DNA of 57,365 nt. It comes from Bacillota bacterium. GTDB lineage: Bacteria; Bacillota; Clostridia; Saccharofermentanales; UBA5734. Shown one piece after another: positions 1 through 57,365 of this stretch. Below the pieces are notes generated by a model. It was not told the DNA's origin and ran no database searches. It worked only from the letters and a program-made list of their open reading frames with translations. Numbering within the stretch: the first letter of the stretch is position 1; the number at the start of each line of letters is the position of its first letter. The stretch is taken from contig JAKPNJ010000156.1 of assembly GCA_029548445.1 (NCBI GenBank), positions 1-57,365 of the forward strand, read 5' to 3'. The position numbers and the translations under genes are program-made.

Positions 1-2
1 CC

Positions 3-365
3 TATCTCTGGACCGACGACAATACCGAGCGGGCCGGGAGCCAGGGGTACTTCGTCGAGGTGTATGCGGACCATGTCCTGGTCCGGGGCCGCGACTTCAT
101 CGGGGCCCAGTGGGTCTCGCCAGCCCAATTCCTGCTGCCGATCGGGAGCGGGGGTGGGACGCCGAGCGGTGCGCCCAGCGGGGAGCCATCGGGGGCGCCC
201 AGCGGCGGGCCGTCGGGAACGCCGGGGCCGGATGAAGCCGACGGAGGCGGCGGGCTGCCGGCCTGGGCATTGGCGCTGCTTGTGGGCGCGGGCGCACTGC
301 TGGTGGCGGCCGGTGTGGTCGTGGCTGTCATGGCAGCCGGTCGGGTCCGGCGCCGAGGTGCGTAG
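3..365 (+). CDS. 3' fragment of a secreted/surface protein (start outside window) ending in a Gly/Pro/Ser linker and C-terminal TM anchor
   Basis: Frame 3 is open from the window edge (YLWTDDNTERAGSQGYFVEVYADHVLVRGRDF...) to TAG 363-365. It has PSG(A/E/G) repeats, GGGG, a hydrophobic stretch LPAWALALLVGAGALLVAAGVVVAVMAA and a basic tail RVRRRGA. Track ORF 60..365 is the same frame from its first Met. Confidence 0.5.
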   Translation, partial: YLWTDDNTERAGSQGYFVEVYADHVLVRGRDFIGAQWVSPAQFLLPIGSGGGTPSGAPSGEPSGAPSGGPSGTPGPDEADGGGGLPAWALALLVGAGALLVAAGVVVAVMAAGRVRRRGA

Positions 366-465
366 TCGTGTTTTGAAACGTATGGGAAAACGGCGTCCGG
401 AACGTACGTTTTCGATCATGACGGCCGACGTACGCAACGTACGCCCCGGAAAGGAGGCCGCCCCC

Positions 466-1080
466 ATGAAGAAACCAAAGACCCTCGTCCTCACCCTCAC
501 CCTCGTCCTGGTCCTGGTCCTGCTGCTGGCCGCAGTGACCGCCACCGCCTGCGCCCCAGGTCCCACCCCAAGTCCCACCCCAAGCCCCACTCCGGGAGGC
601 GGAACGCCCCAGGAAATCGCCCGGGACGACGGCGCCATGGACAGCTGGCTCTCCCTGGGCGGCCTGGAGGAGTATGGATTCATGGTCCGCCTGGACGCCG
701 GCCAACCCTTCGTCGTGACGACGATCCGGGTTTACAGCCGAACCGTGGAAACGCCGGTGGGGGACATGCGCATGACGGCGCGGTTGACGGATGCGAGCCT
801 GGCGGTCCTGTGGGAGGGGTTTGTGCCCATGGCCGACATTCCCAAGGAGCCCGCCTGGGTTGAGATCCCCGTTCCGGATATCGCGACCGACGGCGAGTTT
901 TGCGTCCTGGTGTTCGCGCCGACCCTGGGCAAGGACAAGGGCCCGTATATCGGGCTTGACCAGAGCGGCCCCAACCTGGGCTCGGAACAGCTGAGCCACT
1001 GGCAGCCCGTCGACTGGAATGCGGGCGTTGGCCGGGAAACGGTCAACTTCATGATCCGCGCCGAGGGGTACGCAGGGTAG
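466..1080 (+). CDS. hypothetical lipoprotein (204 aa)
   Basis: ATG 466 is preceded by GGAAAGGAGG (449-458). MKKPKTLVLTLTLVLVLVLLLAAVTATAC is a signal peptide ending in a lipobox-like Cys, followed by a PTPSPTPSPTP linker. No family recognised. The track ORF 64..1080 N-terminal extension is Arg/Gly-rich junk. Confidence 0.6.
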   Translation: MKKPKTLVLTLTLVLVLVLLLAAVTATACAPGPTPSPTPSPTPGGGTPQEIARDDGAMDSWLSLGGLEEYGFMVRLDAGQPFVVTTIRVYSRTVETPVGDMRMTARLTDASLAVLWEGFVPMADIPKEPAWVEIPVPDIATDGEFCVLVFAPTLGKDKGPYIGLDQSGPNLGSEQLSHWQPVDWNAGVGRETVNFMIRAEGYAG

Positions 1081-1089
1081 GGAGTCCCG

Positions 1090-1290
1090 CTACGCCCTGT
1101 CGCCCTGATCCTCCTGCACCCCGCATGCCGAGCCCTTCCGCCGGGCCGCGCATTCGCGTGCGGCCGCGCAATTCCGGGCGGCCGGGCAACCGACGCAGGC
1201 GACACCTTTTCTCTTCTCCCGGATGATATGGAAGATCGCCCCGCCCAGGACCAGGGCGATGACGGCGATTGCGATCCATGTCGACGGCAT
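1090..1290 (-). CDS. FeoB-associated Cys-rich small membrane protein (66 aa)
   Basis: Starts (CAT at 1288-1290) 1 nt after the feoB stop. It has one TM helix (WIAIAVIALVLGGAIF) and a Cys-rich tail (CVGC..C..C..C). This pattern is typical of the small Cys-rich peptides downstream of feoB in Firmicutes-type genomes. The longer track ORF 1090..1452 overlaps feoB and was trimmed. Confidence 0.6.
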   Translation of the reverse strand: MPSTWIAIAVIALVLGGAIFHIIREKRKGVACVGCPAARNCAAARECAARRKGSACGVQEDQGDRA

Positions 1291-1291
1291 G

Positions 1292-3304
1292 TCAGGCACC
1301 CGCTTCCTTTTGTGGGGCAACGTGCGGGGCAACGTGCGGGGCCGCTTGCGGGGCGACGGGCTCCGGCAGGGGTTTTCGACCGCCCTTGGCCGCCAGGATC
1401 GCCAGGATCCCCGCCATGACCAGGACCGCCACAAGGCCCCCGACAAAGCCATCGCCCACCCGGCCCAGGGTCAGCAGGGTGCCGCCCTGGTACGTCAGGA
1501 ACGCCAGGGTGTACCCCACCGCCAGCTGGAATGCGACGGCGCCCAGGGTCCAGCGGGTCGAGTCCACTTCCGCCCGGATCGCGCCGATGGCCGCGAAGCA
1601 GGGCGGCGAGAACAGGTTGAATACCAGGTAGCTGAGGGCCGCCACGGAGCCGATGGCGAACGCGGCCTCGACATCGATGAAGTTCGCGATGCCGAAGGTG
1701 ACCGCCAGGGTGCCGACGACGTTCTCCTTCGCGATGAAGCCGGTGATGGCCGCCGCTGCGAACTGCCAGATCCCGAAGCCCAGGGGGATCAGCAGCCAGG
1801 CGACAGGCCCCGCGACGGACGCCAGGATGCTCGTGTGGACGGCGTCCTCCGCCACGACCCGGAAGCGCCAGTCGAAGGTCTGCAGGATATGCACGACGGC
1901 GTTGCAGACCAGGATGACCGTCCCGGCCTTGACGACGAAGGCCCGGCCCCGGCTCAGCATGGAGACCGCCGCCCGCCGGACGCTGGGAATCCGGTATTCC
2001 GGGAGCTCCATGATGAAATGGGACCTGGACGTATCGCCCGTGATGCGGCGGACCAGGACAGCGCTCCCGATGATCAGGACGATGCCCAGGAGATACATCG
2101 AGGGGCCGATCCACACGTTGCCAGGGAAGAAGGCGCCGGCAAACAGCGCGATGATCGGCAGCTTGGCGCCGCAGGGCATGAAGGGGGTCAGCATGGCGGT
2201 GGTCCGGCGCTGGCGCTCATTCTTGATGGTGCGCGTGGCCATGATGCCCGGGATCGCGCAGGCGGTGCCGAGGACCATCGGAATGACCGAGCGGCCGGAG
2301 AGGCCGATTTTCTTGAAATGGCGGTCCATGACGACCGCCACCCGGGCCATGTACCCGCAGTCCTCGAACAGGGCCATCAGGAAGAACATGACCATGATCA
2401 GGGGCAGGAAGCCGACGACGGCGATGACGCCGCCCAGGATGCCGTCCACCAGCAGGGAGGCGACCAGCGGATGCACATCCGCCATGAAACCGCGTACCCA
2501 TTCCTGGAAGGCTTCGAGCCAGCCGACGAAGGTATCGGCCAGCCAGGGCCCGACCGTCGACTGGGAGACCCAGAAGATGAACCAGATGACCCCGACGAAG
2601 AGGAGGGGGCCCAGCCACTTGTGGGCGAGGACCCGGTCCCACCGGTCCTGCCGCGTGAGCTGGTCCGGGCTGGTTGTCCTGCGCTCGACGTCCTCGACGA
2701 TGGAACGGACGAATTCGAAGCGCGCCCGGTCGGCCTGCTGGGCCATGTCCTGTGCGGCGACTTCCCGAATGCCGTCGATGACCGGCGCAGCCTGGGTGCC
2801 GCGCCTGGCCGCCTCCACCGCTGCCTCGACCAGCCGGGGCAGCCCGTTGTGCCGGGCTTTCGTGGCGACGGTCTCGATCACGGGACAGCCCAGGCGCTTC
2901 GACAGGAGGTCGATTCGGATCGTGTCGCCCTTCCGGGCGGTCCGGTCGCTCTTGTTGAGGGCCACCACCACCGGGATGCCGAGTTCCAGCAGCTGGGTCG
3001 TCAGGAACAGGCTTCTCGACAGGCTGGTGGCGTCCACGACATTGATGAGGACGTCCGGGTGTTCGTTTCGGATGAAATCCCGGGTGACGCTCTCCTCGCT
3101 GGTATAGGGCGACAGGGAGTAGGCGCCCGGGAGGTCCACCGCGAGGATGTCCTCCGAGGTGGGGTTCAGGCGGTCGAGGAGATGGCCTTCCTTTTTCTCG
3201 ACGGTCACGCCGGGCCAGTTGCCGACAGGCTCGATCCGCCCGGTGATGGCATTGAACAGCGTGGTTTTCCCGCTGTTCGGGTTTCCCGCCAGGGCCATTC
3301 GCAT
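1292..3304 (-). CDS. feoB: ferrous iron transport protein B
   Basis: 670 aa. N-terminal G domain with GNPNSGKTTLFN (G1), DLPG (G3) and NKSD (G4), then a long polytopic membrane domain. SD GGGAGGCGG lies just upstream (reverse complement of 3308-3316). Confidence 0.95.
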   Translation of the reverse strand: MRMALAGNPNSGKTTLFNAITGRIEPVGNWPGVTVEKKEGHLLDRLNPTSEDILAVDLPGAYSLSPYTSEESVTRDFIRNEHPDVLINVVDATSLSRSLFLTTQLLELGIPVVVALNKSDRTARKGDTIRIDLLSKRLGCPVIETVATKARHNGLPRLVEAAVEAARRGTQAAPVIDGIREVAAQDMAQQADRARFEFVRSIVEDVERRTTSPDQLTRQDRWDRVLAHKWLGPLLFVGVIWFIFWVSQSTVGPWLADTFVGWLEAFQEWVRGFMADVHPLVASLLVDGILGGVIAVVGFLPLIMVMFFLMALFEDCGYMARVAVVMDRHFKKIGLSGRSVIPMVLGTACAIPGIMATRTIKNERQRRTTAMLTPFMPCGAKLPIIALFAGAFFPGNVWIGPSMYLLGIVLIIGSAVLVRRITGDTSRSHFIMELPEYRIPSVRRAAVSMLSRGRAFVVKAGTVILVCNAVVHILQTFDWRFRVVAEDAVHTSILASVAGPVAWLLIPLGFGIWQFAAAAITGFIAKENVVGTLAVTFGIANFIDVEAAFAIGSVAALSYLVFNLFSPPCFAAIGAIRAEVDSTRWTLGAVAFQLAVGYTLAFLTYQGGTLLTLGRVGDGFVGGLVAVLVMAGILAILAAKGGRKPLPEPVAPQAAPHVAPHVAPQKEAGA

Positions 3305-3373
3305 TGTCCGCCTCCCAGTATGTTGCGCATCGCTAACTTATCGGGTAAAAAAATGGATCCCTCGTGGTCCGCG

Positions 3374-3586
3374 TTATACGAAAATGGCCTCGGCCAGGGA
3401 CTCGTCGATGCTGTACCGGGCATTCCGGATGCTCACGATATAATGGCCGGAGAGCTTGGAGAGGATCGTGATCTTCTCTCCCGGGTAGCAGCCGAGGGTA
3501 AACAGGAAGTCCCGCAGGTCCTCCTGGGCCGCATGGATCTGTTGGATCACGTAGGGGGTATTCAGCTTGCCCCTGGAAAGCGCCAT
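3374..3586 (-). CDS. feoA: FeoA-family ferrous iron transport protein A
   Basis: 70-aa SH3-like FeoA pattern (GCYPGEKITILSKLSGHYIVSIRNARYSIDESLAEAI) directly upstream of feoB. Confidence 0.85.
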   Translation of the reverse strand: MALSRGKLNTPYVIQQIHAAQEDLRDFLFTLGCYPGEKITILSKLSGHYIVSIRNARYSIDESLAEAIFV

Positions 3587-3631
3587 CCCGCGACCTGCCT
3601 TTCGAGTTGCCGGTGTCTAACAATCATATGG

Positions 3632-3660
3632 AATGTATCATGGGCCGCCCTGGGTGTCAA
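3632..3660 (-). promoter_or_regulatory. sigma-70-type promoter candidate for feoAB
   Basis: On the minus strand: TTGACA (3660-3655), a 17-nt spacer, then TACATT (3637-3632), about 45 nt upstream of the feoA ATG. It sits in the only AT-rich patch of this intergenic region. Confidence 0.45.
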
Positions 3661-3704
3661 GGCGCCGGATTGTGACCGGCATCACGGTCGGCAGGCCCGG
3701 AGGG

Positions 3705-4286
3705 TCAGACAGAAGGCGGATCTCCCCCGAACAGCAGCGACTCCAGCGGCTCCCGGGGACTCGGATGCTCCCGCTCCCGCAGGTCGGGCTCCAGCCGGGC
3801 CGGGTCGCCGTAGTAGCCTACCGCCACCGCGCACACGATGCTCATGTCCTCCGGAATGGCGAACGCCGCCCGGGCTTGGTCAACGCGGACGCCGCCCATG
3901 GCGTGGGTCACGAGCCCCCGGCGCTGGGCTTCCAGGGACAGGAAGCCCCAGGCGGTGCCGGTGTCGAAGAGATGCCAGCGGTTGGGCTTCCCGGTCTCTT
4001 CGAAGGCCTGGACGGCCAGGACCAGCAGCAGGACCGGCGCGTCCTTCGCCCAGGCCGGATTCCGCCCGGCCAGGACCCCGACCAGCTTCCGTCGGCTTTC
4101 CTCCGTCCGGGCCACGAGAAAGCGCCAGGGCTGTTCGTTCATGCAGGACGGTGCCTGGCGGGCCGCTTCCAGGAGGGCCAGCAGGTCCCCGTCCGAGACC
4201 GGCCGGTCGGGGTCGAAGGCCCGGGGCGACCAGCGGTCCCGAATTTCCGGCAGGATGTCGTGGCGGATTTCGCGCGGCTCGATCAT
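3705..4286 (-). CDS. nitroreductase-family oxidoreductase
   Basis: Contains RWSPRAFDPDRPVSDGDLLALLEAARQAPSCMNEQPWRF and later AMGG, typical of the NfnB/FMN-nitroreductase fold. Start chosen at MIEPREI (CAT 4284-4286). The upstream part of track ORF 3705..4370 is Gly/Arg-rich. Confidence 0.8.
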   Translation of the reverse strand: MIEPREIRHDILPEIRDRWSPRAFDPDRPVSDGDLLALLEAARQAPSCMNEQPWRFLVARTEESRRKLVGVLAGRNPAWAKDAPVLLLVLAVQAFEETGKPNRWHLFDTGTAWGFLSLEAQRRGLVTHAMGGVRVDQARAAFAIPEDMSIVCAVAVGYYGDPARLEPDLREREHPSPREPLESLLFGGDPPSV

Positions 4287-4403
4287 GGCGACCCTCCCGG
4301 ACGGCCCGGAGGGCGGGCTGCGGGGTGTGCCCGCCCTACCATGGCGACGTCCACCGCCATGGTACCACATCGATATGGAGGCGATTGGGACAGGAGGTCG
4401 GCG

Positions 4404-5504
4404 TCAGATCACTTCCCGGAAGTCCCTTCCCGGCAGTACCGGGAACGGAGCGTGGGGCTCCAGTTGGTACCAGACAGCCATGGAAGCGATGTCATCCTGG
4501 AGCGGCAGGAATCGTCCGGGCTGTCCGTGAATGCCGCTTCTCCATCCGAGGGCCTGGATCGTCGCCCGAAAATCCCGTTCGAATGGAACCGGGTCGGCCA
4601 CGTGCCACCGGTACATCCCGTGCCGCATATTGGCACCGGTGAAACCGTCCGGCGCAATGAACTGGTGATATCCCAGATAAGGGGCGCTGTAGGGGACATA
4701 CCCGTTCATCCGGTCGTTCAGAAAACTCCACGCCCCGCCGAAGTAATCCTCGGTCCCCGTTCCACAGTACGTCGGATGGTCCGTATCGCCATCAATGTAG
4801 TACTTGACCTCTCCCTCACCCCACCAGCCATTGTTGTTCTGGCCCCAGGCGAGATAGACGCCCGCGAATCGCCCCCTACCCCGGACCCCGTCCAACATGA
4901 CATATTCCGTCCGGAAGGGAACCGGGTTCTCCCGCCGCCACTGGGCATGGAACGAGAGACTCTCATCCGGCAAGTCTCCCAACAGGTAATCGATCTGGTA
5001 AAAGAAGCCGCTGATATCCTCGGGCCGCTGGTTCTCCACCGTGATCCGGGCGGATGTGCGGAAAGGCATGGGCCAGAAGGAGTTGAAGCCGCCGCTGGGA
5101 TTGACGTTGATCGGTGCGGACAATACATTGGCCCGGACTCCCCAGCCATTGCAGAAGAAGTCCCCGTACGGAACCTCCACGGAAGGCTCTGTCTCGCCGT
5201 CCCAGTACATCCGCAGGATGCAATCCCTGTATGCGCTGGTGGATGCGGTGGTCCAGATGTGGGTGATCAGCCCCGGACCCCGGATCTCTGCCAGGACGGC
5301 TGTTTCTCCCGCACGGATTGTGATGCAGGGCCGTACCTTCCAACCCGGCCCCAAGTCCCTGGCCGCTGAACCGCTGTCCGGAACCGCCAGGGCACCCTGG
5401 CCTTTCTCCCCGGCGGGATTCTCCGCGGAAATCGAACGGAAGGACGCGTTGGGGGCCATGTATATGGAGTCCAGGCTGTTTCCGAAGTGTCGAATGTCGT
5501 TCAT
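4404..5504 (-). CDS. DUF2961 / glycoside hydrolase family 172-like protein
   Basis: 366 aa with WGEGEVKYYIDGD and CGTGTEDYFGGAW motifs, which I recognise from DUF2961 (GH172) jelly-roll enzymes. No signal peptide. Confidence 0.75.
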   Translation of the reverse strand: MNDIRHFGNSLDSIYMAPNASFRSISAENPAGEKGQGALAVPDSGSAARDLGPGWKVRPCITIRAGETAVLAEIRGPGLITHIWTTASTSAYRDCILRMYWDGETEPSVEVPYGDFFCNGWGVRANVLSAPINVNPSGGFNSFWPMPFRTSARITVENQRPEDISGFFYQIDYLLGDLPDESLSFHAQWRRENPVPFRTEYVMLDGVRGRGRFAGVYLAWGQNNNGWWGEGEVKYYIDGDTDHPTYCGTGTEDYFGGAWSFLNDRMNGYVPYSAPYLGYHQFIAPDGFTGANMRHGMYRWHVADPVPFERDFRATIQALGWRSGIHGQPGRFLPLQDDIASMAVWYQLEPHAPFPVLPGRDFREVI

Positions 5505-5671
5505 GGTTCGTTCCTCCTGTTATCGGGTTCGGCACCGGCCAACTGACGACCGGGACAATGCCGACGGGTCCACTGTATCACGGCCATCCGTCGCCTGTTC
5601 ATGCGTTCTCGATCTTGTACGGGAATGTCCCATTGGACGCCGGAATCCTCCTGATGGCCGTTGAACCCCGG

Positions 5672-5680
5672 TGCTATACT
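5672..5680 (+). promoter_or_regulatory. extended -10 promoter element candidate (TGcTATACT)
   Basis: TG at 5672-5673 and TATACT at 5675-5680, about 75 nt upstream of ATG 5755. No good -35. Confidence 0.3.
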
Positions 5681-5754
5681 CGAGTCGAACACGCTGGATG
5701 CCCGTATGTAACGGGTCGTCCAGGGAAACAAAGGCCAAATCGGGAGGTGGATTC

Positions 5755-6609
5755 ATGAAGAGAAAGCTCGGTGTGTTGCTCATTCTGGCCGTCGCATTGC
5801 TTCTCATCGTTTCCTGCCGGCAGGGCACAAGCTGGTCCGATATGAAAATCGGACCGGGCGGGGCAGGAACCAAGACCATCCATTACAAATGGGAAAAGGA
5901 CAGTTTGGCGACCGCGGACGAACAGACGAAGGGAGACCTGTTGTCCAAATTCTTCCCCCAGGGCGAGCAGGCGGTCGCGGACTGGCTCCAGGACGAGGTA
6001 CCGGAAGGATTTGTCGTCGAGTACAATGGTGATTTGGCTGATTATCACGAGATCACGATCAGCTACTCGTTCACTGACATCGACGACTACAACGCCAAGA
6101 CCAAAATGATGATTCCCACCAATATCTGGGAGGATAACTTCCTGGAAGAAGCGACCCTGACCACCGAAGCGGTCTCCGGCGGGTACAACATGACCTTCAG
6201 GGAGTCCCTGGCCCTGCTGAAGTACAGCGGATACGGCTATTTCCTCTCCATGTACGAGGCGACTGACGTCTTTGACAAGACGCGGGATGGCTACGACGAC
6301 GGAACAGCCTATAATCCGGACAACCAGTTCGACTACATGACGGTCATCGTCACCGTCGGCGACGAGAGCCTGACCATCGAAGCCGGCAAGAACGTCAATA
6401 CGGGCGAATGGGACAGCGTCGATCCCAACGCGTTCATCGAGCTGACCGGGTTCGTTGCGGAAGCCGAAGCCACGCCGACCACGGCCGAGGCCACACCGAC
6501 CACTTCGACCAATCCGACGACTCCGGATGCCGGGATGGTTCCCGCGATCCTTGCGGCCGCCTTCGGGCTGTCGGCCCTGGTAATGGGCGTCAGGAGAAAG
6601 AAGGCCTGA
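5755..6609 (+). CDS. hypothetical surface protein with N-terminal lipobox and C-terminal TM anchor
   Basis: SD GGGAGGTGG lies before ATG 5755. MKRKLGVLLILAVALLLIVSC is a lipoprotein signal. The body is rich in D/Y/N/T. It carries an EATPTT(A/S) repeat and a C-terminal PDAGMVPAILAAAFGLSALVMGVRRKKA. GC is clearly lower than the flanks. Confidence 0.6.
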   Translation: MKRKLGVLLILAVALLLIVSCRQGTSWSDMKIGPGGAGTKTIHYKWEKDSLATADEQTKGDLLSKFFPQGEQAVADWLQDEVPEGFVVEYNGDLADYHEITISYSFTDIDDYNAKTKMMIPTNIWEDNFLEEATLTTEAVSGGYNMTFRESLALLKYSGYGYFLSMYEATDVFDKTRDGYDDGTAYNPDNQFDYMTVIVTVGDESLTIEAGKNVNTGEWDSVDPNAFIELTGFVAEAEATPTTAEATPTTSTNPTTPDAGMVPAILAAAFGLSALVMGVRRKKA

Positions 6610-6666
6610 CACAAGAAAATCCGTTCCGTCCGAAAAGGGACGGGATCGGGACAAGCGTGTGACGGA

Positions 6667-6699
6667 AACGGCGGGGAGTTCTCACCCCGCCGTTTTTAT
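6667..6699 (+). terminator. Rho-independent terminator
   Basis: AACGGCGGGG - agttctca - CCCCGCCGTT followed by TTTAT. It is preceded by a smaller hairpin, CCGTCC/GGACGG (about 6626-6643). Confidence 0.7.
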
Positions 6700-6716
6700 T
6701 CCGGAACGGAGGCTCC

Positions 6717-9362
6717 ATGGAGGGAGGAACCCGCGGCATGGAAGGATCTGTGGCCGGTCGGCCCTACGGGTCAGGTCGCTTCGGCCAATGGATCGAGGAC
6801 GGATTCGGGCTTCCGGCGTACCGGTACCGGGTCGATCCGGACGCGGCGGACCTGGAAGCCGGAACGTATTGCAGTCGGGTGCGGCGGCCCGGGGACCATG
6901 TCCACCAGGTGGGAAACGACCGGCTGGTCGCCGTCGTATCAACCTGCGGGTATGTCCGGGTCCGCCAGGACGAAGGGGGGCCGAAATTCCTGGACGACCA
7001 CGATCCGGAGACCGGACGGCCGGCGGGAGGGTTCGGCCGACTGTCCGGAGGCCCGCGTGTGCTCGCCACCGGCCCGGATCGGCAGGATCCTGCCATGGAG
7101 CGGGTCTTCGGGATGGGGTACTATCGGCGAACGGTGGAGGACGAATGCCACCGGGTCGACCAGGTGGTCTTCGCCCCCTTCGGGGACGATCCGCTGCTGA
7201 TCTCCCAGGTCACGATCCAAAACAAGGGGGTCGCCGACACCGCGGTTGCCTGGGAGGAAACCTGGGGCTGCCGCCTGGTTCCGCTGTCCTATCGGGCCCA
7301 TCTCATGGCCATGTACCAGGGGGACATGGGCCGGATCCCCGGGATCCGGCGCAGGATGTCCGCTGCCTATCGCATGGAGGATGTCCGGAGAGAGGCGTCG
7401 GGCCTGCTGGTCCGGCCGGTCCATGGCGGCCCGGATCCCGGCCTGGAGGACGAGTGGCGGCGGACCTACGCCCTCGCGTCCTCCCATCCGACCCTCTTCG
7501 GCGGCGAGCCGATCCAGGCGCCGCTTCCAACCTGTACTTTCGAGGACCCGTCGCCGCCGGCCGTTTTCCTCCTGTCGCTGGACGCCCCGGCCGAGGAGGC
7601 GGACCTCGACCCGTCGCAGGGCCGAATGCGCCTTGTCCGTCGATTCGGGCTCGCCGGCGGGGAAAGCCGGACGCTGTTCCTTGCCTACGGGTATCTTCCG
7701 GAGGGGTTCCGCCTGGAGGACCTCCTGACGCGGTACGGAACGAAATCCCTGCCGGGACTGCTCGAGCGAAGCTGCGGCCTCTGGCGGGGCGAGTCGTCCT
7801 GGCTGCAGGTACCTGACGCGCCCTGGATCGGCCGGGAGCTGAAGTGGAGCGGGTATTGCCTGCGGAGCGGCATGACCTTCGACACGTTTTTCGGGGAACA
7901 TGTCCTGTCCCAGGGCGGCGTTTACCAATATCTGGGCGGCATCCAGGGGGCCGTCCGGGACATGCTCCAGCACGCCTTGCCGTTCGTGTTGTCCGAGCCC
8001 CGGATCCTGCGGGAAGCCCTCCGGTATGCGATGAAGGAGATGCTTCCGGACGGCAGCCTGCCCTTCGCCATCACCGGCCACGGCGTCATCTGGCCCACGA
8101 CCCTCCGGAGCAGCGACCTGGGGCTTTGGCTGCTGTGGGCGGCCGCCGAGTATGTCCTGGTCACCCGGCACAGGGAGTTCCTGGATGAAAGGGTCGCTCC
8201 GTACCCAATGGACGGGATCGTCCGTGAGCCGGAAAGCGTGCGGTGCCTTCTCGAACGGTGCCGGCGGCATGTCCTGGAGGTGATCGGCACAGGCCCCCAT
8301 GGCCTCATGCGCATCACGGCCGGCGACTGGAACGACGGCATCATCTTGAACCATACGGCACCGGAAAAGAGGCCCGAGGCGGAGCGCCTGGGCGAGTCGG
8401 TCCTGAACGCCGCCATGGCATCGTATGTCCTGGACGCCTATACGGACCTGCTGGCCTTCGACGGCGACCCGGACGGGGCCGCCTCGGCAAGAGCCTGGGC
8501 CGCTGGCCAGCGCGACGCCGTTCGGGCCCAGTGGACCGGCCGCTGGTTCCGCCGGGCCTGGCTGGGGCCGGGGACGGGCTGGCTGGGGGAGGACGAATTG
8601 TGGCTGGAACCCCAGGGGTGGGCGATTCTCGGGGGATGCGCCCCGAAGCGGCAGGCGGCCGTTCTCCGGCGGCACATCAACCGTCTCCTTCGGCAGCCGT
8701 CGCCGATCGGGGCCATGATCCGGAACGCGGACGAGGGAGCGAGTCGGGAAGTCCCTTCCGGCGAATCGCTGGAAGGCGGCGTGTGGATGTCGGTCAACGG
8801 GGTCCTGTCCTGGGCGCTGACCCGGGTGGACGGCCTCATGGCCTGGGAGGAATGGGAGCGAAACCTCCTCTCCCGGCATGCGGAAGCCTATCCCGGAATA
8901 TGGTACGGCATCTGGAGCGGGCCCGACCACTATAACTCCGTCCGGTCGCCCAGGGCGGGCCTGGCCGCCAGCGACCGGGATCCGGAACGGGGGCACAACA
9001 GCACCGATTTCCCCGTCATGAACCTGCATGCCCATGCCTGGCCGATCTACGGGGCTTCGAAGATGCTGGGCCTCGCCTCCACGGCCGAGGGAATCCGGTT
9101 GGAGCCGGCGATCCCCCATGCGCGATATCGGTTCCACAGCACGCTGGTCGGGTTCCGGAAGGACGAGAAAGGCTATTCCGGCTGGTATGCGCCGCTGGCA
9201 AAGGGCTGCTGGACGATCCGGCTCCGGATGCCGAAGGAGGAGCGGAAGCGGTACGGAACCCTCCTGGTCAACGGATACCCGCAGCCCCTGTCCCCCGGAC
9301 GGGAGATCGTGATCCGGGGAACCGGCGGTCCCGGATCCCCGCTTCGCTGGAAGCTCCACTGA
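6717..9362 (+). CDS. GH94-like (cellobiose/chitobiose-phosphorylase superfamily) glycoside phosphorylase candidate
   Basis: 881 aa. The N-terminal pattern G.F...G..Y.Y ... HQVGNDRLVAVVSTCGY resembles phosphorylase N-termini. The central ITAGDWNDG motif is typical of the GH94/GH149/GH161 (alpha/alpha)6 catalytic domain. No signal peptide. Alternative start at ATG 6738. Confidence 0.6.
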   Translation: MEGGTRGMEGSVAGRPYGSGRFGQWIEDGFGLPAYRYRVDPDAADLEAGTYCSRVRRPGDHVHQVGNDRLVAVVSTCGYVRVRQDEGGPKFLDDHDPETGRPAGGFGRLSGGPRVLATGPDRQDPAMERVFGMGYYRRTVEDECHRVDQVVFAPFGDDPLLISQVTIQNKGVADTAVAWEETWGCRLVPLSYRAHLMAMYQGDMGRIPGIRRRMSAAYRMEDVRREASGLLVRPVHGGPDPGLEDEWRRTYALASSHPTLFGGEPIQAPLPTCTFEDPSPPAVFLLSLDAPAEEADLDPSQGRMRLVRRFGLAGGESRTLFLAYGYLPEGFRLEDLLTRYGTKSLPGLLERSCGLWRGESSWLQVPDAPWIGRELKWSGYCLRSGMTFDTFFGEHVLSQGGVYQYLGGIQGAVRDMLQHALPFVLSEPRILREALRYAMKEMLPDGSLPFAITGHGVIWPTTLRSSDLGLWLLWAAAEYVLVTRHREFLDERVAPYPMDGIVREPESVRCLLERCRRHVLEVIGTGPHGLMRITAGDWNDGIILNHTAPEKRPEAERLGESVLNAAMASYVLDAYTDLLAFDGDPDGAASARAWAAGQRDAVRAQWTGRWFRRAWLGPGTGWLGEDELWLEPQGWAILGGCAPKRQAAVLRRHINRLLRQPSPIGAMIRNADEGASREVPSGESLEGGVWMSVNGVLSWALTRVDGLMAWEEWERNLLSRHAEAYPGIWYGIWSGPDHYNSVRSPRAGLAASDRDPERGHNSTDFPVMNLHAHAWPIYGASKMLGLASTAEGIRLEPAIPHARYRFHSTLVGFRKDEKGYSGWYAPLAKGCWTIRLRMPKEERKRYGTLLVNGYPQPLSPGREIVIRGTGGPGSPLRWKLH

Positions 9363-9396
9363 CACCGAACAGCCTGTCGACACCGAACGGCCTGCG
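9361..9396. repeat. 18-bp tandem direct repeat (2 copies plus a degenerate third)
   Basis: GACACCGAACAGCCTGTC / GACACCGAACGGCCTGCG / GACGCCGG..., lying between the GH94-like stop and the AraC-family gene. Confidence 0.8.
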
Positions 9397-9435
9397 GACG
9401 CCGGTCATTGGCGGCGCCCGGCTTCGGATGGTACA

Positions 9436-10395
9436 ATGTGGACGTCCCAAATGGCCGGTTACGGCCAGTCCGCAGGGGGAATCGGATCGATGGATGAAGC
9501 CGGGCCGAATCGTCAGGAGAGCACCCAGTACCATGATGTACTGGACGGAACCACCCTGTTTCAGGAGGGGTGCATCCCCATCCGGGCGATCCCATGGGTA
9601 TCCAGGGGCCTCCTGAAGGACCACCGGCACAACTTCTACGAGTTCGTCTTCATCGAACAGGGCATCTCCACCCACTACTACAACAACATGACGAGCCTCC
9701 TGACCCCGGGCGACCTGTTCGGGATCCGGCCCTACAACGTGCATTCCTACATCCATTCCAAGGATGTGGTCCTGTACAACTGCATCTTCAAGCACGAAGC
9801 CCTGGAAAACGAATACAGGGAACTGGTTCAGCTGCCGGGGATCGGCAACATCATCGACATCGACCACCCGACGGAATGGCAGCGGATCCACCTGGACCCG
9901 ATTTCCCGGAAAGAGATTGTAACGACCCTTGACCAGATGCGGATCGAGGAGGAGCGGAAGGCGGACGGCTGGCAGCTGAAGATGAAGAGCCTGCTGATCT
10001 CCTTTCTCGTCTCCTTCTCCAGGGCGTTTTCGCTCCGGTACCGGGGAGAGTCCGATACGGACTACAAATATGCGGAATATATGTACAAGGCCCTGGCTTA
10101 CATCAACGCCCACTTCACGGAAACGATCCTGATCGAGTCCCTGTCCGCCCACATCGGGCTGAGCACCGACTATTTCTCCCGCATGTTCAAGCAGTTTACG
10201 GGCCTGACCCCGGTGGAATACATCAAGAACATCCGGCTGGCCAAAGCCGCCGAGCTCCTTTCGAAACCGGGGGTTTCCGTTTCACAGGCCGCCTTCGATG
10301 TCGGGTTCGACGATCCCGGGTACTTCGCCAGGCAATTCCGGCAGATGCTGGGCACCAGCCCCTCCCAGTACCAGAAGCAGAACGGCGCCCGCTGA
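9436..10395 (+). CDS. AraC-family transcriptional regulator (cupin-like sensor + double HTH)
   Basis: The C-terminus (LSTDYFSRMFKQFTGLTPVEYIKNIRLAKAAELL...VSQAAFDVGFDDPGYFARQFRQMLGTSPSQY) is a classic AraC HTH pair. Alternative start at ATG 9490 (MDEAGPN). Confidence 0.85.
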   Translation: MWTSQMAGYGQSAGGIGSMDEAGPNRQESTQYHDVLDGTTLFQEGCIPIRAIPWVSRGLLKDHRHNFYEFVFIEQGISTHYYNNMTSLLTPGDLFGIRPYNVHSYIHSKDVVLYNCIFKHEALENEYRELVQLPGIGNIIDIDHPTEWQRIHLDPISRKEIVTTLDQMRIEEERKADGWQLKMKSLLISFLVSFSRAFSLRYRGESDTDYKYAEYMYKALAYINAHFTETILIESLSAHIGLSTDYFSRMFKQFTGLTPVEYIKNIRLAKAAELLSKPGVSVSQAAFDVGFDDPGYFARQFRQMLGTSPSQYQKQNGAR

Positions 10396-10535
10396 CCCCT
10401 CCGGCCACCGACAGCGGATATGTGCACCTTCCTCGGGGAAACATCCTATCGACCCCGTGGGGTTCCATGCTAGCCTGAAATCGCGCAGGTCCGGGGCATT
10501 CTACGGAATCGGCCTGTGGCGGAGGGAAACCCGGC

Positions 10536-12959
10536 ATGGAGAAGAGACAGGCCCGTCGGTATCCGCAGGGCGCCGTTGAAGCGAAATTTCCGCTGGGCGG
10601 CATCGGGACCGGAACCGTCTCCCTGGAGGCCCGGGGCAGCCTGACGGATTGGGAGATCGAAAACCGCCCGGCCAAGGGGCACAGGATTCCCCACACGTTC
10701 TTCTCGATCCGCACCGGCCAGCCAGGCCGGGTGCCGAAGGCCAAGGTCATCGAGGCGCCCTTCCAGCCACCCCACGCTTTCAGCATCGGGTACCACCCGG
10801 ACCGGGTTCCGGGGTTGCCGCGCTTCGCCGCGTCATCGCTGCAGGTCGAGTATCCCTTTGCCTCCGTCGACTTCGAGGACGACGATCTGCCGGTGGAGGT
10901 CCGCCTGGAGGCGTTCAACCCGTTTATTCCCCTTGAGGCCGATGATTCGGGGATTCCGGCGATCCTGTTCCGATACCGGGTTCGCAACCGGACGGAGGCC
11001 TCCGTCGAGGTGTCGGTTGCCGGCACCCTGAGGAACATCATCGGCCAGTCGACAGCCTTCTCCGCCGGCCTGGCCAACGAATTCGTCCAGGAAGAGGAGA
11101 TCTCGGGCATCCACTTTGTCAACCCCTCCATCCCCCAGGATGACCTGGCCTTCGGCAGCATGGCGCTCATGACAACCGGCCGCGACATCACGGCCCGGAC
11201 CGAATGGCTGGCCACCGGGTTCGCCGGCTGGGACGGCCTGCCGGAGTTCTGGGCCGACTTCCTGGAAGACGGCCGCCTGGACCCGGCACCCCGGTTTCGT
11301 CCGGCGGGAGCGAGCGCGTGGAACGAATTCAAGGTCGCGTCCCTGGCCTGTTCCGCCACACTTTTGGCAGGACAGGAGACATCGTTCGAGTTCATCCTGG
11401 CCTGGCATTTCCCCAACCGTCCCCGGGGATGGACCGAATGCGGGTGCCAGGGATCGGAAGGCTGCGGGAAGGGCCGGATTGTCCGCAACCAGTATGCCGT
11501 CCGCTTCCGGGATGCATGGGAGGCCGGCCGCCATCTCGTCCGCCATCTCGATCGCCTGGAGTCCCTGTCCCGCCTGTTCTCCCGGGCGCTCCACGACAGC
11601 ACCCTGCCGGACTTTGCTATCGAGGCCATCGCCGCCAACATTGCGGTCCTGCGGAGCAACACCTGCTTCCGGATCGAGACCGGCGCCCTCCTCGGATTCG
11701 AGGGGTGCCTGGACGAACGAGGCTGTTGCCCGGGGAATTGTACCCATGTCTGGAACTACGCCCAAACGGTGGCCTTCCTATTCCCCGTCCTGGAGCAGTC
11801 CATGCGCCGGATCGAGTTCGGCCTCGAGACCGACGAGGAAGGGTACATGGAATTCCGGACCAACCGGGTATTCGGCGACGATATGCCGAAGCTGATGAAG
11901 CAGCCGGCCACCGACGGGCAGATGGGGGCCATCATCCGCCTGTATCGGGAATGGAAGATCAGCGGCGACGGGTCCCTGGTCACGGACCTGTGGGATAAGG
12001 CCCGGAAGGCCATGGAGTACGCCCTGCGGCACTGGGACACGGACGGGGACTTCGTCCTGGACAGCGTCCAGCACAACACCTATGACATCGAGTTCATCGG
12101 TCCCGGGTCCCTGACCAATTCGATCTTCTTCGGCGCGCTGAAAGCCTGCGCCGAAATGGGGGACTTCACAGGGGATGCGGCTTTCGCCGAAGCCTGCCGA
12201 CAGGCGCTCCGGGCCGGCAGCGAGGCCATGGACCGGATGCTGTGGAACGGGGAGTACTACGCCCAGAAACTGGACGACGTGGACTGCCGTCCTTACCAAT
12301 ATGGCACGGGATGCCTGTCCGACCAGGTGTTCGGCCAGTTCCTCTGCCATGTGGCGGGCCTGGGCCGCATCCTGCCGGAAGACCATGTGAAAAAGGCGCT
12401 CGAGTCAGTATACCGGTACAACTTCAAGCAAGGGTTCCGGGACCATTTCTGCGCGTTCCGCGTGTATGCCCTGGAGGACGAAAGCGGGCTCCTGACCTGC
12501 AGCTGGCCCCACGGGGGACGGCCGAAACTGCCGTTCATCTATGCGGACGAAGTCTGGACGGGGATCGAGTACCAGGTGGCCGCCCACCTGGTTTACGAGG
12601 GGTTCGTGGACGAAGGCCTGGCCGTTGCGAAGGCGGTCCGGGACCGCCACGACGGCTATCGCCGGAATCCCTGGAACGAGGTCGAGTGCGGACACCATTA
12701 CGTCCGGGCCATGTCCAGCTGGGCACTGCTGACGGCGCTCAGCGGGTTTTCCTGCGACATGGCGGCGGGTACCCTGTCTTTCGACCCGCCCTTCCATCCC
12801 GAAGACTTTTCCTGCTTCTGGAGCACCGGCAGGGCCTGGGGCACCTACTCCCAGACCCTCGATCCGGCAACCGGCCGCCGGGATTGGGACCTCCGGGTCC
12901 TGTACGGCGACCCGGGCGATCTCGTCGTAAATGGAGAACGAATGGACCATGGACACTGA
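10536..12959 (+). CDS. GH116-family beta-glycosidase (GBA2-type)
   Basis: 807 aa. The N-terminal FPLGGIGTGTVSLEARGSLTDWEIENRP is the hallmark of the GH116 N-domain, followed by an (alpha/alpha)6-type C-terminal half. No signal peptide. Confidence 0.85.
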   Translation: MEKRQARRYPQGAVEAKFPLGGIGTGTVSLEARGSLTDWEIENRPAKGHRIPHTFFSIRTGQPGRVPKAKVIEAPFQPPHAFSIGYHPDRVPGLPRFAASSLQVEYPFASVDFEDDDLPVEVRLEAFNPFIPLEADDSGIPAILFRYRVRNRTEASVEVSVAGTLRNIIGQSTAFSAGLANEFVQEEEISGIHFVNPSIPQDDLAFGSMALMTTGRDITARTEWLATGFAGWDGLPEFWADFLEDGRLDPAPRFRPAGASAWNEFKVASLACSATLLAGQETSFEFILAWHFPNRPRGWTECGCQGSEGCGKGRIVRNQYAVRFRDAWEAGRHLVRHLDRLESLSRLFSRALHDSTLPDFAIEAIAANIAVLRSNTCFRIETGALLGFEGCLDERGCCPGNCTHVWNYAQTVAFLFPVLEQSMRRIEFGLETDEEGYMEFRTNRVFGDDMPKLMKQPATDGQMGAIIRLYREWKISGDGSLVTDLWDKARKAMEYALRHWDTDGDFVLDSVQHNTYDIEFIGPGSLTNSIFFGALKACAEMGDFTGDAAFAEACRQALRAGSEAMDRMLWNGEYYAQKLDDVDCRPYQYGTGCLSDQVFGQFLCHVAGLGRILPEDHVKKALESVYRYNFKQGFRDHFCAFRVYALEDESGLLTCSWPHGGRPKLPFIYADEVWTGIEYQVAAHLVYEGFVDEGLAVAKAVRDRHDGYRRNPWNEVECGHHYVRAMSSWALLTALSGFSCDMAAGTLSFDPPFHPEDFSCFWSTGRAWGTYSQTLDPATGRRDWDLRVLYGDPGDLVVNGERMDHGH

Positions 12960-15888
12960 CCTGTCCCTTCCTTCTTCCGCCGCCGCGGCCTCGACGGCCG
13001 GCCTCCTGCGGGCCTGGATCGATCCGGGCCGTTCCTGCAGGCCCCATACCCGGTGGTGGTGGCTGGGCAACGCCCTGGAGAAATCGGACATCACCTTCCA
13101 GATGGAGGCGATGGCGGCGGCCGGGATGGGCGGCGTCGAGATCATGCACACCTGGAAATGCTTCGGGAAGGGCAACCACGAGTTCTTCTCCGAGGGGTTC
13201 TTCGGCCTGGTCGGCCATGTGCTGGACGAGGCGAAGCGGCTGGACATGGAAGTTTCGTTTACCTTCAGCCCGGGATGGAGCTTTGGGGGATCCTGGGTCC
13301 CCCGGGAAGACCAGTCCCGGTCGCTGGTCCGGCTCCACAAGGACATCCGGGGGCCGGCGGCCATCCCGGACGCGCTGGCGCCCCTGAAGGAAGCGAAGGG
13401 CCTGCCCGGGGAACTGGACGCCCTGGTCTCGGTCTCGGTCGCCCGAATCCGGGACGACGGCTCCCTGGATCCCGAAAGCCTTGCGGTCCTCCCGGTTCGC
13501 GACAGGGAGGCGGTCCTTCCCTGGACCGTCGGGGACGGCCGCTGGCGGATCATGGCCTTCTGCCTCGTCCTGACGGGCCAGGTCTGCCAGGCCAACAGCT
13601 TTCATCCCCCGCCGAAGGTCATCGACCACATGAACCGGGAGGCGGTCCGGCGTTACTGCGAGCATCTCGGCGGCGCGTATTTCGACCGCTTCGGCGAGCG
13701 GTTCGGCAGCACCGTGGAGTCCATGTTCTGCGACAGCTTCGAAGTGGCCACGGTTCCGGGCGGGGTCATGTGGAGCGTCGATACCCTGGACCGGGCCCGG
13801 ACGCTCCTGGGATACGACATCGAGCCATACCTGGGTGCCATTTGGGACGAGATGCCGCCGCTGACGCCGCATATCCGGTACGACATCAACCGCTGTCTCC
13901 ACGAAATCGGGCTCGATTCCCTGTTCCGCACCTTCGGAGACTGGTGCGCCGCCCACGGCACCCAAGCCAGGATCCAGCCCCATTACCGGTTCCCGACGGA
14001 AATCGTCCAAGCCTCCGGGTCCGTCGTACGTCCCGAGACCGAGGTGACGACCCGAAAGTTTGCCACCGTGGCGGATCCCAGAAAAGCCACCGTGTCGGGA
14101 TGCCGATTCTACGGCATGTCCCATGTATCCGCCGAGGCCTATACTTTCATCCACCGGCATCGCTACATCACGACGCTGGCCGAGATGAAGGCCGCCTCCG
14201 ATGCCTTCTTCCGGGACGGGGTCACCCAGTTCTACAACCACGGGTACCTGGGGACGCCCGAAACCCGGGTCGATCCCCACCGGGATTTTCCCTGGGCCAG
14301 CCACCTCAATCACCAGAACCCCTGGTGGCCCCATTACCGCCATCTTGCCGCCTATGTCGCCCGCTGCTGCGCCCTGCTGCGCCAGGGCGACCCGGTGACG
14401 GACATTCTCCTCTACTCCCCCCAGGCCGACACCTGGACGGGGAAAGTCCTGTTCGGCGGGGAACGGCGGGTGATGCAGTACGGCACCCTGCCCCGGTTCC
14501 TCATCGAGCACGGGTACGATTACGAGATCGTCAACGACCACCTGCTCCAGGAGGTCGCCGACATCGGGGCGGGCAGGATCACGATTCGGGGATTCGCTTT
14601 CCGGATCCTTCTCCTGCCGTCCGTCCGGTCCATGCCCCTGGAAACCCTGGAAGCCGTGGCCCGGTTTGCCGAGGGAGGCGGCCTGGTGGTGGCCCTGGGC
14701 GACCGGCCGGAAGCCTGCCCCGGGTTGGCGGATCGGGAGGAAAGAAACCGGTCGTTCCGGTCGCTGGTCCGCCGGATGTTCGAGGATCCGGGCCTGCCGT
14801 CCGTCCGCTGGCTGCCGGACTATGACCTGGAACCGTTCTTTTTCGATCCCTCGGACCAGGAGGAGGCGCCCCCGGTCGTCCTGGATACCCATCGGCAAGC
14901 CCTCCTGGACCTCCTGCACGGATGGGCGGAACCGGACGTCTCTTTCGGGGACGGGACCGGTTCCCCTGGAGTCGCCTTCCTGCACAGGACGCTGCCCGGC
15001 ATCGACCTCTATTTCGTCACGAACCTTTCGGCCCGCCGATTCGACGGCGTTCTCGGCTTCCGGACCGGGGGGCGGTCCCTGCAGCGGTGGGATGCCATGA
15101 GTGGCGCCATGGAACCCATGGGGCTCCGGCGGGACGGGCCCTGCGCCCGGGTCGCCCTGGGCCTGGACGAATGGCAGTCGGCATTCCTGGTGTTCGCGGA
15201 CGCCGACCCGGCCGGGCCGACCGCCCATGAGAACCCGGCGGAACCGGCTGCAGCACCTGAGCCGGCGGGCCCGGGAACTGGCGGCCGGGTCCTGGATCTC
15301 GAATCCTGGATCGTCGAGTTGAAACGGAAAGCGGGAGGCCCCCTCCGCTTCCGGATGGACCGGCTGGCATCCCTGTCGGACCGGCCTGATACAAAGCATA
15401 TCTCCGGGGATATCGTGTACACCTGCCAGGTCGACCTGGCGGAAGGCGACTTGCAGGCCGGCGGGATCCTGCTGGACCTGGGCGGGGTATCGGTGGCGGC
15501 CCGTCTCGAGGTCAACGGCCGGTTCGTCCGGGATCTCTGGATGCCGCCCTACCGGGCATCGATCCGGGACTTCCTGGCGCCCGGCACCAACGAGATCCGG
15601 GTCACGGTCTCGAACCTGCTCATGAACGAAATCGCGGGCCTTCGCCGGGAGACCCCCATCGAGCCCTCCCTCCGGTCCCGGCTCGGAAGGAAGGGCATCC
15701 TGGCGGAGACACTCAGGAAGACCAAGGATCTGAGGGTCCTCGACATCCTCCAGGCCGAAATTCGGAAAAGACCCTGGTGCCTGCCGCCGTCCGGCCTCCT
15801 GGGGCCGGTCCGCCTGGTTGTCGGGAACCGGCCGAAAGCCGCTGTATCGGCGGACATGCCGGGAGGGGAGACGAAGGATGGCCCATGA
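12931..15888 (+). CDS. GH106-like glycoside hydrolase (alpha-L-rhamnosidase-type) candidate
   Basis: 985 aa. The N-terminal RPHTRWWWLGNALEKSDITFQMEAMAAAGMGGVEI and a C-terminal galactose-binding-like module (LEVNGRFVRDLWMPPYRASIRDFLAPGTNEIRVTVSN) match GH106-type proteins. Start ATG 12931 (or 12949) overlaps the GH116 stop. Confidence 0.55.
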   Translation: MENEWTMDTDLSLPSSAAAASTAGLLRAWIDPGRSCRPHTRWWWLGNALEKSDITFQMEAMAAAGMGGVEIMHTWKCFGKGNHEFFSEGFFGLVGHVLDEAKRLDMEVSFTFSPGWSFGGSWVPREDQSRSLVRLHKDIRGPAAIPDALAPLKEAKGLPGELDALVSVSVARIRDDGSLDPESLAVLPVRDREAVLPWTVGDGRWRIMAFCLVLTGQVCQANSFHPPPKVIDHMNREAVRRYCEHLGGAYFDRFGERFGSTVESMFCDSFEVATVPGGVMWSVDTLDRARTLLGYDIEPYLGAIWDEMPPLTPHIRYDINRCLHEIGLDSLFRTFGDWCAAHGTQARIQPHYRFPTEIVQASGSVVRPETEVTTRKFATVADPRKATVSGCRFYGMSHVSAEAYTFIHRHRYITTLAEMKAASDAFFRDGVTQFYNHGYLGTPETRVDPHRDFPWASHLNHQNPWWPHYRHLAAYVARCCALLRQGDPVTDILLYSPQADTWTGKVLFGGERRVMQYGTLPRFLIEHGYDYEIVNDHLLQEVADIGAGRITIRGFAFRILLLPSVRSMPLETLEAVARFAEGGGLVVALGDRPEACPGLADREERNRSFRSLVRRMFEDPGLPSVRWLPDYDLEPFFFDPSDQEEAPPVVLDTHRQALLDLLHGWAEPDVSFGDGTGSPGVAFLHRTLPGIDLYFVTNLSARRFDGVLGFRTGGRSLQRWDAMSGAMEPMGLRRDGPCARVALGLDEWQSAFLVFADADPAGPTAHENPAEPAAAPEPAGPGTGGRVLDLESWIVELKRKAGGPLRFRMDRLASLSDRPDTKHISGDIVYTCQVDLAEGDLQAGGILLDLGGVSVAARLEVNGRFVRDLWMPPYRASIRDFLAPGTNEIRVTVSNLLMNEIAGLRRETPIEPSLRSRLGRKGILAETLRKTKDLRVLDILQAEIRKRPWCLPPSGLLGPVRLVVGNRPKAAVSADMPGGETKDGP

Positions 15889-18499
15889 AATCGGAACCGG
15901 CCTGCGACCGGTCCGACTGACCTGCGACGACTGTGTCGATCCTATCGGCATCGACAGCCGCCAGCCTCTTTTCGGATGGCGCCTGGAAGGGGCCGGGCGG
16001 GAACGCCGGCAGACGGCGTTCCGTCTTCTCGTCTCGGCCAGCGAAGCCTCCGCCGCCGCCGGGATCGGGGACCTGTGGGATTCCGGCCCGGTGGCGTCCG
16101 ACCTGCAGTTCGGGATCCGGTACGAGGGCGCGCCCCTGGCCTGCACCACCCGGTATTTCTGGCGGGCGAAGGTGTGGGACGAAGCGGGACAGGCCTCGGA
16201 ATGGAGCGGGATCGCGTCCTTTGTAACCGGCTTCTTCGGCATGGAGGACTGGACCGCCCGCTGGTTCGACGCAACCTGGGACGCGCTCCTCGCCAGGCGG
16301 GAATTCCGGATCGACGGGCCGGAGTCGATCTCCGAGGCTTTCCTCTTTGTCGCCGCCATCGGCGGATACGCCAATTCCGTCCAGGTCCGCCTGAACGGCC
16401 ATGTCCTGGGAGACAACGTGCTGTTCCCGGGTCCGACGGAGTTTTTCCGGGCCCGGTATCTCGGCTTCGATGTCACGAGCCGGCTGGTGCCCGGGCCCAA
16501 CACCCTGGGACTTGTCCTGACCCGGAGAACCAGCGCCATCCTGGTCGTCCGCTCCCGGGACGGCAGCGTGACCCGGCTCGAAACCGACGACAGCTGGCAG
16601 ACCCTGCCGAAGGGCCCGTTCGTCGAGCTGCCCGGGCTGGGGACGTTCATGGCGGGACGATACGAGACCTTTGACGCCCGCGGGAACCCGTCGGGGTGGG
16701 ACCTGCCGGGCTTCGCCGCCGACGCCTGGAAGCCCCATGAATGGAAGGGATGGTGGACCGCCCCGATCCGCCTGGCGTATGCACGGTGCGGTGTCCGGAT
16801 CGCCCGGACGTTCCGGCCGGTGGGCCTTTCGCGAAAGGACGACGGTCGGCTGGTGGCGGACTTCGGCCAGAACCTTTCCGGATTCGTCCGGATGCGCTGC
16901 CGCGGCCCCCGCGGCACGGCCGTCACAATCCGCTACGCCGAAACCCTCGATGGGCAGGGCGAGATCGATCCCGCGAGCCTGGCTTCCGACAATCCCCCCT
17001 ACGCCACCCGGTACATCCTGGCCGGCGACGGCCCGGAGGTCTACCAGCCGACCTTTTTCTACACGGGATTCCGCTATGTCGAGATCAGCGGTTTTCCTGG
17101 AGAACCGGGCGAATCGGACTTCGAGGCCTGCTTCCTCCACAGCGACGTGGAGACCGGGTCCCGATTCGAGTGCGGCGACCCGGACGTGAACCGGCTGGCG
17201 GACTGCGCCGCCATGAGCTTCCTCTCCAATCTCGTCAACATCCCCACGGACTGTCCCGGCCGGGAACGGCGGGGATGGACGGCGGACGCGTTTACCGTGT
17301 CCGAAGCGGAGTGCATCCGGTTCGACATGCTGAACCTCTATCGCCGATGGTTCGACGACTGCCGGGATGTCCAGCGAAAGTCGGGCTGGATTCCCGTGGA
17401 ATTCCCCCTGGACACCGTCCGGGCCATCGACGTGATCTGGCCCTGCGCCTGCGTGCTGGTTCCCTGGGATGTCTACCAGGCGTACGGGGATATCCGGTTC
17501 CTGGAAGAGCAGTTCGACACCATGATCGGCTATGTGAATTTCATGGGCACCGTGGCCCGGGACCTGTGCCGGTTCAGCCCCGATTCCTGCGTCTCCTTCG
17601 GCGACTGGGTGTCGTCGGATCCCGCGTCCAAGCCCTTCGTCGCGGCGGTCTATTACTATGCCGTGCTGGACCGGGTGTCGCGGATCGCGGGCCTCCTGGA
17701 CCGCCCGGCCGAGCGGGACCGGTACGGCGACCTGGCCCGGCGGGTCCGGGCGCGCATCAACGATCTCCATCTCCGCCGGGAAGGCGGGACGGCGTTTTAC
17801 GACAATGGTTCCCAGAGCGCCAATGCCCATGCCCTGTTCTTCGGGCTGGTGCCGGCCGGCGACCGGGACGCCGTGGCGGAGAGCCTCCTGGCCCGCATCC
17901 GGGCCGACGGCACCAACACCACGGGCTTCCTGGGGCTCATGTGCCTCCTGCAGGTCCTGGCCGACATCGGCCGGAACGACCTGGCGTACGCCCTCGTGAC
18001 CAACCCGAATCCCGGAGGCTGGCTCCACATGGTCCGAAAGAGGGACCTGACCACCCTGGCGGAGGATTTCGACGTGGACACCTTCGCGGACCGGTACCTG
18101 GTGCCGGCCTCCCTCAACCACGCTTTCCTGGGGGGCTCCCTGAGCGCCTGGCTGTTCCGCCACCTGGCCGGAATCCAGCCGCGATCCCCCGGATACCGGG
18201 AGATCTCCATCCGGCCGTACCTGCCCGACGGGCTCGACTCCGCGTCGGCCGCCATCGACACGAGGTACGGGATCATCGCAGCTTCGTGGCGCCGGCTCGG
18301 CCCGGACCGCCTGGTGCTCGACCTCGACATCCCCCACGGCACGACCGCAGTCGTCACGGTGCCGGCCGCCCGCCCGGACCGGGTAACCTGCCGGGAATTC
18401 GGGGCAGGGGACCTGGCGGCCCGCCTGGCCGGATGCGACGGACACACCGTGTCCTTCCGGCTGGGGTCCGGCGCCTGCCGCCTGGAAGTCGGGCCTTGA
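15878..18499 (+). CDS. GH78 alpha-L-rhamnosidase
   Basis: About 873 aa. DPIGIDSRQPLFGWRL (rhamnosidase N-domain) and IPTDCPGRERRGWTADA (six-hairpin catalytic domain motif). ATG 15878 follows GGGAGGGGAG and overlaps the upstream stop by 11 nt. Confidence 0.85.
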   Translation: MAHEIGTGLRPVRLTCDDCVDPIGIDSRQPLFGWRLEGAGRERRQTAFRLLVSASEASAAAGIGDLWDSGPVASDLQFGIRYEGAPLACTTRYFWRAKVWDEAGQASEWSGIASFVTGFFGMEDWTARWFDATWDALLARREFRIDGPESISEAFLFVAAIGGYANSVQVRLNGHVLGDNVLFPGPTEFFRARYLGFDVTSRLVPGPNTLGLVLTRRTSAILVVRSRDGSVTRLETDDSWQTLPKGPFVELPGLGTFMAGRYETFDARGNPSGWDLPGFAADAWKPHEWKGWWTAPIRLAYARCGVRIARTFRPVGLSRKDDGRLVADFGQNLSGFVRMRCRGPRGTAVTIRYAETLDGQGEIDPASLASDNPPYATRYILAGDGPEVYQPTFFYTGFRYVEISGFPGEPGESDFEACFLHSDVETGSRFECGDPDVNRLADCAAMSFLSNLVNIPTDCPGRERRGWTADAFTVSEAECIRFDMLNLYRRWFDDCRDVQRKSGWIPVEFPLDTVRAIDVIWPCACVLVPWDVYQAYGDIRFLEEQFDTMIGYVNFMGTVARDLCRFSPDSCVSFGDWVSSDPASKPFVAAVYYYAVLDRVSRIAGLLDRPAERDRYGDLARRVRARINDLHLRREGGTAFYDNGSQSANAHALFFGLVPAGDRDAVAESLLARIRADGTNTTGFLGLMCLLQVLADIGRNDLAYALVTNPNPGGWLHMVRKRDLTTLAEDFDVDTFADRYLVPASLNHAFLGGSLSAWLFRHLAGIQPRSPGYREISIRPYLPDGLDSASAAIDTRYGIIAASWRRLGPDRLVLDLDIPHGTTAVVTVPAARPDRVTCREFGAGDLAARLAGCDGHTVSFRLGSGACRLEVGP

Positions 18500-18546
18500 C
18501 CCGGTATCCGGATCCATTCATCATGATGGGAAGGGAGAATTCCGGC

Positions 18547-19908
18547 ATGCCGACGACCCATGACCCTCGCCCCAACCTGGTATTTATCCTCACGGACGAC
18601 CAGCGGTTCGACGCCCTGGGCTGCGCGGGGAATCCCATCATCCAAACCCCGCACCTGGATGCCCTGGCGGCATCGGGCACCCGCTTCACCAACGCCTTCG
18701 CGACGACGCCCATCTGCGCCGCCAGCCGGGCCAGCCTCTTCACGGGACTGTACGAACGGACCCACCGGATGACCTTCGGAACGCCCCCCCTGGCGGACCG
18801 GTTCGTCGACATGAGCTATCCCGTCCTGCTCCGGGAAGCGGGGTATCGAACCGGATTTTCCGGCAAGTTCGGCATCAGCGTTCATCCCGGCGCAGAGGAC
18901 CGGATGTTCGACGATTTCGTGCCCATGACCCAGCCGCCCTACTTCCAGCCCGGGCCGGACGGCCGGATGCGGCACCTGACGGATCTCGAGGGGGACGCCG
19001 CCCTGGCGTTCCTCGATACGGTGCCGGCAGGCACGCCTTTCTGCCTGTCCCTCAGTTTCAACGCCCCCCATGCCGATGACCAGGACCCGCTCCAGTATTT
19101 CTGGCAGGCCGAGTGCGACGGGCTGTACGAAGAGGACACGATTCCCGTCCCGGCCACCATGACGGACGACATTTTTCTGGCCCAGCCGGACTTCCTCCGG
19201 AACTCGGAAAGCCGGGTGCGGTTCAACTGGCGGTTCGACGAGCCCGAAAAGTACCAGCGGATGGTCAAGGGGTACTACCGGATGATCACGGGGATCGACC
19301 GGGTCGTGGGCCGGATCCGGCAGGACCTGGACCGGCGGGGCCTTGCGGAGAATACGGTGATCGTCTTCATGTCGGACAATGGCTACTTCCTGGGGGAACG
19401 GGGATTTGCGGACAAGTGGTACATGTACGAGTACTCGCTCCGGGTCCCGCTGATCGTCTGCGACCCACGGATCCATAACCAGCCGGCAACGGTGGACGCC
19501 ATGGCGCTGAATGTCGATATCGCCGCCACCCTGCTTGATTTCGCCGGGGTCGGGCCGGCCCCCCTGCAGCAGGGGAGGAGCCTGGTTCCCCTAATCCGGG
19601 GCCGCGATGCCGGCGGCTTCCGGGAGGACTTCCTCTGCGAGCACCTGTTCGAGCACCCCGGAATCCCGAAAAGCGAGGGAGTCCGGACCGGGCGGATGAC
19701 CTACTTCCGCTGGATCGGCCAGGACCACGACGCGGAGGAGCTCTACGACCATGTCGCCGACTTCGACGAGATCCGGAACCTGGTGGGAGACCCCGGCTGC
19801 CGGGAGGCGAAGGCGACGCTTCTGCGCCGGATGGAAACGCTGCTGGAGCAATGCGGCCGGGCACGGGACGAGGCGCTGTCGGCCGATCGGCGCATCCCGC
19901 CGGACTGA
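18547..19908 (+). CDS. S1-family (formylglycine-dependent) sulfatase, no signal peptide
   Basis: LVFILTDDQRFDALG ... TPICAASRASLFTGLY (C-x-A-x-R formylglycine motif). SD GGGAAGGGAGAA lies before ATG 18547. The track ORF 16741..19908 is the same frame with a spurious upstream extension across the GH78 gene. Confidence 0.9.
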   Translation: MPTTHDPRPNLVFILTDDQRFDALGCAGNPIIQTPHLDALAASGTRFTNAFATTPICAASRASLFTGLYERTHRMTFGTPPLADRFVDMSYPVLLREAGYRTGFSGKFGISVHPGAEDRMFDDFVPMTQPPYFQPGPDGRMRHLTDLEGDAALAFLDTVPAGTPFCLSLSFNAPHADDQDPLQYFWQAECDGLYEEDTIPVPATMTDDIFLAQPDFLRNSESRVRFNWRFDEPEKYQRMVKGYYRMITGIDRVVGRIRQDLDRRGLAENTVIVFMSDNGYFLGERGFADKWYMYEYSLRVPLIVCDPRIHNQPATVDAMALNVDIAATLLDFAGVGPAPLQQGRSLVPLIRGRDAGGFREDFLCEHLFEHPGIPKSEGVRTGRMTYFRWIGQDHDAEELYDHVADFDEIRNLVGDPGCREAKATLLRRMETLLEQCGRARDEALSADRRIPPD

Positions 19909-19974
19909 CCGCAGCGGCGGGGAACGCGTCCCGGAAGCATGGGCGAGAATGTCCGGAATCGCGCCGGATTCATC

Positions 19975-20005
19975 CTGACATCCGGCCAGTCCCGGGTGAT
20001 AGTAT
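19975..20005 (+). promoter_or_regulatory. promoter candidate (cTGACAt - about 18 nt - TGaTAGTAT)
   Basis: The -35-like CTGACA is at 19975-19980 and the extended -10 TG-a-TAGTAT at 19997-20005. The -10 overlaps ATG 20004. If the promoter is real, the binding-protein gene starts further downstream (TTG 20082 after GGGGAGAGAGGGAG). Confidence 0.3.
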
Positions 20006-23000
20006 GAAGGTGTTTCATGTGCAATTCCGCCATCGGCAAACGAGGGCGGGACGACGCCGAATCATCGGGGAGAGAGGGAGCTTGACCAGACGCAACGGGA
20101 TCCTGGCCGCCAGGCGATTCGCCGCCATTCTCTGCCTGCTGGCCCTGTGCCCCGCCATCGGGGGACAGGGGGTCCGGGCGGTGTCGGCTGACGCCAGGCT
20201 GCGGGACAAGCTGGACCTCCGGGAGGACGCGGGAGATACGGGCTTCTCCCAGCTGGTCCGGGATTTCGTCGACTACGCGCAGCTGCAGGCGCGGTACGCG
20301 GAACTCGGTCTCCAGGCGCCGGACGTCCCGCCCCTGGTCCTGCCGGTCCGGGACGCGGTCCGCTCGAACGGCGACCCGGCGGACCCGGTCGCGGGGTATG
20401 CCGGACGGACCGGCGACGTCCTGCTGTGGGACGACGGGGAGCCTTCCTACGAGTGGTCGTTCCTGGTTTCGGAAGAAGGGCTGTATGAGATCGAGGTCGA
20501 GTATTACCCGCTGCCGGACGCGGTGACGGACATCCAGCGCAGCCTGTACATCGACGGCGAGAACCCGTGCCGGCAGGCCAACAACGTCTTTTTCAACCGG
20601 AACTGGGTCGAAACCGGCGACATCCTGACAACCCCCGATGGCGACCAGAAGGCTCCGAGGCTGAAGCAGGCCCCGGCCTGGTCCGCAACGCGGATCCGGG
20701 ATTCGGTGGGGATGTACCCGGACGCCCTGCAGTTCCATTTCAGCAAGGGCCGGCATACGGTCCGGCTGGGATACGTCAATTCGCCCCTGGCCATCGCAGG
20801 GGTCCGGATCCTGCCCGCTTCCTCCCCGCCTTCCTATGCCGAGGTGGAAGCCGGCTGGGGAGGGGATGCGGTCCCGTATGACGGCGCTCCCCTTGTCCTG
20901 CAGGCCGAGGAAGCCGCGTTCCGCTCCCACCGGATCCTCCGGCGGATCTATGATTCGGATCCGGGCACCACGCCGTCTCCCCGGGGCAATGTGGTCATGA
21001 ACGCCATCGGGGGAGGGCGCTGGAACACCGGCAACCAGGAAATCGCCTGGACGGTGGATGTTCCCGAGGACGGCCTGTATCGCCTCGGGTTCCGGGTCCG
21101 CCAGGGATTCAGCCTGGGCATCAGCGTCCACCGCCGGATCGAGATCGACGGGGGGGTGCCCTATGCGGAACTGCTGGCCTACCCGTTCGAGTACGATGAC
21201 CAGTGGAGAACCCGGGAGCTCCTGGCACCCGACGGAAGTCCCATGCTGGTTCGTCTCGACAAGGGGACCCATACGATTTCCATGAGCGTCGTGACCGGGC
21301 AGCTGACTCCCCTGATCAACGAGCTGGAAGACATGAACTTCCTGCTGTCGGACATCCTCCAGGACATCACGACCGTGACCAGCACGGTCCCCGACCCCAA
21401 TTTCGACTATCGCCTGGACAAAACCATTCCCTGGATCATCGACGACCTGAAGGCCCTCTCTGCCAGGCTCAAGGCCCAGGCCGACTATGTCGACGCCATC
21501 AGTTCGCGGCGCCCCCCCGTGGCCAACACCCTGGCGTCCACCGCCGCCGAAGTGGACGGACTCGTCCGGTCCCCGTCCAGGATCCCGGCGAAGCTGAACG
21601 ACATGTTCAGCATGCAGACGACGCTTTCGTCCTGGTTTACCGAGCTTCGAAACCAGCCGCTGTCCATGGATTACCTGGTCCTGGCCCCCGCCGGCCGAAG
21701 CCCCGCGGACCCGAGGACGAGCCTGGGGCAGAAGCTGCTGGCGACCCTCCGGAATTTCCTCCAGTCCTTTACCAAGGATTATTATCGGATCGACTCGTCC
21801 CGGCCGGACGACCCGGGGGACCGGGACGTCCTCGAGGTCTGGGTCTCCCGGGCCAAGGAGTGGGCGGAGCTGCTCCAGCAACTGGTGGACGAGGACTTCA
21901 CGCGGGACACGGGGATCCTGGTCGATGTCAACATGCTGCCCCCCGCGTCCACCGGTGCCGCGGCCACCAGTCCCCTGATGCTGTCCGTCATTTCCGGGAA
22001 GGCTCCCGACGTGGCGCTGGGCAGCGACGGCGGCGCCCCGGTCGAGTACGCCATCCGCCAGTCGACGGTGGACCTGTCCGCTTTCGACGATTTCGAGGAG
22101 GTCAGCGCCCGGTTCCTCCCTGGTGCCATGATCCCCCTGGGCTTCCGCGGAGGCGTCTACGCCCTCCCGGAAACCATGGACTTCCCGCTGCTCTTCTACA
22201 GGAGTGATATTGTCTCGCGGCTGGGGATCGAGCTGCCGGATACCTGGGAGGACGTGTTCCGCAAGACGCTGCCCAGCCTCCGGCAGAACGGCACCCAGAT
22301 GTTCATGCGGATCGGGTTCGACGCCTTCCTGTTCCAGAACGGCGGGCAGCATTACCGGGACAACGGGACCCGCTCCGCCCTGGACTCGGAGGCCGCCTAC
22401 AAGTCCTTTGTCCAGTGGACGGACGCCTATGTCGTCTACCGGATGGAACTCGCCGCCGACCTCCTGAACCACTTCCGGATCGGGAGCATCCCCATCGCCA
22501 TCGGCACCATGGGCGACTACATCACGATCTCCCGGGCCGCTCCCCAGATTTACGGCCGGTGGAGCATCCGCCCGATTCCCGGGACCCTGCGGCCGGACGG
22601 GACCATCGACCGGACGGCCGGCGGCGGCATCAGCACCGCCATGATCATGGCCCAGACCGGGATGGCGGAGGAAGCCTGGGCATTCCTGAAATGGTGGACG
22701 TCGGCGGAGACCCAGGTCATGTTCGGGTCGGAGATCGAGGCCATCGTCGGTCCGGAGGCCCGATGGCTCAGCGCGAACCTGGAGGCCTTCCGCAAGATCG
22801 GCTGGAATCCCGACCACCTGGCCGTCATGGAGGAATCCTGGAAGTGGTTCCGGAACCCGCAGAATGTGCTGGGCGGGTACTTCACGGGGCGGCACCTGCT
22901 GAATGCGTGGACCCGGGTCGTGCTGGGCAACAGCAAGGCGCGGGATTCCCTGGAGGTCGCCATCGAGGCGATCAACCGGGAACTGGATCGGAAGAACGAG

Positions 23001-23030
23001 GAGTACCGGGACATTTACGGCCTGGGTTGA
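20004..23030 (+). CDS. very large extracellular solute-binding protein (ABC, CUT1-type) with N-terminal CBM-like beta-sandwich modules
   Basis: About 1008 aa from ATG 20004. The alternative TTG 20082 gives a clean signal peptide, RRNGILAARRFAAILCLLALCPAIGG. Two similar modules are present (LYEIEVEYYPL...RLGYVNSPLAIAGVRILP and LYRLGFRVRQG...KGTHTISMSV). The C-terminal half has the family-1 sugar-binding protein pattern (LEVWVSRAKEW..., PETMDFPLLFYR, WTSAETQ). Confidence 0.75.
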   Translation: MKVFHVQFRHRQTRAGRRRIIGERGSLTRRNGILAARRFAAILCLLALCPAIGGQGVRAVSADARLRDKLDLREDAGDTGFSQLVRDFVDYAQLQARYAELGLQAPDVPPLVLPVRDAVRSNGDPADPVAGYAGRTGDVLLWDDGEPSYEWSFLVSEEGLYEIEVEYYPLPDAVTDIQRSLYIDGENPCRQANNVFFNRNWVETGDILTTPDGDQKAPRLKQAPAWSATRIRDSVGMYPDALQFHFSKGRHTVRLGYVNSPLAIAGVRILPASSPPSYAEVEAGWGGDAVPYDGAPLVLQAEEAAFRSHRILRRIYDSDPGTTPSPRGNVVMNAIGGGRWNTGNQEIAWTVDVPEDGLYRLGFRVRQGFSLGISVHRRIEIDGGVPYAELLAYPFEYDDQWRTRELLAPDGSPMLVRLDKGTHTISMSVVTGQLTPLINELEDMNFLLSDILQDITTVTSTVPDPNFDYRLDKTIPWIIDDLKALSARLKAQADYVDAISSRRPPVANTLASTAAEVDGLVRSPSRIPAKLNDMFSMQTTLSSWFTELRNQPLSMDYLVLAPAGRSPADPRTSLGQKLLATLRNFLQSFTKDYYRIDSSRPDDPGDRDVLEVWVSRAKEWAELLQQLVDEDFTRDTGILVDVNMLPPASTGAAATSPLMLSVISGKAPDVALGSDGGAPVEYAIRQSTVDLSAFDDFEEVSARFLPGAMIPLGFRGGVYALPETMDFPLLFYRSDIVSRLGIELPDTWEDVFRKTLPSLRQNGTQMFMRIGFDAFLFQNGGQHYRDNGTRSALDSEAAYKSFVQWTDAYVVYRMELAADLLNHFRIGSIPIAIGTMGDYITISRAAPQIYGRWSIRPIPGTLRPDGTIDRTAGGGISTAMIMAQTGMAEEAWAFLKWWTSAETQVMFGSEIEAIVGPEARWLSANLEAFRKIGWNPDHLAVMEESWKWFRNPQNVLGGYFTGRHLLNAWTRVVLGNSKARDSLEVAIEAINRELDRKNEEYRDIYGLG

Positions 23031-23056
23031 CGGGCCTGAACCCGGAAGGGGAACGG

Positions 23057-23986
23057 ATGGGAAACGGAACCGGAATGGAAATGGATCGAGTCCGCAGCCA
23101 CGTCCGCATGCAGCGATACAGGATGTACGCGGCGGGCTATGCCATGATCGCCCCGTTTTTCGTCCTCTTCCTCCTGTTCAACGTGCTGCCGATCCTCTGG
23201 GGGTTCATTCTGAGCTTTACCCACTACAACATCATCCAGCCCATGCGGTTCGCCGGCCTGACCAACTACATCGAGCTCCTGACCAATGACGACCTCTTCA
23301 TGGTCGCCTTCCGCAATACCTTTACCTTCGCCATGATTTCCGGTCCCATCGGGTTCATGTCCTCCTTCTTCTTCGCCTGGATCATCAACCAGCTTCGCTT
23401 CCGCAACGCCTTCTCCCTGGCCTTCTATGCGCCCTCCATCGCCAGCGGCACGGCCATCGGCGTCGTCTGGCTCGTCATGTTCTCCCCCGACCGCCTGGGG
23501 ATCATCAACAACGTCCTCCTGCGGCTTGGCGTGATCAACGACCCGATCCGATGGACCATCGACCCGGTCTACATCCTGCCCCTGATCATCCTGATTTCCA
23601 TCTGGATGAGCCTCGGCGCCGGCTTCCTGACCAACCTGGCAGGCCTCAACAACATCCCGTACCACCTGTACGAGGCCGGCCGGATCGACGGCATCCGGAA
23701 CCGGTTCCAGGAACTCGTGTTCATTACCCTCCCCCAGATGAAGCCCTACCTGCTGTTCTCCGCCATCATGTCCACCGTCAGTGCCCTGAACGTCGGGGCC
23801 ATGGCCGCCCAGGTGGCAGGCTTCCCGAGCCCCGACTACGCGGCCCACACCATCGTGCTGCACATGCAGGACCACGGCTTCCTGCGGTTCGAGCTGGGCT
23901 ACGCGTCCGCCATCGCCTTCATCCTGTTCCTGTTCAACTTTTCTCTCGGCCGGATTTTCATGAAGATGCTGTCGTCCAACGACTGA
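23057..23986 (+). CDS. carbohydrate ABC transporter permease (pair A, subunit 1)
   Basis: 309 aa, 6 TM pattern, EAA loop YEAGRIDGIRNRFQELVFITLPQM. Confidence 0.9.
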   Translation: MGNGTGMEMDRVRSHVRMQRYRMYAAGYAMIAPFFVLFLLFNVLPILWGFILSFTHYNIIQPMRFAGLTNYIELLTNDDLFMVAFRNTFTFAMISGPIGFMSSFFFAWIINQLRFRNAFSLAFYAPSIASGTAIGVVWLVMFSPDRLGIINNVLLRLGVINDPIRWTIDPVYILPLIILISIWMSLGAGFLTNLAGLNNIPYHLYEAGRIDGIRNRFQELVFITLPQMKPYLLFSAIMSTVSALNVGAMAAQVAGFPSPDYAAHTIVLHMQDHGFLRFELGYASAIAFILFLFNFSLGRIFMKMLSSND

Positions 23987-24003
23987 CACGGAGGAAACCG
24001 GAT

Positions 24004-24876
24004 ATGCGACTGGCCCGTTCACGGGAAGGCATCGGCAACAGGATCACCACGGGGTGGGTCGTTACGTATGCGTTGATGATTCTTCTGGTGGCGTTTACCT
24101 CCCTGCCCCTGGTTTACCTCCTGGTGTCGGCATTCAAGCCCCTGGACGAACTGGTCCTCTATCCCCCCCGGTTCTTTGTCCGGCGGCCTACCGTCGAGGG
24201 ATTCCTGGACCTCTTTACGGCGCTGGACAGCCAGGAGATTCCCTTTACCCGGTATCTTTTCAACAGCCTGTTCACCACCTCCGCCAATGTGCTGCTGATC
24301 GTCCTGATCTCGACCATGGGGGCCTACGGCCTGGACAAGATCAAGCTGCCCGGCGGCCGGGCCCTGTTCCGGATCGTGATCCTGGGCCTCATGTTCTCGC
24401 CTCCCGCAGCCCAGATCCCCATTTACATGGCCATCAACTCCCTGGGCATCCTGGACACCTATTGGGCGCTGATCATCCCGAAGCTGGCGACACCCATGTT
24501 CTTTTTCCTGCTGAAGCAGTTCATGTCCCAGGTTCCCCTGGAAATGGTCGAATCTGCCCGAATGGACGGCGCCGGTGAATTTGGCGTGTATCGGCGCATC
24601 GTCCTGCCGATGATCAAGCCGGCCATCGCGACCGTGGTCGTCTTCGCGTTCATCGACAACTGGAACGACGCCGGACCCTCCACCATCTACATCACCCGGC
24701 AGGCCATGCGGACCTTGCCGTTCGCCCTGGGAACCATATTCTCCGGGGGAGTCATCGCCCGCCTGGCCGCCCAGAATGCCGCCGCCCTGCTGACGATCCT
24801 CCCGACGATCCTCCTGTACCTTGTCATGCAGTCGAAGGTCATCCGAACCATGGCCTATTCCGGCCTGAAGGGCTGA
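24004..24876 (+). CDS. carbohydrate ABC transporter permease (pair A, subunit 2)
   Basis: 290 aa. SD GGAGGAAA before ATG 24004. EAA loop VESARMDGAGEFGVYRRIVLPMIKP. Confidence 0.9.
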   Translation: MRLARSREGIGNRITTGWVVTYALMILLVAFTSLPLVYLLVSAFKPLDELVLYPPRFFVRRPTVEGFLDLFTALDSQEIPFTRYLFNSLFTTSANVLLIVLISTMGAYGLDKIKLPGGRALFRIVILGLMFSPPAAQIPIYMAINSLGILDTYWALIIPKLATPMFFFLLKQFMSQVPLEMVESARMDGAGEFGVYRRIVLPMIKPAIATVVVFAFIDNWNDAGPSTIYITRQAMRTLPFALGTIFSGGVIARLAAQNAAALLTILPTILLYLVMQSKVIRTMAYSGLKG

Positions 24877-24887
24877 CGGAGGAACGC

Positions 24888-26339
24888 ATGGCGATGGGCA
24901 AAACCGTCTCCAGCCTGGCCGCGATGGCGATCGTGTTCTCCTGCCTGCTGGCGGCAGGCGGGCAGGTGTCGGCCTATGAAGACTACAATTACATCCTCGA
25001 TCCGGCCACCGGCCGCAGGATCCCCATGGCCACCGCGTACCAGTCGGCAGGGGTTCGGATCTATTTCGGAGAGGCCACCGGGCCGCTGTCCAATCCCCGG
25101 CACCTGTTCATCGACGGGCAGGACAACCTGTATATTCTCGATACCGGCAACAACCGGATCCTGAAGTTTGACAGGAACTGGAACCTCCTGATGTCGGCCG
25201 GCCCGGACACGGACCTGGGCCTGGATGCCCCCCAGGGCCTGTATGTCGACGAAGACGGCCACCTCTTCATTGCGGATACGGAAAACGGCCGCATCGTCCA
25301 TGCCTCCCCGGAAGGCGCCTTCATCGAGGCCTTCGTGGAGCCCCAGGACAGCCGCTGGAGCCGGGACTACCCGTTCCGTCCCGTGAAGGTGTACCTGGAT
25401 CCCATCGGGCAGATCGTGATGATCAACATGGAGGATTACCACGGATTTGCGATCCTGGACGCGTTCAACAAGTTCAAGGGGTACATCGCGCCGACCCGGC
25501 TCCCCTACAGCTTCGTCGACCGGATCCGGGAGTTCTTCATGACCCCGGAGCAGAAGGAACGCTTCGGCCTTCGGCTCCCGCCGATCCATTCGAACATGGT
25601 GATCGACGCCAAGGGCTCGATCCATACGACCACCATCCGCACCACCGCCCAGCAATACAAGCAGTTTTCCAACATCGGCGTCAATCTCTATCCCTACCAG
25701 GGCGCGTTCGGGGAGTCAGCGGGAGACTACACCCTGGTCCGGTACGGCAAGGATGTGGTCGATCCCCAGTTCGTCGACCTGGCGCTGGATCGCGAGGGCA
25801 TCGTCTACCTGCTGGACAACACCTCCGGCAGGATCTACCAGCATGACCAGGACGGCATGCTCCTGTCCGTGTTCGGCGGGACGGGCCGGTACGCCGGCCG
25901 GTTCATTGACGCCGTTTCCATCGACGCCGACAGCCGGGGGAACCTGTATGTGCTGGACGCGAATTCCGGCTCCGTCCATATGTTCCAACCCACCGCCTTT
26001 ATCCGGAAAGTCAAGGAGGCCCTTCGGCTGTACTACAACGGCGAATACGAGGCGTCGGTCGGGCCCTGGCGCGAGATTCTCGACATCGATTCCGGGTATG
26101 TCGTGGCCCACCTCGGGATGGGGAAGGCCTACATGAAACAGCGCGAGTGGCGCAGTGCCATGGACGAATACCGGGCCGCCGGCGACAGGACGGGGTATTC
26201 GCTGGCCTTTACCGAGCTCCGGAAGGACCTGTTCCGCCGCTATTTCGGCCTGGTCATTCTCGCGGCCGGCCTGGCCCTCTTCGGCCTGGTCCGGCTGCTC
26301 ATCGCTCTCAGGAAAAAACAGGCGGCGCTTTCCATCTAG
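24888..26339 (+). CDS. secreted NHL-repeat beta-propeller protein with TPR-like segment and C-terminal TM anchor
   Basis: Signal peptide MAMGKTVSSLAAMAIVFSCLLAAGGQVSA. NHL-type blades (LFIDGQDNLYILDTGNNRILKF, GLYVDEDGHLFIADTENGRIVH, GIVYLLDNTSGRIYQH, GNLYVLDANSGSVHMF). A TPR-like helix pair (GMGKAYMKQREWRSAMDEYRAA). Terminal TM helix FGLVILAAGLALFGLVRLLIAL. Confidence 0.7.
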   Translation: MAMGKTVSSLAAMAIVFSCLLAAGGQVSAYEDYNYILDPATGRRIPMATAYQSAGVRIYFGEATGPLSNPRHLFIDGQDNLYILDTGNNRILKFDRNWNLLMSAGPDTDLGLDAPQGLYVDEDGHLFIADTENGRIVHASPEGAFIEAFVEPQDSRWSRDYPFRPVKVYLDPIGQIVMINMEDYHGFAILDAFNKFKGYIAPTRLPYSFVDRIREFFMTPEQKERFGLRLPPIHSNMVIDAKGSIHTTTIRTTAQQYKQFSNIGVNLYPYQGAFGESAGDYTLVRYGKDVVDPQFVDLALDREGIVYLLDNTSGRIYQHDQDGMLLSVFGGTGRYAGRFIDAVSIDADSRGNLYVLDANSGSVHMFQPTAFIRKVKEALRLYYNGEYEASVGPWREILDIDSGYVVAHLGMGKAYMKQREWRSAMDEYRAAGDRTGYSLAFTELRKDLFRRYFGLVILAAGLALFGLVRLLIALRKKQAALSI

Positions 26340-26362
26340 CCGATGCCGGCCGGAGGTTCTGG

Positions 26363-27004
26363 ATGAATCCCTACCATATCGCCCTGACGGTCCTGTTCGA
26401 GCCCATGTACGCGTTCCCGCTGATCAAGCGGGACCGGCGCCGGTTCAGCCATCTCGTGAACTTCGCGCTGCTGTTCCTGGTCGTCGCCGTCCGGGTCGCC
26501 TCGATCCTCATCACGCACTATCCGATCTCCGCCGTCGATCCCCAGCAGACCAACATCGGCCGGGAAGTCCTCAACATGATCGTGCCGATCCTGACCTGGT
26601 CCGTCGGCTGCTATCTCGTGACCACCATCCACAGCGGGGAGTCCCTCTCCCGGGAAGTCCTCCAGGGTGTGGCTTTCGCCATGCTGCCCTACATCCTCCT
26701 GACCCTTCCCATCGCCCTGGTGTCGAATCTTTTCTCCCGGACGGATGTCGCCCTCCTGTCGGTTACATTCATCGACCTGGCCACCGGTTTCGTCTGGGCG
26801 TGGGTGATCGTGCTCCAGCTGATCGCCCTGGGCCAGATGAATTCCTACGGGTTCCTGGAGACCCTGGGCGTGGCCCTGGTCAGCCTGTTCACCTGCGTGT
26901 TCCTCTGGGCCGTGCTGGTGCTCGTGTACGTTCTCGGAAGCAATGTGACGGACTTCCTGTTCACGGTGTTCGAGGAGTACCGGCTCTTCTTCTTTGGGGC
27001 ATGA
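26363..27004 (+). CDS. Yip1-family polytopic membrane protein
   Basis: 213 aa. SD GGAGG before ATG 26363. About five TM helices after a short cytoplasmic N-terminus (LIKRDRRRFSH). Architecture and size fit bacterial Yip1-domain proteins. Confidence 0.6.
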   Translation: MNPYHIALTVLFEPMYAFPLIKRDRRRFSHLVNFALLFLVVAVRVASILITHYPISAVDPQQTNIGREVLNMIVPILTWSVGCYLVTTIHSGESLSREVLQGVAFAMLPYILLTLPIALVSNLFSRTDVALLSVTFIDLATGFVWAWVIVLQLIALGQMNSYGFLETLGVALVSLFTCVFLWAVLVLVYVLGSNVTDFLFTVFEEYRLFFFGA

Positions 27005-27051
27005 TCCGGTCCGGGATGGGTCTTGCCTTGGAAAGGCGGGAAAGGAGTCCG

Positions 27052-29748
27052 ATGCGAAACCACCTCGTGTTCCCGATCCTGGCGGCGGTGCTGGCCGTTT
27101 CCCTGCTGGCGGCCTGCAGCGCCGCAGGACCCGTCCCCGACGGCGAGGATGGGGAGTATCCCCATGAGATCGAGTACGGGGCGTTTTCCGCGGACCTGCC
27201 CACCCTGTCGTCCCCGGATGCCGTTGTCCTGCCGGACTACGAACTGGTCGCGGACAACGGGCAGCTCCAGCTCTATTACCAGGCCTACAATACGGCCGAA
27301 AGCCGGGTCGAGTCCGCCATCGCGGTCCGGGACCGGAGAAGCGGACAGGTCTGGTATTCCAGCGTACCGGAAGAGACGTTCTCGGGGGAAGCCCGGGCCG
27401 GTACCTCGCAGCACATCCGCAATTCCATGCGGTCCATGGTGCTCCTGGACTACATCCTCGTATCCAGGGACAATCTTGACGTCAAGACCGACGCCCTGAT
27501 GACCTTCGAGCCCGCGGTTTCCTACCAGCCCGTCCAGGACGGACTGCGGATCCTGTACGAAATGGAAGCCATCGGCGTCCACCTGGTTCTCGAGGTCCGG
27601 ATCGAGGACGACGGGCTGGTGGTCACGGTCCCGCACACGATGATCCGCCAGGAGGTCGGCGCCCGGGATTTCCTGGAGAAGAACCTGGCGTCGATCCTGG
27701 ACTACACGGACCAGGTGGCGGACATGCTGGCGGACTTCCGGTCCGAGCCTTCCCTGCGGGGCGCGGGGTACCGGAGACGGCTATCCGATATCCAGCGGGC
27801 CAATACGCAGCTTGCGACCCTGGCTGCCTCGATCCGGGGACCGACGGGCATATCCGCCATTGCCGATACATTCCGCCAGCTGCTGGTCGAGGCCCTGACG
27901 CTCCTGCGCGGCGGCGTCGGGATGACGGGGTTGAACCAACTCGTCGCCACCGACCGGCGGGTGGACGACGACGTGAAGAAGCGGGTCGCCGATCGCCTGG
28001 AAGACATACACCGGGCGTACCAGAAGGCGAACCTGACGGCCGCGAAGCTGAAGACCTACGAACTGGGTTCGGTCACGGGCCTGCAGGTCCTGCCCTTTTT
28101 TGGAGCGGCCACGGATGCCGAAGACGGGTATGTTTTCTATCCGGACGGATCCGGCGCCATCTCCCGCTTCCGGAAGGACCGCCCGACGGTCTGGAATGAC
28201 GCCTTCAGCGGCCATGTCTATTCGGAGACCTTCGAGCGGAGAACCGTCGATATCGACTGGGAGCGGATCCGCGACCGGGCGGGAATGGGCCGGATCTTCC
28301 TCCCGGTGTATGGCATCCGGAAGGGGATGGATGCCTTCCTGGCCGTCGTGACGCAAGGGGACGCCATTTCAACCATCAACTACCAGCCCAGCGGCTATCT
28401 CGTCGCATTGAACCGGGCCTTCGCCGGCTTTGAAATCCGAAACATCATCGAGTCGGCCGGCACCTCCGGCCTCGCAGGAAGGCGGTTCGAACGGACCAAT
28501 ATCCCGACGGACCTGCAGGTCCGGTTCCTGTTCCTGGACAGGGCGTCAGCGGATTACAGCGGCATGGCGGTCCGGTACCGGACCCACCTCCTGGAGACCG
28601 GCGGACTCGCGGAACCCGATCCCCTGGTCGGGGAGGCGCCCATTACCCTGGACCTGCTGATGGGCATCCGGGAACGGCGGCTCCTGTCCGACCCCTTCAT
28701 TGCCATGACAACCTTCGACCAGGCAGCGGAGCTCCTGGAGTCCCTGCATGACCAGGGAGCAGGCCCCCTCCTGGTCAACCTTCACGGTTGGACGGAGGAG
28801 GGATACGACCGGTATCCTGCCGACAGTTCCCCGGCCAGGGCCCTCGGCGGCGCCCGGGGGCTCCGGAGGCTTTCGGACACGGCGGAGAGAACGGGAGCCA
28901 GGCTGTACCTGCAGGACAACTACCTCGAGGTGTACAGCCGGATTGGCCGGTACCGGCAGGGGGACCTGGCCATGGGATCCGACGGGCGCGACCACCGGAA
29001 CCGGTCCGGCAGCATCTACCTGTTTTCGCCCGCCGTGATCCTGGATCGGTTCCAGCGGGGGATCCTGCCCAGGCTCCGGGACACCGGCGCGGACGGGGTC
29101 ACCTTCGACCGGCTGGGCACCCTCCTGTACCTGGACTACAGGGATGGCCGCGCGTTCCAGAAGGCGGATGCCGCCGATGCCTTCTCGCGGATGCTCTCCG
29201 CCTCCGGCGAGGCCATGGGGTCCTCCGCCACCATCGGCGGCAACGCGTACGTCCTGCCCCATGTCGACTGGATCATGGGCGCACCGGTGGGAGCCACCAA
29301 TTACCTGTACGCCGACGAGGAAATCCCTTTCTACCAGATGGTCATCCATGGGCATGTGACCTATTCGTCCAGCCTGTACAACCAGTTTTTCGACCGGGAA
29401 CTCCAGACCCTCCAGATGATCGAGTACGGCACCAGCCCCTTCTTCCGGCTCACCTGGGCTGCCACGTCGGAACTGAAAAACACAGGGTACGACCTGCTTT
29501 TCTCCTCCGAGATCGGGAAGTGGCAGGACGACATCGTCGCGGTGGCCGACGCCATGCGGAGCGGCCCCGGCGCGCTGGCGGGGGTCCGGATGGTCCATCA
29601 CGAACGGGTGGGACGGGACCAGGTCGTGGTTCGGTATGAAAACGGGACGAAGGTCCTGATCAACTACGGCAGCGAGTCGGCGGTGGTGGACGGCGTGACC
29701 GTCGGGGCCATGTCGTACGGCCTGGTCCAGGGAGGGGACGGAACATGA
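27052..29748 (+). CDS. large DUF5696-like lipoprotein (candidate cryptic glycoside hydrolase)
   Basis: About 898 aa. SD AAAGGAG before ATG 27052. Lipobox LLAAC. An N-terminal beta-rich part, a helical/coiled segment (about 27640-28080), and a C-terminal part with TIM-barrel-GH-like strings (LLVNLHGWTEEGYDRYPA, DTGADGVTFDRLG). The stop overlaps the next start (ATGA 29745-29748). Family name is from memory only. Confidence 0.55.
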   Translation: MRNHLVFPILAAVLAVSLLAACSAAGPVPDGEDGEYPHEIEYGAFSADLPTLSSPDAVVLPDYELVADNGQLQLYYQAYNTAESRVESAIAVRDRRSGQVWYSSVPEETFSGEARAGTSQHIRNSMRSMVLLDYILVSRDNLDVKTDALMTFEPAVSYQPVQDGLRILYEMEAIGVHLVLEVRIEDDGLVVTVPHTMIRQEVGARDFLEKNLASILDYTDQVADMLADFRSEPSLRGAGYRRRLSDIQRANTQLATLAASIRGPTGISAIADTFRQLLVEALTLLRGGVGMTGLNQLVATDRRVDDDVKKRVADRLEDIHRAYQKANLTAAKLKTYELGSVTGLQVLPFFGAATDAEDGYVFYPDGSGAISRFRKDRPTVWNDAFSGHVYSETFERRTVDIDWERIRDRAGMGRIFLPVYGIRKGMDAFLAVVTQGDAISTINYQPSGYLVALNRAFAGFEIRNIIESAGTSGLAGRRFERTNIPTDLQVRFLFLDRASADYSGMAVRYRTHLLETGGLAEPDPLVGEAPITLDLLMGIRERRLLSDPFIAMTTFDQAAELLESLHDQGAGPLLVNLHGWTEEGYDRYPADSSPARALGGARGLRRLSDTAERTGARLYLQDNYLEVYSRIGRYRQGDLAMGSDGRDHRNRSGSIYLFSPAVILDRFQRGILPRLRDTGADGVTFDRLGTLLYLDYRDGRAFQKADAADAFSRMLSASGEAMGSSATIGGNAYVLPHVDWIMGAPVGATNYLYADEEIPFYQMVIHGHVTYSSSLYNQFFDRELQTLQMIEYGTSPFFRLTWAATSELKNTGYDLLFSSEIGKWQDDIVAVADAMRSGPGALAGVRMVHHERVGRDQVVVRYENGTKVLINYGSESAVVDGVTVGAMSYGLVQGGDGT

Positions 29749-30662
29749 AAAGAAGGCGTCGTTTCATGACGATCCAGCGGCGGGACATCCTGTCCGGCTT
29801 CCTGTTCACGAGCCCCTGGTTCATCGGGTTTTTCCTGTTTTTCTTCTATCCGCTGTCCCAGTCCATCCGGCTGGCCTTCTCGAACATCACCGACATCACG
29901 GAGTTCCGCATGGCCTGGACGGGGTTTGACAATTTCGCCAACGCCTTCGCCCGGGACATCCAGTTCTTTCCGCTGCTGCTGGATTCCGTCGGCAACATGC
30001 TGGCCAATACACCCATCGTCGTGGTCTTCTCCCTGTTCATCGCCATCCTGCTGAACCGGGAGATCCGGGGGAAGGGGCTTTTCCGCGTCGCCTTCCTCCT
30101 GCCCGTCCTCCTGGGCACCGGCATCGTCATGCAGACGATCCGGGGCAATTACGGCGTTGTCGACATCAGCTCGCAGATGGGCAGCGCCTCGACGGGTCCT
30201 GGTGGAGCGGAACTGGGCGAGATCGGCATCAACCATTATCTCGTGACCCTGATCGGTCCCGTGGCCGCCGGGTATCTCCAGGCCGTCCTGCGGAAGGTGT
30301 CCGAGATCCTCTGGATGTCCGGCATCCAGATCATCCTGCTGCTGGGATCCCTCCAGACGATTCCCACGCCATATTACGAGGCGGCGCTCTGCGACGGCGC
30401 CAGCGAGTGGGAGAAGTTCTGGAAGGTCACGCTGCCCCTGACCATGCCCACCATCCTCCTCGTGACCGTCTATACCGTCATCGATTCCTTTACCAGTGCG
30501 GACAACGGGGTCATCCGGTATATCACCGGCGTTTCGTTCGCCAATTTCAACCTGGCCTATGGCAGCGCCCTCAGCTGGATGTATTTCCTTCTCGTGGGCA
30601 TCGTCATCCTGGCGGTCTTTGCCATCATGCGGCGCAGGGTGTTCTACATGGGGGAGAAATAG
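29745..30662 (+). CDS. carbohydrate ABC transporter permease (pair B, subunit 1)
   Basis: 305 aa. EAA loop YEAALCDGASEWEKFWKVTLPLTMP. Confidence 0.9.
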   Translation: MKRRRRFMTIQRRDILSGFLFTSPWFIGFFLFFFYPLSQSIRLAFSNITDITEFRMAWTGFDNFANAFARDIQFFPLLLDSVGNMLANTPIVVVFSLFIAILLNREIRGKGLFRVAFLLPVLLGTGIVMQTIRGNYGVVDISSQMGSASTGPGGAELGEIGINHYLVTLIGPVAAGYLQAVLRKVSEILWMSGIQIILLLGSLQTIPTPYYEAALCDGASEWEKFWKVTLPLTMPTILLVTVYTVIDSFTSADNGVIRYITGVSFANFNLAYGSALSWMYFLLVGIVILAVFAIMRRRVFYMGEK

Positions 30663-30664
30663 CG

Positions 30665-31660
30665 ATGGAAATGCGCAAGAACGGATCACCGGGGTCGGGA
30701 AGGGGCGGATGGACCGCAGCCCTGGCGAACCGTGTCCGGGCCGGCGACCTGCAGGAATCAGCCCTGTATGTCGCGGCCAGGAAACGGGTGTCCCGGCTCC
30801 TGGTCAACGCCCTGGTCTATGCCCTGCTGGTGGAGTTCGTATTCGTGTTCGTCTTCCCCTACCTGTACATGGTCATCAACTCCCTGAAGTACGACTTCGA
30901 CATCCGGAGCGCCAATACCCAGTGGATCATCACGCGTTTCAATTTCTACAATTACTCCCAGGCCATCAGCGACCTGCGGTATGTCGAGGGGCTCCTGAAC
31001 AACCTGATGGCGGCTTTCGGGAGCACCCTCGGCCACGTGGCGTCGGCTTCGCTCATCGCGTACGGACTGGCCCGATTCCGTTTCCCGGGGCGGAACCTGG
31101 TGTTTTCCATCGTGATCCTGACCCTGATCATCCCGCCCAACCTGCTGCTGATTCCCATGTACATCCAGTTCGCCCGGATGGGGCAGGCCCTGGGCACAAG
31201 CCTGATCGGCACCCTCTGGCCGATCCTCCTGCCGACGTTTTTCGGATTCGGCCTCAAGGGGGGTCTGTTCATCTTCATCTTCCGCCAGTATTTCAAGGGT
31301 CTCCCCGCATCCTACGAGGAGGCGGCCAAGATCGAAGGGTGCGGCCCGCTCCGGATCTTCCTGACGATCATCCTCCCCCTGTCGAAGACCGGCGTCCTCG
31401 TGGTGGCGATACTTTCCACCATGTGGCACTGGAACGACTACTTCGAACCGATCATCTACCTCAAGGGGCCGTCGACCCTCCTGTTCCAGCGCATCGTCAA
31501 TATCCAGGTGTGGCGGGGCGTCTACACGGCGGCGGGGAATTACATCAATCCCGTGGTCCTGGCCGCCTGCGTCCTCATCACCGCCCCCCTCCTCCTGATC
31601 TATTTCGTGTTCCAGAAGCAGTTCATGAAGGGCATCGAGTTCACCGGCCTGGCCAACTGA
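30665..31660 (+). CDS. carbohydrate ABC transporter permease (pair B, subunit 2)
   Basis: 331 aa. ATG 30665 is 2 nt after the upstream stop. EAA loop EEAAKIEGCGPLRIFLTIILPLSK. Confidence 0.9.
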   Translation: MEMRKNGSPGSGRGGWTAALANRVRAGDLQESALYVAARKRVSRLLVNALVYALLVEFVFVFVFPYLYMVINSLKYDFDIRSANTQWIITRFNFYNYSQAISDLRYVEGLLNNLMAAFGSTLGHVASASLIAYGLARFRFPGRNLVFSIVILTLIIPPNLLLIPMYIQFARMGQALGTSLIGTLWPILLPTFFGFGLKGGLFIFIFRQYFKGLPASYEEAAKIEGCGPLRIFLTIILPLSKTGVLVVAILSTMWHWNDYFEPIIYLKGPSTLLFQRIVNIQVWRGVYTAAGNYINPVVLAACVLITAPLLLIYFVFQKQFMKGIEFTGLAN

Positions 31661-31688
31661 GGAACGCAATCGAGAGGAATGCACCCGA

Positions 31689-34178
31689 ATGGAAACGACA
31701 CGGATCGAATTCCTGCGGAAGCGGCATGACCCCTTCGGCCTTCCCAGGCCGGCCCCCGACGCCCGGGAGGTTCCGGTCGGGACGAGCCTGTATTTCCAAT
31801 TGTGGGTCGTCGGCGACGATACGGACGTCCCGCTGCCCGAGTCCCTATCGGTGGCCCTTCGGGAAGGGGACGGACCTCCCGTTCCCGTTGTTGCGGAGGG
31901 GCAGGCCTGTGTCCCGGGCGTGACAGCCCGGGTGCTCCGTCGACCCCAGCGGGAACCGGGGCGCGGCGTCATTCGGGAGATCCTGGCGGCCTACCTGGAG
32001 CTTGGGAACGGCCTTCGCCCCGAGACCGAGTACACCGTCCTCGTCGAGGCCGTCTCGGGGAAAGGGGCCCGGATGGGGGAAGAGGGGAGCGCCTGGCATT
32101 TCCGGACAGGGGTGTCTCCCCGGGAGGTGGCCGTGGCCGTGGGGCCCGACGCCTTCTCCCGTCCGCCGGTCTTGTGGAAAGGCAGTCTCTTCGGCGGGGT
32201 CGTCAAGCCCGATTTCGGCTTTGGGGACCGCCACGGCCGGGACCGGTCCGCCTATCTCGCAAAGGCCCGGCAGGACCACCCCCGGGCCTGGACGCTGCAC
32301 CGGGATTTCTGGCTGACCGGGTTCGAGAATACGCCGGGCGACCGCTTCCATGCCCTGCCGAACATCGTCCGGGAGAAGGAAACACGGCACATTACCGCCA
32401 TGGAAAGGCAGGAAGACGGCCGGGTGCGCCTTCGGTTGGAGGATTTCCTTGGCCACGCCCAGTACGGGATCCCGGCGGATCGCCCGCTGGGCGAGGATTA
32501 CAGGCCGGGCCATGAGATCCTCGTGGCCGACGGCTTCTCCAGCGCCCGGGCCTTTGTGGAGTCGGTCGACGACGGGACCCGGTCCGTATGGGTCACGCCC
32601 TTCGATGACCCCCCCGGCGGCTGGAAGCTTCCGTACCCGGAACCCGTCCAGGCAACGGAACCGTCGGACCTGCCCGGCCTGTCCCCGGCCGGCGGCGGCT
32701 ACCTGCGCCGGTTCGACCCGGTCGGGACCCCCTGCTTCTACTGGGGACGGCTGGATCATGAATGGGACCTGTCCTGCCAGGCGTTCGGATTCCGGCTTGT
32801 TCCCGGCATCTGCGACGCTCCCGGCGACCTGTCCCTGGACGGACGCAACTGGACCCGGCCCAAGGATTATGTCCAGTTTCACGAGGTGGTCCGGGCCATC
32901 GTCCGCCACCTCGTTGAACGGTACGGGGACGTCACGACCACCTGGACCTGGTCGATCCTGAACGAGCCCGACCTGTCCTTCCTCTTCTGGCGAACCGGCG
33001 ACTGGGTCGACCTCCAGCGTTTCTACGACTATGCCTCCGACGCCGTCCTGAGGACCTTCGAGGACTGCGGATACGACTCCTCGAAGATCCATATCGGCGG
33101 CCTCGAGCTGGCGGGCGTCTCCGGCCTGGACCTGCGGATCGATGCGTTCCTGTCCCATTGCTCCCCCCGGCCCGCAAGCGGACCGGACATCCTGGCCGGC
33201 AACGCCGCCTTCGGGGACCCTCGGCTGGACGGGAAGCGATCCGCCCGGGTGGAGCGCCTGTGCAGCGCCCACCAGGGCCGCGGGGCGCCCCTGGATTTCG
33301 TGTCGGTCCACACATACAACGGTGCCGAGATGGCCGCGGCGAAACTGGTCCACGCCAAGGAGCGGGCCCTGGCCATCGATCCCGAATCCTTTCGGGACCT
33401 CTCGATCCACAATTTCGAATCGGTGCCCACCTGGGTCGAGATTCCCGATCCCGGGGCCGCGGAGGCGTACCTGGACAACGGATATTTCGCCTCCTGGATC
33501 GCCGATGTTGTCCGCCGCCGCCTGCAGCAGGCGGCAGGGGATTCCCGGTTCGCCTTCGGGGAGTCCCTCCTGACCGTGTGGGGCTGGACCAACAAGGGAT
33601 TCGAGTCCCGGAACGATGTCGTCCGGGAGATTCGCGTCGCGGATCGAAGCGGCCAGGGGGAACGGTCGATCCTCGTCCCGATGCAGGCCTTCCACACGGT
33701 CAATCTCCTGTCGGACATGGGGGATTCGTTCCATGTCCTGCCCGTGACGGAAGTCTCCGGGCATGTCGTGTCCGGGTTCGCCTCGACTCCGGGAGATGGC
33801 GGGGAGATCCGGGTCCTGCTGTATGTCCATGACACCGCCGACACCCAGTCCCGATCGGAGGATCTCCTCCGGGTCGATCTCCGGATCCCGGCCGGCGAGG
33901 CCGGGCGCCATCGGGTCACCCGTTATGCCATGGATCGGCGGCACAATTCCCATCACGACCTCGCGCTCCGTTTCGGGGAACGATCCGGCCGGGATCCCTC
34001 GGCTGCGTTCGACGAAGACGAACTGGAAGGCCTGGAAGAGCGAACGGCGCTCCGGGGGGAGACGACCGACGCGATCCCGGAGGCAGACGGGCCCGGTGCC
34101 GGACTGGTGCTGTCCCTCACGGTCCGGCTCCCGGTCAACGGGGTCTGTTGTCTCCATATCCGACCCGTTCGTCAGTAG
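31689..34178 (+). CDS. clan GH-A (GH39-like) glycoside hydrolase candidate with a long N-terminal extension
   Basis: 829 aa. The TIM-barrel signature TWTWSILNEPD (the NEP acid/base motif of clan A) and FVSVHTYN lie in the C-terminal 450 aa. The first 370 aa or so are unassigned. No signal peptide. Confidence 0.5.
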   Translation: METTRIEFLRKRHDPFGLPRPAPDAREVPVGTSLYFQLWVVGDDTDVPLPESLSVALREGDGPPVPVVAEGQACVPGVTARVLRRPQREPGRGVIREILAAYLELGNGLRPETEYTVLVEAVSGKGARMGEEGSAWHFRTGVSPREVAVAVGPDAFSRPPVLWKGSLFGGVVKPDFGFGDRHGRDRSAYLAKARQDHPRAWTLHRDFWLTGFENTPGDRFHALPNIVREKETRHITAMERQEDGRVRLRLEDFLGHAQYGIPADRPLGEDYRPGHEILVADGFSSARAFVESVDDGTRSVWVTPFDDPPGGWKLPYPEPVQATEPSDLPGLSPAGGGYLRRFDPVGTPCFYWGRLDHEWDLSCQAFGFRLVPGICDAPGDLSLDGRNWTRPKDYVQFHEVVRAIVRHLVERYGDVTTTWTWSILNEPDLSFLFWRTGDWVDLQRFYDYASDAVLRTFEDCGYDSSKIHIGGLELAGVSGLDLRIDAFLSHCSPRPASGPDILAGNAAFGDPRLDGKRSARVERLCSAHQGRGAPLDFVSVHTYNGAEMAAAKLVHAKERALAIDPESFRDLSIHNFESVPTWVEIPDPGAAEAYLDNGYFASWIADVVRRRLQQAAGDSRFAFGESLLTVWGWTNKGFESRNDVVREIRVADRSGQGERSILVPMQAFHTVNLLSDMGDSFHVLPVTEVSGHVVSGFASTPGDGGEIRVLLYVHDTADTQSRSEDLLRVDLRIPAGEAGRHRVTRYAMDRRHNSHHDLALRFGERSGRDPSAAFDEDELEGLEERTALRGETTDAIPEADGPGAGLVLSLTVRLPVNGVCCLHIRPVRQ

Positions 34179-34214
34179 GAAGCCCGGCGGGAATCCGGCC
34201 GGCAAGGAGAGAGG

Positions 34215-36854
34215 ATGCAACTTGACAACCTGACCTGCAACCGGGTGCACCGGCCCCTCGGATATGAACTCGGGCGTCCCGCCCTGGGCTGGACGATCCG
34301 GGATGTGCCGGATGGCGCGACATGCCGCTTCCGGGTTCTTGTGGCCGGGGACGAAGGGTTCCGGAAGATCCTGCACGACAGCGGGTGGTCCGAGACGCTG
34401 GACCGGGTGGCGTATTTCCCCGACATTCCCCTGTCTCCCCGGACCCGCTGCCATTGGCGGGTGGAGGCGGAGGCGGGCGGCCTGCAGGTCTCCGGCGGAC
34501 CCGAGTGGTTCGAGACCGGGCGGATGGACGAGCCCTGGTCGGCCCGCTGGATTTCGCCCCGGCCCGGGTCGGTGTCCGGCCACCCGATTCTCCGGAAGGC
34601 CTTCCGGCTGGATGGGCCCGTCCGCTCCGCCCGGACCTATGTGTGCGGCCTGGGACTCTACGAGATGGACCTCAACGGCCATCGCGCAGGAGACGAATTC
34701 CTCACACCCGGTTGCACCGGGTATGACAAGTGGATCCAGTACCAGACATATGACGTAACCGGGCTGCTTCGCCAGGGCTGGAACGTCCTGTCGGTTCTGC
34801 TGGGAAACGGATGGTACAAGGGACGGTTTTCCTATACGCCGGGGGTGTCGGAGATATATGGCAACCGGTTCGCCCTGCTGTGCGAGACGATCGTCGAACT
34901 GGAAGACGGCCGGGTGGAGCGGATTGCCACCGATGACAGCTGGCAGGCGGCGGAAAGCGTGGTCCTCGACAGCGGCCTCTACGATGGCGAGATCCAGGAT
35001 GCCCGGCGCCGCCGCGACTGGATCCGGGATCCCGGGGCGGACCCCGCCCGGTTTGCCGGCGTCGAGGCGTTGCCGGACCTGCCCCTTCCGGTCGCCCGGC
35101 GGGGCCTGCCGGTCCGGATCATGGAACGCCTTCGTCCCGTTGCGGTTCTCGAGACGCCGGCCGGCGAGCAGGTCCTGGATATGGGACAGAACATGGCAGG
35201 GTGGGTCGAATTTCTCTGCGATGCGGAGGAAGGGCGGGAGATCCGCCTCCAGTATGGGGAGGTGCTCCAGGACGGCTGCTTCTTCAGGGAGAACCTGCGG
35301 ACCGCCCGGGCCGAATTCCGATATGTGGCCGACGGCACCCACGCCTGGGTCCGGCCCCACTTCACCTATTACGGCTTCCGGTATGTGAAGGTCGAGGGAT
35401 GGAACGGGAAGCCGGATCCCGAACGATTCACCGGGTGTGTCGTCCATTCCGGCCTGGTGCGGACCGGGTGGATCGAAACGTCGGACCCCCGGGTCAACCA
35501 GCTGTTCCAAAATGTCCTGTGGGGACAAAAGGGCAACTTCGTCGACATTCCCACCGACTGTCCCCAACGGGACGAACGGCTGGGATGGACCGGGGACGCC
35601 CAGGTGTTCTCCGGTACCGCCTGTTTCAACATGGACTGCGAGGCATTCTTCCGGAAGTTCCTCCATGACCTGCTGCTGGAACAGCGGAGCCGGGATGGCG
35701 GCGTGCCGCCCTTCGTCCCTTCGTTCCGGGGTGACGGCCGGCCTCCCCTGGAATTCTTCACCCCCCCCGGCGCCTGCGCATGGGGCGATGCGGCCACCAT
35801 CCTTCCCTGGACCCTGTATCTCCATTACGGCAATACGGAAACCCTGTCCGCCTGCTATGAAGGGATGAAGGCCTGGGTGGACGCCGTGGCCCGAACCGAC
35901 CGCGGCAGCCGGCTTTGGGACAGCGGATTCCATTTCGGGGACTGGCTGGCCCTGGACGGCCCGGACCCGGCCAGTCCCCTGGGAGGGACCTCCCCGGTCC
36001 TCCTGGCTTCCGCCTATTATTCCCATTCGGCGCGCCTTGTCTCGAAGGCCGCCTGGGTTCTCGGACGGACGGAGGACGCCGAGCGATACGAAAGCCTGGC
36101 CGGGGAGATCCGGCAGGCCGTCCGCGAGGCCTTTCTTCCTCCCGGCCGCATGCCATCGGCCGATACCCAGACGGCGCTGGTCGTCTTCCTGAAAATGGAC
36201 CTCGCGCCGGAGGACATGAAACCGCTCATCGCCCGGCGACTGGACGACAGGATCCGGGAAAACGGGTTCCGGCTCCAGACCGGGTTCATCGGGACGCCTT
36301 CCCTCTGCATGGTCCTGTCGGAATACGGGTACAACGAAACCGCGTACCGGCTCCTGCTGCAGGAAGGGTATCCCGGTTGGCTGTATGCCGTCCGGCTGGG
36401 CGCCACCACCGTCTGGGAGAGGTGGAATTCCCTACTTCCCGACGGCACCCTGAGCGATCTCCGGATGAACTCCCTGAACCACTACGCGTATGGATCGGTC
36501 GTGGAGTGGATGTATCGCCATATGTGCGGCATCCAGCCGGTTGAGAGCCATCCGGGATTCCGGCGCATCCGGCTCGCCCCCAAGCCGAACCGCTCCCTGG
36601 CATGGGCCAGGGCTGTCCATGATGCCCCATCGGGACGGATCGAATCCGAATGGCGCTATCCTGAAGGCGGCGGCATTGAATATCGATTCGCCATCCCGTA
36701 CGGCGTCGTGGCGGATGTCCGCCTGGGCGCATCCCGGCCGGAGGGGGTCCTCGTCAATGGGGAATCGGTCTCCCGGTATCGGATCCTCCCCCTGGAGGAC
36801 GGCGGGTTGGCGTTCGAATTGCCAGGCGGCATCTATCAGATTACCGCAGAGTGA
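34215..36854 (+). CDS. GH78 alpha-L-rhamnosidase (second copy, divergent from 15878..18499)
   Basis: 879 aa. NRVHRPLGYELGRPALGWT N-domain and the canonical IPTDCPQRDERLGWTGDAQVF motif. SD AAGGAGAGAGG upstream. Confidence 0.9.
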   Translation: MQLDNLTCNRVHRPLGYELGRPALGWTIRDVPDGATCRFRVLVAGDEGFRKILHDSGWSETLDRVAYFPDIPLSPRTRCHWRVEAEAGGLQVSGGPEWFETGRMDEPWSARWISPRPGSVSGHPILRKAFRLDGPVRSARTYVCGLGLYEMDLNGHRAGDEFLTPGCTGYDKWIQYQTYDVTGLLRQGWNVLSVLLGNGWYKGRFSYTPGVSEIYGNRFALLCETIVELEDGRVERIATDDSWQAAESVVLDSGLYDGEIQDARRRRDWIRDPGADPARFAGVEALPDLPLPVARRGLPVRIMERLRPVAVLETPAGEQVLDMGQNMAGWVEFLCDAEEGREIRLQYGEVLQDGCFFRENLRTARAEFRYVADGTHAWVRPHFTYYGFRYVKVEGWNGKPDPERFTGCVVHSGLVRTGWIETSDPRVNQLFQNVLWGQKGNFVDIPTDCPQRDERLGWTGDAQVFSGTACFNMDCEAFFRKFLHDLLLEQRSRDGGVPPFVPSFRGDGRPPLEFFTPPGACAWGDAATILPWTLYLHYGNTETLSACYEGMKAWVDAVARTDRGSRLWDSGFHFGDWLALDGPDPASPLGGTSPVLLASAYYSHSARLVSKAAWVLGRTEDAERYESLAGEIRQAVREAFLPPGRMPSADTQTALVVFLKMDLAPEDMKPLIARRLDDRIRENGFRLQTGFIGTPSLCMVLSEYGYNETAYRLLLQEGYPGWLYAVRLGATTVWERWNSLLPDGTLSDLRMNSLNHYAYGSVVEWMYRHMCGIQPVESHPGFRRIRLAPKPNRSLAWARAVHDAPSGRIESEWRYPEGGGIEYRFAIPYGVVADVRLGASRPEGVLVNGESVSRYRILPLEDGGLAFELPGGIYQITAE

Positions 36855-36987
36855 GGCGGATTCGTCCATGTCGGTTGTGCAATCATCCTATCTGCCATGG
36901 AGGGAGGGATGCTATCATGCACCTGTCAGGCGAAAGCGGTTCCGTCCTGGCGCCCGTTCGTCCCACAGATCGAAAGGGGGATTCCCA

Positions 36988-38442
36988 ATGAAGTTGAGAA
37001 AGCTCGCCGCCCTGGTCCTGTGCCTTCTCCTCACCCTGTCGGCTGCCTCCTGCGGCGGCACGGCCCCGACCCCGACCCCCACAGTCCCGCCGTCGCCCAC
37101 GGACGCCCCAACACCTACGGAGATTCCCTTCGACCTGACCCCCGAGAGCAAGAAGATTACGGTCTGGATCAATGACAGCAAGCCGGACAACGTGATCGTG
37201 CAGTCCTTCCTGCAAACCTATCCGGAGTATGAGGTGGATTTCTCGGTCAGCGCGACGAACCCGTTCGGGAGCCTGGACAAGACCCTGGATCTTCCGCGGC
37301 TGGCCGCCGCCATCGCGTCGGGGACCCAGCCGGACCTGTTCCTGGGCTACATGTCGACCACCCAGGCGTACTATACGGACATGTTCGCCCCCCTGGACAT
37401 CTACCTGGAAAACGACCCGGATTACTCTTACGACCAGTGCGACGAGTTTACGTTCTCCGGCTGTACCTTCGGCGACAGTGTCTATTTCCTGCCGTACGCC
37501 CTGACGACCCGGATCCTCGTGTGGAACAAGGAGATGTTCGACCAGGCCGGGCTGGACCCGGAGACGCCGCCCACAACCTGGTCCGAGATGGAGGAATTTT
37601 CAAAGAAGCTCTGCACCTACCATCCCTCCGGGAAGCCGAAGACCATCGGCATGCAGCCGGTCTCCCTGCTGGGACACATTCTCGGGTTCCAGCTGGCGGC
37701 CAATCTCCCGGATATCACGAACCAGACGGGGACCACCCTGGACTTCAACAACGACAATGTCCGGAAGATCATGGAATTCGCCCGGGCGATCCCGGAGCCC
37801 TTCGGCGGCATGAAGGTGCTCCCCAAGGAGATCTCCTTCCTCAACGGAACGGCGGGGATGTCCACCTTCTCGGCGGACGGCATCGTGCTCCTGCCGGTCT
37901 GGACGAATTTCCGCTTCGGCCTGGCGCCGCTCCCCCTGCCGGATGACGCCACCGAGTATCGTTCCCAGTTCATGGTCGACAACCTGCTGGGCATCCCGAA
38001 GAATGCAAAGAACCCGAAGGGCGGCTGGCTGTTCGGCAAGTTCATGATGACCGAATCGAAGTACGACGATGCCATGAACTGGTACCAGATGAAGCCCGAG
38101 AACTGCATCCTGACCTACATCACCCACAAGCCCACCCGGGAACGGATGTATGAATATTTTGCCGACATCCTGACGGAGGATTCCTGGAACCTGATCAACG
38201 AGCGGGACCGGATCATGCAGCTGCCTGCCGTCAACATGAACTACCTGGCCGTCCAGGCGGAGTTCGAAAAATATCTCCAGCCGGAGCTCGACAAGATGCT
38301 CAGGAAGGAGATCAGCCCCCAGGATTTCCTGATCAACGCCCAGGCCTATGGGGATTCGCTGCTGGAGGAGTTCATCGAACGGAAGACCGCGGAAGGCTGG
38401 ACCTTCGGCGAGGACGGCAGCGCAACACCTCCCGGTACCTGA
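36988..38442 (+). CDS. ABC sugar-binding lipoprotein (paralogue 1)
   Basis: 484 aa. MKLRKLAALVLCLLLTLSAASCGG lipobox, a Pro/Thr linker, then the family-1 solute-binding pattern. Confidence 0.85.
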   Translation: MKLRKLAALVLCLLLTLSAASCGGTAPTPTPTVPPSPTDAPTPTEIPFDLTPESKKITVWINDSKPDNVIVQSFLQTYPEYEVDFSVSATNPFGSLDKTLDLPRLAAAIASGTQPDLFLGYMSTTQAYYTDMFAPLDIYLENDPDYSYDQCDEFTFSGCTFGDSVYFLPYALTTRILVWNKEMFDQAGLDPETPPTTWSEMEEFSKKLCTYHPSGKPKTIGMQPVSLLGHILGFQLAANLPDITNQTGTTLDFNNDNVRKIMEFARAIPEPFGGMKVLPKEISFLNGTAGMSTFSADGIVLLPVWTNFRFGLAPLPLPDDATEYRSQFMVDNLLGIPKNAKNPKGGWLFGKFMMTESKYDDAMNWYQMKPENCILTYITHKPTRERMYEYFADILTEDSWNLINERDRIMQLPAVNMNYLAVQAEFEKYLQPELDKMLRKEISPQDFLINAQAYGDSLLEEFIERKTAEGWTFGEDGSATPPGT

Positions 38443-38476
38443 TCCGTCCGCAGGCCTGGACGGACCCCCCGGGCCC

Positions 38477-38514
38477 CTGCCCCCCGGAGAGAAGTATCCG
38501 GGGGGCAGCTTTTC
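38477..38514 (+). terminator. Rho-independent terminator-like hairpin between the two binding-protein genes
   Basis: CTGCCCCCCGG - agagaagtat - CCGGGGGGCAG followed by CTTTTCC. Confidence 0.5.
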
Positions 38515-38562
38515 CTCCGGTTCGTCCGCAACCCGCCCAACTGTGCGCAAGGAGGATTCCCT

Positions 38563-40005
38563 ATGAACTTGCGAAAGCTCGCCGCCTTGTGCCTGAGCCT
38601 TCTCCTTGCCCTGTCGGCGGCCGCCTGCGGCGGCACGGCCCCGACCCCGACCCCCACGGTCCCGCCGACGCCCACGGATGCCCCGACGCCCACGGAGATT
38701 CCCTTCGACCTGACCCCCGAGAGCAAGAAGATTACAGTCTGGATCATGGACAGCAAGCCGGACAATGTCATCGTGCAGTCCTTCCTCCAGGCGTATCCGG
38801 ACTACGAGGTGGACTTCTCGGTCAGTTCGACGAATCCGTTCGGCAATCCGGACAAGACCCTGGATCTTCCGCGACTGGCCGCCGCCATTGCGTCGGGGAC
38901 CCAGCCGGACCTGTTCCTGGGCTACATGACGACCACCCAGGCGTACTATACGGATATGTTCGCCCCCTTGGACATCTACCTGGAGAACGACCCGGATTAC
39001 TCCTACGAACAGTGCGACGACTTCACGTTTTCCGGCTGCACCTTCGGCGACAGCGTCTACTTCCTGCCGTACGCCCTGGCGACCCGAATCCTGGTGTGGA
39101 ACAAGGAGCTGTTCGACCAGGCCGGGCTGGACCCGGAGACGCCGCCGAAGACCTGGTCCGAGCTGGAAGAGTTCTCGAAGAAGCTCTGCACCTACCATCC
39201 CTCCGGGAAGCCGAAGACCATCGGCATGACGCCCGGCCACATCAACGGTTTCCTGCTGGCGGCCGGATATCCCGACATCACGAACCGGGCGGGAACCACC
39301 CTGGACTTCAACAACGACAATGTCCGGTCCCTGATGGAATGGGTCCGGGCGATCCCGGAGCCCTTCGGCGGCATGAAGGTGTTGCCCCAGGAGATCTCCT
39401 TCCTCAAGGGCACGGCGGGAATGTCCACCTTCTCGGCGGACGGCATCGTGCTCCTGCCGGTCTGGACAAATTTCCGCTTCGGCCTGGCGCCGCTCCCCCT
39501 TCCGGATGGCAAGACCGAGTACCGGACGCCCTTTACGGTCGACAACCTGCTGGGCATCCCGAAGAAGGCGAAAAATCCGAAGGGCGGCTGGCTGTTCGGC
39601 AAGTTCATGATGACCGAGGCGAAGTACGACGACGCCATGAACTGGTACCAGATGAAACCCGAGAACTGCGTCCTGACCTACATCACCCACAAGCCCACCC
39701 GGGAACGCCTGTACGAGTACTTCGCCGATATCCTGACGGAGGATTCCTGGAACCTGGTCAACGAGCGGGACCGGATCATGCAGCTGCCGTTTGTCTCAGC
39801 GAGTTCCCTGGCCGTCCAGGCGGAATTTGACAAGTATCTCCAGCCGGAGCTCGAGAAGATGCTCAGGAAGGAGATCAACCCCCAGGACTTCCTGATCAAC
39901 GCCCAGGCCTACGGGGAATCGCTCCTGGAGGAGTTCATCGAACGCAAGGCCGCGGAAGGCTGGACCTTCGGCGAGGATGGCAGCGCAACACCTCCCGGTG
40001 CCTGA
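38563..40005 (+). CDS. ABC sugar-binding lipoprotein (paralogue 2, tandem duplicate)
   Basis: 480 aa. SD AAGGAGG before ATG 38563. MNLRKLAALCLSLLLALSAAACGG lipobox. Near-identical to 36988..38442 over most of its length. Confidence 0.85.
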   Translation: MNLRKLAALCLSLLLALSAAACGGTAPTPTPTVPPTPTDAPTPTEIPFDLTPESKKITVWIMDSKPDNVIVQSFLQAYPDYEVDFSVSSTNPFGNPDKTLDLPRLAAAIASGTQPDLFLGYMTTTQAYYTDMFAPLDIYLENDPDYSYEQCDDFTFSGCTFGDSVYFLPYALATRILVWNKELFDQAGLDPETPPKTWSELEEFSKKLCTYHPSGKPKTIGMTPGHINGFLLAAGYPDITNRAGTTLDFNNDNVRSLMEWVRAIPEPFGGMKVLPQEISFLKGTAGMSTFSADGIVLLPVWTNFRFGLAPLPLPDGKTEYRTPFTVDNLLGIPKKAKNPKGGWLFGKFMMTEAKYDDAMNWYQMKPENCVLTYITHKPTRERLYEYFADILTEDSWNLVNERDRIMQLPFVSASSLAVQAEFDKYLQPELEKMLRKEINPQDFLINAQAYGESLLEEFIERKAAEGWTFGEDGSATPPGA

Positions 40006-40026
40006 TCCGCGGGCAAAGGAGACCGT

Positions 40027-42036
40027 ATGCCCAACCAGCGCCGTTCGGACGGACAAATGGTTCCCTCTCCTGTTTCCCGGCCAGGAGTCGCCAGGGAACG
40101 GGCCTCGCCGGGGATCCTCCTGGCGGCTTGCCTCCTGGCAGCCGGCCTCCTGTCTGTCGGATGCATGGGGACCACGCCCGCACCGACTGGCCCGACGCCT
40201 GTTGTGACGCCTGACCCGACCGGCCCCCTGGATGCATTTCCCCGGGTGGACGGTCCGGTCATGGCGGTATTCCATGTATCGTCCGCGGGAGACGATTCGG
40301 GGGACGGGACCGCAGCCCGGCCGTTTCGAACGCTTCACCAGGCGAGAGACGCCGTCCGCGCCATCAACGGGAGCATGACCGGACACATCCTGGTGTGCAT
40401 CGGGGCCGGGGAGATGGCGCTGTCCGAGCCCTTCCGACTGGACCATCGGGATGGCGGAACCAACGGATACCGGGTCTTCTACCAGGGCGTCCGGTCCATG
40501 GAGACTGTCCTGTCGGGAGGACGAAAAATCGAGGGAACCTGGGAACAGGTGGCCGGATCCGTCCCGGACCTGTGGCGGATCCGACTGCCGGGATCCGCAG
40601 CCTTTCGCCAGCTGTACGCAGGCGGGAGCCGCCAGGTCCGCGCCCGGAGTGTTCTCCCCGGGCAATGGCATCGGCTGGATACCTGGTACAACCCCCTTGC
40701 ATCGGCCATGATCGACGGCCAGCCGTCCGGCCCCGTCGACAGGCTGCCGGGAGTGGCTTCGGCACATGACGCGGGAATCCTGGTCCAATGGGACAACATG
40801 GGCCCCTGCGACATCACGGCGCTCTCCTCCGTCGGAGACGTGGAGTTCGTCCTGCACCACGACTGGGTTGTCACGCGGATCGGCGTCGAGGCCATTCTGT
40901 CGGCGGACGACCGCCGCCTTCTCATCGCCTTCCATCCGTTGCAGGGGAAGTGGCTGATGGAGCGGGACTGGCCGCCCAAGCGAACGAACCAGCCCTTCTA
41001 CCTGGAAAACGCCCTGGAATTCCTGGACGAGCCCGGCGAATGGTTCTTCGACAAGACCAGTGAACACCTGTACTACCGGCCGCTATCGGGACAGGCGCCG
41101 GAAGCCGCCGGTCTCGTGATGCCCCAGGGTCCGGCGACCCTGCTGGAAATCGTCGGGAGTTCCTTTATCCGCCAGGTCCAGGCCATGACGGTCCGGAACA
41201 TCCGGTTCGAATACACGAACTGGGCTCGTCCCAACGACGACGGATTTCTCGACGGCCAGGCGAACAATTTCCAGGACATCCACGGCGGGGTCAATGTTCA
41301 TGGGCACCCGCCCCCGGCGCTGCGGATCGAAACATCCCGGGACCTGGTGATTGAGGACTGCCATTTCCAGCACCTGGCGGGAAGCGCCATCGAAGTCGGA
41401 ACCCTCGGCTCGGAGATTACGATCCGGGGAAACCGGATCCAGGATGCCAGCGGCATCGGGGTGGTCGCCGGCACCATCCTGCATCCATCCCAGGTGTCCC
41501 GGATCCGGATCGAGGACAACTTCCTCTCCCGGATCGGCGCCGAGTATGCCGGGGCCCCCGCCATCTTCGTTCCCTATGCCACAGGGGTCACCATTGAGCA
41601 CAACGAGATCGCCCATGTCCCCTATACGGGCATCAGCGTGGGGTGGGGATGGACCTATGAGCCGTCCGTCTATCAAGACAACCTCATCCGGGCCAATCAT
41701 ATCCATCATGTCATGGAGATGCTCGGGGACGGAGGCGGCATTTACATCCTGTCCAGGGCCGACGGGTGCGTCATAGAAGAAAACTACATCCACGATATTG
41801 TCCGGTCCCCCTGGAACCCCTCCTGGGGGGCGCTCCACCTGCCGGCCCATGCCATCTATCTTGACAATGGCGCGAGTTATGTGACGGTCCGGCACAACGT
41901 GGCGGAGAACCTCCAGTTTGGGGAGGCGGACCGCCTGCTGGACAAGGACCGGGACCAGTATGGGACAAACCGGACCGAAACCGCCTTCGACGGAAGCGAG
42001 ACGGTTCGACAGGCGGCCGGCCTGCTGCCGGGGTGA
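40027..42036 (+). CDS. right-handed parallel beta-helix lipoprotein (candidate extracellular polysaccharide lyase/hydrolase)
   Basis: 669 aa. Lipobox LLSVGC plus a Pro/Thr linker. FHVSSAGDDSGDGTAARPFRTLHQARDAV is the typical N-terminal cap of pectate-lyase-fold proteins. LDEPGEWFFDKTSEHLYYRP. Repeated I.I..N.I coils (ITIRGNRIQDASGIGV, IRIEDNFLSRIG, VTIEHNEIAHVPYTGISVGWGW, CVIEENYIHDI). Confidence 0.7.
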   Translation: MPNQRRSDGQMVPSPVSRPGVARERASPGILLAACLLAAGLLSVGCMGTTPAPTGPTPVVTPDPTGPLDAFPRVDGPVMAVFHVSSAGDDSGDGTAARPFRTLHQARDAVRAINGSMTGHILVCIGAGEMALSEPFRLDHRDGGTNGYRVFYQGVRSMETVLSGGRKIEGTWEQVAGSVPDLWRIRLPGSAAFRQLYAGGSRQVRARSVLPGQWHRLDTWYNPLASAMIDGQPSGPVDRLPGVASAHDAGILVQWDNMGPCDITALSSVGDVEFVLHHDWVVTRIGVEAILSADDRRLLIAFHPLQGKWLMERDWPPKRTNQPFYLENALEFLDEPGEWFFDKTSEHLYYRPLSGQAPEAAGLVMPQGPATLLEIVGSSFIRQVQAMTVRNIRFEYTNWARPNDDGFLDGQANNFQDIHGGVNVHGHPPPALRIETSRDLVIEDCHFQHLAGSAIEVGTLGSEITIRGNRIQDASGIGVVAGTILHPSQVSRIRIEDNFLSRIGAEYAGAPAIFVPYATGVTIEHNEIAHVPYTGISVGWGWTYEPSVYQDNLIRANHIHHVMEMLGDGGGIYILSRADGCVIEENYIHDIVRSPWNPSWGALHLPAHAIYLDNGASYVTVRHNVAENLQFGEADRLLDKDRDQYGTNRTETAFDGSETVRQAAGLLPG

Positions 42037-42059
42037 GGGGCCAAGATAGGAGATCGACA

Positions 42060-43967
42060 ATGAGAACCTGGATCCGGGATCGGGAAGACGACGGCAGCGT
42101 GCATGCGATCGGCAACGGGGAGATGCTTGTGTACGGGCAGGGCATCGACATCATGCACGTCTTCGGCCCGCCGTACAGCGCCCCGTCCTTCTTCCGCCTG
42201 GATCTCCGGCGGGAGGACGACATGACCGCCATCACGTCGGAACGGGAGCGACACACGGCCATCTGGACCCACCGGGTCCATGCCGACGACCGGGTCCTGG
42301 CCTCCGTGACGGACTTCATGATGCCCGACCGAAACCTCTTTTGTCGGGAGATCGAAACGGAGGGCACCCTCCGGTTTCGGCTCGCGCCCGGTTCCGAGGT
42401 GAATGCCTTTCTCCGCAAGGGGTACGGGACCTCTTCCGGGAAGGCCGTCGACATGCTCCACCTGTCCATCCCCAAGGGATCGACCTTTTTCTTCCGCAAT
42501 CCGGTTCCGGAGGAAACCAGCCTGCTGGCGGCCGTCGTTGGCGATGCCGTCCTGGCGGCCGACCCCGATGGAACCCTCCGCCTGGACTGCCTTCCCGGCA
42601 GGACCCGGATGTTTTTCTGCGGACATGGTGCCCATCCCGAGGCCGTCCGCCTGCTCGAGGACACCCTGTCGAACCCGGAGGAGGATCGGATCGGCCCCTG
42701 CCGGCGCTTCTGGCAGGCCTTCAGCCGACGCCGGCATGACTTCGCCTCCATGATCCCGGAGGGCCATCCCCTGGGCGCCCGGATGCAAGACGCCATCGAC
42801 AGCGTCTCCGTCCTGATGAAGTGCCAGCAATCGACCTCCGGCGGGGTTGCCGCGGGCCACTTCTACAATATGGCCTATGTCCGGGACATGTCGGGGGTCC
42901 TCCGGGGATTCCTGGCCCTCGGATACCTGCCGGAGGCCCGGGCGATCCTGGAATTCTGGATTCGGAAACACGCGGCTTTCGGCAACCTCAGCAATGCGGA
43001 AGGCATGGGCAACGACAGCGCCCGGCTGGTCTTTACGAATGACGAGGTGGAGGGCCCCGCCTACCTGGTCCTGTTGGTGTTCCATTATTACGAGAGGACC
43101 CGGGACCTGGACCTTGTCCGGAGGGCCTTCCCCATGATGGCCTGGGCCTTCGAGATCCAGCTGGGCCACCTGGCGGCCGGCATGACCGAATTCAGCGGTG
43201 ACGAGACCTATATCGCCGGCGGAGCGCTGACGGGCGCCTGCATGTACCAGGGGTCCGCCGAATCCACCCTCCTGTTCATCGAGAGCGGCCGGAGGCTGCT
43301 GCAGTGGGCGGAGGCACAGGCCCAGTGGGATCCGGCAAAAATCGGGCGGTACAGGCAGGTTGTCGCGGATGCGGAAAGCCGATACAGGCACAATTTTGTG
43401 GCCGACGGCCGGCTCCTGGCCAACAATCCGCTCCGGGAGCAGGTTGCGGGAGCGCCTCGTTTCCGGTTTTCCTTCTGCATGGCCCACGAGCCCGGCCAGC
43501 CGACGCCGCCCATGACCTGGACGGAGCGGAGGCCGGATGGCAGCTATGTGTGCGCGGACTGCGCGGGGAAAGCGTCACGGGCCCCGGCCGCGCCCGCGGC
43601 GGGCGTCGTCCTGAATTCGGTCAGCTTCATGCCGGCGTTTGTCGGCTGCAGCTTTCTATCCAGGGATGAGATGGCTGGCTTCATTGAGCCGGGGGTACAG
43701 GCGTTCCTGGAGACAGGCCGTATGCCTTCCTGCCTGTCCGGCCGCCGGTCCCTTGGATACGATTACGGACTTCTGCTGCACAACCTGGTCTTTTTCGGCC
43801 ATCCGGCCAGGGAGAAGGCCGTGGTGGCCATGCTGGACCTTCTCGATCCGACGGGCTCCTGGGTCGAGTACTATGACGGGGACAAACCCTTCAACTGTCG
43901 GTGCAGGCCCTGGGAGAGCGGGATCAACATCGAGGCCCTGGCGGGGTATATAAGGAGCCTGTCATGA
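42060..43967 (+). CDS. uncharacterised (alpha/alpha)6 six-hairpin glycosidase-like protein
   Basis: About 635 aa. SD AGGAG 7 nt before ATG 42060. GHFYNMAYVRDMSGVLRGFLALGY resembles the Y..W.RD helix motif of GH15-type six-hairpin enzymes. No signal peptide. The stop overlaps the sulfatase start. Confidence 0.5.
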   Translation: MRTWIRDREDDGSVHAIGNGEMLVYGQGIDIMHVFGPPYSAPSFFRLDLRREDDMTAITSERERHTAIWTHRVHADDRVLASVTDFMMPDRNLFCREIETEGTLRFRLAPGSEVNAFLRKGYGTSSGKAVDMLHLSIPKGSTFFFRNPVPEETSLLAAVVGDAVLAADPDGTLRLDCLPGRTRMFFCGHGAHPEAVRLLEDTLSNPEEDRIGPCRRFWQAFSRRRHDFASMIPEGHPLGARMQDAIDSVSVLMKCQQSTSGGVAAGHFYNMAYVRDMSGVLRGFLALGYLPEARAILEFWIRKHAAFGNLSNAEGMGNDSARLVFTNDEVEGPAYLVLLVFHYYERTRDLDLVRRAFPMMAWAFEIQLGHLAAGMTEFSGDETYIAGGALTGACMYQGSAESTLLFIESGRRLLQWAEAQAQWDPAKIGRYRQVVADAESRYRHNFVADGRLLANNPLREQVAGAPRFRFSFCMAHEPGQPTPPMTWTERRPDGSYVCADCAGKASRAPAAPAAGVVLNSVSFMPAFVGCSFLSRDEMAGFIEPGVQAFLETGRMPSCLSGRRSLGYDYGLLLHNLVFFGHPAREKAVVAMLDLLDPTGSWVEYYDGDKPFNCRCRPWESGINIEALAGYIRSLS

Positions 43968-45286
43968 ATATCCTTCTCCTGCACACCCATGACTCAGGGC
44001 GCTTCATCCAGCCGTATGGCTGCGGAATCCCGACGCCCCATCTCATGGACCTGGCCCGGGACGGCACCCTGTTCCGCCACGCCTTCTGTGCGGGCCCGAC
44101 CTGTTCGCCCAGCCGGGCCGCCCTCATGACAGGCATGGCGCCACATACCTGCGGGATGCTGGGACTGGCGCACAGGGGCTTTCAGCTGGATGACGGCTCA
44201 ACACACCTGGTGTCATACCTGAATGACCGGGGGTTTGAAACCGTTCTGTGCGGTATCCAGCACGAGGCGCCCCAGGAGGGAAGGATCGGGTATCGGAGGA
44301 TCCTGCGGGATCGGAACGGCGTCCGCCATCCCGGCGCACCGGAGAAGTGGGCCGAATGGGATGTGGGCAATGCCCGCCGTGTCGCGGACTTCCTCCGGAC
44401 TCCGGCCGACCGACCATTTTTCCTGTCCTTCGGTATGGTCAACACCCACCGGCCCTTTCCGCCCATCGACAGCGCCATCGACCCGGCGTACGTCCTGCCG
44501 CCGTTTCCCATCCCGGACAACGAGGGGAATCGGAAGGACATGGCCGGATTCCTTTCCTCGATGCGGGTGGTCGACCGATGCGTGGGCCTCGTCCTGGAGG
44601 CCTTGCGGGAGACAGGGCGGGCCCGCGACACCCTGGTGCTCTTTACGACCGATCATGGCATCGCATTCCCGGGCATGAAATGCACGCTCCATGACACGGG
44701 TATCGGCGTATCCCTGCTCCTCCGTCTTCCTGGCGGAGGAAACGCGGTCAGGAGTGTGGATGCCCTTGTGTCCCACCTGGACATTTTTCCGACGATCTGC
44801 GACCTGCTCGGATTCGAACCGCCGCCCTGGCTCCAGGGCCATTCCCTCCTGCCCCTCCTGGAAGGGAAGACGGACCGAATCCGGGACCAGGTCTTCGCCG
44901 AAGTCACCTTCCATGCGGCTTACGAGCCCATGCGCTGCATCCGGACGGACAGGCACAAGCTGATCCGGCTCTATGATACCGACACGCGCCCCGTCCCTGC
45001 CAACATCGACGATGGGCCCGCCAAGGCGTATTTCCTGGATCATGGAGGCCTGGTCGAAGCCAGGCAGCCGGACATGCTGTTCGACCTGGCTCTCGACCCG
45101 GTCGAGAGGATCAACCGGGTGCATGACCCCCGATACCGGACCGTTTATGCCGACCTGTCCCGCCGGCTGGAAATTTGGATGCGGGAGACGAAGGATCCGC
45201 TCCTCTCCGGACCTGTCGGGAAGCCGCCGGGCGCCCTTGTGAACCGTCGCAGCTGCGTCAGTCCCGAGACGGAGGAGTACGAATAG
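43964..45286 (+). CDS. S1-family sulfatase, no signal peptide
   Basis: About 440 aa. SD TAAGGAG. MNILLLHTHDSG ... GPTCSPSRAALMTG (canonical C-x-P-x-R). ATGA overlap with the upstream gene (43964-43967). Confidence 0.9.
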   Translation: MNILLLHTHDSGRFIQPYGCGIPTPHLMDLARDGTLFRHAFCAGPTCSPSRAALMTGMAPHTCGMLGLAHRGFQLDDGSTHLVSYLNDRGFETVLCGIQHEAPQEGRIGYRRILRDRNGVRHPGAPEKWAEWDVGNARRVADFLRTPADRPFFLSFGMVNTHRPFPPIDSAIDPAYVLPPFPIPDNEGNRKDMAGFLSSMRVVDRCVGLVLEALRETGRARDTLVLFTTDHGIAFPGMKCTLHDTGIGVSLLLRLPGGGNAVRSVDALVSHLDIFPTICDLLGFEPPPWLQGHSLLPLLEGKTDRIRDQVFAEVTFHAAYEPMRCIRTDRHKLIRLYDTDTRPVPANIDDGPAKAYFLDHGGLVEARQPDMLFDLALDPVERINRVHDPRYRTVYADLSRRLEIWMRETKDPLLSGPVGKPPGALVNRRSCVSPETEEYE

Positions 45287-45295
45287 CACAAGGAC

Positions 45296-45328
45296 CTGCC
45301 CTGGCGCAAAAAAAACTGCCCTGGCGCA
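45296..45328. repeat. 13-bp direct repeat CTGCCCTGGCGCA x2 separated by an A-run
   Basis: Copies at 45296-45308 and 45316-45328 with AAAAAAA between them, starting 10 nt after the sulfatase stop. Confidence 0.8.
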
Positions 45329-45351
45329 GGACCCGTCCGTCGGAGGCCAGG

Positions 45352-45399
45352 CGGGATCCGACCGGGATCCGTCCGGGATCCATCCGGGATCCATCCGGG
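45352..45399. repeat. 11-bp tandem repeat x4, each unit containing GGATCC
   Basis: CGGGATCCGAC CGGGATCCGTC CGGGATCCATC CGGGATCCATC CGGGG, in the convergent intergenic region. Confidence 0.85.
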
Positions 45400-45425
45400 G
45401 GTGTCCGGGAGTTGTCCGCGAATCG

Positions 45426-47024
45426 TCAGGTTGCGTCGTCGTTGTTTCGGACGACCAGCCGGTCCACCTCCCTACGGGCGACCTCCCGGCCGTCCGGGAA
45501 GCGCAATGTCATCTCCGGAATTCTCCCGCCCTCCCGGACAGAGAGCGCGACAGTCCAGCGACCGTCCCCATTCCGGTCGACCCCGATATCGGCCCGGACG
45601 ACGCCCCGACTCGTCAGGATCGGCCAATTTTCCGCCCGGAGGCCCTGCCAGGAGTCCGGCAGTCTTGGCACGAGCCGGATCGAGTCCGCAAACCGGTCGT
45701 CGACGCCCAGCATCATGCGGGCGAGTTTCATGGGCTCCGCCACATTGACGAGATTCAGCTTCCAGCACCCGATCTCGATGTCGCCCCGGAATTCGGGAGA
45801 GAAGTTCCGTTCCGTAAACCAGAAATTCCGGACCGGACCCTCCCAGTCGATGTCGGCCCGGTTGTCCGCCAGCTGGCGGATGATTTCCGCCGAGGGCCGA
45901 CCGGATGAATAGGTCGAGGCCGCGATCCAGGTCATGACCTTGTCCAGCAGGTCGGTTCGGCCCAGGAGAATCATCGTCTGGGCGGCGAAGCAGTCGCAAT
46001 AGGAAAGCCACGAGGCGTTTCCCGGCAGCCAGGCCGGATCGTCGGACACGACGAACGTGCACATGCCGAACTTCCCGAAAAGCTCCCTGCGAACGGAAGA
46101 CGCGCCGTAGACCTTCCCTAGGGTGGCCGCCATCGTGTCGGCCAGGGGAGGGGAGATCCGTCCGGGCTCGAATCCTTCGGCGTCGGCATGGGCGCTGGAG
46201 GCGCCGTTGATGGAGGCGGTCCCACGGGTATAGGGATGACGCAGGAACGCGTCTCCCGGCTGCATGGTGGCCGGGTCCAGCGCCCAGATCCAGGTCCCGT
46301 CCGAGGGATCCGCGAGATGGCGCAGGATGTGTTCCTGCAGCCGGTCGGCGTCCTGCCGAAGGGCGCCGGCGCCTGCGACCCGTCCCATCGCGGACTCGAT
46401 TTCGGCGCAGGCCAGCAGGGCCTGGCGGACCAACCGGTTCTGGACGACGTTGTACCAGTCCCCGTTGACGATCCATCCTCCTCCAAATTCGCCGGAACCG
46501 GAGACCAGGGGCTCCGTCTCCAGTTTTTTCGTGATGAGGGCGATGGGAGACCTTGGCCCCAGGATGTGATTGTACAGCTTGTCCCTGAGGGGGGAAGGCC
46601 CGAGGCGCTGCCAGAGGCGCGCCATGCCGGTCACGATGGCCGCAGTCCCGTCCATCTCGTCACCGAAGCCGGATGACCTGCCCCTGAACAGGCAAGGATA
46701 GGAGACATACCCTTCGGGATTGGGCTGCACATGCTCCATCAGGTACTCGGCGATGAGGCCGGCTTCGTCCCGGTATCCCCACAGGGCTGCTTCCCGCAGG
46801 AATCCTCCGGCATCACGGGTCCAACAGGTATCATCCCAGAAGTGGCCCGGAATCGACGCCCGGATGAATCCGGCCGGGAGCCGACCTGTGTCCCGGGACA
46901 CAAAATTATACTGCAGGACGCCCCGGATCGATTCGTCCACTTCCCTCGAGAACAGCTCGGCCGCCTGGGTTCCCAGGAACCGGATCTTGCCTGCACTGGC
47001 TTGTCGATCGTCCTGCATGCCCAC
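45426..47024 (-). CDS. uncharacterised six-hairpin-like glycosidase candidate
   Basis: 532 aa. HFWDDTCWTRDAGGFLREAALWGY (W.RD helix motif) and a coherent non-low-complexity sequence throughout. No signal peptide. No family name recognised. Confidence 0.5.
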   Translation of the reverse strand: MGMQDDRQASAGKIRFLGTQAAELFSREVDESIRGVLQYNFVSRDTGRLPAGFIRASIPGHFWDDTCWTRDAGGFLREAALWGYRDEAGLIAEYLMEHVQPNPEGYVSYPCLFRGRSSGFGDEMDGTAAIVTGMARLWQRLGPSPLRDKLYNHILGPRSPIALITKKLETEPLVSGSGEFGGGWIVNGDWYNVVQNRLVRQALLACAEIESAMGRVAGAGALRQDADRLQEHILRHLADPSDGTWIWALDPATMQPGDAFLRHPYTRGTASINGASSAHADAEGFEPGRISPPLADTMAATLGKVYGASSVRRELFGKFGMCTFVVSDDPAWLPGNASWLSYCDCFAAQTMILLGRTDLLDKVMTWIAASTYSSGRPSAEIIRQLADNRADIDWEGPVRNFWFTERNFSPEFRGDIEIGCWKLNLVNVAEPMKLARMMLGVDDRFADSIRLVPRLPDSWQGLRAENWPILTSRGVVRADIGVDRNGDGRWTVALSVREGGRIPEMTLRFPDGREVARREVDRLVVRNNDDAT

Positions 47025-47273
47025 CCCTACCGATAAAGTTCATTCATGATTGTATCGCGGTCATTGTGGCCAGGCGAATGCCATGCGGTCCGACAGGATC
47101 ATTGGGAGCGGATATGTCCCGAGGACTGATGGAAATATCCGGAGAAGAACCTCCCCGCCCCCCTACCCCCTCCGCACATCCCCCCCTGTCCGTCCCTCGG
47201 GAACATTTGTCCGCCCTCCTTCGTCCAAGAAGTGTCCGGATCGCCGGATACTTGAGAGAAGGAGGGATGTACG

Positions 47274-48002
47274 ATGACCCGATGGATCCGTATCCAGGCC
47301 ATGCTCCTCGTTGCAGCCCTCAGTCTGGCCGTGGGGTGCTCGGGCGCCGGGGGGGACAACCAGGCCTTCGCCCTCGATGTCGTTCCGCAGGCCCTGAACG
47401 GATTCTCCATTGCCGGACAGCATTGCGTCTTCCTGGTGACCATCGACGATGAAGGCGAGGCCGGCAAGGTCCCCGTCACGATCACGGCATCCGCCGACGG
47501 AGCGGAGGTCACGATCCTCAACAAGGACATCCTGGAGGGCCAGGTGGCCGAAGTGGTCGTCATTCCCGACGCGGCCAGCGTGGGCAAGTCCGTGACAATC
47601 TCGATCCAGGGGGCCCGGGGTACCGCCTCGGACCAGGCGTTCGTCACCTTCGAGGTCATCGAGGGCGAGGACGACCGGAAGGAATACGCCGCGACGCTCC
47701 TGGCCAAGTTCATCCCCTGGCTGGCCGAGAACCACCCGGAATTCGGCATCCAGGCGGACACCGAGTGGACCGGCACCATGGTGAGCCCCCAGTGGCTGGT
47801 GGTGTCCCACTACCTGTTCTTCTCGGAGGAATGGGAGCTCCACATCCAGTGGCACATCATGGTCGCCCCCAGCGACTGGGCCCGCATCGACCTGCGCCAC
47901 TGCTTTGACGAAACGGCGCCTTCCTTCGCCTTCGAGATCAGTTCCCTGGAAGCCAATGACACCCCGATTCCCATCGAGGTGCCCGACGCCATCTGGCGCT
48001 GA
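47274..48002 (+). CDS. hypothetical lipoprotein
   Basis: SD GAAGGAGGG before ATG 47274. MTRWIRIQAMLLVAALSLAVGCSG lipobox. 242 aa, with an Ig-like first half. No family recognised. Confidence 0.6.
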   Translation: MTRWIRIQAMLLVAALSLAVGCSGAGGDNQAFALDVVPQALNGFSIAGQHCVFLVTIDDEGEAGKVPVTITASADGAEVTILNKDILEGQVAEVVVIPDAASVGKSVTISIQGARGTASDQAFVTFEVIEGEDDRKEYAATLLAKFIPWLAENHPEFGIQADTEWTGTMVSPQWLVVSHYLFFSEEWELHIQWHIMVAPSDWARIDLRHCFDETAPSFAFEISSLEANDTPIPIEVPDAIWR

Positions 48003-48058
48003 TGCCCCTTGGAAAGAGCCGGCTGCGTCCGCCGACCCGGTCCGGAGTGTGGCTCATG

Positions 48059-48092
48059 GCCCGGAAGCCGCCCGAAATGGCGGCTTCCGGGC
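48059..48092 (+). terminator. strong hairpin downstream of the lipoprotein gene (no U-tract)
   Basis: Perfect 14-bp stem GCCCGGAAGCCGCC - cgaaat - GGCGGCTTCCGGGC. Confidence 0.45.
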
Positions 48093-48363
48093 GCATGAAC
48101 AAGCATTTGACCCGGTATTTTCACGCGAAACCCCTGTTTTTTCGGCCAGGACCGGCGTATACTTCTATCAGAACCCAAAGCGATAAGGGCAAACCCGTCG
48201 AAAGGCGGGGGCGCAAAGCTACAGGGCCTTCCGGCGAAAGCCGATGGCAGCCAGTTGCCGAATCTTGTGTTCTTCTTGTTTAAGGAGGGAGAGGGACATT
48301 CGGATCGCTTCAGGGCGACACGCTCGAACGGCCTGTGGGCCGTACAGGAAAAGAGGTGCGCTG

Positions 48364-49470
48364 ATGAAGAAGTGGAAACTGAAATGGATTGCTCTCCTGC
48401 TGGCCACCCTGGCGATGCCCCTGTTCTCCATCGCAGGATGCGCCCTGAATCCCTGGTTCGAGGATCCGGAGCTCCAGGCGCCGGTTCTGGCCAGGACCAT
48501 CCGGATCGTCACGATCGACATCAATCCCAGCATCGTCCTGACGGTGGACGAGGAAACTCGGACCGTCCTGGAGGCCGAGGCCGTCAATCCGGAAGGCCAG
48601 GCCCTCCTGGATGAAGTCCCGGTGGAAGGCCAGCCCGTGGAGGACGCCGTGGGCGACCTGGTGGACGAAGCCGTCGACCAGGGCTACATCGATCCCGAGG
48701 ACGCCGGGGATGCCGTGGCCATCGGGGTGTCCGATCCGATGACCGAAGAGGAGCCACCTGCGGAAGAGCCCCCTGCGGAGGAGCCCCCTGCGGAGGAGCC
48801 GCCTGCGGAAGAGCCCCCTGCCGAGGAGCCGCCTGCGGAAGACCCCCCGGCGGATGAGACCGGCGACGACCTGGCCGACGACCTGGGCGATGCCGCCGAG
48901 GAGGCCCTGGAAGAGGCCGGTGCCGATCCCGACGTGGAGGTGTGCGTCTCGGAAATCGCCCATGAGCGCATCGCAGCCGCCCGGGAACTGGGGATCTCCC
49001 CCGGCAGGCTGCTGCTGATCGACCGCCTGGCCGGGCTGTCCGACATGACCCGCGAAGAGGCCCTCGCCCTCTACAAGGAGGCCAAGGTCCGGGTGATCAT
49101 GAAGGAAACCAACCGCCTGCGCAAGGAAGCTAAGGTCGGCCAGGGCGACGATGGCGAAGAGCCTGGGGAGGAGCCGGAGGAAGAACCCGGCGACGAACCG
49201 GAGGAAGAGCCGGAAGAGGACCCGGACGTCGAGGAACCGGGGGAGGAGCCTGGCGACGAGCCCGAGGAGGGCGATGAGGCCGAGGGCGACGAAACCGAGG
49301 AAGGCGACGAATCCGACGAAGGCGACATGGACGTGACCGAAGAGGACGAGGGGTTTGTCAGCCTGGAGGCGGCCGAGGAACTGCACGGAAAGACCGTCGG
49401 CCAGGCCCGCTCCCAGGCGGCCCGGGCCGCCGCAGCCGCGCGCAAGGCCCTGAAGCAGAAGAACCGCTGA
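48364..49470 (+). CDS. hyper-acidic repeat lipoprotein
   Basis: About 368 aa. MKKWKLKWIALLLATLAMPLFSIAGC lipobox. The segment IVTIDINPSIVLTVDEETRTVLEAEAVNPEG is reminiscent of the extracytoplasmic segment of RsgI-type anti-sigma factors. It also has (EEPPA)x7, a long E/D/P/G tract and a basic C-terminal tail. Confidence 0.65.
   Translation: MKKWKLKWIALLLATLAMPLFSIAGCALNPWFEDPELQAPVLARTIRIVTIDINPSIVLTVDEETRTVLEAEAVNPEGQALLDEVPVEGQPVEDAVGDLVDEAVDQGYIDPEDAGDAVAIGVSDPMTEEEPPAEEPPAEEPPAEEPPAEEPPAEEPPAEDPPADETGDDLADDLGDAAEEALEEAGADPDVEVCVSEIAHERIAAARELGISPGRLLLIDRLAGLSDMTREEALALYKEAKVRVIMKETNRLRKEAKVGQGDDGEEPGEEPEEEPGDEPEEEPEEDPDVEEPGEEPGDEPEEGDEAEGDETEEGDESDEGDMDVTEEDEGFVSLEAAEELHGKTVGQARSQAARAAAAARKALKQKNR
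48748..48852 (+). repeat. 15-bp in-frame tandem repeat x7 encoding EEPPA
   Basis: GAG GAG CCA CCT GCG and six variants, ending with GAA GAC CCC CCG GCG. Confidence 0.9.
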
Positions 49471-49557
49471 CCGATCAAGGCCGGCGAACCGGCCCGATCA
49501 TCGGGAACGGGCGCCGCCAGGTACAGGAAAACCACCAGCCGGGCAGAAGGCCCGGAC

Positions 49558-49599
49558 AGAAAGCCGGGGAGGGTCGAAGGGCGTCCCCCCCGGCTTTCT
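49558..49599. terminator. hairpin between convergent genes (possible bidirectional terminator)
   Basis: AGAAAGCCGGGG - 18-nt loop - CCCCGGCTTTCT, with short T-runs on the plus side. Confidence 0.45.
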
Positions 49600-49647
49600 T
49601 CAGTGCTCCCGGCCTTCATACGGACGCCGACCAATTGAAGGACCGCC

Positions 49648-51048
49648 TCAAGGGTCCATGCCGTCCAGGATGACCTGGCGGATGGAATCCAGGGTCATGG
49701 CCCCGATCTCGACCATGCGGCAGTTGTAGTCGATGGCCCTGGCGTCGGGCGGGTAGCCCAGTAGGGACTCGAACAGCGCGATGAAGTCCCGGCGGGTGGC
49801 TTCGGGATCGAATCCGGGGATGCGATGGGCTTCGATCCAGGCCCGGTGCTCCCGGACCAGGATGTCCAGGGCGGTGGCCGGATCCCGGGACCAGTAGGGG
49901 TTGGCCAGCCACTGGCGGATGCAAACCTCCTCCGGGATGACGTAAAAGACCCGCTCGTAGGACTCGACGATCAGGGCCCGCCGCTCGGCCTCCGATAACA
50001 CCGCCTTCGGCATGCCGTCCAGGATGGCCTGGCGGATGGAATCCAGGGTCATGGCCCCGATCTCGACCATGCGGCAGTTGTAGTCGACGGCCCTGGCGTC
50101 GGGCGGGTAGCCCAGGAGGGACTCGAACAACGCGATGAAGTCCCGGCGGGTAGCCTCGGGATCGAATCCGGGGATGCGATGGGCCTCGATCCAGGCCCGG
50201 TGCTCCCGGACCAGGATGTCCAGGGCGGTGGCGGGATCCCGGGACCAGTAGGGGTTTTCCAGCCACTGGCGGATGCAGGTTTCCTCCGGGATGACGTAAA
50301 AGACCCGCTCGTAGGACTCGATAATCAGGGCCCTGCGCTCGACCTCGGACAGGGGTATCGGCGTGGGGGTGGCCGGCGTGGGGGTCGTCGGAGTGGGGAT
50401 GGCCTGGACGGGCGGGACCGACGGGACGGGGCCGATGCGGAACTGGAAGGTGGCGCCCCAGCCCGTCTCATGACCCGTGGAGCGGTCGATGGCGTTCACG
50501 TTGAAGTTGTACAGGCCATCCGCCAGGGTGCCGCCATACCGCCAGCGGGTCTCGGAAATCCATCCGCTGTCCACCGGCGTCGGGCAATCGTAGAGCGAGA
50601 CCCGGTACTCGACCCGCCCGCCGGTCGGCGCCAGAAAGACAGTCCAGGCCAGGGTCGGGACGGTACCGGAGGGGAAGACGGACTGGTTCGCCGGTTCCAG
50701 GGGCAGGGAGTGGGTGGCGGATGGATCGGGCTGGGGCGCCGATGTCGGCTGGGGCGCCGATGTGGGTTGGGAACCGGACGGCGGGGGAACAGGCGGCGCC
50801 TGTGTCGGGGATGGGGCCGATCCGCCGGTGTCCACTGTCGCCGGGGTCGGGATCAACAGGCTGTCCTGGGGCTGTTCGGGATCGAACCAGGCTCCGTCGC
50901 CCTCTCCGGAGCTCTCTCCGGAGAAATGGACGACACCCCCGTTCCAGTCGATGAGATCGGCCCCGACGGCCAGCCGCAGCAGGATCGCCACCGCGGCGGC
51001 CAGGGCCAGTGTGACAAGGATCCGGTTTCGCAGGCCAGGGTGTTTCAT
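49648..51048 (-). CDS. secreted protein with Pro/Ser/Thr linkers, an Ig-like domain and a duplicated C-terminal domain of about 115 aa
   Basis: 466 aa. N-terminal signal/anchor RNRILVTLALAAAVAILLRLAV. SD GGAGGCCTCCCC upstream. The two C-terminal domain copies differ at only 6 residues. Confidence 0.7.
   Translation of the reverse strand: MKHPGLRNRILVTLALAAAVAILLRLAVGADLIDWNGGVVHFSGESSGEGDGAWFDPEQPQDSLLIPTPATVDTGGSAPSPTQAPPVPPPSGSQPTSAPQPTSAPQPDPSATHSLPLEPANQSVFPSGTVPTLAWTVFLAPTGGRVEYRVSLYDCPTPVDSGWISETRWRYGGTLADGLYNFNVNAIDRSTGHETGWGATFQFRIGPVPSVPPVQAIPTPTTPTPATPTPIPLSEVERRALIIESYERVFYVIPEETCIRQWLENPYWSRDPATALDILVREHRAWIEAHRIPGFDPEATRRDFIALFESLLGYPPDARAVDYNCRMVEIGAMTLDSIRQAILDGMPKAVLSEAERRALIVESYERVFYVIPEEVCIRQWLANPYWSRDPATALDILVREHRAWIEAHRIPGFDPEATRRDFIALFESLLGYPPDARAIDYNCRMVEIGAMTLDSIRQVILDGMDP
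49651..50352 (-). repeat. 354-bp in-frame tandem duplication inside the CDS
   Basis: CATGCCGTCCAGGATG... recurs at 49657 and 50011 (period 354). By manual alignment there are about 20 mismatches over about 340 nt. Confidence 0.9.
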
Positions 51049-51072
51049 GGGGAGGCCTCCTTCTTCTTTTCG

Positions 51073-51867
51073 TCACCAGACGGTGAACGGACGAGTGGCG
51101 GATGTCCAGGAACCGGTGGCCGTCACCATGCGCACATAGATGCGATACCGCCCGGCCGGGAGGTTCCGGTACACGCCGTCGAGATAGGACCGGCCGTCGA
51201 AGGACCAGGTAAAGGACAGGGCGTTGACGACCCGGCCGGCCAGGAAGGTCCGGACGATCCGGTTGGACGCATCCAGGATCACGATGTCGCTGCGGACGTT
51301 CCGGAGATTGGTCCCGATGCGGATGGTCATCCAGGTTCCGGACCGGAGGGTATCGGGCGCGAGGATCGAGAGGGTCGGCGGCCGGAACACGACCCGGTAG
51401 AACACGGAGGAGGCGACCGGCACCCTGCGCTCGAAGGCGGCCTGGCCGCTCCATTTCCAGTTCTGCTCCACCAGGACGGCGTCCCCGCCCTCGACCCGCT
51501 TGACGATGGCGGAGTGGGGACGGCCGCTGTCGAAGTAGAGATCGCCGGTTCGGGGGGTCGCGGTCCGGACCAGGGCGGCGTTGCCGGAGAGGACCGTGGG
51601 CGTTCCGTACCGGACGAGGCCGGCGACAGTGACGTTGTAGAGGTCCTGGTAGAACCGCTTGCAGTAGGCCGCGCAGCTGTAGAAAGGATCCGTGTCGGCA
51701 TAGGCCTGGGTGTAGTAGGTGCCGATTCCGAACAGGGAATCGACCGGTTGGGCCGAGGTGGGGATCGGCACCCAGGCGGCGGAGACGAAGACGGGGGCCA
51801 GGAGCAGGACCAACAGGCAGCAGAGGGTTCGGACCAGGAGCGGGAGGGGTCGACGATCGGTGTTCAT
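51073..51867 (-). CDS. secreted CHAP-like cysteine peptidase/amidase with C-terminal Ig-like domain
   Basis: Signal peptide LVRTLCCLLVLLLAPVFVSAA. Candidate catalytic Cys in FYSCAAYCKRFY and His in GRPHSAIVKRVEGGDAVLVEQNW (the EQNW ending is CHAP-typical). Only 24 nt separate its stop from the start of the next minus-strand gene (49648..51048). Confidence 0.55.
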   Translation of the reverse strand: MNTDRRPLPLLVRTLCCLLVLLLAPVFVSAAWVPIPTSAQPVDSLFGIGTYYTQAYADTDPFYSCAAYCKRFYQDLYNVTVAGLVRYGTPTVLSGNAALVRTATPRTGDLYFDSGRPHSAIVKRVEGGDAVLVEQNWKWSGQAAFERRVPVASSVFYRVVFRPPTLSILAPDTLRSGTWMTIRIGTNLRNVRSDIVILDASNRIVRTFLAGRVVNALSFTWSFDGRSYLDGVYRNLPAGRYRIYVRMVTATGSWTSATRPFTVW

Positions 51868-51948
51868 GATGGTTCCTCCTTTCGTGGGCCGGACCCCTCG
51901 TCCGACCCTGCCCTCAGGGTATCCGGCGGACCACGGCCCGGTTCATTT

Positions 51949-51966
51949 TTCCGGAATCTTTCGGAA
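51949..51966 (+). promoter_or_regulatory. two TTCCGGAA-type octamers one helical turn apart (operator candidate)
   Basis: TTCCGGAA (perfect palindrome, 51949-51956) and TTTCGGAA (51959-51966), immediately upstream of an extended -10-like TGcTATCAT (51972-51980). Confidence 0.35.
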
Positions 51967-51978
51967 CAGAATGCTATC

Positions 51979-53412
51979 ATGAGGACGATACGGGACACGG
52001 AAAGGGTGGTGGCGGGCATGCCGGGACGACTGGTGCCGCAGCATCTGTACGAGGAAGACATCCCCTGCTGGCAGCTCGTTGTCCAGGGGCCGGACGGACC
52101 GGAGGTGTTCGGTCGGGACAGCGAGTGGGTCCTGGACGGCGGCCGCTTCGGATGCATCCGTCCCTATGCCGTGGTCCAGTCAGCGGAGGGCGCATCGCCG
52201 AAGACCGTCTGGAGCCAGCCGGTCTGGTGCGAGGGACCGAAACGGCATGCACCCGGGTCGAAAGGCGACGGCGAGTTCGTGGCAGGATCCATCTTTATCC
52301 CGTACCTGCGGGATGCCGACGGCCGGATCGCGGTCGGCTTCATGCGGCAGTTTCGCCCCCTGGTAGATCCTGATAAAGATCCGGACGCCGTGACGTATGC
52401 CGACATCGTGCCGGGACGGGAACGGGGCAGCTGGATGCTCCAGTTCCCGAGGGGGTTCGGCCAGTTGACGGCCCTGCCGGAGTCGATGGGGGAAGGAGAC
52501 GCCCTGCGGCCCCAGATGGAGGCCATGACAAACGAATATAAGCACATATTCAGAGTTCAGGAACCCCTCGGTCGAATCAATGCCAACTCCGCCCTGTTCA
52601 TCGGGTTCATCCAGGTGATCGCGGTCAAGGTGGCCCCGGAGATCTTCAGCGAGACGTTTGCCGGATGGGGATGGCGGCCGCCGGCCGAGGACCCTGGCCA
52701 GCTGATCCGGGCCGAGCGCGGCTTCGTCTACCTCGACGAGGTCCAGGAGGTTTTGCGAGGCGAGGGGGTGCTGTGCGGGCTGACCCTGGCTGCGCTGTCG
52801 CTGCTGGGGTTTCATGTAGCCCGGCAGCGCTCCGGCCACCCGGCACGGCCGGAGGCGCCGGGCGTGGCCGGTCCGGAGGTTCCGGATTCGGACCCGACTC
52901 CCTTTCCGACTCTCCTGGCCCGGCTCATGCGGATGAACGGGCTGGATGCTCGCTCCCTGGCCAGGGCGCTCTGGTACGATTCCTGCCGGTCGGGAGCCCT
53001 CCGGAACGATCCGGCCGCCCGGTGCCGCCAGTACCTCCTGCAGCACTTCGAGGAAACGGCCGACGCCAACCGGAACGATCCGGCCCACGCCGCCCGCCGG
53101 ATCCAGGGACTGGCCGACCGCCTGTTCGGCTACATGATGGAACAGGAACCCTATTTCGATCCGAACCGGGAGGAACGCATCGAATCCATGGCTCGCAGCG
53201 TCGACAACTGGCTTAAGGGAAGGAACGCACCCAAGGGCGAATCCCTGCGGTTCCTGGCCCGGGTGCTCTGCGGACTCGACGATCCTTTCCCGATCGAACA
53301 GGCGTTGAATCGATCCATCGGCCCCGGGAAGGAAAAAAAGCGGAAACGCAGCGTCCCGCGGCAGGCGTCCGGTACCATGGAACCATCCGAACCGGAGGAG
53401 GGCCGCCCATGA
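51979..53412 (+). CDS. degenerate Nudix-fold domain fused to a C-terminal HTH (XRE-like) region
   Basis: About 477 aa. GSIFIPYLRDADGRIAVGFMRQFRP...GSWMLQFPRGFG aligns with the Nudix protein encoded next, but the Nudix box is replaced (EAMTNEYKH instead of RRELAEETG). The C-terminal LLARLMRMNGLDARSLARAL looks like an XRE-type HTH. Alternative start at ATG 52018 (after AAAGGGTGGTGG) if TATCAT is a real -10. Confidence 0.55.
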   Translation: MRTIRDTERVVAGMPGRLVPQHLYEEDIPCWQLVVQGPDGPEVFGRDSEWVLDGGRFGCIRPYAVVQSAEGASPKTVWSQPVWCEGPKRHAPGSKGDGEFVAGSIFIPYLRDADGRIAVGFMRQFRPLVDPDKDPDAVTYADIVPGRERGSWMLQFPRGFGQLTALPESMGEGDALRPQMEAMTNEYKHIFRVQEPLGRINANSALFIGFIQVIAVKVAPEIFSETFAGWGWRPPAEDPGQLIRAERGFVYLDEVQEVLRGEGVLCGLTLAALSLLGFHVARQRSGHPARPEAPGVAGPEVPDSDPTPFPTLLARLMRMNGLDARSLARALWYDSCRSGALRNDPAARCRQYLLQHFEETADANRNDPAHAARRIQGLADRLFGYMMEQEPYFDPNREERIESMARSVDNWLKGRNAPKGESLRFLARVLCGLDDPFPIEQALNRSIGPGKEKKRKRSVPRQASGTMEPSEPEEGRP

Positions 53413-54128
53413 AAGACCGATACAGGGAATGGATCGCAAAAAAACCAGGCTGGTTCCGGAATCCGGATGGACCGGTGGGGATCCATATCGCGACGGATCC
53501 CGACGAGATCGCGACGATCCGGGAAGAGATGCGGCGGCGCCTGGCGAGCCGGGGTATTTCGGCCCGCCGGGCGGACGCCTGGACCCGGATCGGCATCGTG
53601 TACGAGGATCCGTACCTCTGCCTCGTCCGGGACGCAGTCCGGTTCGAGCCAGGCCACGTGCCGGGCACCTACATCCGGCAGATGCCGACCGGAGACGGAC
53701 CCGGCGGCGTGGTGGTCCTGCCCCTCGTCGGGGACGACATCCTGCTGGTCCGGATCTTCCGCCACGCCCTGCGGGATTTCTCTCTCGAGTTTCCGCGCGG
53801 GTTCTGCGAGCGCCCGCCCCGGGGGATGGATCCGGATGCGGCCATCGAGTGGAACGCCCGGCGGGAACTTGCAGAGGAAACAGGCGCCGAGGCCGAGACC
53901 ATCGAACACCTGGGGACCTGCCATACGGATACGTCCTTCAGCGGCTCCGGCGTCGCGTTCTGCGCCGCCCGCATCCTGTCCTTTGGAGAGCCCCAGGTCT
54001 CCGAGGGGATCGACCAGGTCGTCCGGATCTCCCGTCCGGAGATGGAGCGACGAATCGCCGAAAACGGCATTGTGGACGGGCTGACCCTGATGGCCTATGC
54101 CAAGGCGAAAAGCCGGGGCATCCTGTAA
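53409..54128 (+). CDS. Nudix hydrolase (ADP-ribose pyrophosphatase-like)
   Basis: 239 aa. Intact Nudix box GFCERPPRGMDPDAAIEWNARRELAEETG. ATGA overlap with the upstream gene (53409-53412). Confidence 0.85.
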   Translation: MKDRYREWIAKKPGWFRNPDGPVGIHIATDPDEIATIREEMRRRLASRGISARRADAWTRIGIVYEDPYLCLVRDAVRFEPGHVPGTYIRQMPTGDGPGGVVVLPLVGDDILLVRIFRHALRDFSLEFPRGFCERPPRGMDPDAAIEWNARRELAEETGAEAETIEHLGTCHTDTSFSGSGVAFCAARILSFGEPQVSEGIDQVVRISRPEMERRIAENGIVDGLTLMAYAKAKSRGIL

Positions 54129-54141
54129 TGGAGATAAACGC

Positions 54142-55899
54142 ATGACAACGGACGACCTCGTGAGGGAAGCCGCCCCGGATCCGGCCGGACAGTGGGCCCT
54201 GCTTCGGGACGTGCTGGACGGGATCCTGCCGGCCGACGGGAGCCGGATCCTCCTGTCCCAGGTGGGCATCCACCTTGGGAAAAGGGGCTTCGTCCTGGCG
54301 GCAACCGGGCATGCAAAGCTGAAAGACGCCCTGGTGGAAGTGACCGACCTGTGTGAACTGATCCCGGACCCGGCCATTCCGGCCCGGATCGCGGTGCGGC
54401 GAAGGTCTGCCATCGCGTCGCCTGTTGCGTTGTCCGATGCATCATCCGTCGCATCGCCCGTCCCGGCGCCTCCCGCATCCGCAGCACCAAAGGCGCAACT
54501 GGATCCGGATCCCGAACTGGGAAGGTTCGCCTTTATCCCACCCTCCTCGGTGGAACATCCAGGCATTTTCGAGTGGATGGACCGAATGTATTCGCCCAAA
54601 GACCGGATTCCCGAACTTGCGGACCAGCGGCTGATGCAGGTCTACCTGGCGGAATCCTGGCGGAAGGCCGTGCGATCGGGCGCAGTCTTCGCTTCGCCGG
54701 ACTGCGTCGCCTTCGACACGGGACTCGTCGCCACAAGCGGAGAGCCGATCCTGGCTGTTTTCGAGCCTAACCGGATCCCCGACCGACAGCCCTGGATCCT
54801 CCACAAAATCCTGACACCAAGCCGATTCGAAAGGACCTACGGGATTGATCCGCACTTCGTACCCGCTGCGGGCGATGAAACGGCCCGTAAACTCCTTGCT
54901 TCGATCCAGGGCGCCGCGAATCCTGCCCAGGAACCGAGGCCCCTCCTGCCCGAACGGTTCGAGCACTTCGCCGTCCACCCGAATTTCTTCGGGTGCATGG
55001 CCCGCCTGGAATCCCAGGCCCTGCCCGAGTCCTGGACCTTTCCGGAAGGTGCAGGCGGACCGCGCAGTATACTCAGGAATTTCCTGATCTATACCTACCA
55101 GAGGCTCCGGTATGAGGGGAAGATCGTAATATCGGAGAATCGGGACCTGGCTGTCTTCCACACGGGTCTCGCCGGAAGACGGCTCATGCGGCCTATCTAT
55201 GCCTGCTATGAACCGAACCCGGACCGGTCCCCGGACGCGCCGCCATGGCGACTGACGGATTTTATCGAGGAAGGAACGGGTCCCATGGGCCGCCGCATCG
55301 CAACCGAACTGCCCGAAAAGCCCCGGAGGGCCGCCTATTTCCAGTCCGCCGAGGAGTTGGTCCTTCTTCTCCCCCCGGAACGGGACCCGGATATCACCAT
55401 TCGGTATGAGCACATCGTCGGGGAGCGCCTCGACCGGCTCCCGGCAGCATACCTGCAGGAGCGGCTGCATACCCGTCCCGACCTCCTGGCGATGATCGCC
55501 GAGAACCGAAACCGGAGCGAGGACGAGAGAAACCGGATTTACCTGTCCATCGGGAACACTGTATTTGACGACATGAACCTGGCCCTGAAGATCACAGAGG
55601 ACCTGGACAAGGCCGTGAGTCGGGCGCTCCGAAACTTGCGGTGGAATTTCCGTACGGCGGTGCCGTTCTACTACCCAACCCAGGCACGCATGAATTTTCT
55701 CCTGCCCCTGGCCCTGGTCGATGTCCAGACGCCGGATCTTGCCTTGGTCGTCGAGATGACCGCCAGCGGCAACCTGCTGGCCCCCACCGTCTTTACCATG
55801 GAAATGGCGTATACGTGTGCCCGGCTGGTCAATCGGCCGGAAAGCGACTGGCTCCGACCGGAGAAGAAGCCAATCAGCGGGGAGGGCGCAGTCTCTTGA
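54142..55899 (+). CDS. OST-HTH/LOTUS-like N-terminal domain + duplicated DUF3825-like modules
   Basis: About 585 aa. SD GGAG 8 nt before ATG 54142. The N-terminus (LLSQVGIHLGKRGFVLAATGHAKLKDALVEVTD) resembles OST-HTH. Two related modules are present (VAFDTGLVATSGEPILAVFEPNRIPDRQPW and AVFHTGLAGRRLMRPIYACYEPNPDRSPDAPPW), and the second is followed by a DUF3825-like tail. Family names are from memory. Confidence 0.55.
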   Translation: MTTDDLVREAAPDPAGQWALLRDVLDGILPADGSRILLSQVGIHLGKRGFVLAATGHAKLKDALVEVTDLCELIPDPAIPARIAVRRRSAIASPVALSDASSVASPVPAPPASAAPKAQLDPDPELGRFAFIPPSSVEHPGIFEWMDRMYSPKDRIPELADQRLMQVYLAESWRKAVRSGAVFASPDCVAFDTGLVATSGEPILAVFEPNRIPDRQPWILHKILTPSRFERTYGIDPHFVPAAGDETARKLLASIQGAANPAQEPRPLLPERFEHFAVHPNFFGCMARLESQALPESWTFPEGAGGPRSILRNFLIYTYQRLRYEGKIVISENRDLAVFHTGLAGRRLMRPIYACYEPNPDRSPDAPPWRLTDFIEEGTGPMGRRIATELPEKPRRAAYFQSAEELVLLLPPERDPDITIRYEHIVGERLDRLPAAYLQERLHTRPDLLAMIAENRNRSEDERNRIYLSIGNTVFDDMNLALKITEDLDKAVSRALRNLRWNFRTAVPFYYPTQARMNFLLPLALVDVQTPDLALVVEMTASGNLLAPTVFTMEMAYTCARLVNRPESDWLRPEKKPISGEGAVS

Positions 55900-57365
55900 A
55901 ACCGGACATTCGGCGGCAGGTCGCGATTGGCGTCGTCGGCACCCTGGTGTCCCTTCTGGCAGGTGGACTCTTCCTGGCGTTTTTCCTCGAGAGCCTGACA
56001 CCCTGGATCACGATGCCGACCCTGGCTCTCCTGGTGGGGGCGGTCTTCGGCTTCCTGTTTTTCATTTTCGGCGGATGGAGCGGCTTCCGGTCCGGTGCGG
56101 GGATCGGCGCCGGATTCGTGGCCGCACTATCGGTTTTCCAAATCGCGATGCGGGATCTGCCCTCCGCCTGGCTGGGCGTCCTGTTCGTTACGGGAGCTGT
56201 CCTGGTCTTCGGCCTGCCCCTGGTGCGCGAGTACCGGCGGGACCGACGGGGCCGTGATCGGCAGGGCCGGGGCCGGCGACAGGCAGGCGAGTCGGCCGGT
56301 CGGCCAGCCGGGTGGCTCGGGGGCCGCGAGCGGCGGCAGGCGGAGAAGGAAGCGAAAGAGGAGGAAGCAGCACGCCTCCTCCAGGCCCAGGTCGACGAAT
56401 GGAAGGCGGCCATCGGGTTCGGGGAGCGGTCCCTCCTGCTCATGGCGCCCACGGGCGGCTTCTACCAGCTGGTTCGGGCTGCCGACGGGCTGCGGTTCAT
56501 CCGGGTCGGCGGCGAACTGGCCGGCCTCGATCCGGACCGATTCCTGCCCATGGTCCCGCCGGACGCGCCGGATGCACAGGGCACACAGGACGCACCGGAC
56601 GCGCCGGACGCGAAGCAGGACTTCCGGATCCCCTACGCCGACCTGGACCGGATCCTGGTCCGGCATGGCCCGGTCCGGAACCAGGTCCACGACAACAGCG
56701 GCCACGTGACATTCAGGACAGGCTCGAAGACCCGGCGATTCCTGCTCCTGGACACGATCTCCCCGAGAGCGGCCGAGGGATTCTTCGCGCGGCTCCCGCT
56801 GGAAATCCGAACCCGCCGGCAGGACGCGGCCGCATCGGAGCCGGAGCTGCGTCGGACGGAGGCGGACGACCCCCGGCTCCTGCCCAGGCTGAAGGCCGCG
56901 GTCCTGGCCATGACCCTGGCCGCCATCCTGGCCGCCGCCCTGTTCGTCTTCCTGCCGCTTTTCGACCTGCGGGATCCCCAGCCGGCCTATCGCGTGCTCT
57001 CGGCTCTCTGCATTCTGCTCCCCCTGGCGTCCCTGGGCCTTTACATCCGGTACGACGGGCGGATCGTCCTGGGGGACCGGGACGACCGGGACGGAACCCG
57101 GGACGCGACATTCATGGCCCGGCAGGTCGGCATCCAGCTTCCCTTCCTCCTGCCTGGCCTGGCCCTGGGATTCCGGACGCTCCGGGATTTCACCCTCCTC
57201 GACTGGCTGCCCCTGCTGGCCTGGAGCGCGGCCCTGCTGGCCATTCTCCTGGCCCTGGTCCTGGCCTGGACGACGGAATACCGGCGCCACTGGAGCGTCC
57301 TGGTCCTCTTCCTGTTCGTCGCCCTGTTTTTCGTCCCATCGGCCCTGGTCCAGGTCAATTGCCTG
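55896..57365 (+). CDS. polytopic membrane protein with a central soluble domain (3' end outside window). Not in the supplied ORF track.
   Basis: Frame 3 is open for 490 codons from TTG 55896 to the window end. TTG overlaps the upstream TGA (TTGA), and GGGGAGGG lies 8 nt upstream. Translation: LKPDIRRQVAIGVVGTLVSLLAGGLFLAFFL... (about 4 TM helices), an Arg-rich/coiled linker, a soluble part (GGFYQLVRAADGLRFIRVGG...HVTFRTGSKTRRFLLLD), then further TM helices. Confidence 0.6.
   Translation, partial: MKPDIRRQVAIGVVGTLVSLLAGGLFLAFFLESLTPWITMPTLALLVGAVFGFLFFIFGGWSGFRSGAGIGAGFVAALSVFQIAMRDLPSAWLGVLFVTGAVLVFGLPLVREYRRDRRGRDRQGRGRRQAGESAGRPAGWLGGRERRQAEKEAKEEEAARLLQAQVDEWKAAIGFGERSLLLMAPTGGFYQLVRAADGLRFIRVGGELAGLDPDRFLPMVPPDAPDAQGTQDAPDAPDAKQDFRIPYADLDRILVRHGPVRNQVHDNSGHVTFRTGSKTRRFLLLDTISPRAAEGFFARLPLEIRTRRQDAAASEPELRRTEADDPRLLPRLKAAVLAMTLAAILAAALFVFLPLFDLRDPQPAYRVLSALCILLPLASLGLYIRYDGRIVLGDRDDRDGTRDATFMARQVGIQLPFLLPGLALGFRTLRDFTLLDWLPLLAWSAALLAILLALVLAWTTEYRRHWSVLVLFLFVALFFVPSALVQVNCL

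Follow-up and report, generated by a model that had tools for sequence, protein, structure and literature searches.

The window analysed here, the whole stretch of 57,365 nt, carries a conserved cassette that probably joins two CUT1-type ABC importers to a group of extracytoplasmic accessory proteins, such that the capture and trimming of glycans at the cell surface would feed transport. The eight-gene core comprises a giant solute-binding protein (SBP), two permease pairs (A and B) and, between the pairs, an NHL/TPR protein, a Yip1-family protein and a DUF5696 lipoprotein. The full cassette is found in the same order in 64 of the 67 related loci whose flanking DNA extends far enough, across dozens of Bacillota species and a few Chloroflexota whose DUF5696 proteins share only 22-36% identity, and the arrangement is far beyond what chance would produce. 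The 80 loci sampled lean to the query's own branch, being the best-scoring of at least 566. Two distant members alone were checked separately (L081 and L082, the most distant DUF5696 relatives examined, at 22% identity), and both carry the same cassette, as does the cultured Mahella australiensis (L084).

Gene content of the window

Gene calls, based on GC3 frame analysis and translation, confirm almost to the base the eight tightly packed plus-strand genes of the original prediction, in the order and with the spacing proposed (Table 1). The successive gaps are 26, 17, 11, 23, 47, -4 and 2 nt, the negative value representing an ATGA overlap at 29745 between the DUF5696 stop and the PermB1 start; the DUF5696 gene itself has an RBS (AAGGAG) 5 nt upstream of its start. 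EAA loops can be read in the translations of all four permeases, with PermB1 sharing 26% identity with PermA1, and PermB2 25% with PermA2. As predicted, an ATPase is missing: no gene with a Walker A or LSGGQ motif is found anywhere in the window. The cassette, which belongs to monoderm bacteria of the Bacillota and some Chloroflexota, is otherwise self-contained.

Table 1. Cassette genes and associated features in the window
Feature	Position	Strand	Evidence
Promoter-like site CTGACA-17-GATAGT	19975..20003	+	In 95-nt gap after sulfatase gene; consensus scan 9/12 matches, weak evidence only, since shuffling is expected to yield just as many sites
Giant SBP	20004..23030	+	1008 aa from ATG; true start probably TTG 20082
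PermA1, MalF/UgpA-type	23057..23986	+	BPD_transp_1 20.4 bits (below cut-off; UgpA-like by NCBIfam); NCBIfam UgpA E=1e-16; EAA loop EAGRIDG...LP
PermA2, MalG/UgpE-type	24004..24876	+	BPD_transp_1 46.9 bits; GlcU/UgpE E=1e-25; EAA loop ESARMDG...LP
NHL/TPR protein, 483 aa	24888..26339	+	Pfam NHL 52 bits, SGL 27.6, weak TPR_11
Yip1-family protein, 213 aa, five TM	26363..27004	+	Pfam Yip1 20.4 bits (below the cut-off of 28.6 bits)
DUF5696 lipoprotein, 898 aa	27052..29748	+	PF18952 477 bits, E=1e-142; lipobox LAAC
PermB1	29745..30662	+	BPD_transp_1 32.6 bits; EAA loop EAALCDG...LP
PermB2	30665..31660	+	BPD_transp_1 56.4 bits; UgpE E=8e-26; EAA loop EEAAKIEG...LP
Ordinary lipoprotein SBP, 484 aa	36988..38442	+	SBP_bac_1 72.8 bits; lipobox AASC
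Second ordinary lipoprotein SBP, 480 aa, tandem paralogue	38563..40005	+	SBP_bac_1 83 bits; lipobox AAAC

The gene for the giant SBP is real, but its product is probably shorter than the roughly 1008 residues first proposed. The more likely start lies 26 codons further on and gives 982 aa; it sits after an RBS, GGAGAGAGGGAG, and is the start recorded in the protein collection (P0044), whereas ATG 20004 has no RBS and adjoins the promoter-like -10 box. The AF2 model (pLDDT 86.6) opens with a signal/anchor segment, after which come two CBM6/35-like β-sandwiches in tandem; a four-helix bundle lies between these and an SBP domain of the MalE type. The Pfam SBP_bac_1 match covers residues 621-904 (62 bits), and Foldseek aligns the model to the oligosaccharide SBPs 5ysb, 3uor and 3k01 at TM 0.7-0.8. 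The label "CBM-bearing" is weak for the window protein itself (Golvesin_C, 17.7 bits), but clearer across the family, where 22 of 36 homologues contain Golvesin_C and nine contain CBM_35, alongside the two modelled β-sandwiches. A hydrophobic N-terminal segment is present in 34 of the 36 homologues, and one relative, in a GH3/GH10 locus, carries a GH10 xylanase and an F5/8C domain as fusion partners.

The original eight-part list is amended by a ninth member, which sequence comparison identifies as an ordinary lipoprotein SBP (36988-40005 in the window, counting both paralogues). A BLAST cluster of 47 such proteins from 43 loci includes 32 located directly upstream and eight directly downstream of the cassette, and a profile of these cassette-adjacent proteins (43 loci) scores 153 bits against the first window paralogue and 133 bits against the second. 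The first also matches the SBP just upstream of the L001 cassette at 178 bits, and is the probable partner of permease pair B. GH39-like and GH78 genes separate it from the cassette, and these have probably displaced it downstream. Which SBP would serve which permease pair is read from gene order alone.

The DUF5696 lipoprotein

The accessory proteins had been presented as having no assigned function, but for DUF5696 Foldseek now supplies a clue. The AF2 model (pLDDT 81, pTM 0.81) is GH129/GH101-like, a (β/α)8 barrel flanked by two β-sandwiches, of which the N-terminal one bears a helical insertion. Its closest folds are those of the GH129-like DagB and NagBb (TM 0.71-0.73; 5opq at E=9e-29 and TM 0.71, 5wzn at TM 0.73), followed by GH101, GH31 and GH36, and there are short but significant sequence matches (5wzn, E=8e-8; 8rzg, 1e-8). 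DUF5696 most likely represents a new family of retaining glycosidases with kinship to GH129 and GH101. In DagB, an Asp of the N-terminal domain takes part in catalysis alongside acids of the barrel (PMC5698469); DUF5696 likewise has an invariant N-domain Asp, and an invariant N-domain motif, GYxxxPDGSG. Among its acidic residues, D365 is conserved in 100% of homologues, E791 in 96%, D695 in 86% and D755 in 83%. Because the barrel acids D695 and D755 are not invariant, and the candidates are not alignable by sequence to the GH129 catalytic Asp/Glu, the activity is best regarded as putative.

DUF5696 also departs from the GH129-like enzymes in several respects. Identity is only 11-13%, sequence alignment fails for the catalytic half, and the helical insertion, of 130 residues, is carried by the window copy and some homologues. 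Moreover, DUF5696 is membrane-tethered (a hydrophobic N-terminal segment is found in 32 of 33 homologues), always lies beside permeases and constitutes a separate Pfam family, PF18952, with 4271 clusters at 50% identity (E<=1e-30). No publication mentioning DUF5696 or PF18952 was found.

It is conceivable, if rather unlikely, that the unit imports glycans with DUF5696 and NHL-Yip1 serving as a non-catalytic scaffold, lid or gate, DUF5696 then being a dead glycosidase fold reused for binding. Roughly 15-25% of aligned homologues do lack the candidate barrel acids, the sequence of the barrel half matches none of the solved GH structures, and this one protein family occurs beside chemically unrelated glycans. 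Polyspecific GH families are common, however, and such varied contexts are therefore no argument against catalysis. Strong conservation of the polar residues on the catalytic face (D365 and N777, 100%; N731, Y733 and R704, at least 90%) and retention of the three-domain GH129 architecture speak instead for an active enzyme.

Genomic context and the NHL-Yip1 protein

The cassette is flanked mostly by CAZymes and LacI or AraC regulators, which vary by locus: GH26/GH113/GH2 in Paenibacillaceae, PL11 in Lachnospiraceae, and GH10/GH3, GH38 or GH127 in other loci. Mannan, xylan and RG-I are the glycans implied by these neighbours, while the window flanks hold GH78, GH106 and sulfatases, that is, rhamnosidases and sulfatases. 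A difficulty for the favoured reading is that a single conserved protein of glycosidase type would have to act in loci for glycans as unlike as β-mannan, xylan, RG-I and sulfated polymers rich in rhamnose. The L082 cassette, a further point against that reading, has no CAZyme neighbours and lies among housekeeping genes (NifU, CysRS and GtrA-like), as would be expected were the cassette to turn over or recycle glycopolymers from the envelope or matrix of the cell itself and not to feed on external polysaccharides; the fold relatives GH129 and GH101, which act on glycoconjugates, also fit such a role. It is nevertheless improbable, given that most loci contain CAZymes for plant or algal glycans with sugar-responsive LacI or AraC regulators, and that CBM6/35-like domains occur in the giant SBP, one example of which also bears a GH10 xylanase.

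The NHL protein consists of a six-bladed extracytoplasmic NHL β-propeller, a TPR region and a C-terminal TM helix; the window copy has an N-terminal signal peptide, with hydrophobic segments at residues 7-25 and 455-473. The Yip1 protein next to it has five TM helices, and all 48 Yip1 orthologues scanned match Pfam Yip1 (best E=1e-19). Listed at first as separate parts, the two are fused into a single ORF in 27 of 80 loci, and likewise in L081, L082 and L083, which points to one functional protein with Yip1 as its membrane half.

In the PDB, the NHL protein best matches "Pizza" propellers derived from PknD (E=3e-30) and PknD itself (1rwi, 1e-13), a sensor whose six-bladed propeller is similarly held outside the membrane by a TM helix. 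This resemblance, and the position of the four-helix bundle between the CBM-like and SBP parts of the giant SBP, could suggest that the accessory proteins form a sensor and not a processing device, in which propeller and bundle perceive glycan outside the cell and control either the importers or gene expression. PknD, however, is tied to a Ser/Thr kinase, whereas the NHL protein has TPR and a Yip1 domain and no signalling output. Pfam and NCBIfam reveal no output domain in the accessory proteins, be it kinase, HTH, GGDEF or another, the regulators encoded nearby belong to the ordinary LacI, AraC or GntR types and differ from one locus to the next, and the coupling is tight to permeases and not to regulators, leaving a sensory role a slim prospect.

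Sub-modules and proposed working

In 78 of 78 loci pair B is the immediate downstream neighbour of DUF5696, in 72 of 72 the NHL gene is its immediate upstream neighbour, and a PermA1 orthologue occupies the same cassette position in 64 of 67. The predicted linkage of the accessory genes to two CUT1-type permease pairs thus holds in essentially every related locus examined, Paenibacillus and Clostridia, named in the original prediction, are both represented, and the system is, as proposed, conserved but uncharacterised, no publication on the cassette having been found. That two independent importers and unrelated genes simply lie side by side is hardly credible, since nothing favours it beyond the fact that co-location does not prove interaction, and against it stand an order kept across two phyla at such low identity, the many NHL/Yip1 fusions and the DUF5696/PermB1 overlap.

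The accessory block is, however, not so much "wedged" between permeases as part of one of two separable sub-modules able to swap order. In L083 the order is permuted to SBP, NHL-Yip1, DUF5696, PermB pair, giant SBP and PermA pair, and half-cassettes without sub-module A (giant SBP and permease pair A) occur in L030, L068 and L073; L053 also lacks it, on a contig too short upstream to exclude one. The L030 and L073 half-cassettes come after a MacB-type exporter gene, with the whole ATPase-HlyD-FtsX-ATPase set confirmed in L030, and these neighbours count against the best explanation.

The favoured reading, a unit for surface capture and trimming, would work as follows. In sub-module A, polysaccharide would be tethered to the membrane surface by the two CBM6/35-like β-sandwiches of the giant SBP, whose MalE-type domain would pass oligosaccharides to pair A. 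In sub-module B, which comprises the ordinary lipoprotein SBP, the NHL-TPR-TM/Yip1 protein, DUF5696 and pair B, the membrane-tethered DUF5696 may trim or debranch the captured glycan beside the transporter. The Yip1 domain could dock the propeller, and probably DUF5696, on the permeases in a physical complex; a precedent is YknW, a Yip1 protein that modulates how the YknXYZ ABC transporter complex is assembled (PMC4887032). A shared ATPase of the MsmK type, with its gene located elsewhere, would supply the energy. Cassette lineages would vary in substrate specificity, the window copy presumably serving the surrounding rhamnosidase/sulfatase locus. The capture and processing platform first envisaged gains from the glycosidase fold of DUF5696 and the GH10 xylanase fusion of one giant SBP. 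The content and order of the genes, their conservation and fusions, and the topology and folds of the products are what the analysis shows; the function is what we infer.

Among known systems, the CUT1 importers of Gram-positive polysaccharide loci (MalEFG/UgpABE type, their SBPs including Lin1841 and CbpB) share with the cassette a MalE-fold SBP_bac_1 domain, two BPD_transp_1 permeases with EAA loops per transporter, the lack of an ATPase in the locus, and accompanying LacI/AraC regulators and CAZymes. Lin1841 is the SBP for β-1,2-gluco-oligosaccharides. The cassette differs in having two permease pairs in one unit, an SBP longer by about 500 residues, which form two β-sandwiches and a helix bundle, and three obligatory non-transporter proteins (NHL, Yip1 and DUF5696) between the pairs. 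The Sus-like systems of Bacteroidota (SusC/D with surface glycan-binding proteins and glycosidases) likewise assemble a surface binder, an enzyme and a transporter as a recurring cassette beside varied CAZymes. As no component is homologous, the predicted analogy stands in logic only: Sus employs an outer-membrane TonB-dependent transporter, whereas the cassette encodes a cytoplasmic-membrane ABC importer in cells with no outer membrane. YknWXYZ of Bacillus (YknW, the MacB-type exporter YknYZ and the fusion protein YknX) offers both a Yip1 accessory and a parallel to the MacB-type permease gene adjoining the L030 and L073 half-cassettes; it is, however, a peptide toxin exporter, with no SBP or BPD_transp_1 permeases and a YknW devoid of an NHL propeller.

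Gene organization of the cassette

The cassette is probably a Gram-positive ABC-based glycan uptake locus that carries a conserved, undescribed accessory apparatus. Two pairs of permeases (pair A, PermA1 and PermA2; pair B, PermB1 and PermB2), a giant solute-binding protein (SBP), an NHL/TPR protein, a Yip1 protein and a DUF5696 protein are encoded by its eight genes. The GC content is about 65% across the contig, and long open reading frames (ORFs) are therefore present in all six frames. Codon-position GC identifies one coherent series of forward-strand genes, whose starts were set by start-site inspection. Long antisense ORFs at 19743-22895 (1050 aa), 12739-16926 and 31845-36026, all on the reverse strand and 1050-1395 aa in length, were rejected as high-GC artefacts by codon-position GC and overlap real genes. 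In order, the eight genes are separated by 26, 17, 11, 23 and 47 nt, a 4-nt overlap (ATGA) and 2 nt, which reproduces the arrangement and spacing given in the original prediction. The topology proposed there is likewise recovered by hydropathy, with a signal peptide and C-terminal anchor in the NHL protein, five transmembrane (TM) segments in the Yip1 protein and a lipoprotein signal (LAAC) in the DUF5696 protein. A terminator scan found no intergenic terminator within the cassette, every match falling in coding sequence, and promoter-like sites were as numerous as expected from shuffles.

All eight gene labels are consistent with Pfam and NCBIfam, with two proteins scoring under their own Pfam cut-offs. 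The Yip1 label (PF04893) was accepted despite a score of 20.4 bits against a cut-off of 28.6, because 48 of 48 scanned orthologues match Yip1 (best E=1e-19). That of PermA1, also at 20.4 bits, was accepted because of an NCBIfam match to a UgpA-type permease (E=1e-16). The giant SBP probably starts at TTG 20082, with a strong ribosome-binding site upstream, rather than at ATG 20004, which lacks one. The protein-collection entry P0044 (982 aa) begins at this TTG. This entry records the exact window protein (20082-23030) with two member sequences, the longest contig being 40,998 bp; an assembly of this organism, or of a nearly identical strain, therefore exists elsewhere.

Features of the window and of the giant SBP (nucleotide positions unless residues are indicated)
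Feature	Position	Strand	Basis or remark
Upstream part of glycan locus	4404-19908	+ except DUF2961 (-)	DUF2961, GH94-like, AraC, GH116, GH106 and GH78 rhamnosidases, first sulfatase
First sulfatase	18547-19908	+	motif CAASR
Giant binding protein	20004-23030	+	codon-position GC, start inspection
PermA1	23057-23986	+	codon-position GC, start inspection
PermA2	24004-24876	+	codon-position GC, start inspection
NHL/TPR protein	24888-26339	+	codon-position GC, start inspection
Yip1 protein	26363-27004	+	codon-position GC, start inspection
DUF5696 protein	27052-29748	+	codon-position GC, start inspection
PermB1	29745-30662	+	codon-position GC, start inspection
PermB2	30665-31660	+	codon-position GC, start inspection
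Downstream part of glycan locus	31689-45286	+	GH39-like, second GH78, two tandem lipoprotein SBPs, GH141, 644-aa protein, second sulfatase
Tandem ordinary lipoprotein SBP, first	36988-38442	+	profile of clustered SBPs, 153 bits
Tandem ordinary lipoprotein SBP, second	38563-40005	+	profile of clustered SBPs, 133 bits
Second sulfatase	43901-45286	+	
Giant SBP, anchor	N-terminal	+	AlphaFold2 model
Giant SBP, β-sandwiches	residues 85-245, 271-404	+	AlphaFold2 model
Giant SBP, four-helix bundle	residues 406-523	+	AlphaFold2 model
Giant SBP, MalE-type SBP domain	residues 527-982	+	AlphaFold2 model

Conservation and modular construction

The closest relatives of the window DUF5696 protein are only 29-34% identical to it. 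When one genome per species was scanned with a pattern taken from aligned DUF5696 homologues, relatives turned up in at least 566 species genomes, and an exhaustive profile search at E<=1e-30 resolved the family into 4271 clusters at 50% identity. The best 80 of at least 566 loci were taken with 10-kb flanks, and their six-frame ORFs were searched with the eight window proteins. Paenibacillus (28), Cohnella (7), Bacillus and Fictibacillus are among these 80, together with many MAGs of Clostridia, Lachnospiraceae and Oscillospiraceae and two of Chloroflexota. Within the best 80, DUF5696 has the NHL gene ahead of it in 72 of 72 loci and the PermB pair directly behind it in 78 of 78. As this sample leans to the query's branch, the most distant homologues were looked up separately. 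The protein-collection entries P0037 (720 aa) and P0043 (1415 aa, 22% identity), as well as the homologue encoded by the complete Mahella australiensis 50-1 BON genome (CP002360.1), sit in the same cassette. Linkage of the accessory genes to ABC transporters, the absence of which the original prediction had named as grounds for abandoning it, is thus conserved: all components share order and orientation in 64 of the 67 loci of the best 80 with enough DNA on both sides, and the distant homologues behave alike. Chance adjacency, by which the genes would be neighbors without a shared role, is among the less likely explanations of the cassette, and DUF5696 is embedded in a full or half cassette in every related locus examined.

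The cassette is composed of two sub-modules. In one separately examined locus (L083) the order is permuted to SBP, NHL-Yip1, DUF5696, PermB1, PermB2, giant SBP, PermA1 and PermA2, and three others (L030, L068 and L073) carry NHL-Yip1, DUF5696 and the PermB pair only. The same three components are found in L053, where the upstream DNA is too short to exclude sub-module A. From this swap and these half-cassettes, sub-module A is defined as the giant SBP with pair A, and sub-module B as an ordinary SBP, NHL-Yip1, DUF5696 and pair B. The ordinary SBP is the ninth member of the cassette. A BLAST cluster of 47 such proteins of about 470 aa occurs in 43 of the best 80 loci, 32 of them directly upstream of the giant SBP and eight directly downstream of PermB2. 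Of the window ORFs, a profile of this cluster matches just two, namely the tandem paralogous SBPs within 36988-40005, which are separated from PermB2 by inserted GH39-like and GH78 genes and have near-identical signal peptides (MKLRKLAAL... in the first and MNLRKLAAL... in the second).

NHL and Yip1 form a single protein: one ORF of about 690-850 aa runs from the NHL propeller through TPR and the TM helix to the Yip1 domain in 27 of the best 80 of at least 566 loci, and also in L081, L082 and L083, which were examined separately. The window carries the split form, with a 23-nt gap. Its NHL protein matches PF01436 at 51.9 bits (Pfam cut-off 20) and is a six-bladed propeller whose nearest counterparts are the sensor domain of PknD and designed proteins derived from it; TPR and the membrane anchor come after the propeller. 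The designed seven-bladed NHL propeller 3wwa is matched in six stretches (E=3e-30). Five hydrophobic segments are evident in the Yip1 protein by hydropathy. The only precedent for Yip1 docking is the Yip1 protein YknW, which modulates how the YknXYZ ABC transporter complex assembles (PMC4887032).

In L030 (647-13579), the half-cassette lies directly after a MacB-type exporter set of an ABC ATPase, an HlyD fusion protein, a 1058-aa FtsX permease and a second ATPase. The exporter preceding the half-cassette of L073 was seen only as a homologue of the large FtsX permease in a BLAST cluster, the Pfam scan having covered the L030 neighbors. YknWXYZ resembles these two loci in placing a Yip1 protein beside exporter genes.

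Transporter components and the DUF5696 protein

The transporter parts of the cassette are ordinary CUT1 components. Binding proteins of the SBP_bac_1 family are encoded in the cluster (62 bits for the giant SBP; 73 and 83 bits for the ordinary SBPs), and the giant SBP has a MalE-type fold (TM up to 0.82). Two BPD_transp_1 permeases are available per transporter, and all four have Pfam and NCBIfam matches and carry EAA-G-(I/L)LP coupling-loop motifs in their translations. Pair A and pair B are related to each other as distant paralogues (25-26% identity). As the original prediction had remarked, the 57-kb window lacks an ATPase gene, no gene with a Walker A or LSGGQ motif being found in it. Related loci likewise yielded no CUT1 nucleotide-binding subunit, either in their cassette regions, for which the window's eight proteins served as queries, or among the called genes of the four loci examined separately (L081-L084). 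CUT1 systems may share an MsmK-type ATPase, and such an ATPase is assumed here.

The domain order of the giant SBP was read from its AlphaFold2 model (pLDDT 86.6). Its MalE-type domain is complete, with TM scores of 0.7-0.8 to oligosaccharide SBPs, and the two tandem β-sandwiches ahead of it form an internal repeat, judging by the family consensus. Among 36 homologues, the Golvesin_C profile matches these β-sandwiches in 22 and CBM_35 in nine. The homologue in L083 (10001-14575), situated in a GH3/GH10 locus, reaches 1524 aa and bears a GH10 xylanase and F5/8C domains ahead of the SBP. No other single observation argues as well as this fusion for an N-terminal part of the giant SBP that handles polymeric substrate at the cell surface.

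The DUF5696 protein matches PF18952 at 477 bits (E=1.2e-142; curated cut-off 25.6 bits) over 574 of 612 profile positions. Its AlphaFold2 model (pLDDT 81, pTM 0.81) shows the three-domain fold of GH129: an N-terminal β-sandwich, a (β/α)8 barrel and a second β-sandwich at the C-terminus. A helical stretch of some 130 residues interrupts the first of these domains. Foldseek searches of the PDB place the GH129-like 3,6-anhydro-d-galactosidase DagB first (5opq; E=9e-29, target TM 0.71) and the GH129 α-N-acetylgalactosaminidase NagBb second (5wzn; E=1e-23, target TM 0.73), with GH101, GH31 and GH36 ranked after them. Sequence similarity to GH129 does not extend over the catalytic domain. Sequence searches also reach DagB and NagBb, over only 80-140 residues, and the match to 5wzn is limited to residues 568-648 (E=8e-8; 915-aa coordinates, with the gene read from ATG 27001). 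The full-length profile aligns to GH129 only as far as α2 of the barrel, a profile of residues 610-830 (the second half of the barrel) retrieved no glycoside hydrolase from the PDB and only spurious matches, and structural alignments give 11-13% identity. Thus, the DUF5696 protein should not be filed under GH129 despite sharing its fold, and probably represents a new glycoside hydrolase family; the authors of the DagB study already propose DagB as the founder of a separate family (PMC5698469).

DagB requires Asp486 and Glu517 and, in addition, Asp202, which the partner monomer contributes through its N-terminal domain (PMC5698469). The catalytic Asp nucleophile and Glu/Asp acid-base of GH129 are D435 and E478 in NagBb. 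Conservation was computed over 113 DUF5696 homologues. The N-domain motif GYxxxPDGSG is invariant or nearly so, and its D365 is present in 100%; this invariant N-domain Asp fits the DagB pattern. Also conserved are N777 (100%), E791 (96%), R704 (93%), and N731 and Y733 (90%). The candidate barrel acids are D695 (86%) and D755 (83%). These two, D365 and E791 are putative counterparts of the GH129 catalytic residues, to which sequence alignment did not link them. The protein is likely to be catalytically competent. The main rival explanation, in which the import role is kept and both DUF5696 and NHL-Yip1 are non-catalytic, is considered rather unlikely.

An N-terminal hydrophobic segment (lipoprotein signal, signal peptide or anchor) is present in 32 of 33 DUF5696 homologues. 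The four-helix insertion (27661-28059, residues 204-336) is found in part of the family only: many homologues align only from residue 340 on, and a 720-aa class seemingly lacks it, judged by length. Homology between this insertion and the helix bundle of the giant SBP, as docking modules, was rejected (hhalign probability 0.2%).

Proposed function and glycan context

We favor, with some reservation, a model in which sub-module A would capture glycan at the surface and sub-module B would trim or debranch it beside the transporter, the Yip1 membrane domain serving as the docking element. Two product sizes or kinds would then enter through the two permease pairs, each presumably paired with the SBP of its sub-module, and an ATPase encoded elsewhere would power import. 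The analysis shows the components with their topology and folds, the fusions and the conservation; we infer that the proteins assemble into a complex, that DUF5696 is catalytic, which SBP serves which permease pair and what the substrate is. Envelope recycling and sensing are less likely roles. More tentatively, the cassette may encode an assembled surface machine, in which an NHL-Yip1 scaffold would hold DUF5696, as a new GH129-related glycosidase family, and the CBM-bearing SBP directly on two ABC translocators as the monoderm counterpart of Sus-type “selfish” uptake. Competitors would thereby gain little of the polysaccharide, which would be bound, cleaved and taken up by a machine built of parts entirely different from Sus and reused for many glycans. 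The Sus-like analogy of the original prediction holds for functional logic only, as SusC (TonB-dependent transporter) and SusD homologues are absent from the scanned window genes. No publication was found on DUF5696, PF18952 or the combination of Yip1, NHL, SBP and permease genes.

How large glycans are held at the surface and fed to ABC importers in Gram-positive degraders is far less understood than the Bacteroidota Sus paradigm. The cassette is common (some 4300 clusters of DUF5696 relatives) and is hosted by soil Paenibacillaceae, gut Lachnospiraceae and Oscillospiraceae, thermophilic Clostridia and some Chloroflexota, where it adjoins loci for mannan, xylan and pectin and, in the window, for a sulfated rhamnose-rich glycan. 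If true, the capture-and-trimming model would establish a new family of glycoside hydrolases, explain what Yip1 and NHL proteins do in bacteria, provide a genomic marker of monoderm polysaccharide loci and offer a testable mechanism of efficient glycan capture in gut Firmicutes. The mechanism is conjectural; the conservation is striking, the cassette abounds among gut and soil bacteria, and the questions it raises can be tested directly in cultured carriers, namely Mahella australiensis, Paenibacillus amylolyticus, P. lautus, P. pabuli and several Cohnella species.

The glycan locus around the window cassette spans about 40 kb, and its rhamnosidases and sulfatases suggest a sulfated, rhamnose-rich substrate, candidates being polymers resembling ulvan or rhamnan sulfate, or RG-II-like material. 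The surroundings of the cassette also point to a Clostridia-type host. Co-travel of the rhamnosidases, sulfatases, GH39 and GH141 with the cassette was rejected, as only AraC-type regulators and SBPs recur. The co-directional downstream genes of 61 of the best 80 loci fall into 101 Pfam families. Within the same best 80, GH26 accompanies GH113 and GH2 β-mannosidase in 15 Paenibacillaceae loci, and PL11 rhamnogalacturonan lyase occurs in four Lachnospiraceae loci. GH10 and GH3 are near the cassette in L083, GH38 in Mahella, and GH130 in L053 and L081; CAZyme neighbors are lacking in L082.

Well-supported ORFs by codon-position GC at 5671-6609, 42033-43967, 45426-47024 (-) and 49648-51048 (-), within or close to the glycan locus, have no Pfam match, and the one that separates GH141 from the second sulfatase (644 aa) has no NCBIfam match either. 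Downstream of the glycan locus, a 242-aa ORF that has no Pfam match and could encode the cognate sigma factor lies ahead of an RsgI-like anti-sigma factor (48244-49470; RsgI_M 80 bits; window 47274-49470 for the two), the two forming a putative Clostridia-style polysaccharide-sensing pair. In L001, the closest relative among the best 80 of at least 566 loci, the gene immediately downstream of the cassette encodes a 1118-aa DUF5695 protein (PF18951; 14183-17536), and GH127 comes next. The DUF5695 family is also uncharacterized, and its Pfam number adjoins that of DUF5696.

Follow-up and report, generated by a model that had tools for sequence, protein, structure and literature searches.

[quoted passage not shown] Nudix-HTH or WYL-HTH regulators also head predicted conflict operons, as described in section 3.8 of PMC9503650, including the ARG-centred anti-ADP-ribosylation systems. 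Two further reference points are the NudF/NudE/NUDT5-type ADP-ribose/NDP-sugar pyrophosphatases and DUF3825 (PF12873 / phrog_11623), a widespread protein that phages, plasmids and integrative elements encode and that is wholly uncharacterised, for which our literature search found no paper mentioning either DUF3825 or PF12873.

Here, we describe four adjacent genes, g1 to g4, at the end of a 57,365-nucleotide stretch of DNA (hereafter, the window). As in NrtR (PMC2330246, PMC6800001), the Nudix domain of g1 is N-terminal, resembles ADPRases and has a degenerate catalytic signature; it would bind the effector, a putative DNA-binding domain follows at the C-terminus, and the protein would probably control its own operon. 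Unlike in NrtR, however, the C-terminal region is larger, all-helical and XRE-like at best rather than a winged helix, there is no detectable sequence similarity, and the operon contains neither NAD-metabolism genes nor an NrtR box; membership of g1 in the NrtR family therefore fails on both the DNA-binding domain and the regulon. With the ARG-centred systems, the locus would share a Nudix-sensor/HTH regulator as first gene of an operon whose members vary and evolve rapidly, but it lacks an ADP-ribosylglycohydrolase, a rhodanese- or calcineurin-type phosphatase, a chaperone and a restriction-endonuclease module, whereas its own cargo of DUF3825 and a membrane protein is absent from section 3.8 of PMC9503650.

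Results

Operon organization

The four genes lie on the plus strand at positions 51979–53412 (g1, 477 aa), 53409–54128 (g2, 239 aa), 54142–55899 (g3, 585 aa) and, from a TTG start, 55896–57365 (g4), of which the window holds only the first 490 aa. Each shows coding periodicity, with GC3 of 0.75–0.85 versus GC2 of approximately 0.48; the lowest GC3, 0.75, is that of g3, somewhat below the 0.80–0.85 of the other three. The g1/g2 and g3/g4 junctions are ATGA and TTGA overlaps, respectively, g2 and g3 are separated by 13 nt, GGAGG-type ribosome-binding sites precede the starts of g2, g3 and g4 by 7–10 nt, and no internal promoter-like site was seen within the operon. The tightly packed same-strand quartet of the preliminary description was thus reproduced in its coordinates, overlaps and gap, and g1–g4 are almost certainly co-transcribed.

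A related metagenome contig shows that the operon ends with g4, which is followed by approximately 190 nt containing a TATAAT box and then by a gene for an MFS transporter. On the upstream side, the neighbours are an RsgI-like anti-sigma gene and genes whose products are secreted. The possibility of a defence or mobile island, raised earlier, is not borne out by these visible flanks. A riboswitch 5' of g1 is ruled out, since an Rfam search of the region upstream of g1 returned no match.

A degenerate Nudix protein with a helical C-terminal region

Pfam detected no family in g1 at E ≤ 1, and none at E ≤ 10 when each half was searched alone; a PDB sequence search gave nothing useful. An exhaustive phmmer search of 1.84 billion representative proteins recovered only four relatives (P0003–P0006), all of them distant, matching residues 29–304, and all 4 are Pfam NUDIX proteins. 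The AlphaFold2 (AF2) model of g1, which is of low confidence (pLDDT 46) with a better core at residues 101–285, matched only Nudix and ADP-ribose pyrophosphatase structures in Foldseek, with target-normalised TM-scores of about 0.5. When g1 is aligned with its intact-box relatives and g2 (alignment A4), the Nudix box (G159–N185; 52453–52533, plus strand) has RPQMEAMTN in place of REUxEExGU, with the loss of 2 of the 3 catalytic glutamates. Collectively, the sequence and model comparisons agree with the earlier proposal of a degenerate Nudix and identify g1 as an ADPRase-type Nudix fold with a ruined catalytic box, which is probably catalytically inactive.

Beyond the Nudix domain, g1 has approximately 170 extra residues, which are all-helical in the same low-confidence AF2 model and are conserved at 30% identity, including WLxGxxxPxxxSLxxLA, in P0003, which alone among the proteins found shares the architecture of g1. 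This region includes an XRE-type HTH-like segment, SVDNWLKGRNAPKGESLRFLARVL (residues 405–431; 53191–53271, plus strand), picked out by weak profile matches. Comparison of g1 with 434 Cro, 434 cI, P22 C2 and SinR by hhalign aligned the expected segment, not significantly (E = 0.038, probability 1.3%), phrog_23106 matched residues 399–424 (E = 0.0099), and P0003 has a sub-threshold HTH_3 match at the equivalent place (E = 0.018). A PDB profile search with the C-terminus returned nothing relevant. The DNA-binding HTH that had been attributed to g1 is thus weakly supported: g1 itself yields no significant match to an HTH_3 or XRE profile, and its C-terminus resembles an XRE-type HTH only weakly.

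Ahead of g1, 13–30 nt from its start codon, lies an imperfect palindrome, TTCCGGAATCTTTCGGAA (51949–51966), which is a candidate operator. The window contains a single occurrence, against 0.13 expected by chance at up to 2 mismatches.

The Nudix hydrolase g2

The product of g2 matches Pfam NUDIX above the gathering cutoff (E = 3.4e-7; 30.8 bits versus 21.1) and retains an intact REx2EE motif in its catalytic helix RELAEETG (R152–G159; 53862–53885, plus strand; alignment A4). In line with the canonical Nudix assignment made previously, g2 is, judging from these motifs, a catalytically competent Nudix hydrolase. The NudF/NudE/NUDT5-type pyrophosphatases are the nearest known enzymes to g2 and, at the level of the fold, to g1; the best PDB sequence matches of g2 (1e-9 to 3e-5) are NudF (5c7q, 1e-9), Ndx2 (2yvm) and ADP-ribose pyrophosphatases. 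The RELAEETGA stretch is present, and the front half of the box (Gx5E) departs from the usual pattern. The Nudix-box loop has an insertion of 4–5 residues, and an alanine stands where the first box glutamate is expected. Moreover, g2 has an N-terminal extension of approximately 60 aa and falls far below the cutoff of the NudE equivalog (NCBIfam, 34.2 versus 169 bits). Classical ADP-ribose pyrophosphatases are marked by a proline downstream of the Nudix box. Neither g1 nor g2 carries this proline, and ADP-ribose as a ligand is therefore only a guess.

The DUF3825 protein g3

Residues 289–570 of g3 (55006–55851, plus strand) make up a full-length DUF3825 domain that contains a helical insertion (PF12873, E = 7.1e-63, 212.8 bits versus a cutoff of 27, profile positions 1–238), and phrog_11623 also matches g3 (1.7e-25). 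As in the stand-alone proteins, all family-invariant residues are present, namely E296, W298, G342, L343, P508, P522, A556, Y557, R561 and W570 in a 60-sequence alignment (A3). The duplication of DUF3825 modules suggested in the preliminary description holds for this full domain, whereas the second copy is only a partial N-half, at residues 160–229 (54619–54828, plus strand; Pfam DUF3825, 3.3e-9, profile positions 19–90). In phmmer searches, this extra segment matches the N-half of many homologues, and the closest relative of g3 (L121) has the same arrangement. A PDB search with the DUF3825 profile gave nothing useful.

The protein begins with a putative domain of 95 residues (54142–54426, plus strand) followed by an Ala/Pro-rich linker. 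It had been assigned to the OST-HTH family, an identity that finds no support: residues 1–103 have no OST-HTH or other Pfam match and no PDB sequence match at E ≤ 10, and the segment has no homologue in 178 DUF3825 loci. The earlier idea of RNA sensing, which drew on OST-HTH, is likewise unsupported. From stand-alone DUF3825 proteins, g3 differs in being twice as long as usual (585 versus approximately 250–320 aa), in its unique N-terminal domain, the partial extra N-half and the helical insertion, and in belonging to an operon on the chromosome that also contains Nudix genes, a combination found in 0 of 178 other loci.

The membrane protein g4

Hydropathy scanning of g4 delineated a first bundle of 4 transmembrane (TM) helices (residues 13–110), an Arg-rich soluble region of about 215 residues (111–327) and a second bundle of at least 4 more TM helices (328–485), bearing out the description of a soluble domain between two TM bundles. 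The part of g4 beyond the window was recovered from a 99% identical and complete copy on a related metagenome contig (L137, positions 365–2110), and it consists of a 79-aa C-terminal soluble domain, bringing the full length to approximately 569 aa. The topology of g4 comprises 8–9 TM helices together with a cytoplasmic domain and, at the C-terminus, a further small domain. Searches of Pfam, PADLOC and PHROG gave no family above threshold, only weak matches to DUF7489, DUF3592 and TOBE_2 on the C-terminal tail.

Recurrence and genomic neighbourhoods

Outside the window, the quartet was found only in strain variants that are approximately 99% identical, in the same order in three independent metagenome assemblies. 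A scan with g3 alone recovered one strain variant in metagenome contigs and none in genome or viral contigs, and tblastn searches of plasmid and phage records with g1 and with full-length g4 gave no match. Neither a Nudix gene nor a relative of g1, g2 or g4 was present near DUF3825 in 178 other loci (112 genomic and 66 viral), which were sampled by a degenerate DNA pattern for EMAYxNARL and are thus biased to members with that motif; Nudix neighbours were sought by a loose Nudix-box pattern and by HMM, both with zero matches. Recurrence of the quartet or of a DUF3825/Nudix/membrane trio is therefore not seen, the outcome that the preliminary description had named as refuting its proposal. Because the combination was found in no other organism, g1–g4 are a one-off in one uncultured lineage rather than a demonstrated new or widespread system. 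The same lack of relatives rules out a conserved housekeeping operon.

Elsewhere, DUF3825 is mostly a short stand-alone gene, located on plasmids, on viral contigs and beside regulator genes typical of conjugative elements. It was found on 8 plasmid records, 4 phage records and 66 viral contigs and at 112 genome loci. As for the relatives of g1, the P0003 gene comes first in a series that includes genes for a patatin and a dynamin-family GTPase, next to a gene for a STAND-like NTPase. The archaeal P0004 and P0006 genes have housekeeping surroundings and flank a gene that resembles those for inositol phosphatases.

Discussion

Tentatively, we read g1–g4 as an operon specific to its lineage and controlled by an NrtR-like Nudix-sensor/HTH regulator whose ligand is removed by g2. 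In this scheme, g1 would be a one-component transcription factor, the Nudix domain of which, having lost catalytic glutamates, would sense a nucleoside-diphosphate-X ligand, the leading guess being ADP-ribose or a relative. DNA would be bound by the XRE-like C-terminus, with the imperfect palindrome just ahead of the g1 start codon as the probable site, and such binding would therefore keep the operon repressed until the ligand appears. Hydrolysis of the same ligand class by g2, which is translationally coupled to g1 and belongs to the same broad Nudix subfamily, would reset the switch, and g3 and g4 would be the regulated cargo. The gene structure and its coupling, the fold and ruined box of g1, the box of g2, the DUF3825 assignment of g3, the topology of g4, the limits of the operon and its failure to recur are observed, whereas we infer that g1 binds DNA and regulates its own operon, which ligand it senses, and any connection in function of the Nudix pair with the g3–g4 pair. 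What speaks for the regulatory scheme is the clear coding and coupling signals, the end of the operon after g4, the dead box of g1 beside the intact box of g2, the similarity of g2 to NudF and ADP-ribose pyrophosphatases, the position of the P0003 gene as first of its series and beside a STAND-like NTPase gene, the precedents of NrtR and of the predicted conflict operons, and the quasi-palindrome. Against it, the HTH is statistically weak, Pfam finds no NrtR-type winged helix, the g1 model has a pLDDT of 46, g1 and g2 lack the proline of classical ADP-ribose pyrophosphatases, no recurrence links g1/g2 to g3/g4, and the candidate operator is a single short motif. If true, the scheme would carry small-molecule sensing by dead Nudix domains, as in NrtR, over to another type of DNA-binding domain and to a regulon outside NAD metabolism, and would tie DUF3825 to nucleotide or ADP-ribose signalling.

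It is possible, if rather unlikely, that the operon is instead a fortuitous composite, in which g1 and g2 form a housekeeping or regulatory pair for a nucleotide metabolite, g3 and g4 are domesticated mobile-element cargo and an unrelated membrane protein, and all are co-transcribed while serving separate pathways. This would fit the complete absence of Nudix genes beside DUF3825 in the other loci, the rarity of a membrane protein directly downstream of DUF3825 (3 of 47, none related to g4), the housekeeping surroundings of the archaeal g1 relatives and the somewhat lower GC3 of g3. The tight packing is harder to accommodate, given that the 13-nt g2/g3 gap includes its own ribosome-binding site, g3 and g4 overlap and no internal promoter-like site interrupts the series; the gene order is also kept in the three assemblies, even though these strains are nearly identical.

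ADPRase-type Nudix enzymes are obligate dimers. Conceivably, g1 might thus be not a transcription factor but a pseudo-enzyme partner of g2, with which it would form a heterodimer and so tune or localise its activity, an arrangement we consider improbable. The two proteins have in common an ADPRase-like core, including an EFPRGF motif, and can be aligned over the full length of the Nudix domain; their ATGA overlap makes equimolar co-translation more likely, and the weakness of the HTH evidence points the same way. A mere pseudo-enzyme would, however, leave the conservation of the long C-terminal extension in P0003 to be accounted for, and P0003 has no neighbouring second Nudix gene.

Less probable still is a role in anti-phage defence or abortive infection, with the Nudix sensor responding to an infection-derived nucleotide, such as ADP-ribose released by NAD+ cleavage or ADP-ribosylation, and DUF3825 and the membrane protein executing the response. 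DUF3825 is widespread on mobile elements, adjoining Abi, CRISPR or restriction-modification genes or lying at a prophage end, some genes beside it score against WYL, pAgo/SIR2 and PDC candidate defence models, and its closest relative comes after a vWA-PP2C-kinase triad, while P0003 sits beside STAND, patatin and dynamin genes and Nudix-HTH regulators are predicted in conflict systems in section 3.8 of PMC9503650. Nevertheless, this tally of defence-related DUF3825 neighbours is without a control, no recurrence of the quartet is seen, the genes visible on either side do not form a defence island, and neither g3 nor g4 revealed a toxic or effector domain. PADLOC-DB 2.0 has no family match at E ≤ 1 for any of g1–g4, which rules out a known defence system and is consistent with the earlier statement that no system of this composition has been described. 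We regard as similarly doubtful the broader notion of a conflict or stress module triggered by an ADP-ribose-like nucleotide, in which a rare family of Nudix-XRE sensor-regulators (g1 and P0003) would switch on effector cargo, namely DUF3825 and a membrane protein here, and a patatin and a dynamin-like GTPase at the P0003 locus. Were it correct, it would open a first route to the function of DUF3825. For now, the value of the locus is that of a useful lead for characterising DUF3825.

Finally, a tandem repeat of 9/18 nt encoding DAPDAQGTQDAPDAPDA was detected by TRF within the soluble domain of g4 (56557–56612, plus strand). The repeat is strain-variable in length, and the copy of g4 on L137 has a 36-nt expansion at this place.

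Organization of the operon

The four genes lie on the forward strand and are tightly packed, as the preliminary description proposed and as coordinates, coding periodicity and ribosome-binding sites bear out. The first, g1 (51979-53412; 477 aa), has no preceding junction and encodes a degenerate Nudix protein; g2 (53409-54128; 239 aa), encoding a Nudix hydrolase, overlaps g1 by ATGA; g3 (54142-55899; 585 aa), encoding a DUF3825 protein, follows after a 13-nt gap; and g4, encoding a polytopic membrane protein, begins at 55896 with a TTG start inside the TTGA overlap with g3 and extends to the end of the window (at least 490 aa). Coding periodicity is strong in all four (GC3 0.75-0.85 vs GC2 ~0.48), GGAGG-like ribosome-binding sites precede the starts of g2, g3 and g4 at 7-10 nt, and no sigma-70-like promoter was found inside the cluster. 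The composition of the operon is not unusual for the window, which has a G+C content of ~65% throughout.

The gene set and its order are shared by two Logan assemblies, whose g1 product has 99% identity to that of the window. In addition, a metagenome contig from a strain variant (L137) matches the end of g3 and the entire g4 at 99% identity, and provides the 79 C-terminal residues of g4 that are cut off at the window end, so that the remainder of this gene has now been recovered. There, g4 is followed by ~190 nt with a TATAAT box and then by an MFS transporter gene (Pfam MFS_1, 4.9e-13), and the unit thus comprises exactly four genes, bounded upstream by a divergently transcribed secreted-protein gene. 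Positions 1-167 of L137 are unrelated to the window and encode a fragment resembling a membrane protein (by eye, KdpA), which meets g3 at a common LLPLAL stretch; this junction is probably an assembly chimera.

A degenerate and an intact Nudix protein

The g1 product has no matches of its own in Pfam, NCBIfam, PADLOC or PDB sequences. When 1.84 billion representative proteins were searched exhaustively with phmmer, only four distant relatives emerged, P0003-P0006 (E 1.5e-9 to 2.4e-5), aligned with g1 residues 29-304. Each of them matches Pfam NUDIX; the gathering score is exceeded by three and narrowly missed by P0003. The REUxEExG box is intact in P0004-P0006 and nearly intact in P0003 (REFSEEMQ). 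At this position in the alignment g1 reads RPQMEAMT, which retains just one of the three catalytic glutamates and no longer has the glycine. The AF2 model of g1, for which the underlying alignment was shallow, has low overall confidence (pLDDT 46) and is better in the core (residues 101-285); a Foldseek search with it against PDB returned Nudix proteins exclusively, at a target-normalised TM-score of ~0.5, the top hits being RenU, a putative ADP-ribose pyrophosphatase (1viu), NUDT5 and the GDP-mannose hydrolase YffH. Given relatives and structures that are all Nudix proteins and a ruined box, the prediction that this domain is catalytically dead is well supported.

Of the Nudix-HTH combination previously attributed to g1, the second half is only weakly suggested. 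The C-terminal ~170 residues are all-helical in the AF2 model and common to P0003 only (30% identity), in which HTH_3 is matched below threshold (E=0.018). Using hhalign against four classical XRE repressors, with manually entered sequences, g1 residues 405-431 (SVDNWLKGRNAPKGESLRFLARVL) aligned with XRE helices 3-5 at a non-significant level (E=0.038, probability 1.3%).

P0003 is the sole other protein found with the full g1 architecture (Nudix plus XRE-like). At its loci (L007 and L008; Logan SRR31798034 and SRR31798026) it is preceded by a divergent AAA_22/NACHT-like and TPR (STAND-like NTPase) gene of >893 aa and followed by genes for a Patatin phospholipase (3e-22) and a Dynamin-family GTPase (1.6e-7). 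A perfect 12-bp inverted repeat, GGAACCTGAGGA...TCCTCAGGTTCC, lies upstream of P0003 and encloses a TTGACG box. The intact-box relatives P0004 (249 aa) and P0006 (440 aa) are encoded on either side of an Inositol_P-family phosphatase gene, in a tightly packed trio that lies amid housekeeping genes for translation factors and ribosomal proteins (L009 and L011; Logan SRR22387924, an archaeal-looking contig).

The g2 product matches Pfam NUDIX above threshold and retains the RELAEETG helix, consistent with its earlier assignment as a canonical Nudix hydrolase with predicted activity. Among solved structures it comes closest to NudF, Ndx2 and ADP-ribose pyrophosphatases; against the NudE equivalog it scored far under the cutoff. 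The first half of its Nudix box is atypical, and it has an N-terminal extension of ~60 aa. Both g1 and g2 are missing the downstream proline that is typical of classical ADPRases, so that ADP-ribose is at most a candidate ligand.

The DUF3825 and membrane proteins

Residues 289-570 of g3 match DUF3825 (PF12873; 7.1e-63), and the protein matches the corresponding phrog_11623 at 1.7e-25. Of the duplicated modules read from the sequence, this one stands, whereas the second copy (residues 160-229) is partial and covers the N-half. The OST-HTH domain proposed for the N-terminal ~100 residues found no support: there was no Pfam OST-HTH match at E<=10, no PDB match and no counterpart among the matches listed (178 DUF3825 loci). 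A single-sequence AF2 model was unusable (pLDDT 33), and no solved structure matched a 60-sequence DUF3825 profile. None of the papers that we searched mentions DUF3825 or PF12873.

In g4, a soluble domain does lie between two transmembrane bundles: four TM helices (residues 13-110) are followed by an Arg-rich soluble region of ~215 residues and then by 4-5 TM helices (328-485). The soluble region contains a strain-variable DAPDA repeat (56557-56612; a 9/18-nt repeat encoding DAPDAQGTQDAPDAPDA). It is 36 nt longer in L137 (about 1062-1110) and we therefore regard it as a length-variable linker. The C-terminal 79-aa domain has weak matches to DUF7489, DUF3592 and TOBE_2. No relatives of g4 were found in plasmid or phage collections.

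Genomic contexts of DUF3825

DUF3825 loci were sampled with a degenerate DNA pattern for the family motif EMAYxNARL. At least 120 loci were listed from GTDB representative genomes, at least 112 with a DUF3825 homologue, and 69 were returned from IMG/VR viral contigs, 66 with a homologue (~1.5 Mb examined in total). Among the loci listed, no relatives of g1, g2 or g4 were found near DUF3825 at E<=1e-3 (phmmer), nor any Nudix gene by Nudix HMM or a relaxed Nudix-box pattern; a membrane protein was directly downstream in 3 of 47 cases, none related to g4. Co-occurrence of the quartet in other genomes was thus not found among these loci (at least 112 genomic, 66 viral).

Most DUF3825 proteins among the matches listed are 250-320 aa long. 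One is encoded by the 3103-bp ColE1-type plasmid pK666_3k of Enterobacter roggenkampii, whose other annotated genes are limited to Rop, an HTH-domain gene and a short replication initiation protein gene. Other plasmid-borne DUF3825 genes adjoin Abi, IS, integrase, restriction-modification or type I-E CRISPR genes; one DUF3825 gene lies at a prophage end directly after a lysin gene, and another in a phage region alongside genes for an exonuclease and an anti-repressor. Small HTH_16 genes account for 16 of 150 immediate neighbours among the matches listed, where a matching cluster (n=16 neighbours) is directly upstream of DUF3825. In 16 of the genome loci listed DUF3825 follows such a gene, usually with a Sigma70_r4 gene close by, and at L041, L067 and L130 DUF3825 and the gene upstream share 18-21 nt. 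Sigma70_r4 genes make up 9 further neighbours of the 150 listed. The pairing of HTH_16 with Sigma70_r4 resembles regulatory modules typical of Tn916-like conjugative elements. A minority of neighbours match WYL, pAgo/SIR2 or PDC candidate defence models, as a raw count without a control.

A DUF3825 protein from a Sphingomonadales MAG (L110, 2567-3781, minus strand) has a weak N-terminal match to a cold-shock domain (Pfam CSD, E=0.0027, below the cutoff), with a GSIKFYN motif visible by eye; this suggests, if faintly, that the family may be connected with nucleic acids. The closest relative of g3 among the DUF3825 loci listed (33% identity, same domain arrangement) is from Kribbibacterium absianum (L121, 3414-8000; NZ_JASJEX010000002.1), where DUF3825 comes directly after genes for vWA (8.9e-8), PP2C_2 (2.8e-26) and a Ser/Thr kinase (1.9e-8) whose C-terminal tail is hydrophobic. 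We take these to be a TerY-P-like triad, of the kind linked to stress and conflict systems.

Relation to known systems and a possible mechanism

In NrtR regulators of NAD metabolism, repression is released when the Nudix-like domain binds ADP-ribose (PMC2330246). g1 resembles NrtR in opening the operon and in pairing a predicted dead ADPRase-like Nudix domain with a putative DNA-binding tail; however, it has no NrtR winged helix, NAD regulon or NrtR box, and it does not qualify as a member of that family. Nudix- or WYL-HTH one-component repressors are predicted, in section 3.8 of PMC9503650, to control ADP-ribose-related conflict operons, but this operon has neither the ADP-ribosylglycohydrolase nor the phosphatase that form the core of those published systems. 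None of g1-g4 has a PADLOC match. NrtR membership having failed and the conflict-system core and PADLOC matches being absent, the composition is undescribed, yet a singleton.

Because the arrangement of g1 follows NrtR logic and that of Nudix/WYL-HTH repressors, we tentatively favour, while holding it somewhat short of probable, a model in which g1 would repress the operon, plausibly at a candidate operator, the quasi-palindrome TTCCGGAATCTTTCGGAA (51949-51966), which occurs once in the window. An NDP-X ligand would release g1, g2 would hydrolyse that ligand, and g3 and g4 would be the regulated output; past the domain identities, all of this is what we infer. A fortuitous composite operon is rather unlikely. 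That g1 and g2 form a pseudo-enzyme heterodimer, a dead partner next to an intact one, is improbable. An anti-phage module, with defence-like genes beside some DUF3825 relatives and no PADLOC match in the operon, is the least probable. Under the repressor model, we rate the operon as a Nudix-sensor regulator type carrying novel cargo, and its chief value is as a lead towards DUF3825 function.

Neighbouring features

A c-di-GMP-I-GGC riboswitch is located at 48179-48263 on the plus strand (Rfam RF03167, 69.7 bits, E=1.8e-14). The gene directly downstream (48364-49470) encodes an RsgI-like anti-sigma factor (Pfam RsgI_M, 2.7e-22) with long acidic tandem repeats (PPAEE and EEPGE). The minus-strand gene at 49648-51048 encodes a secreted protein without a Pfam match and contains a 354-nt tandem duplication (49657-50346; 1.9 copies, 94% identical), corresponding to two ~118-aa modules.
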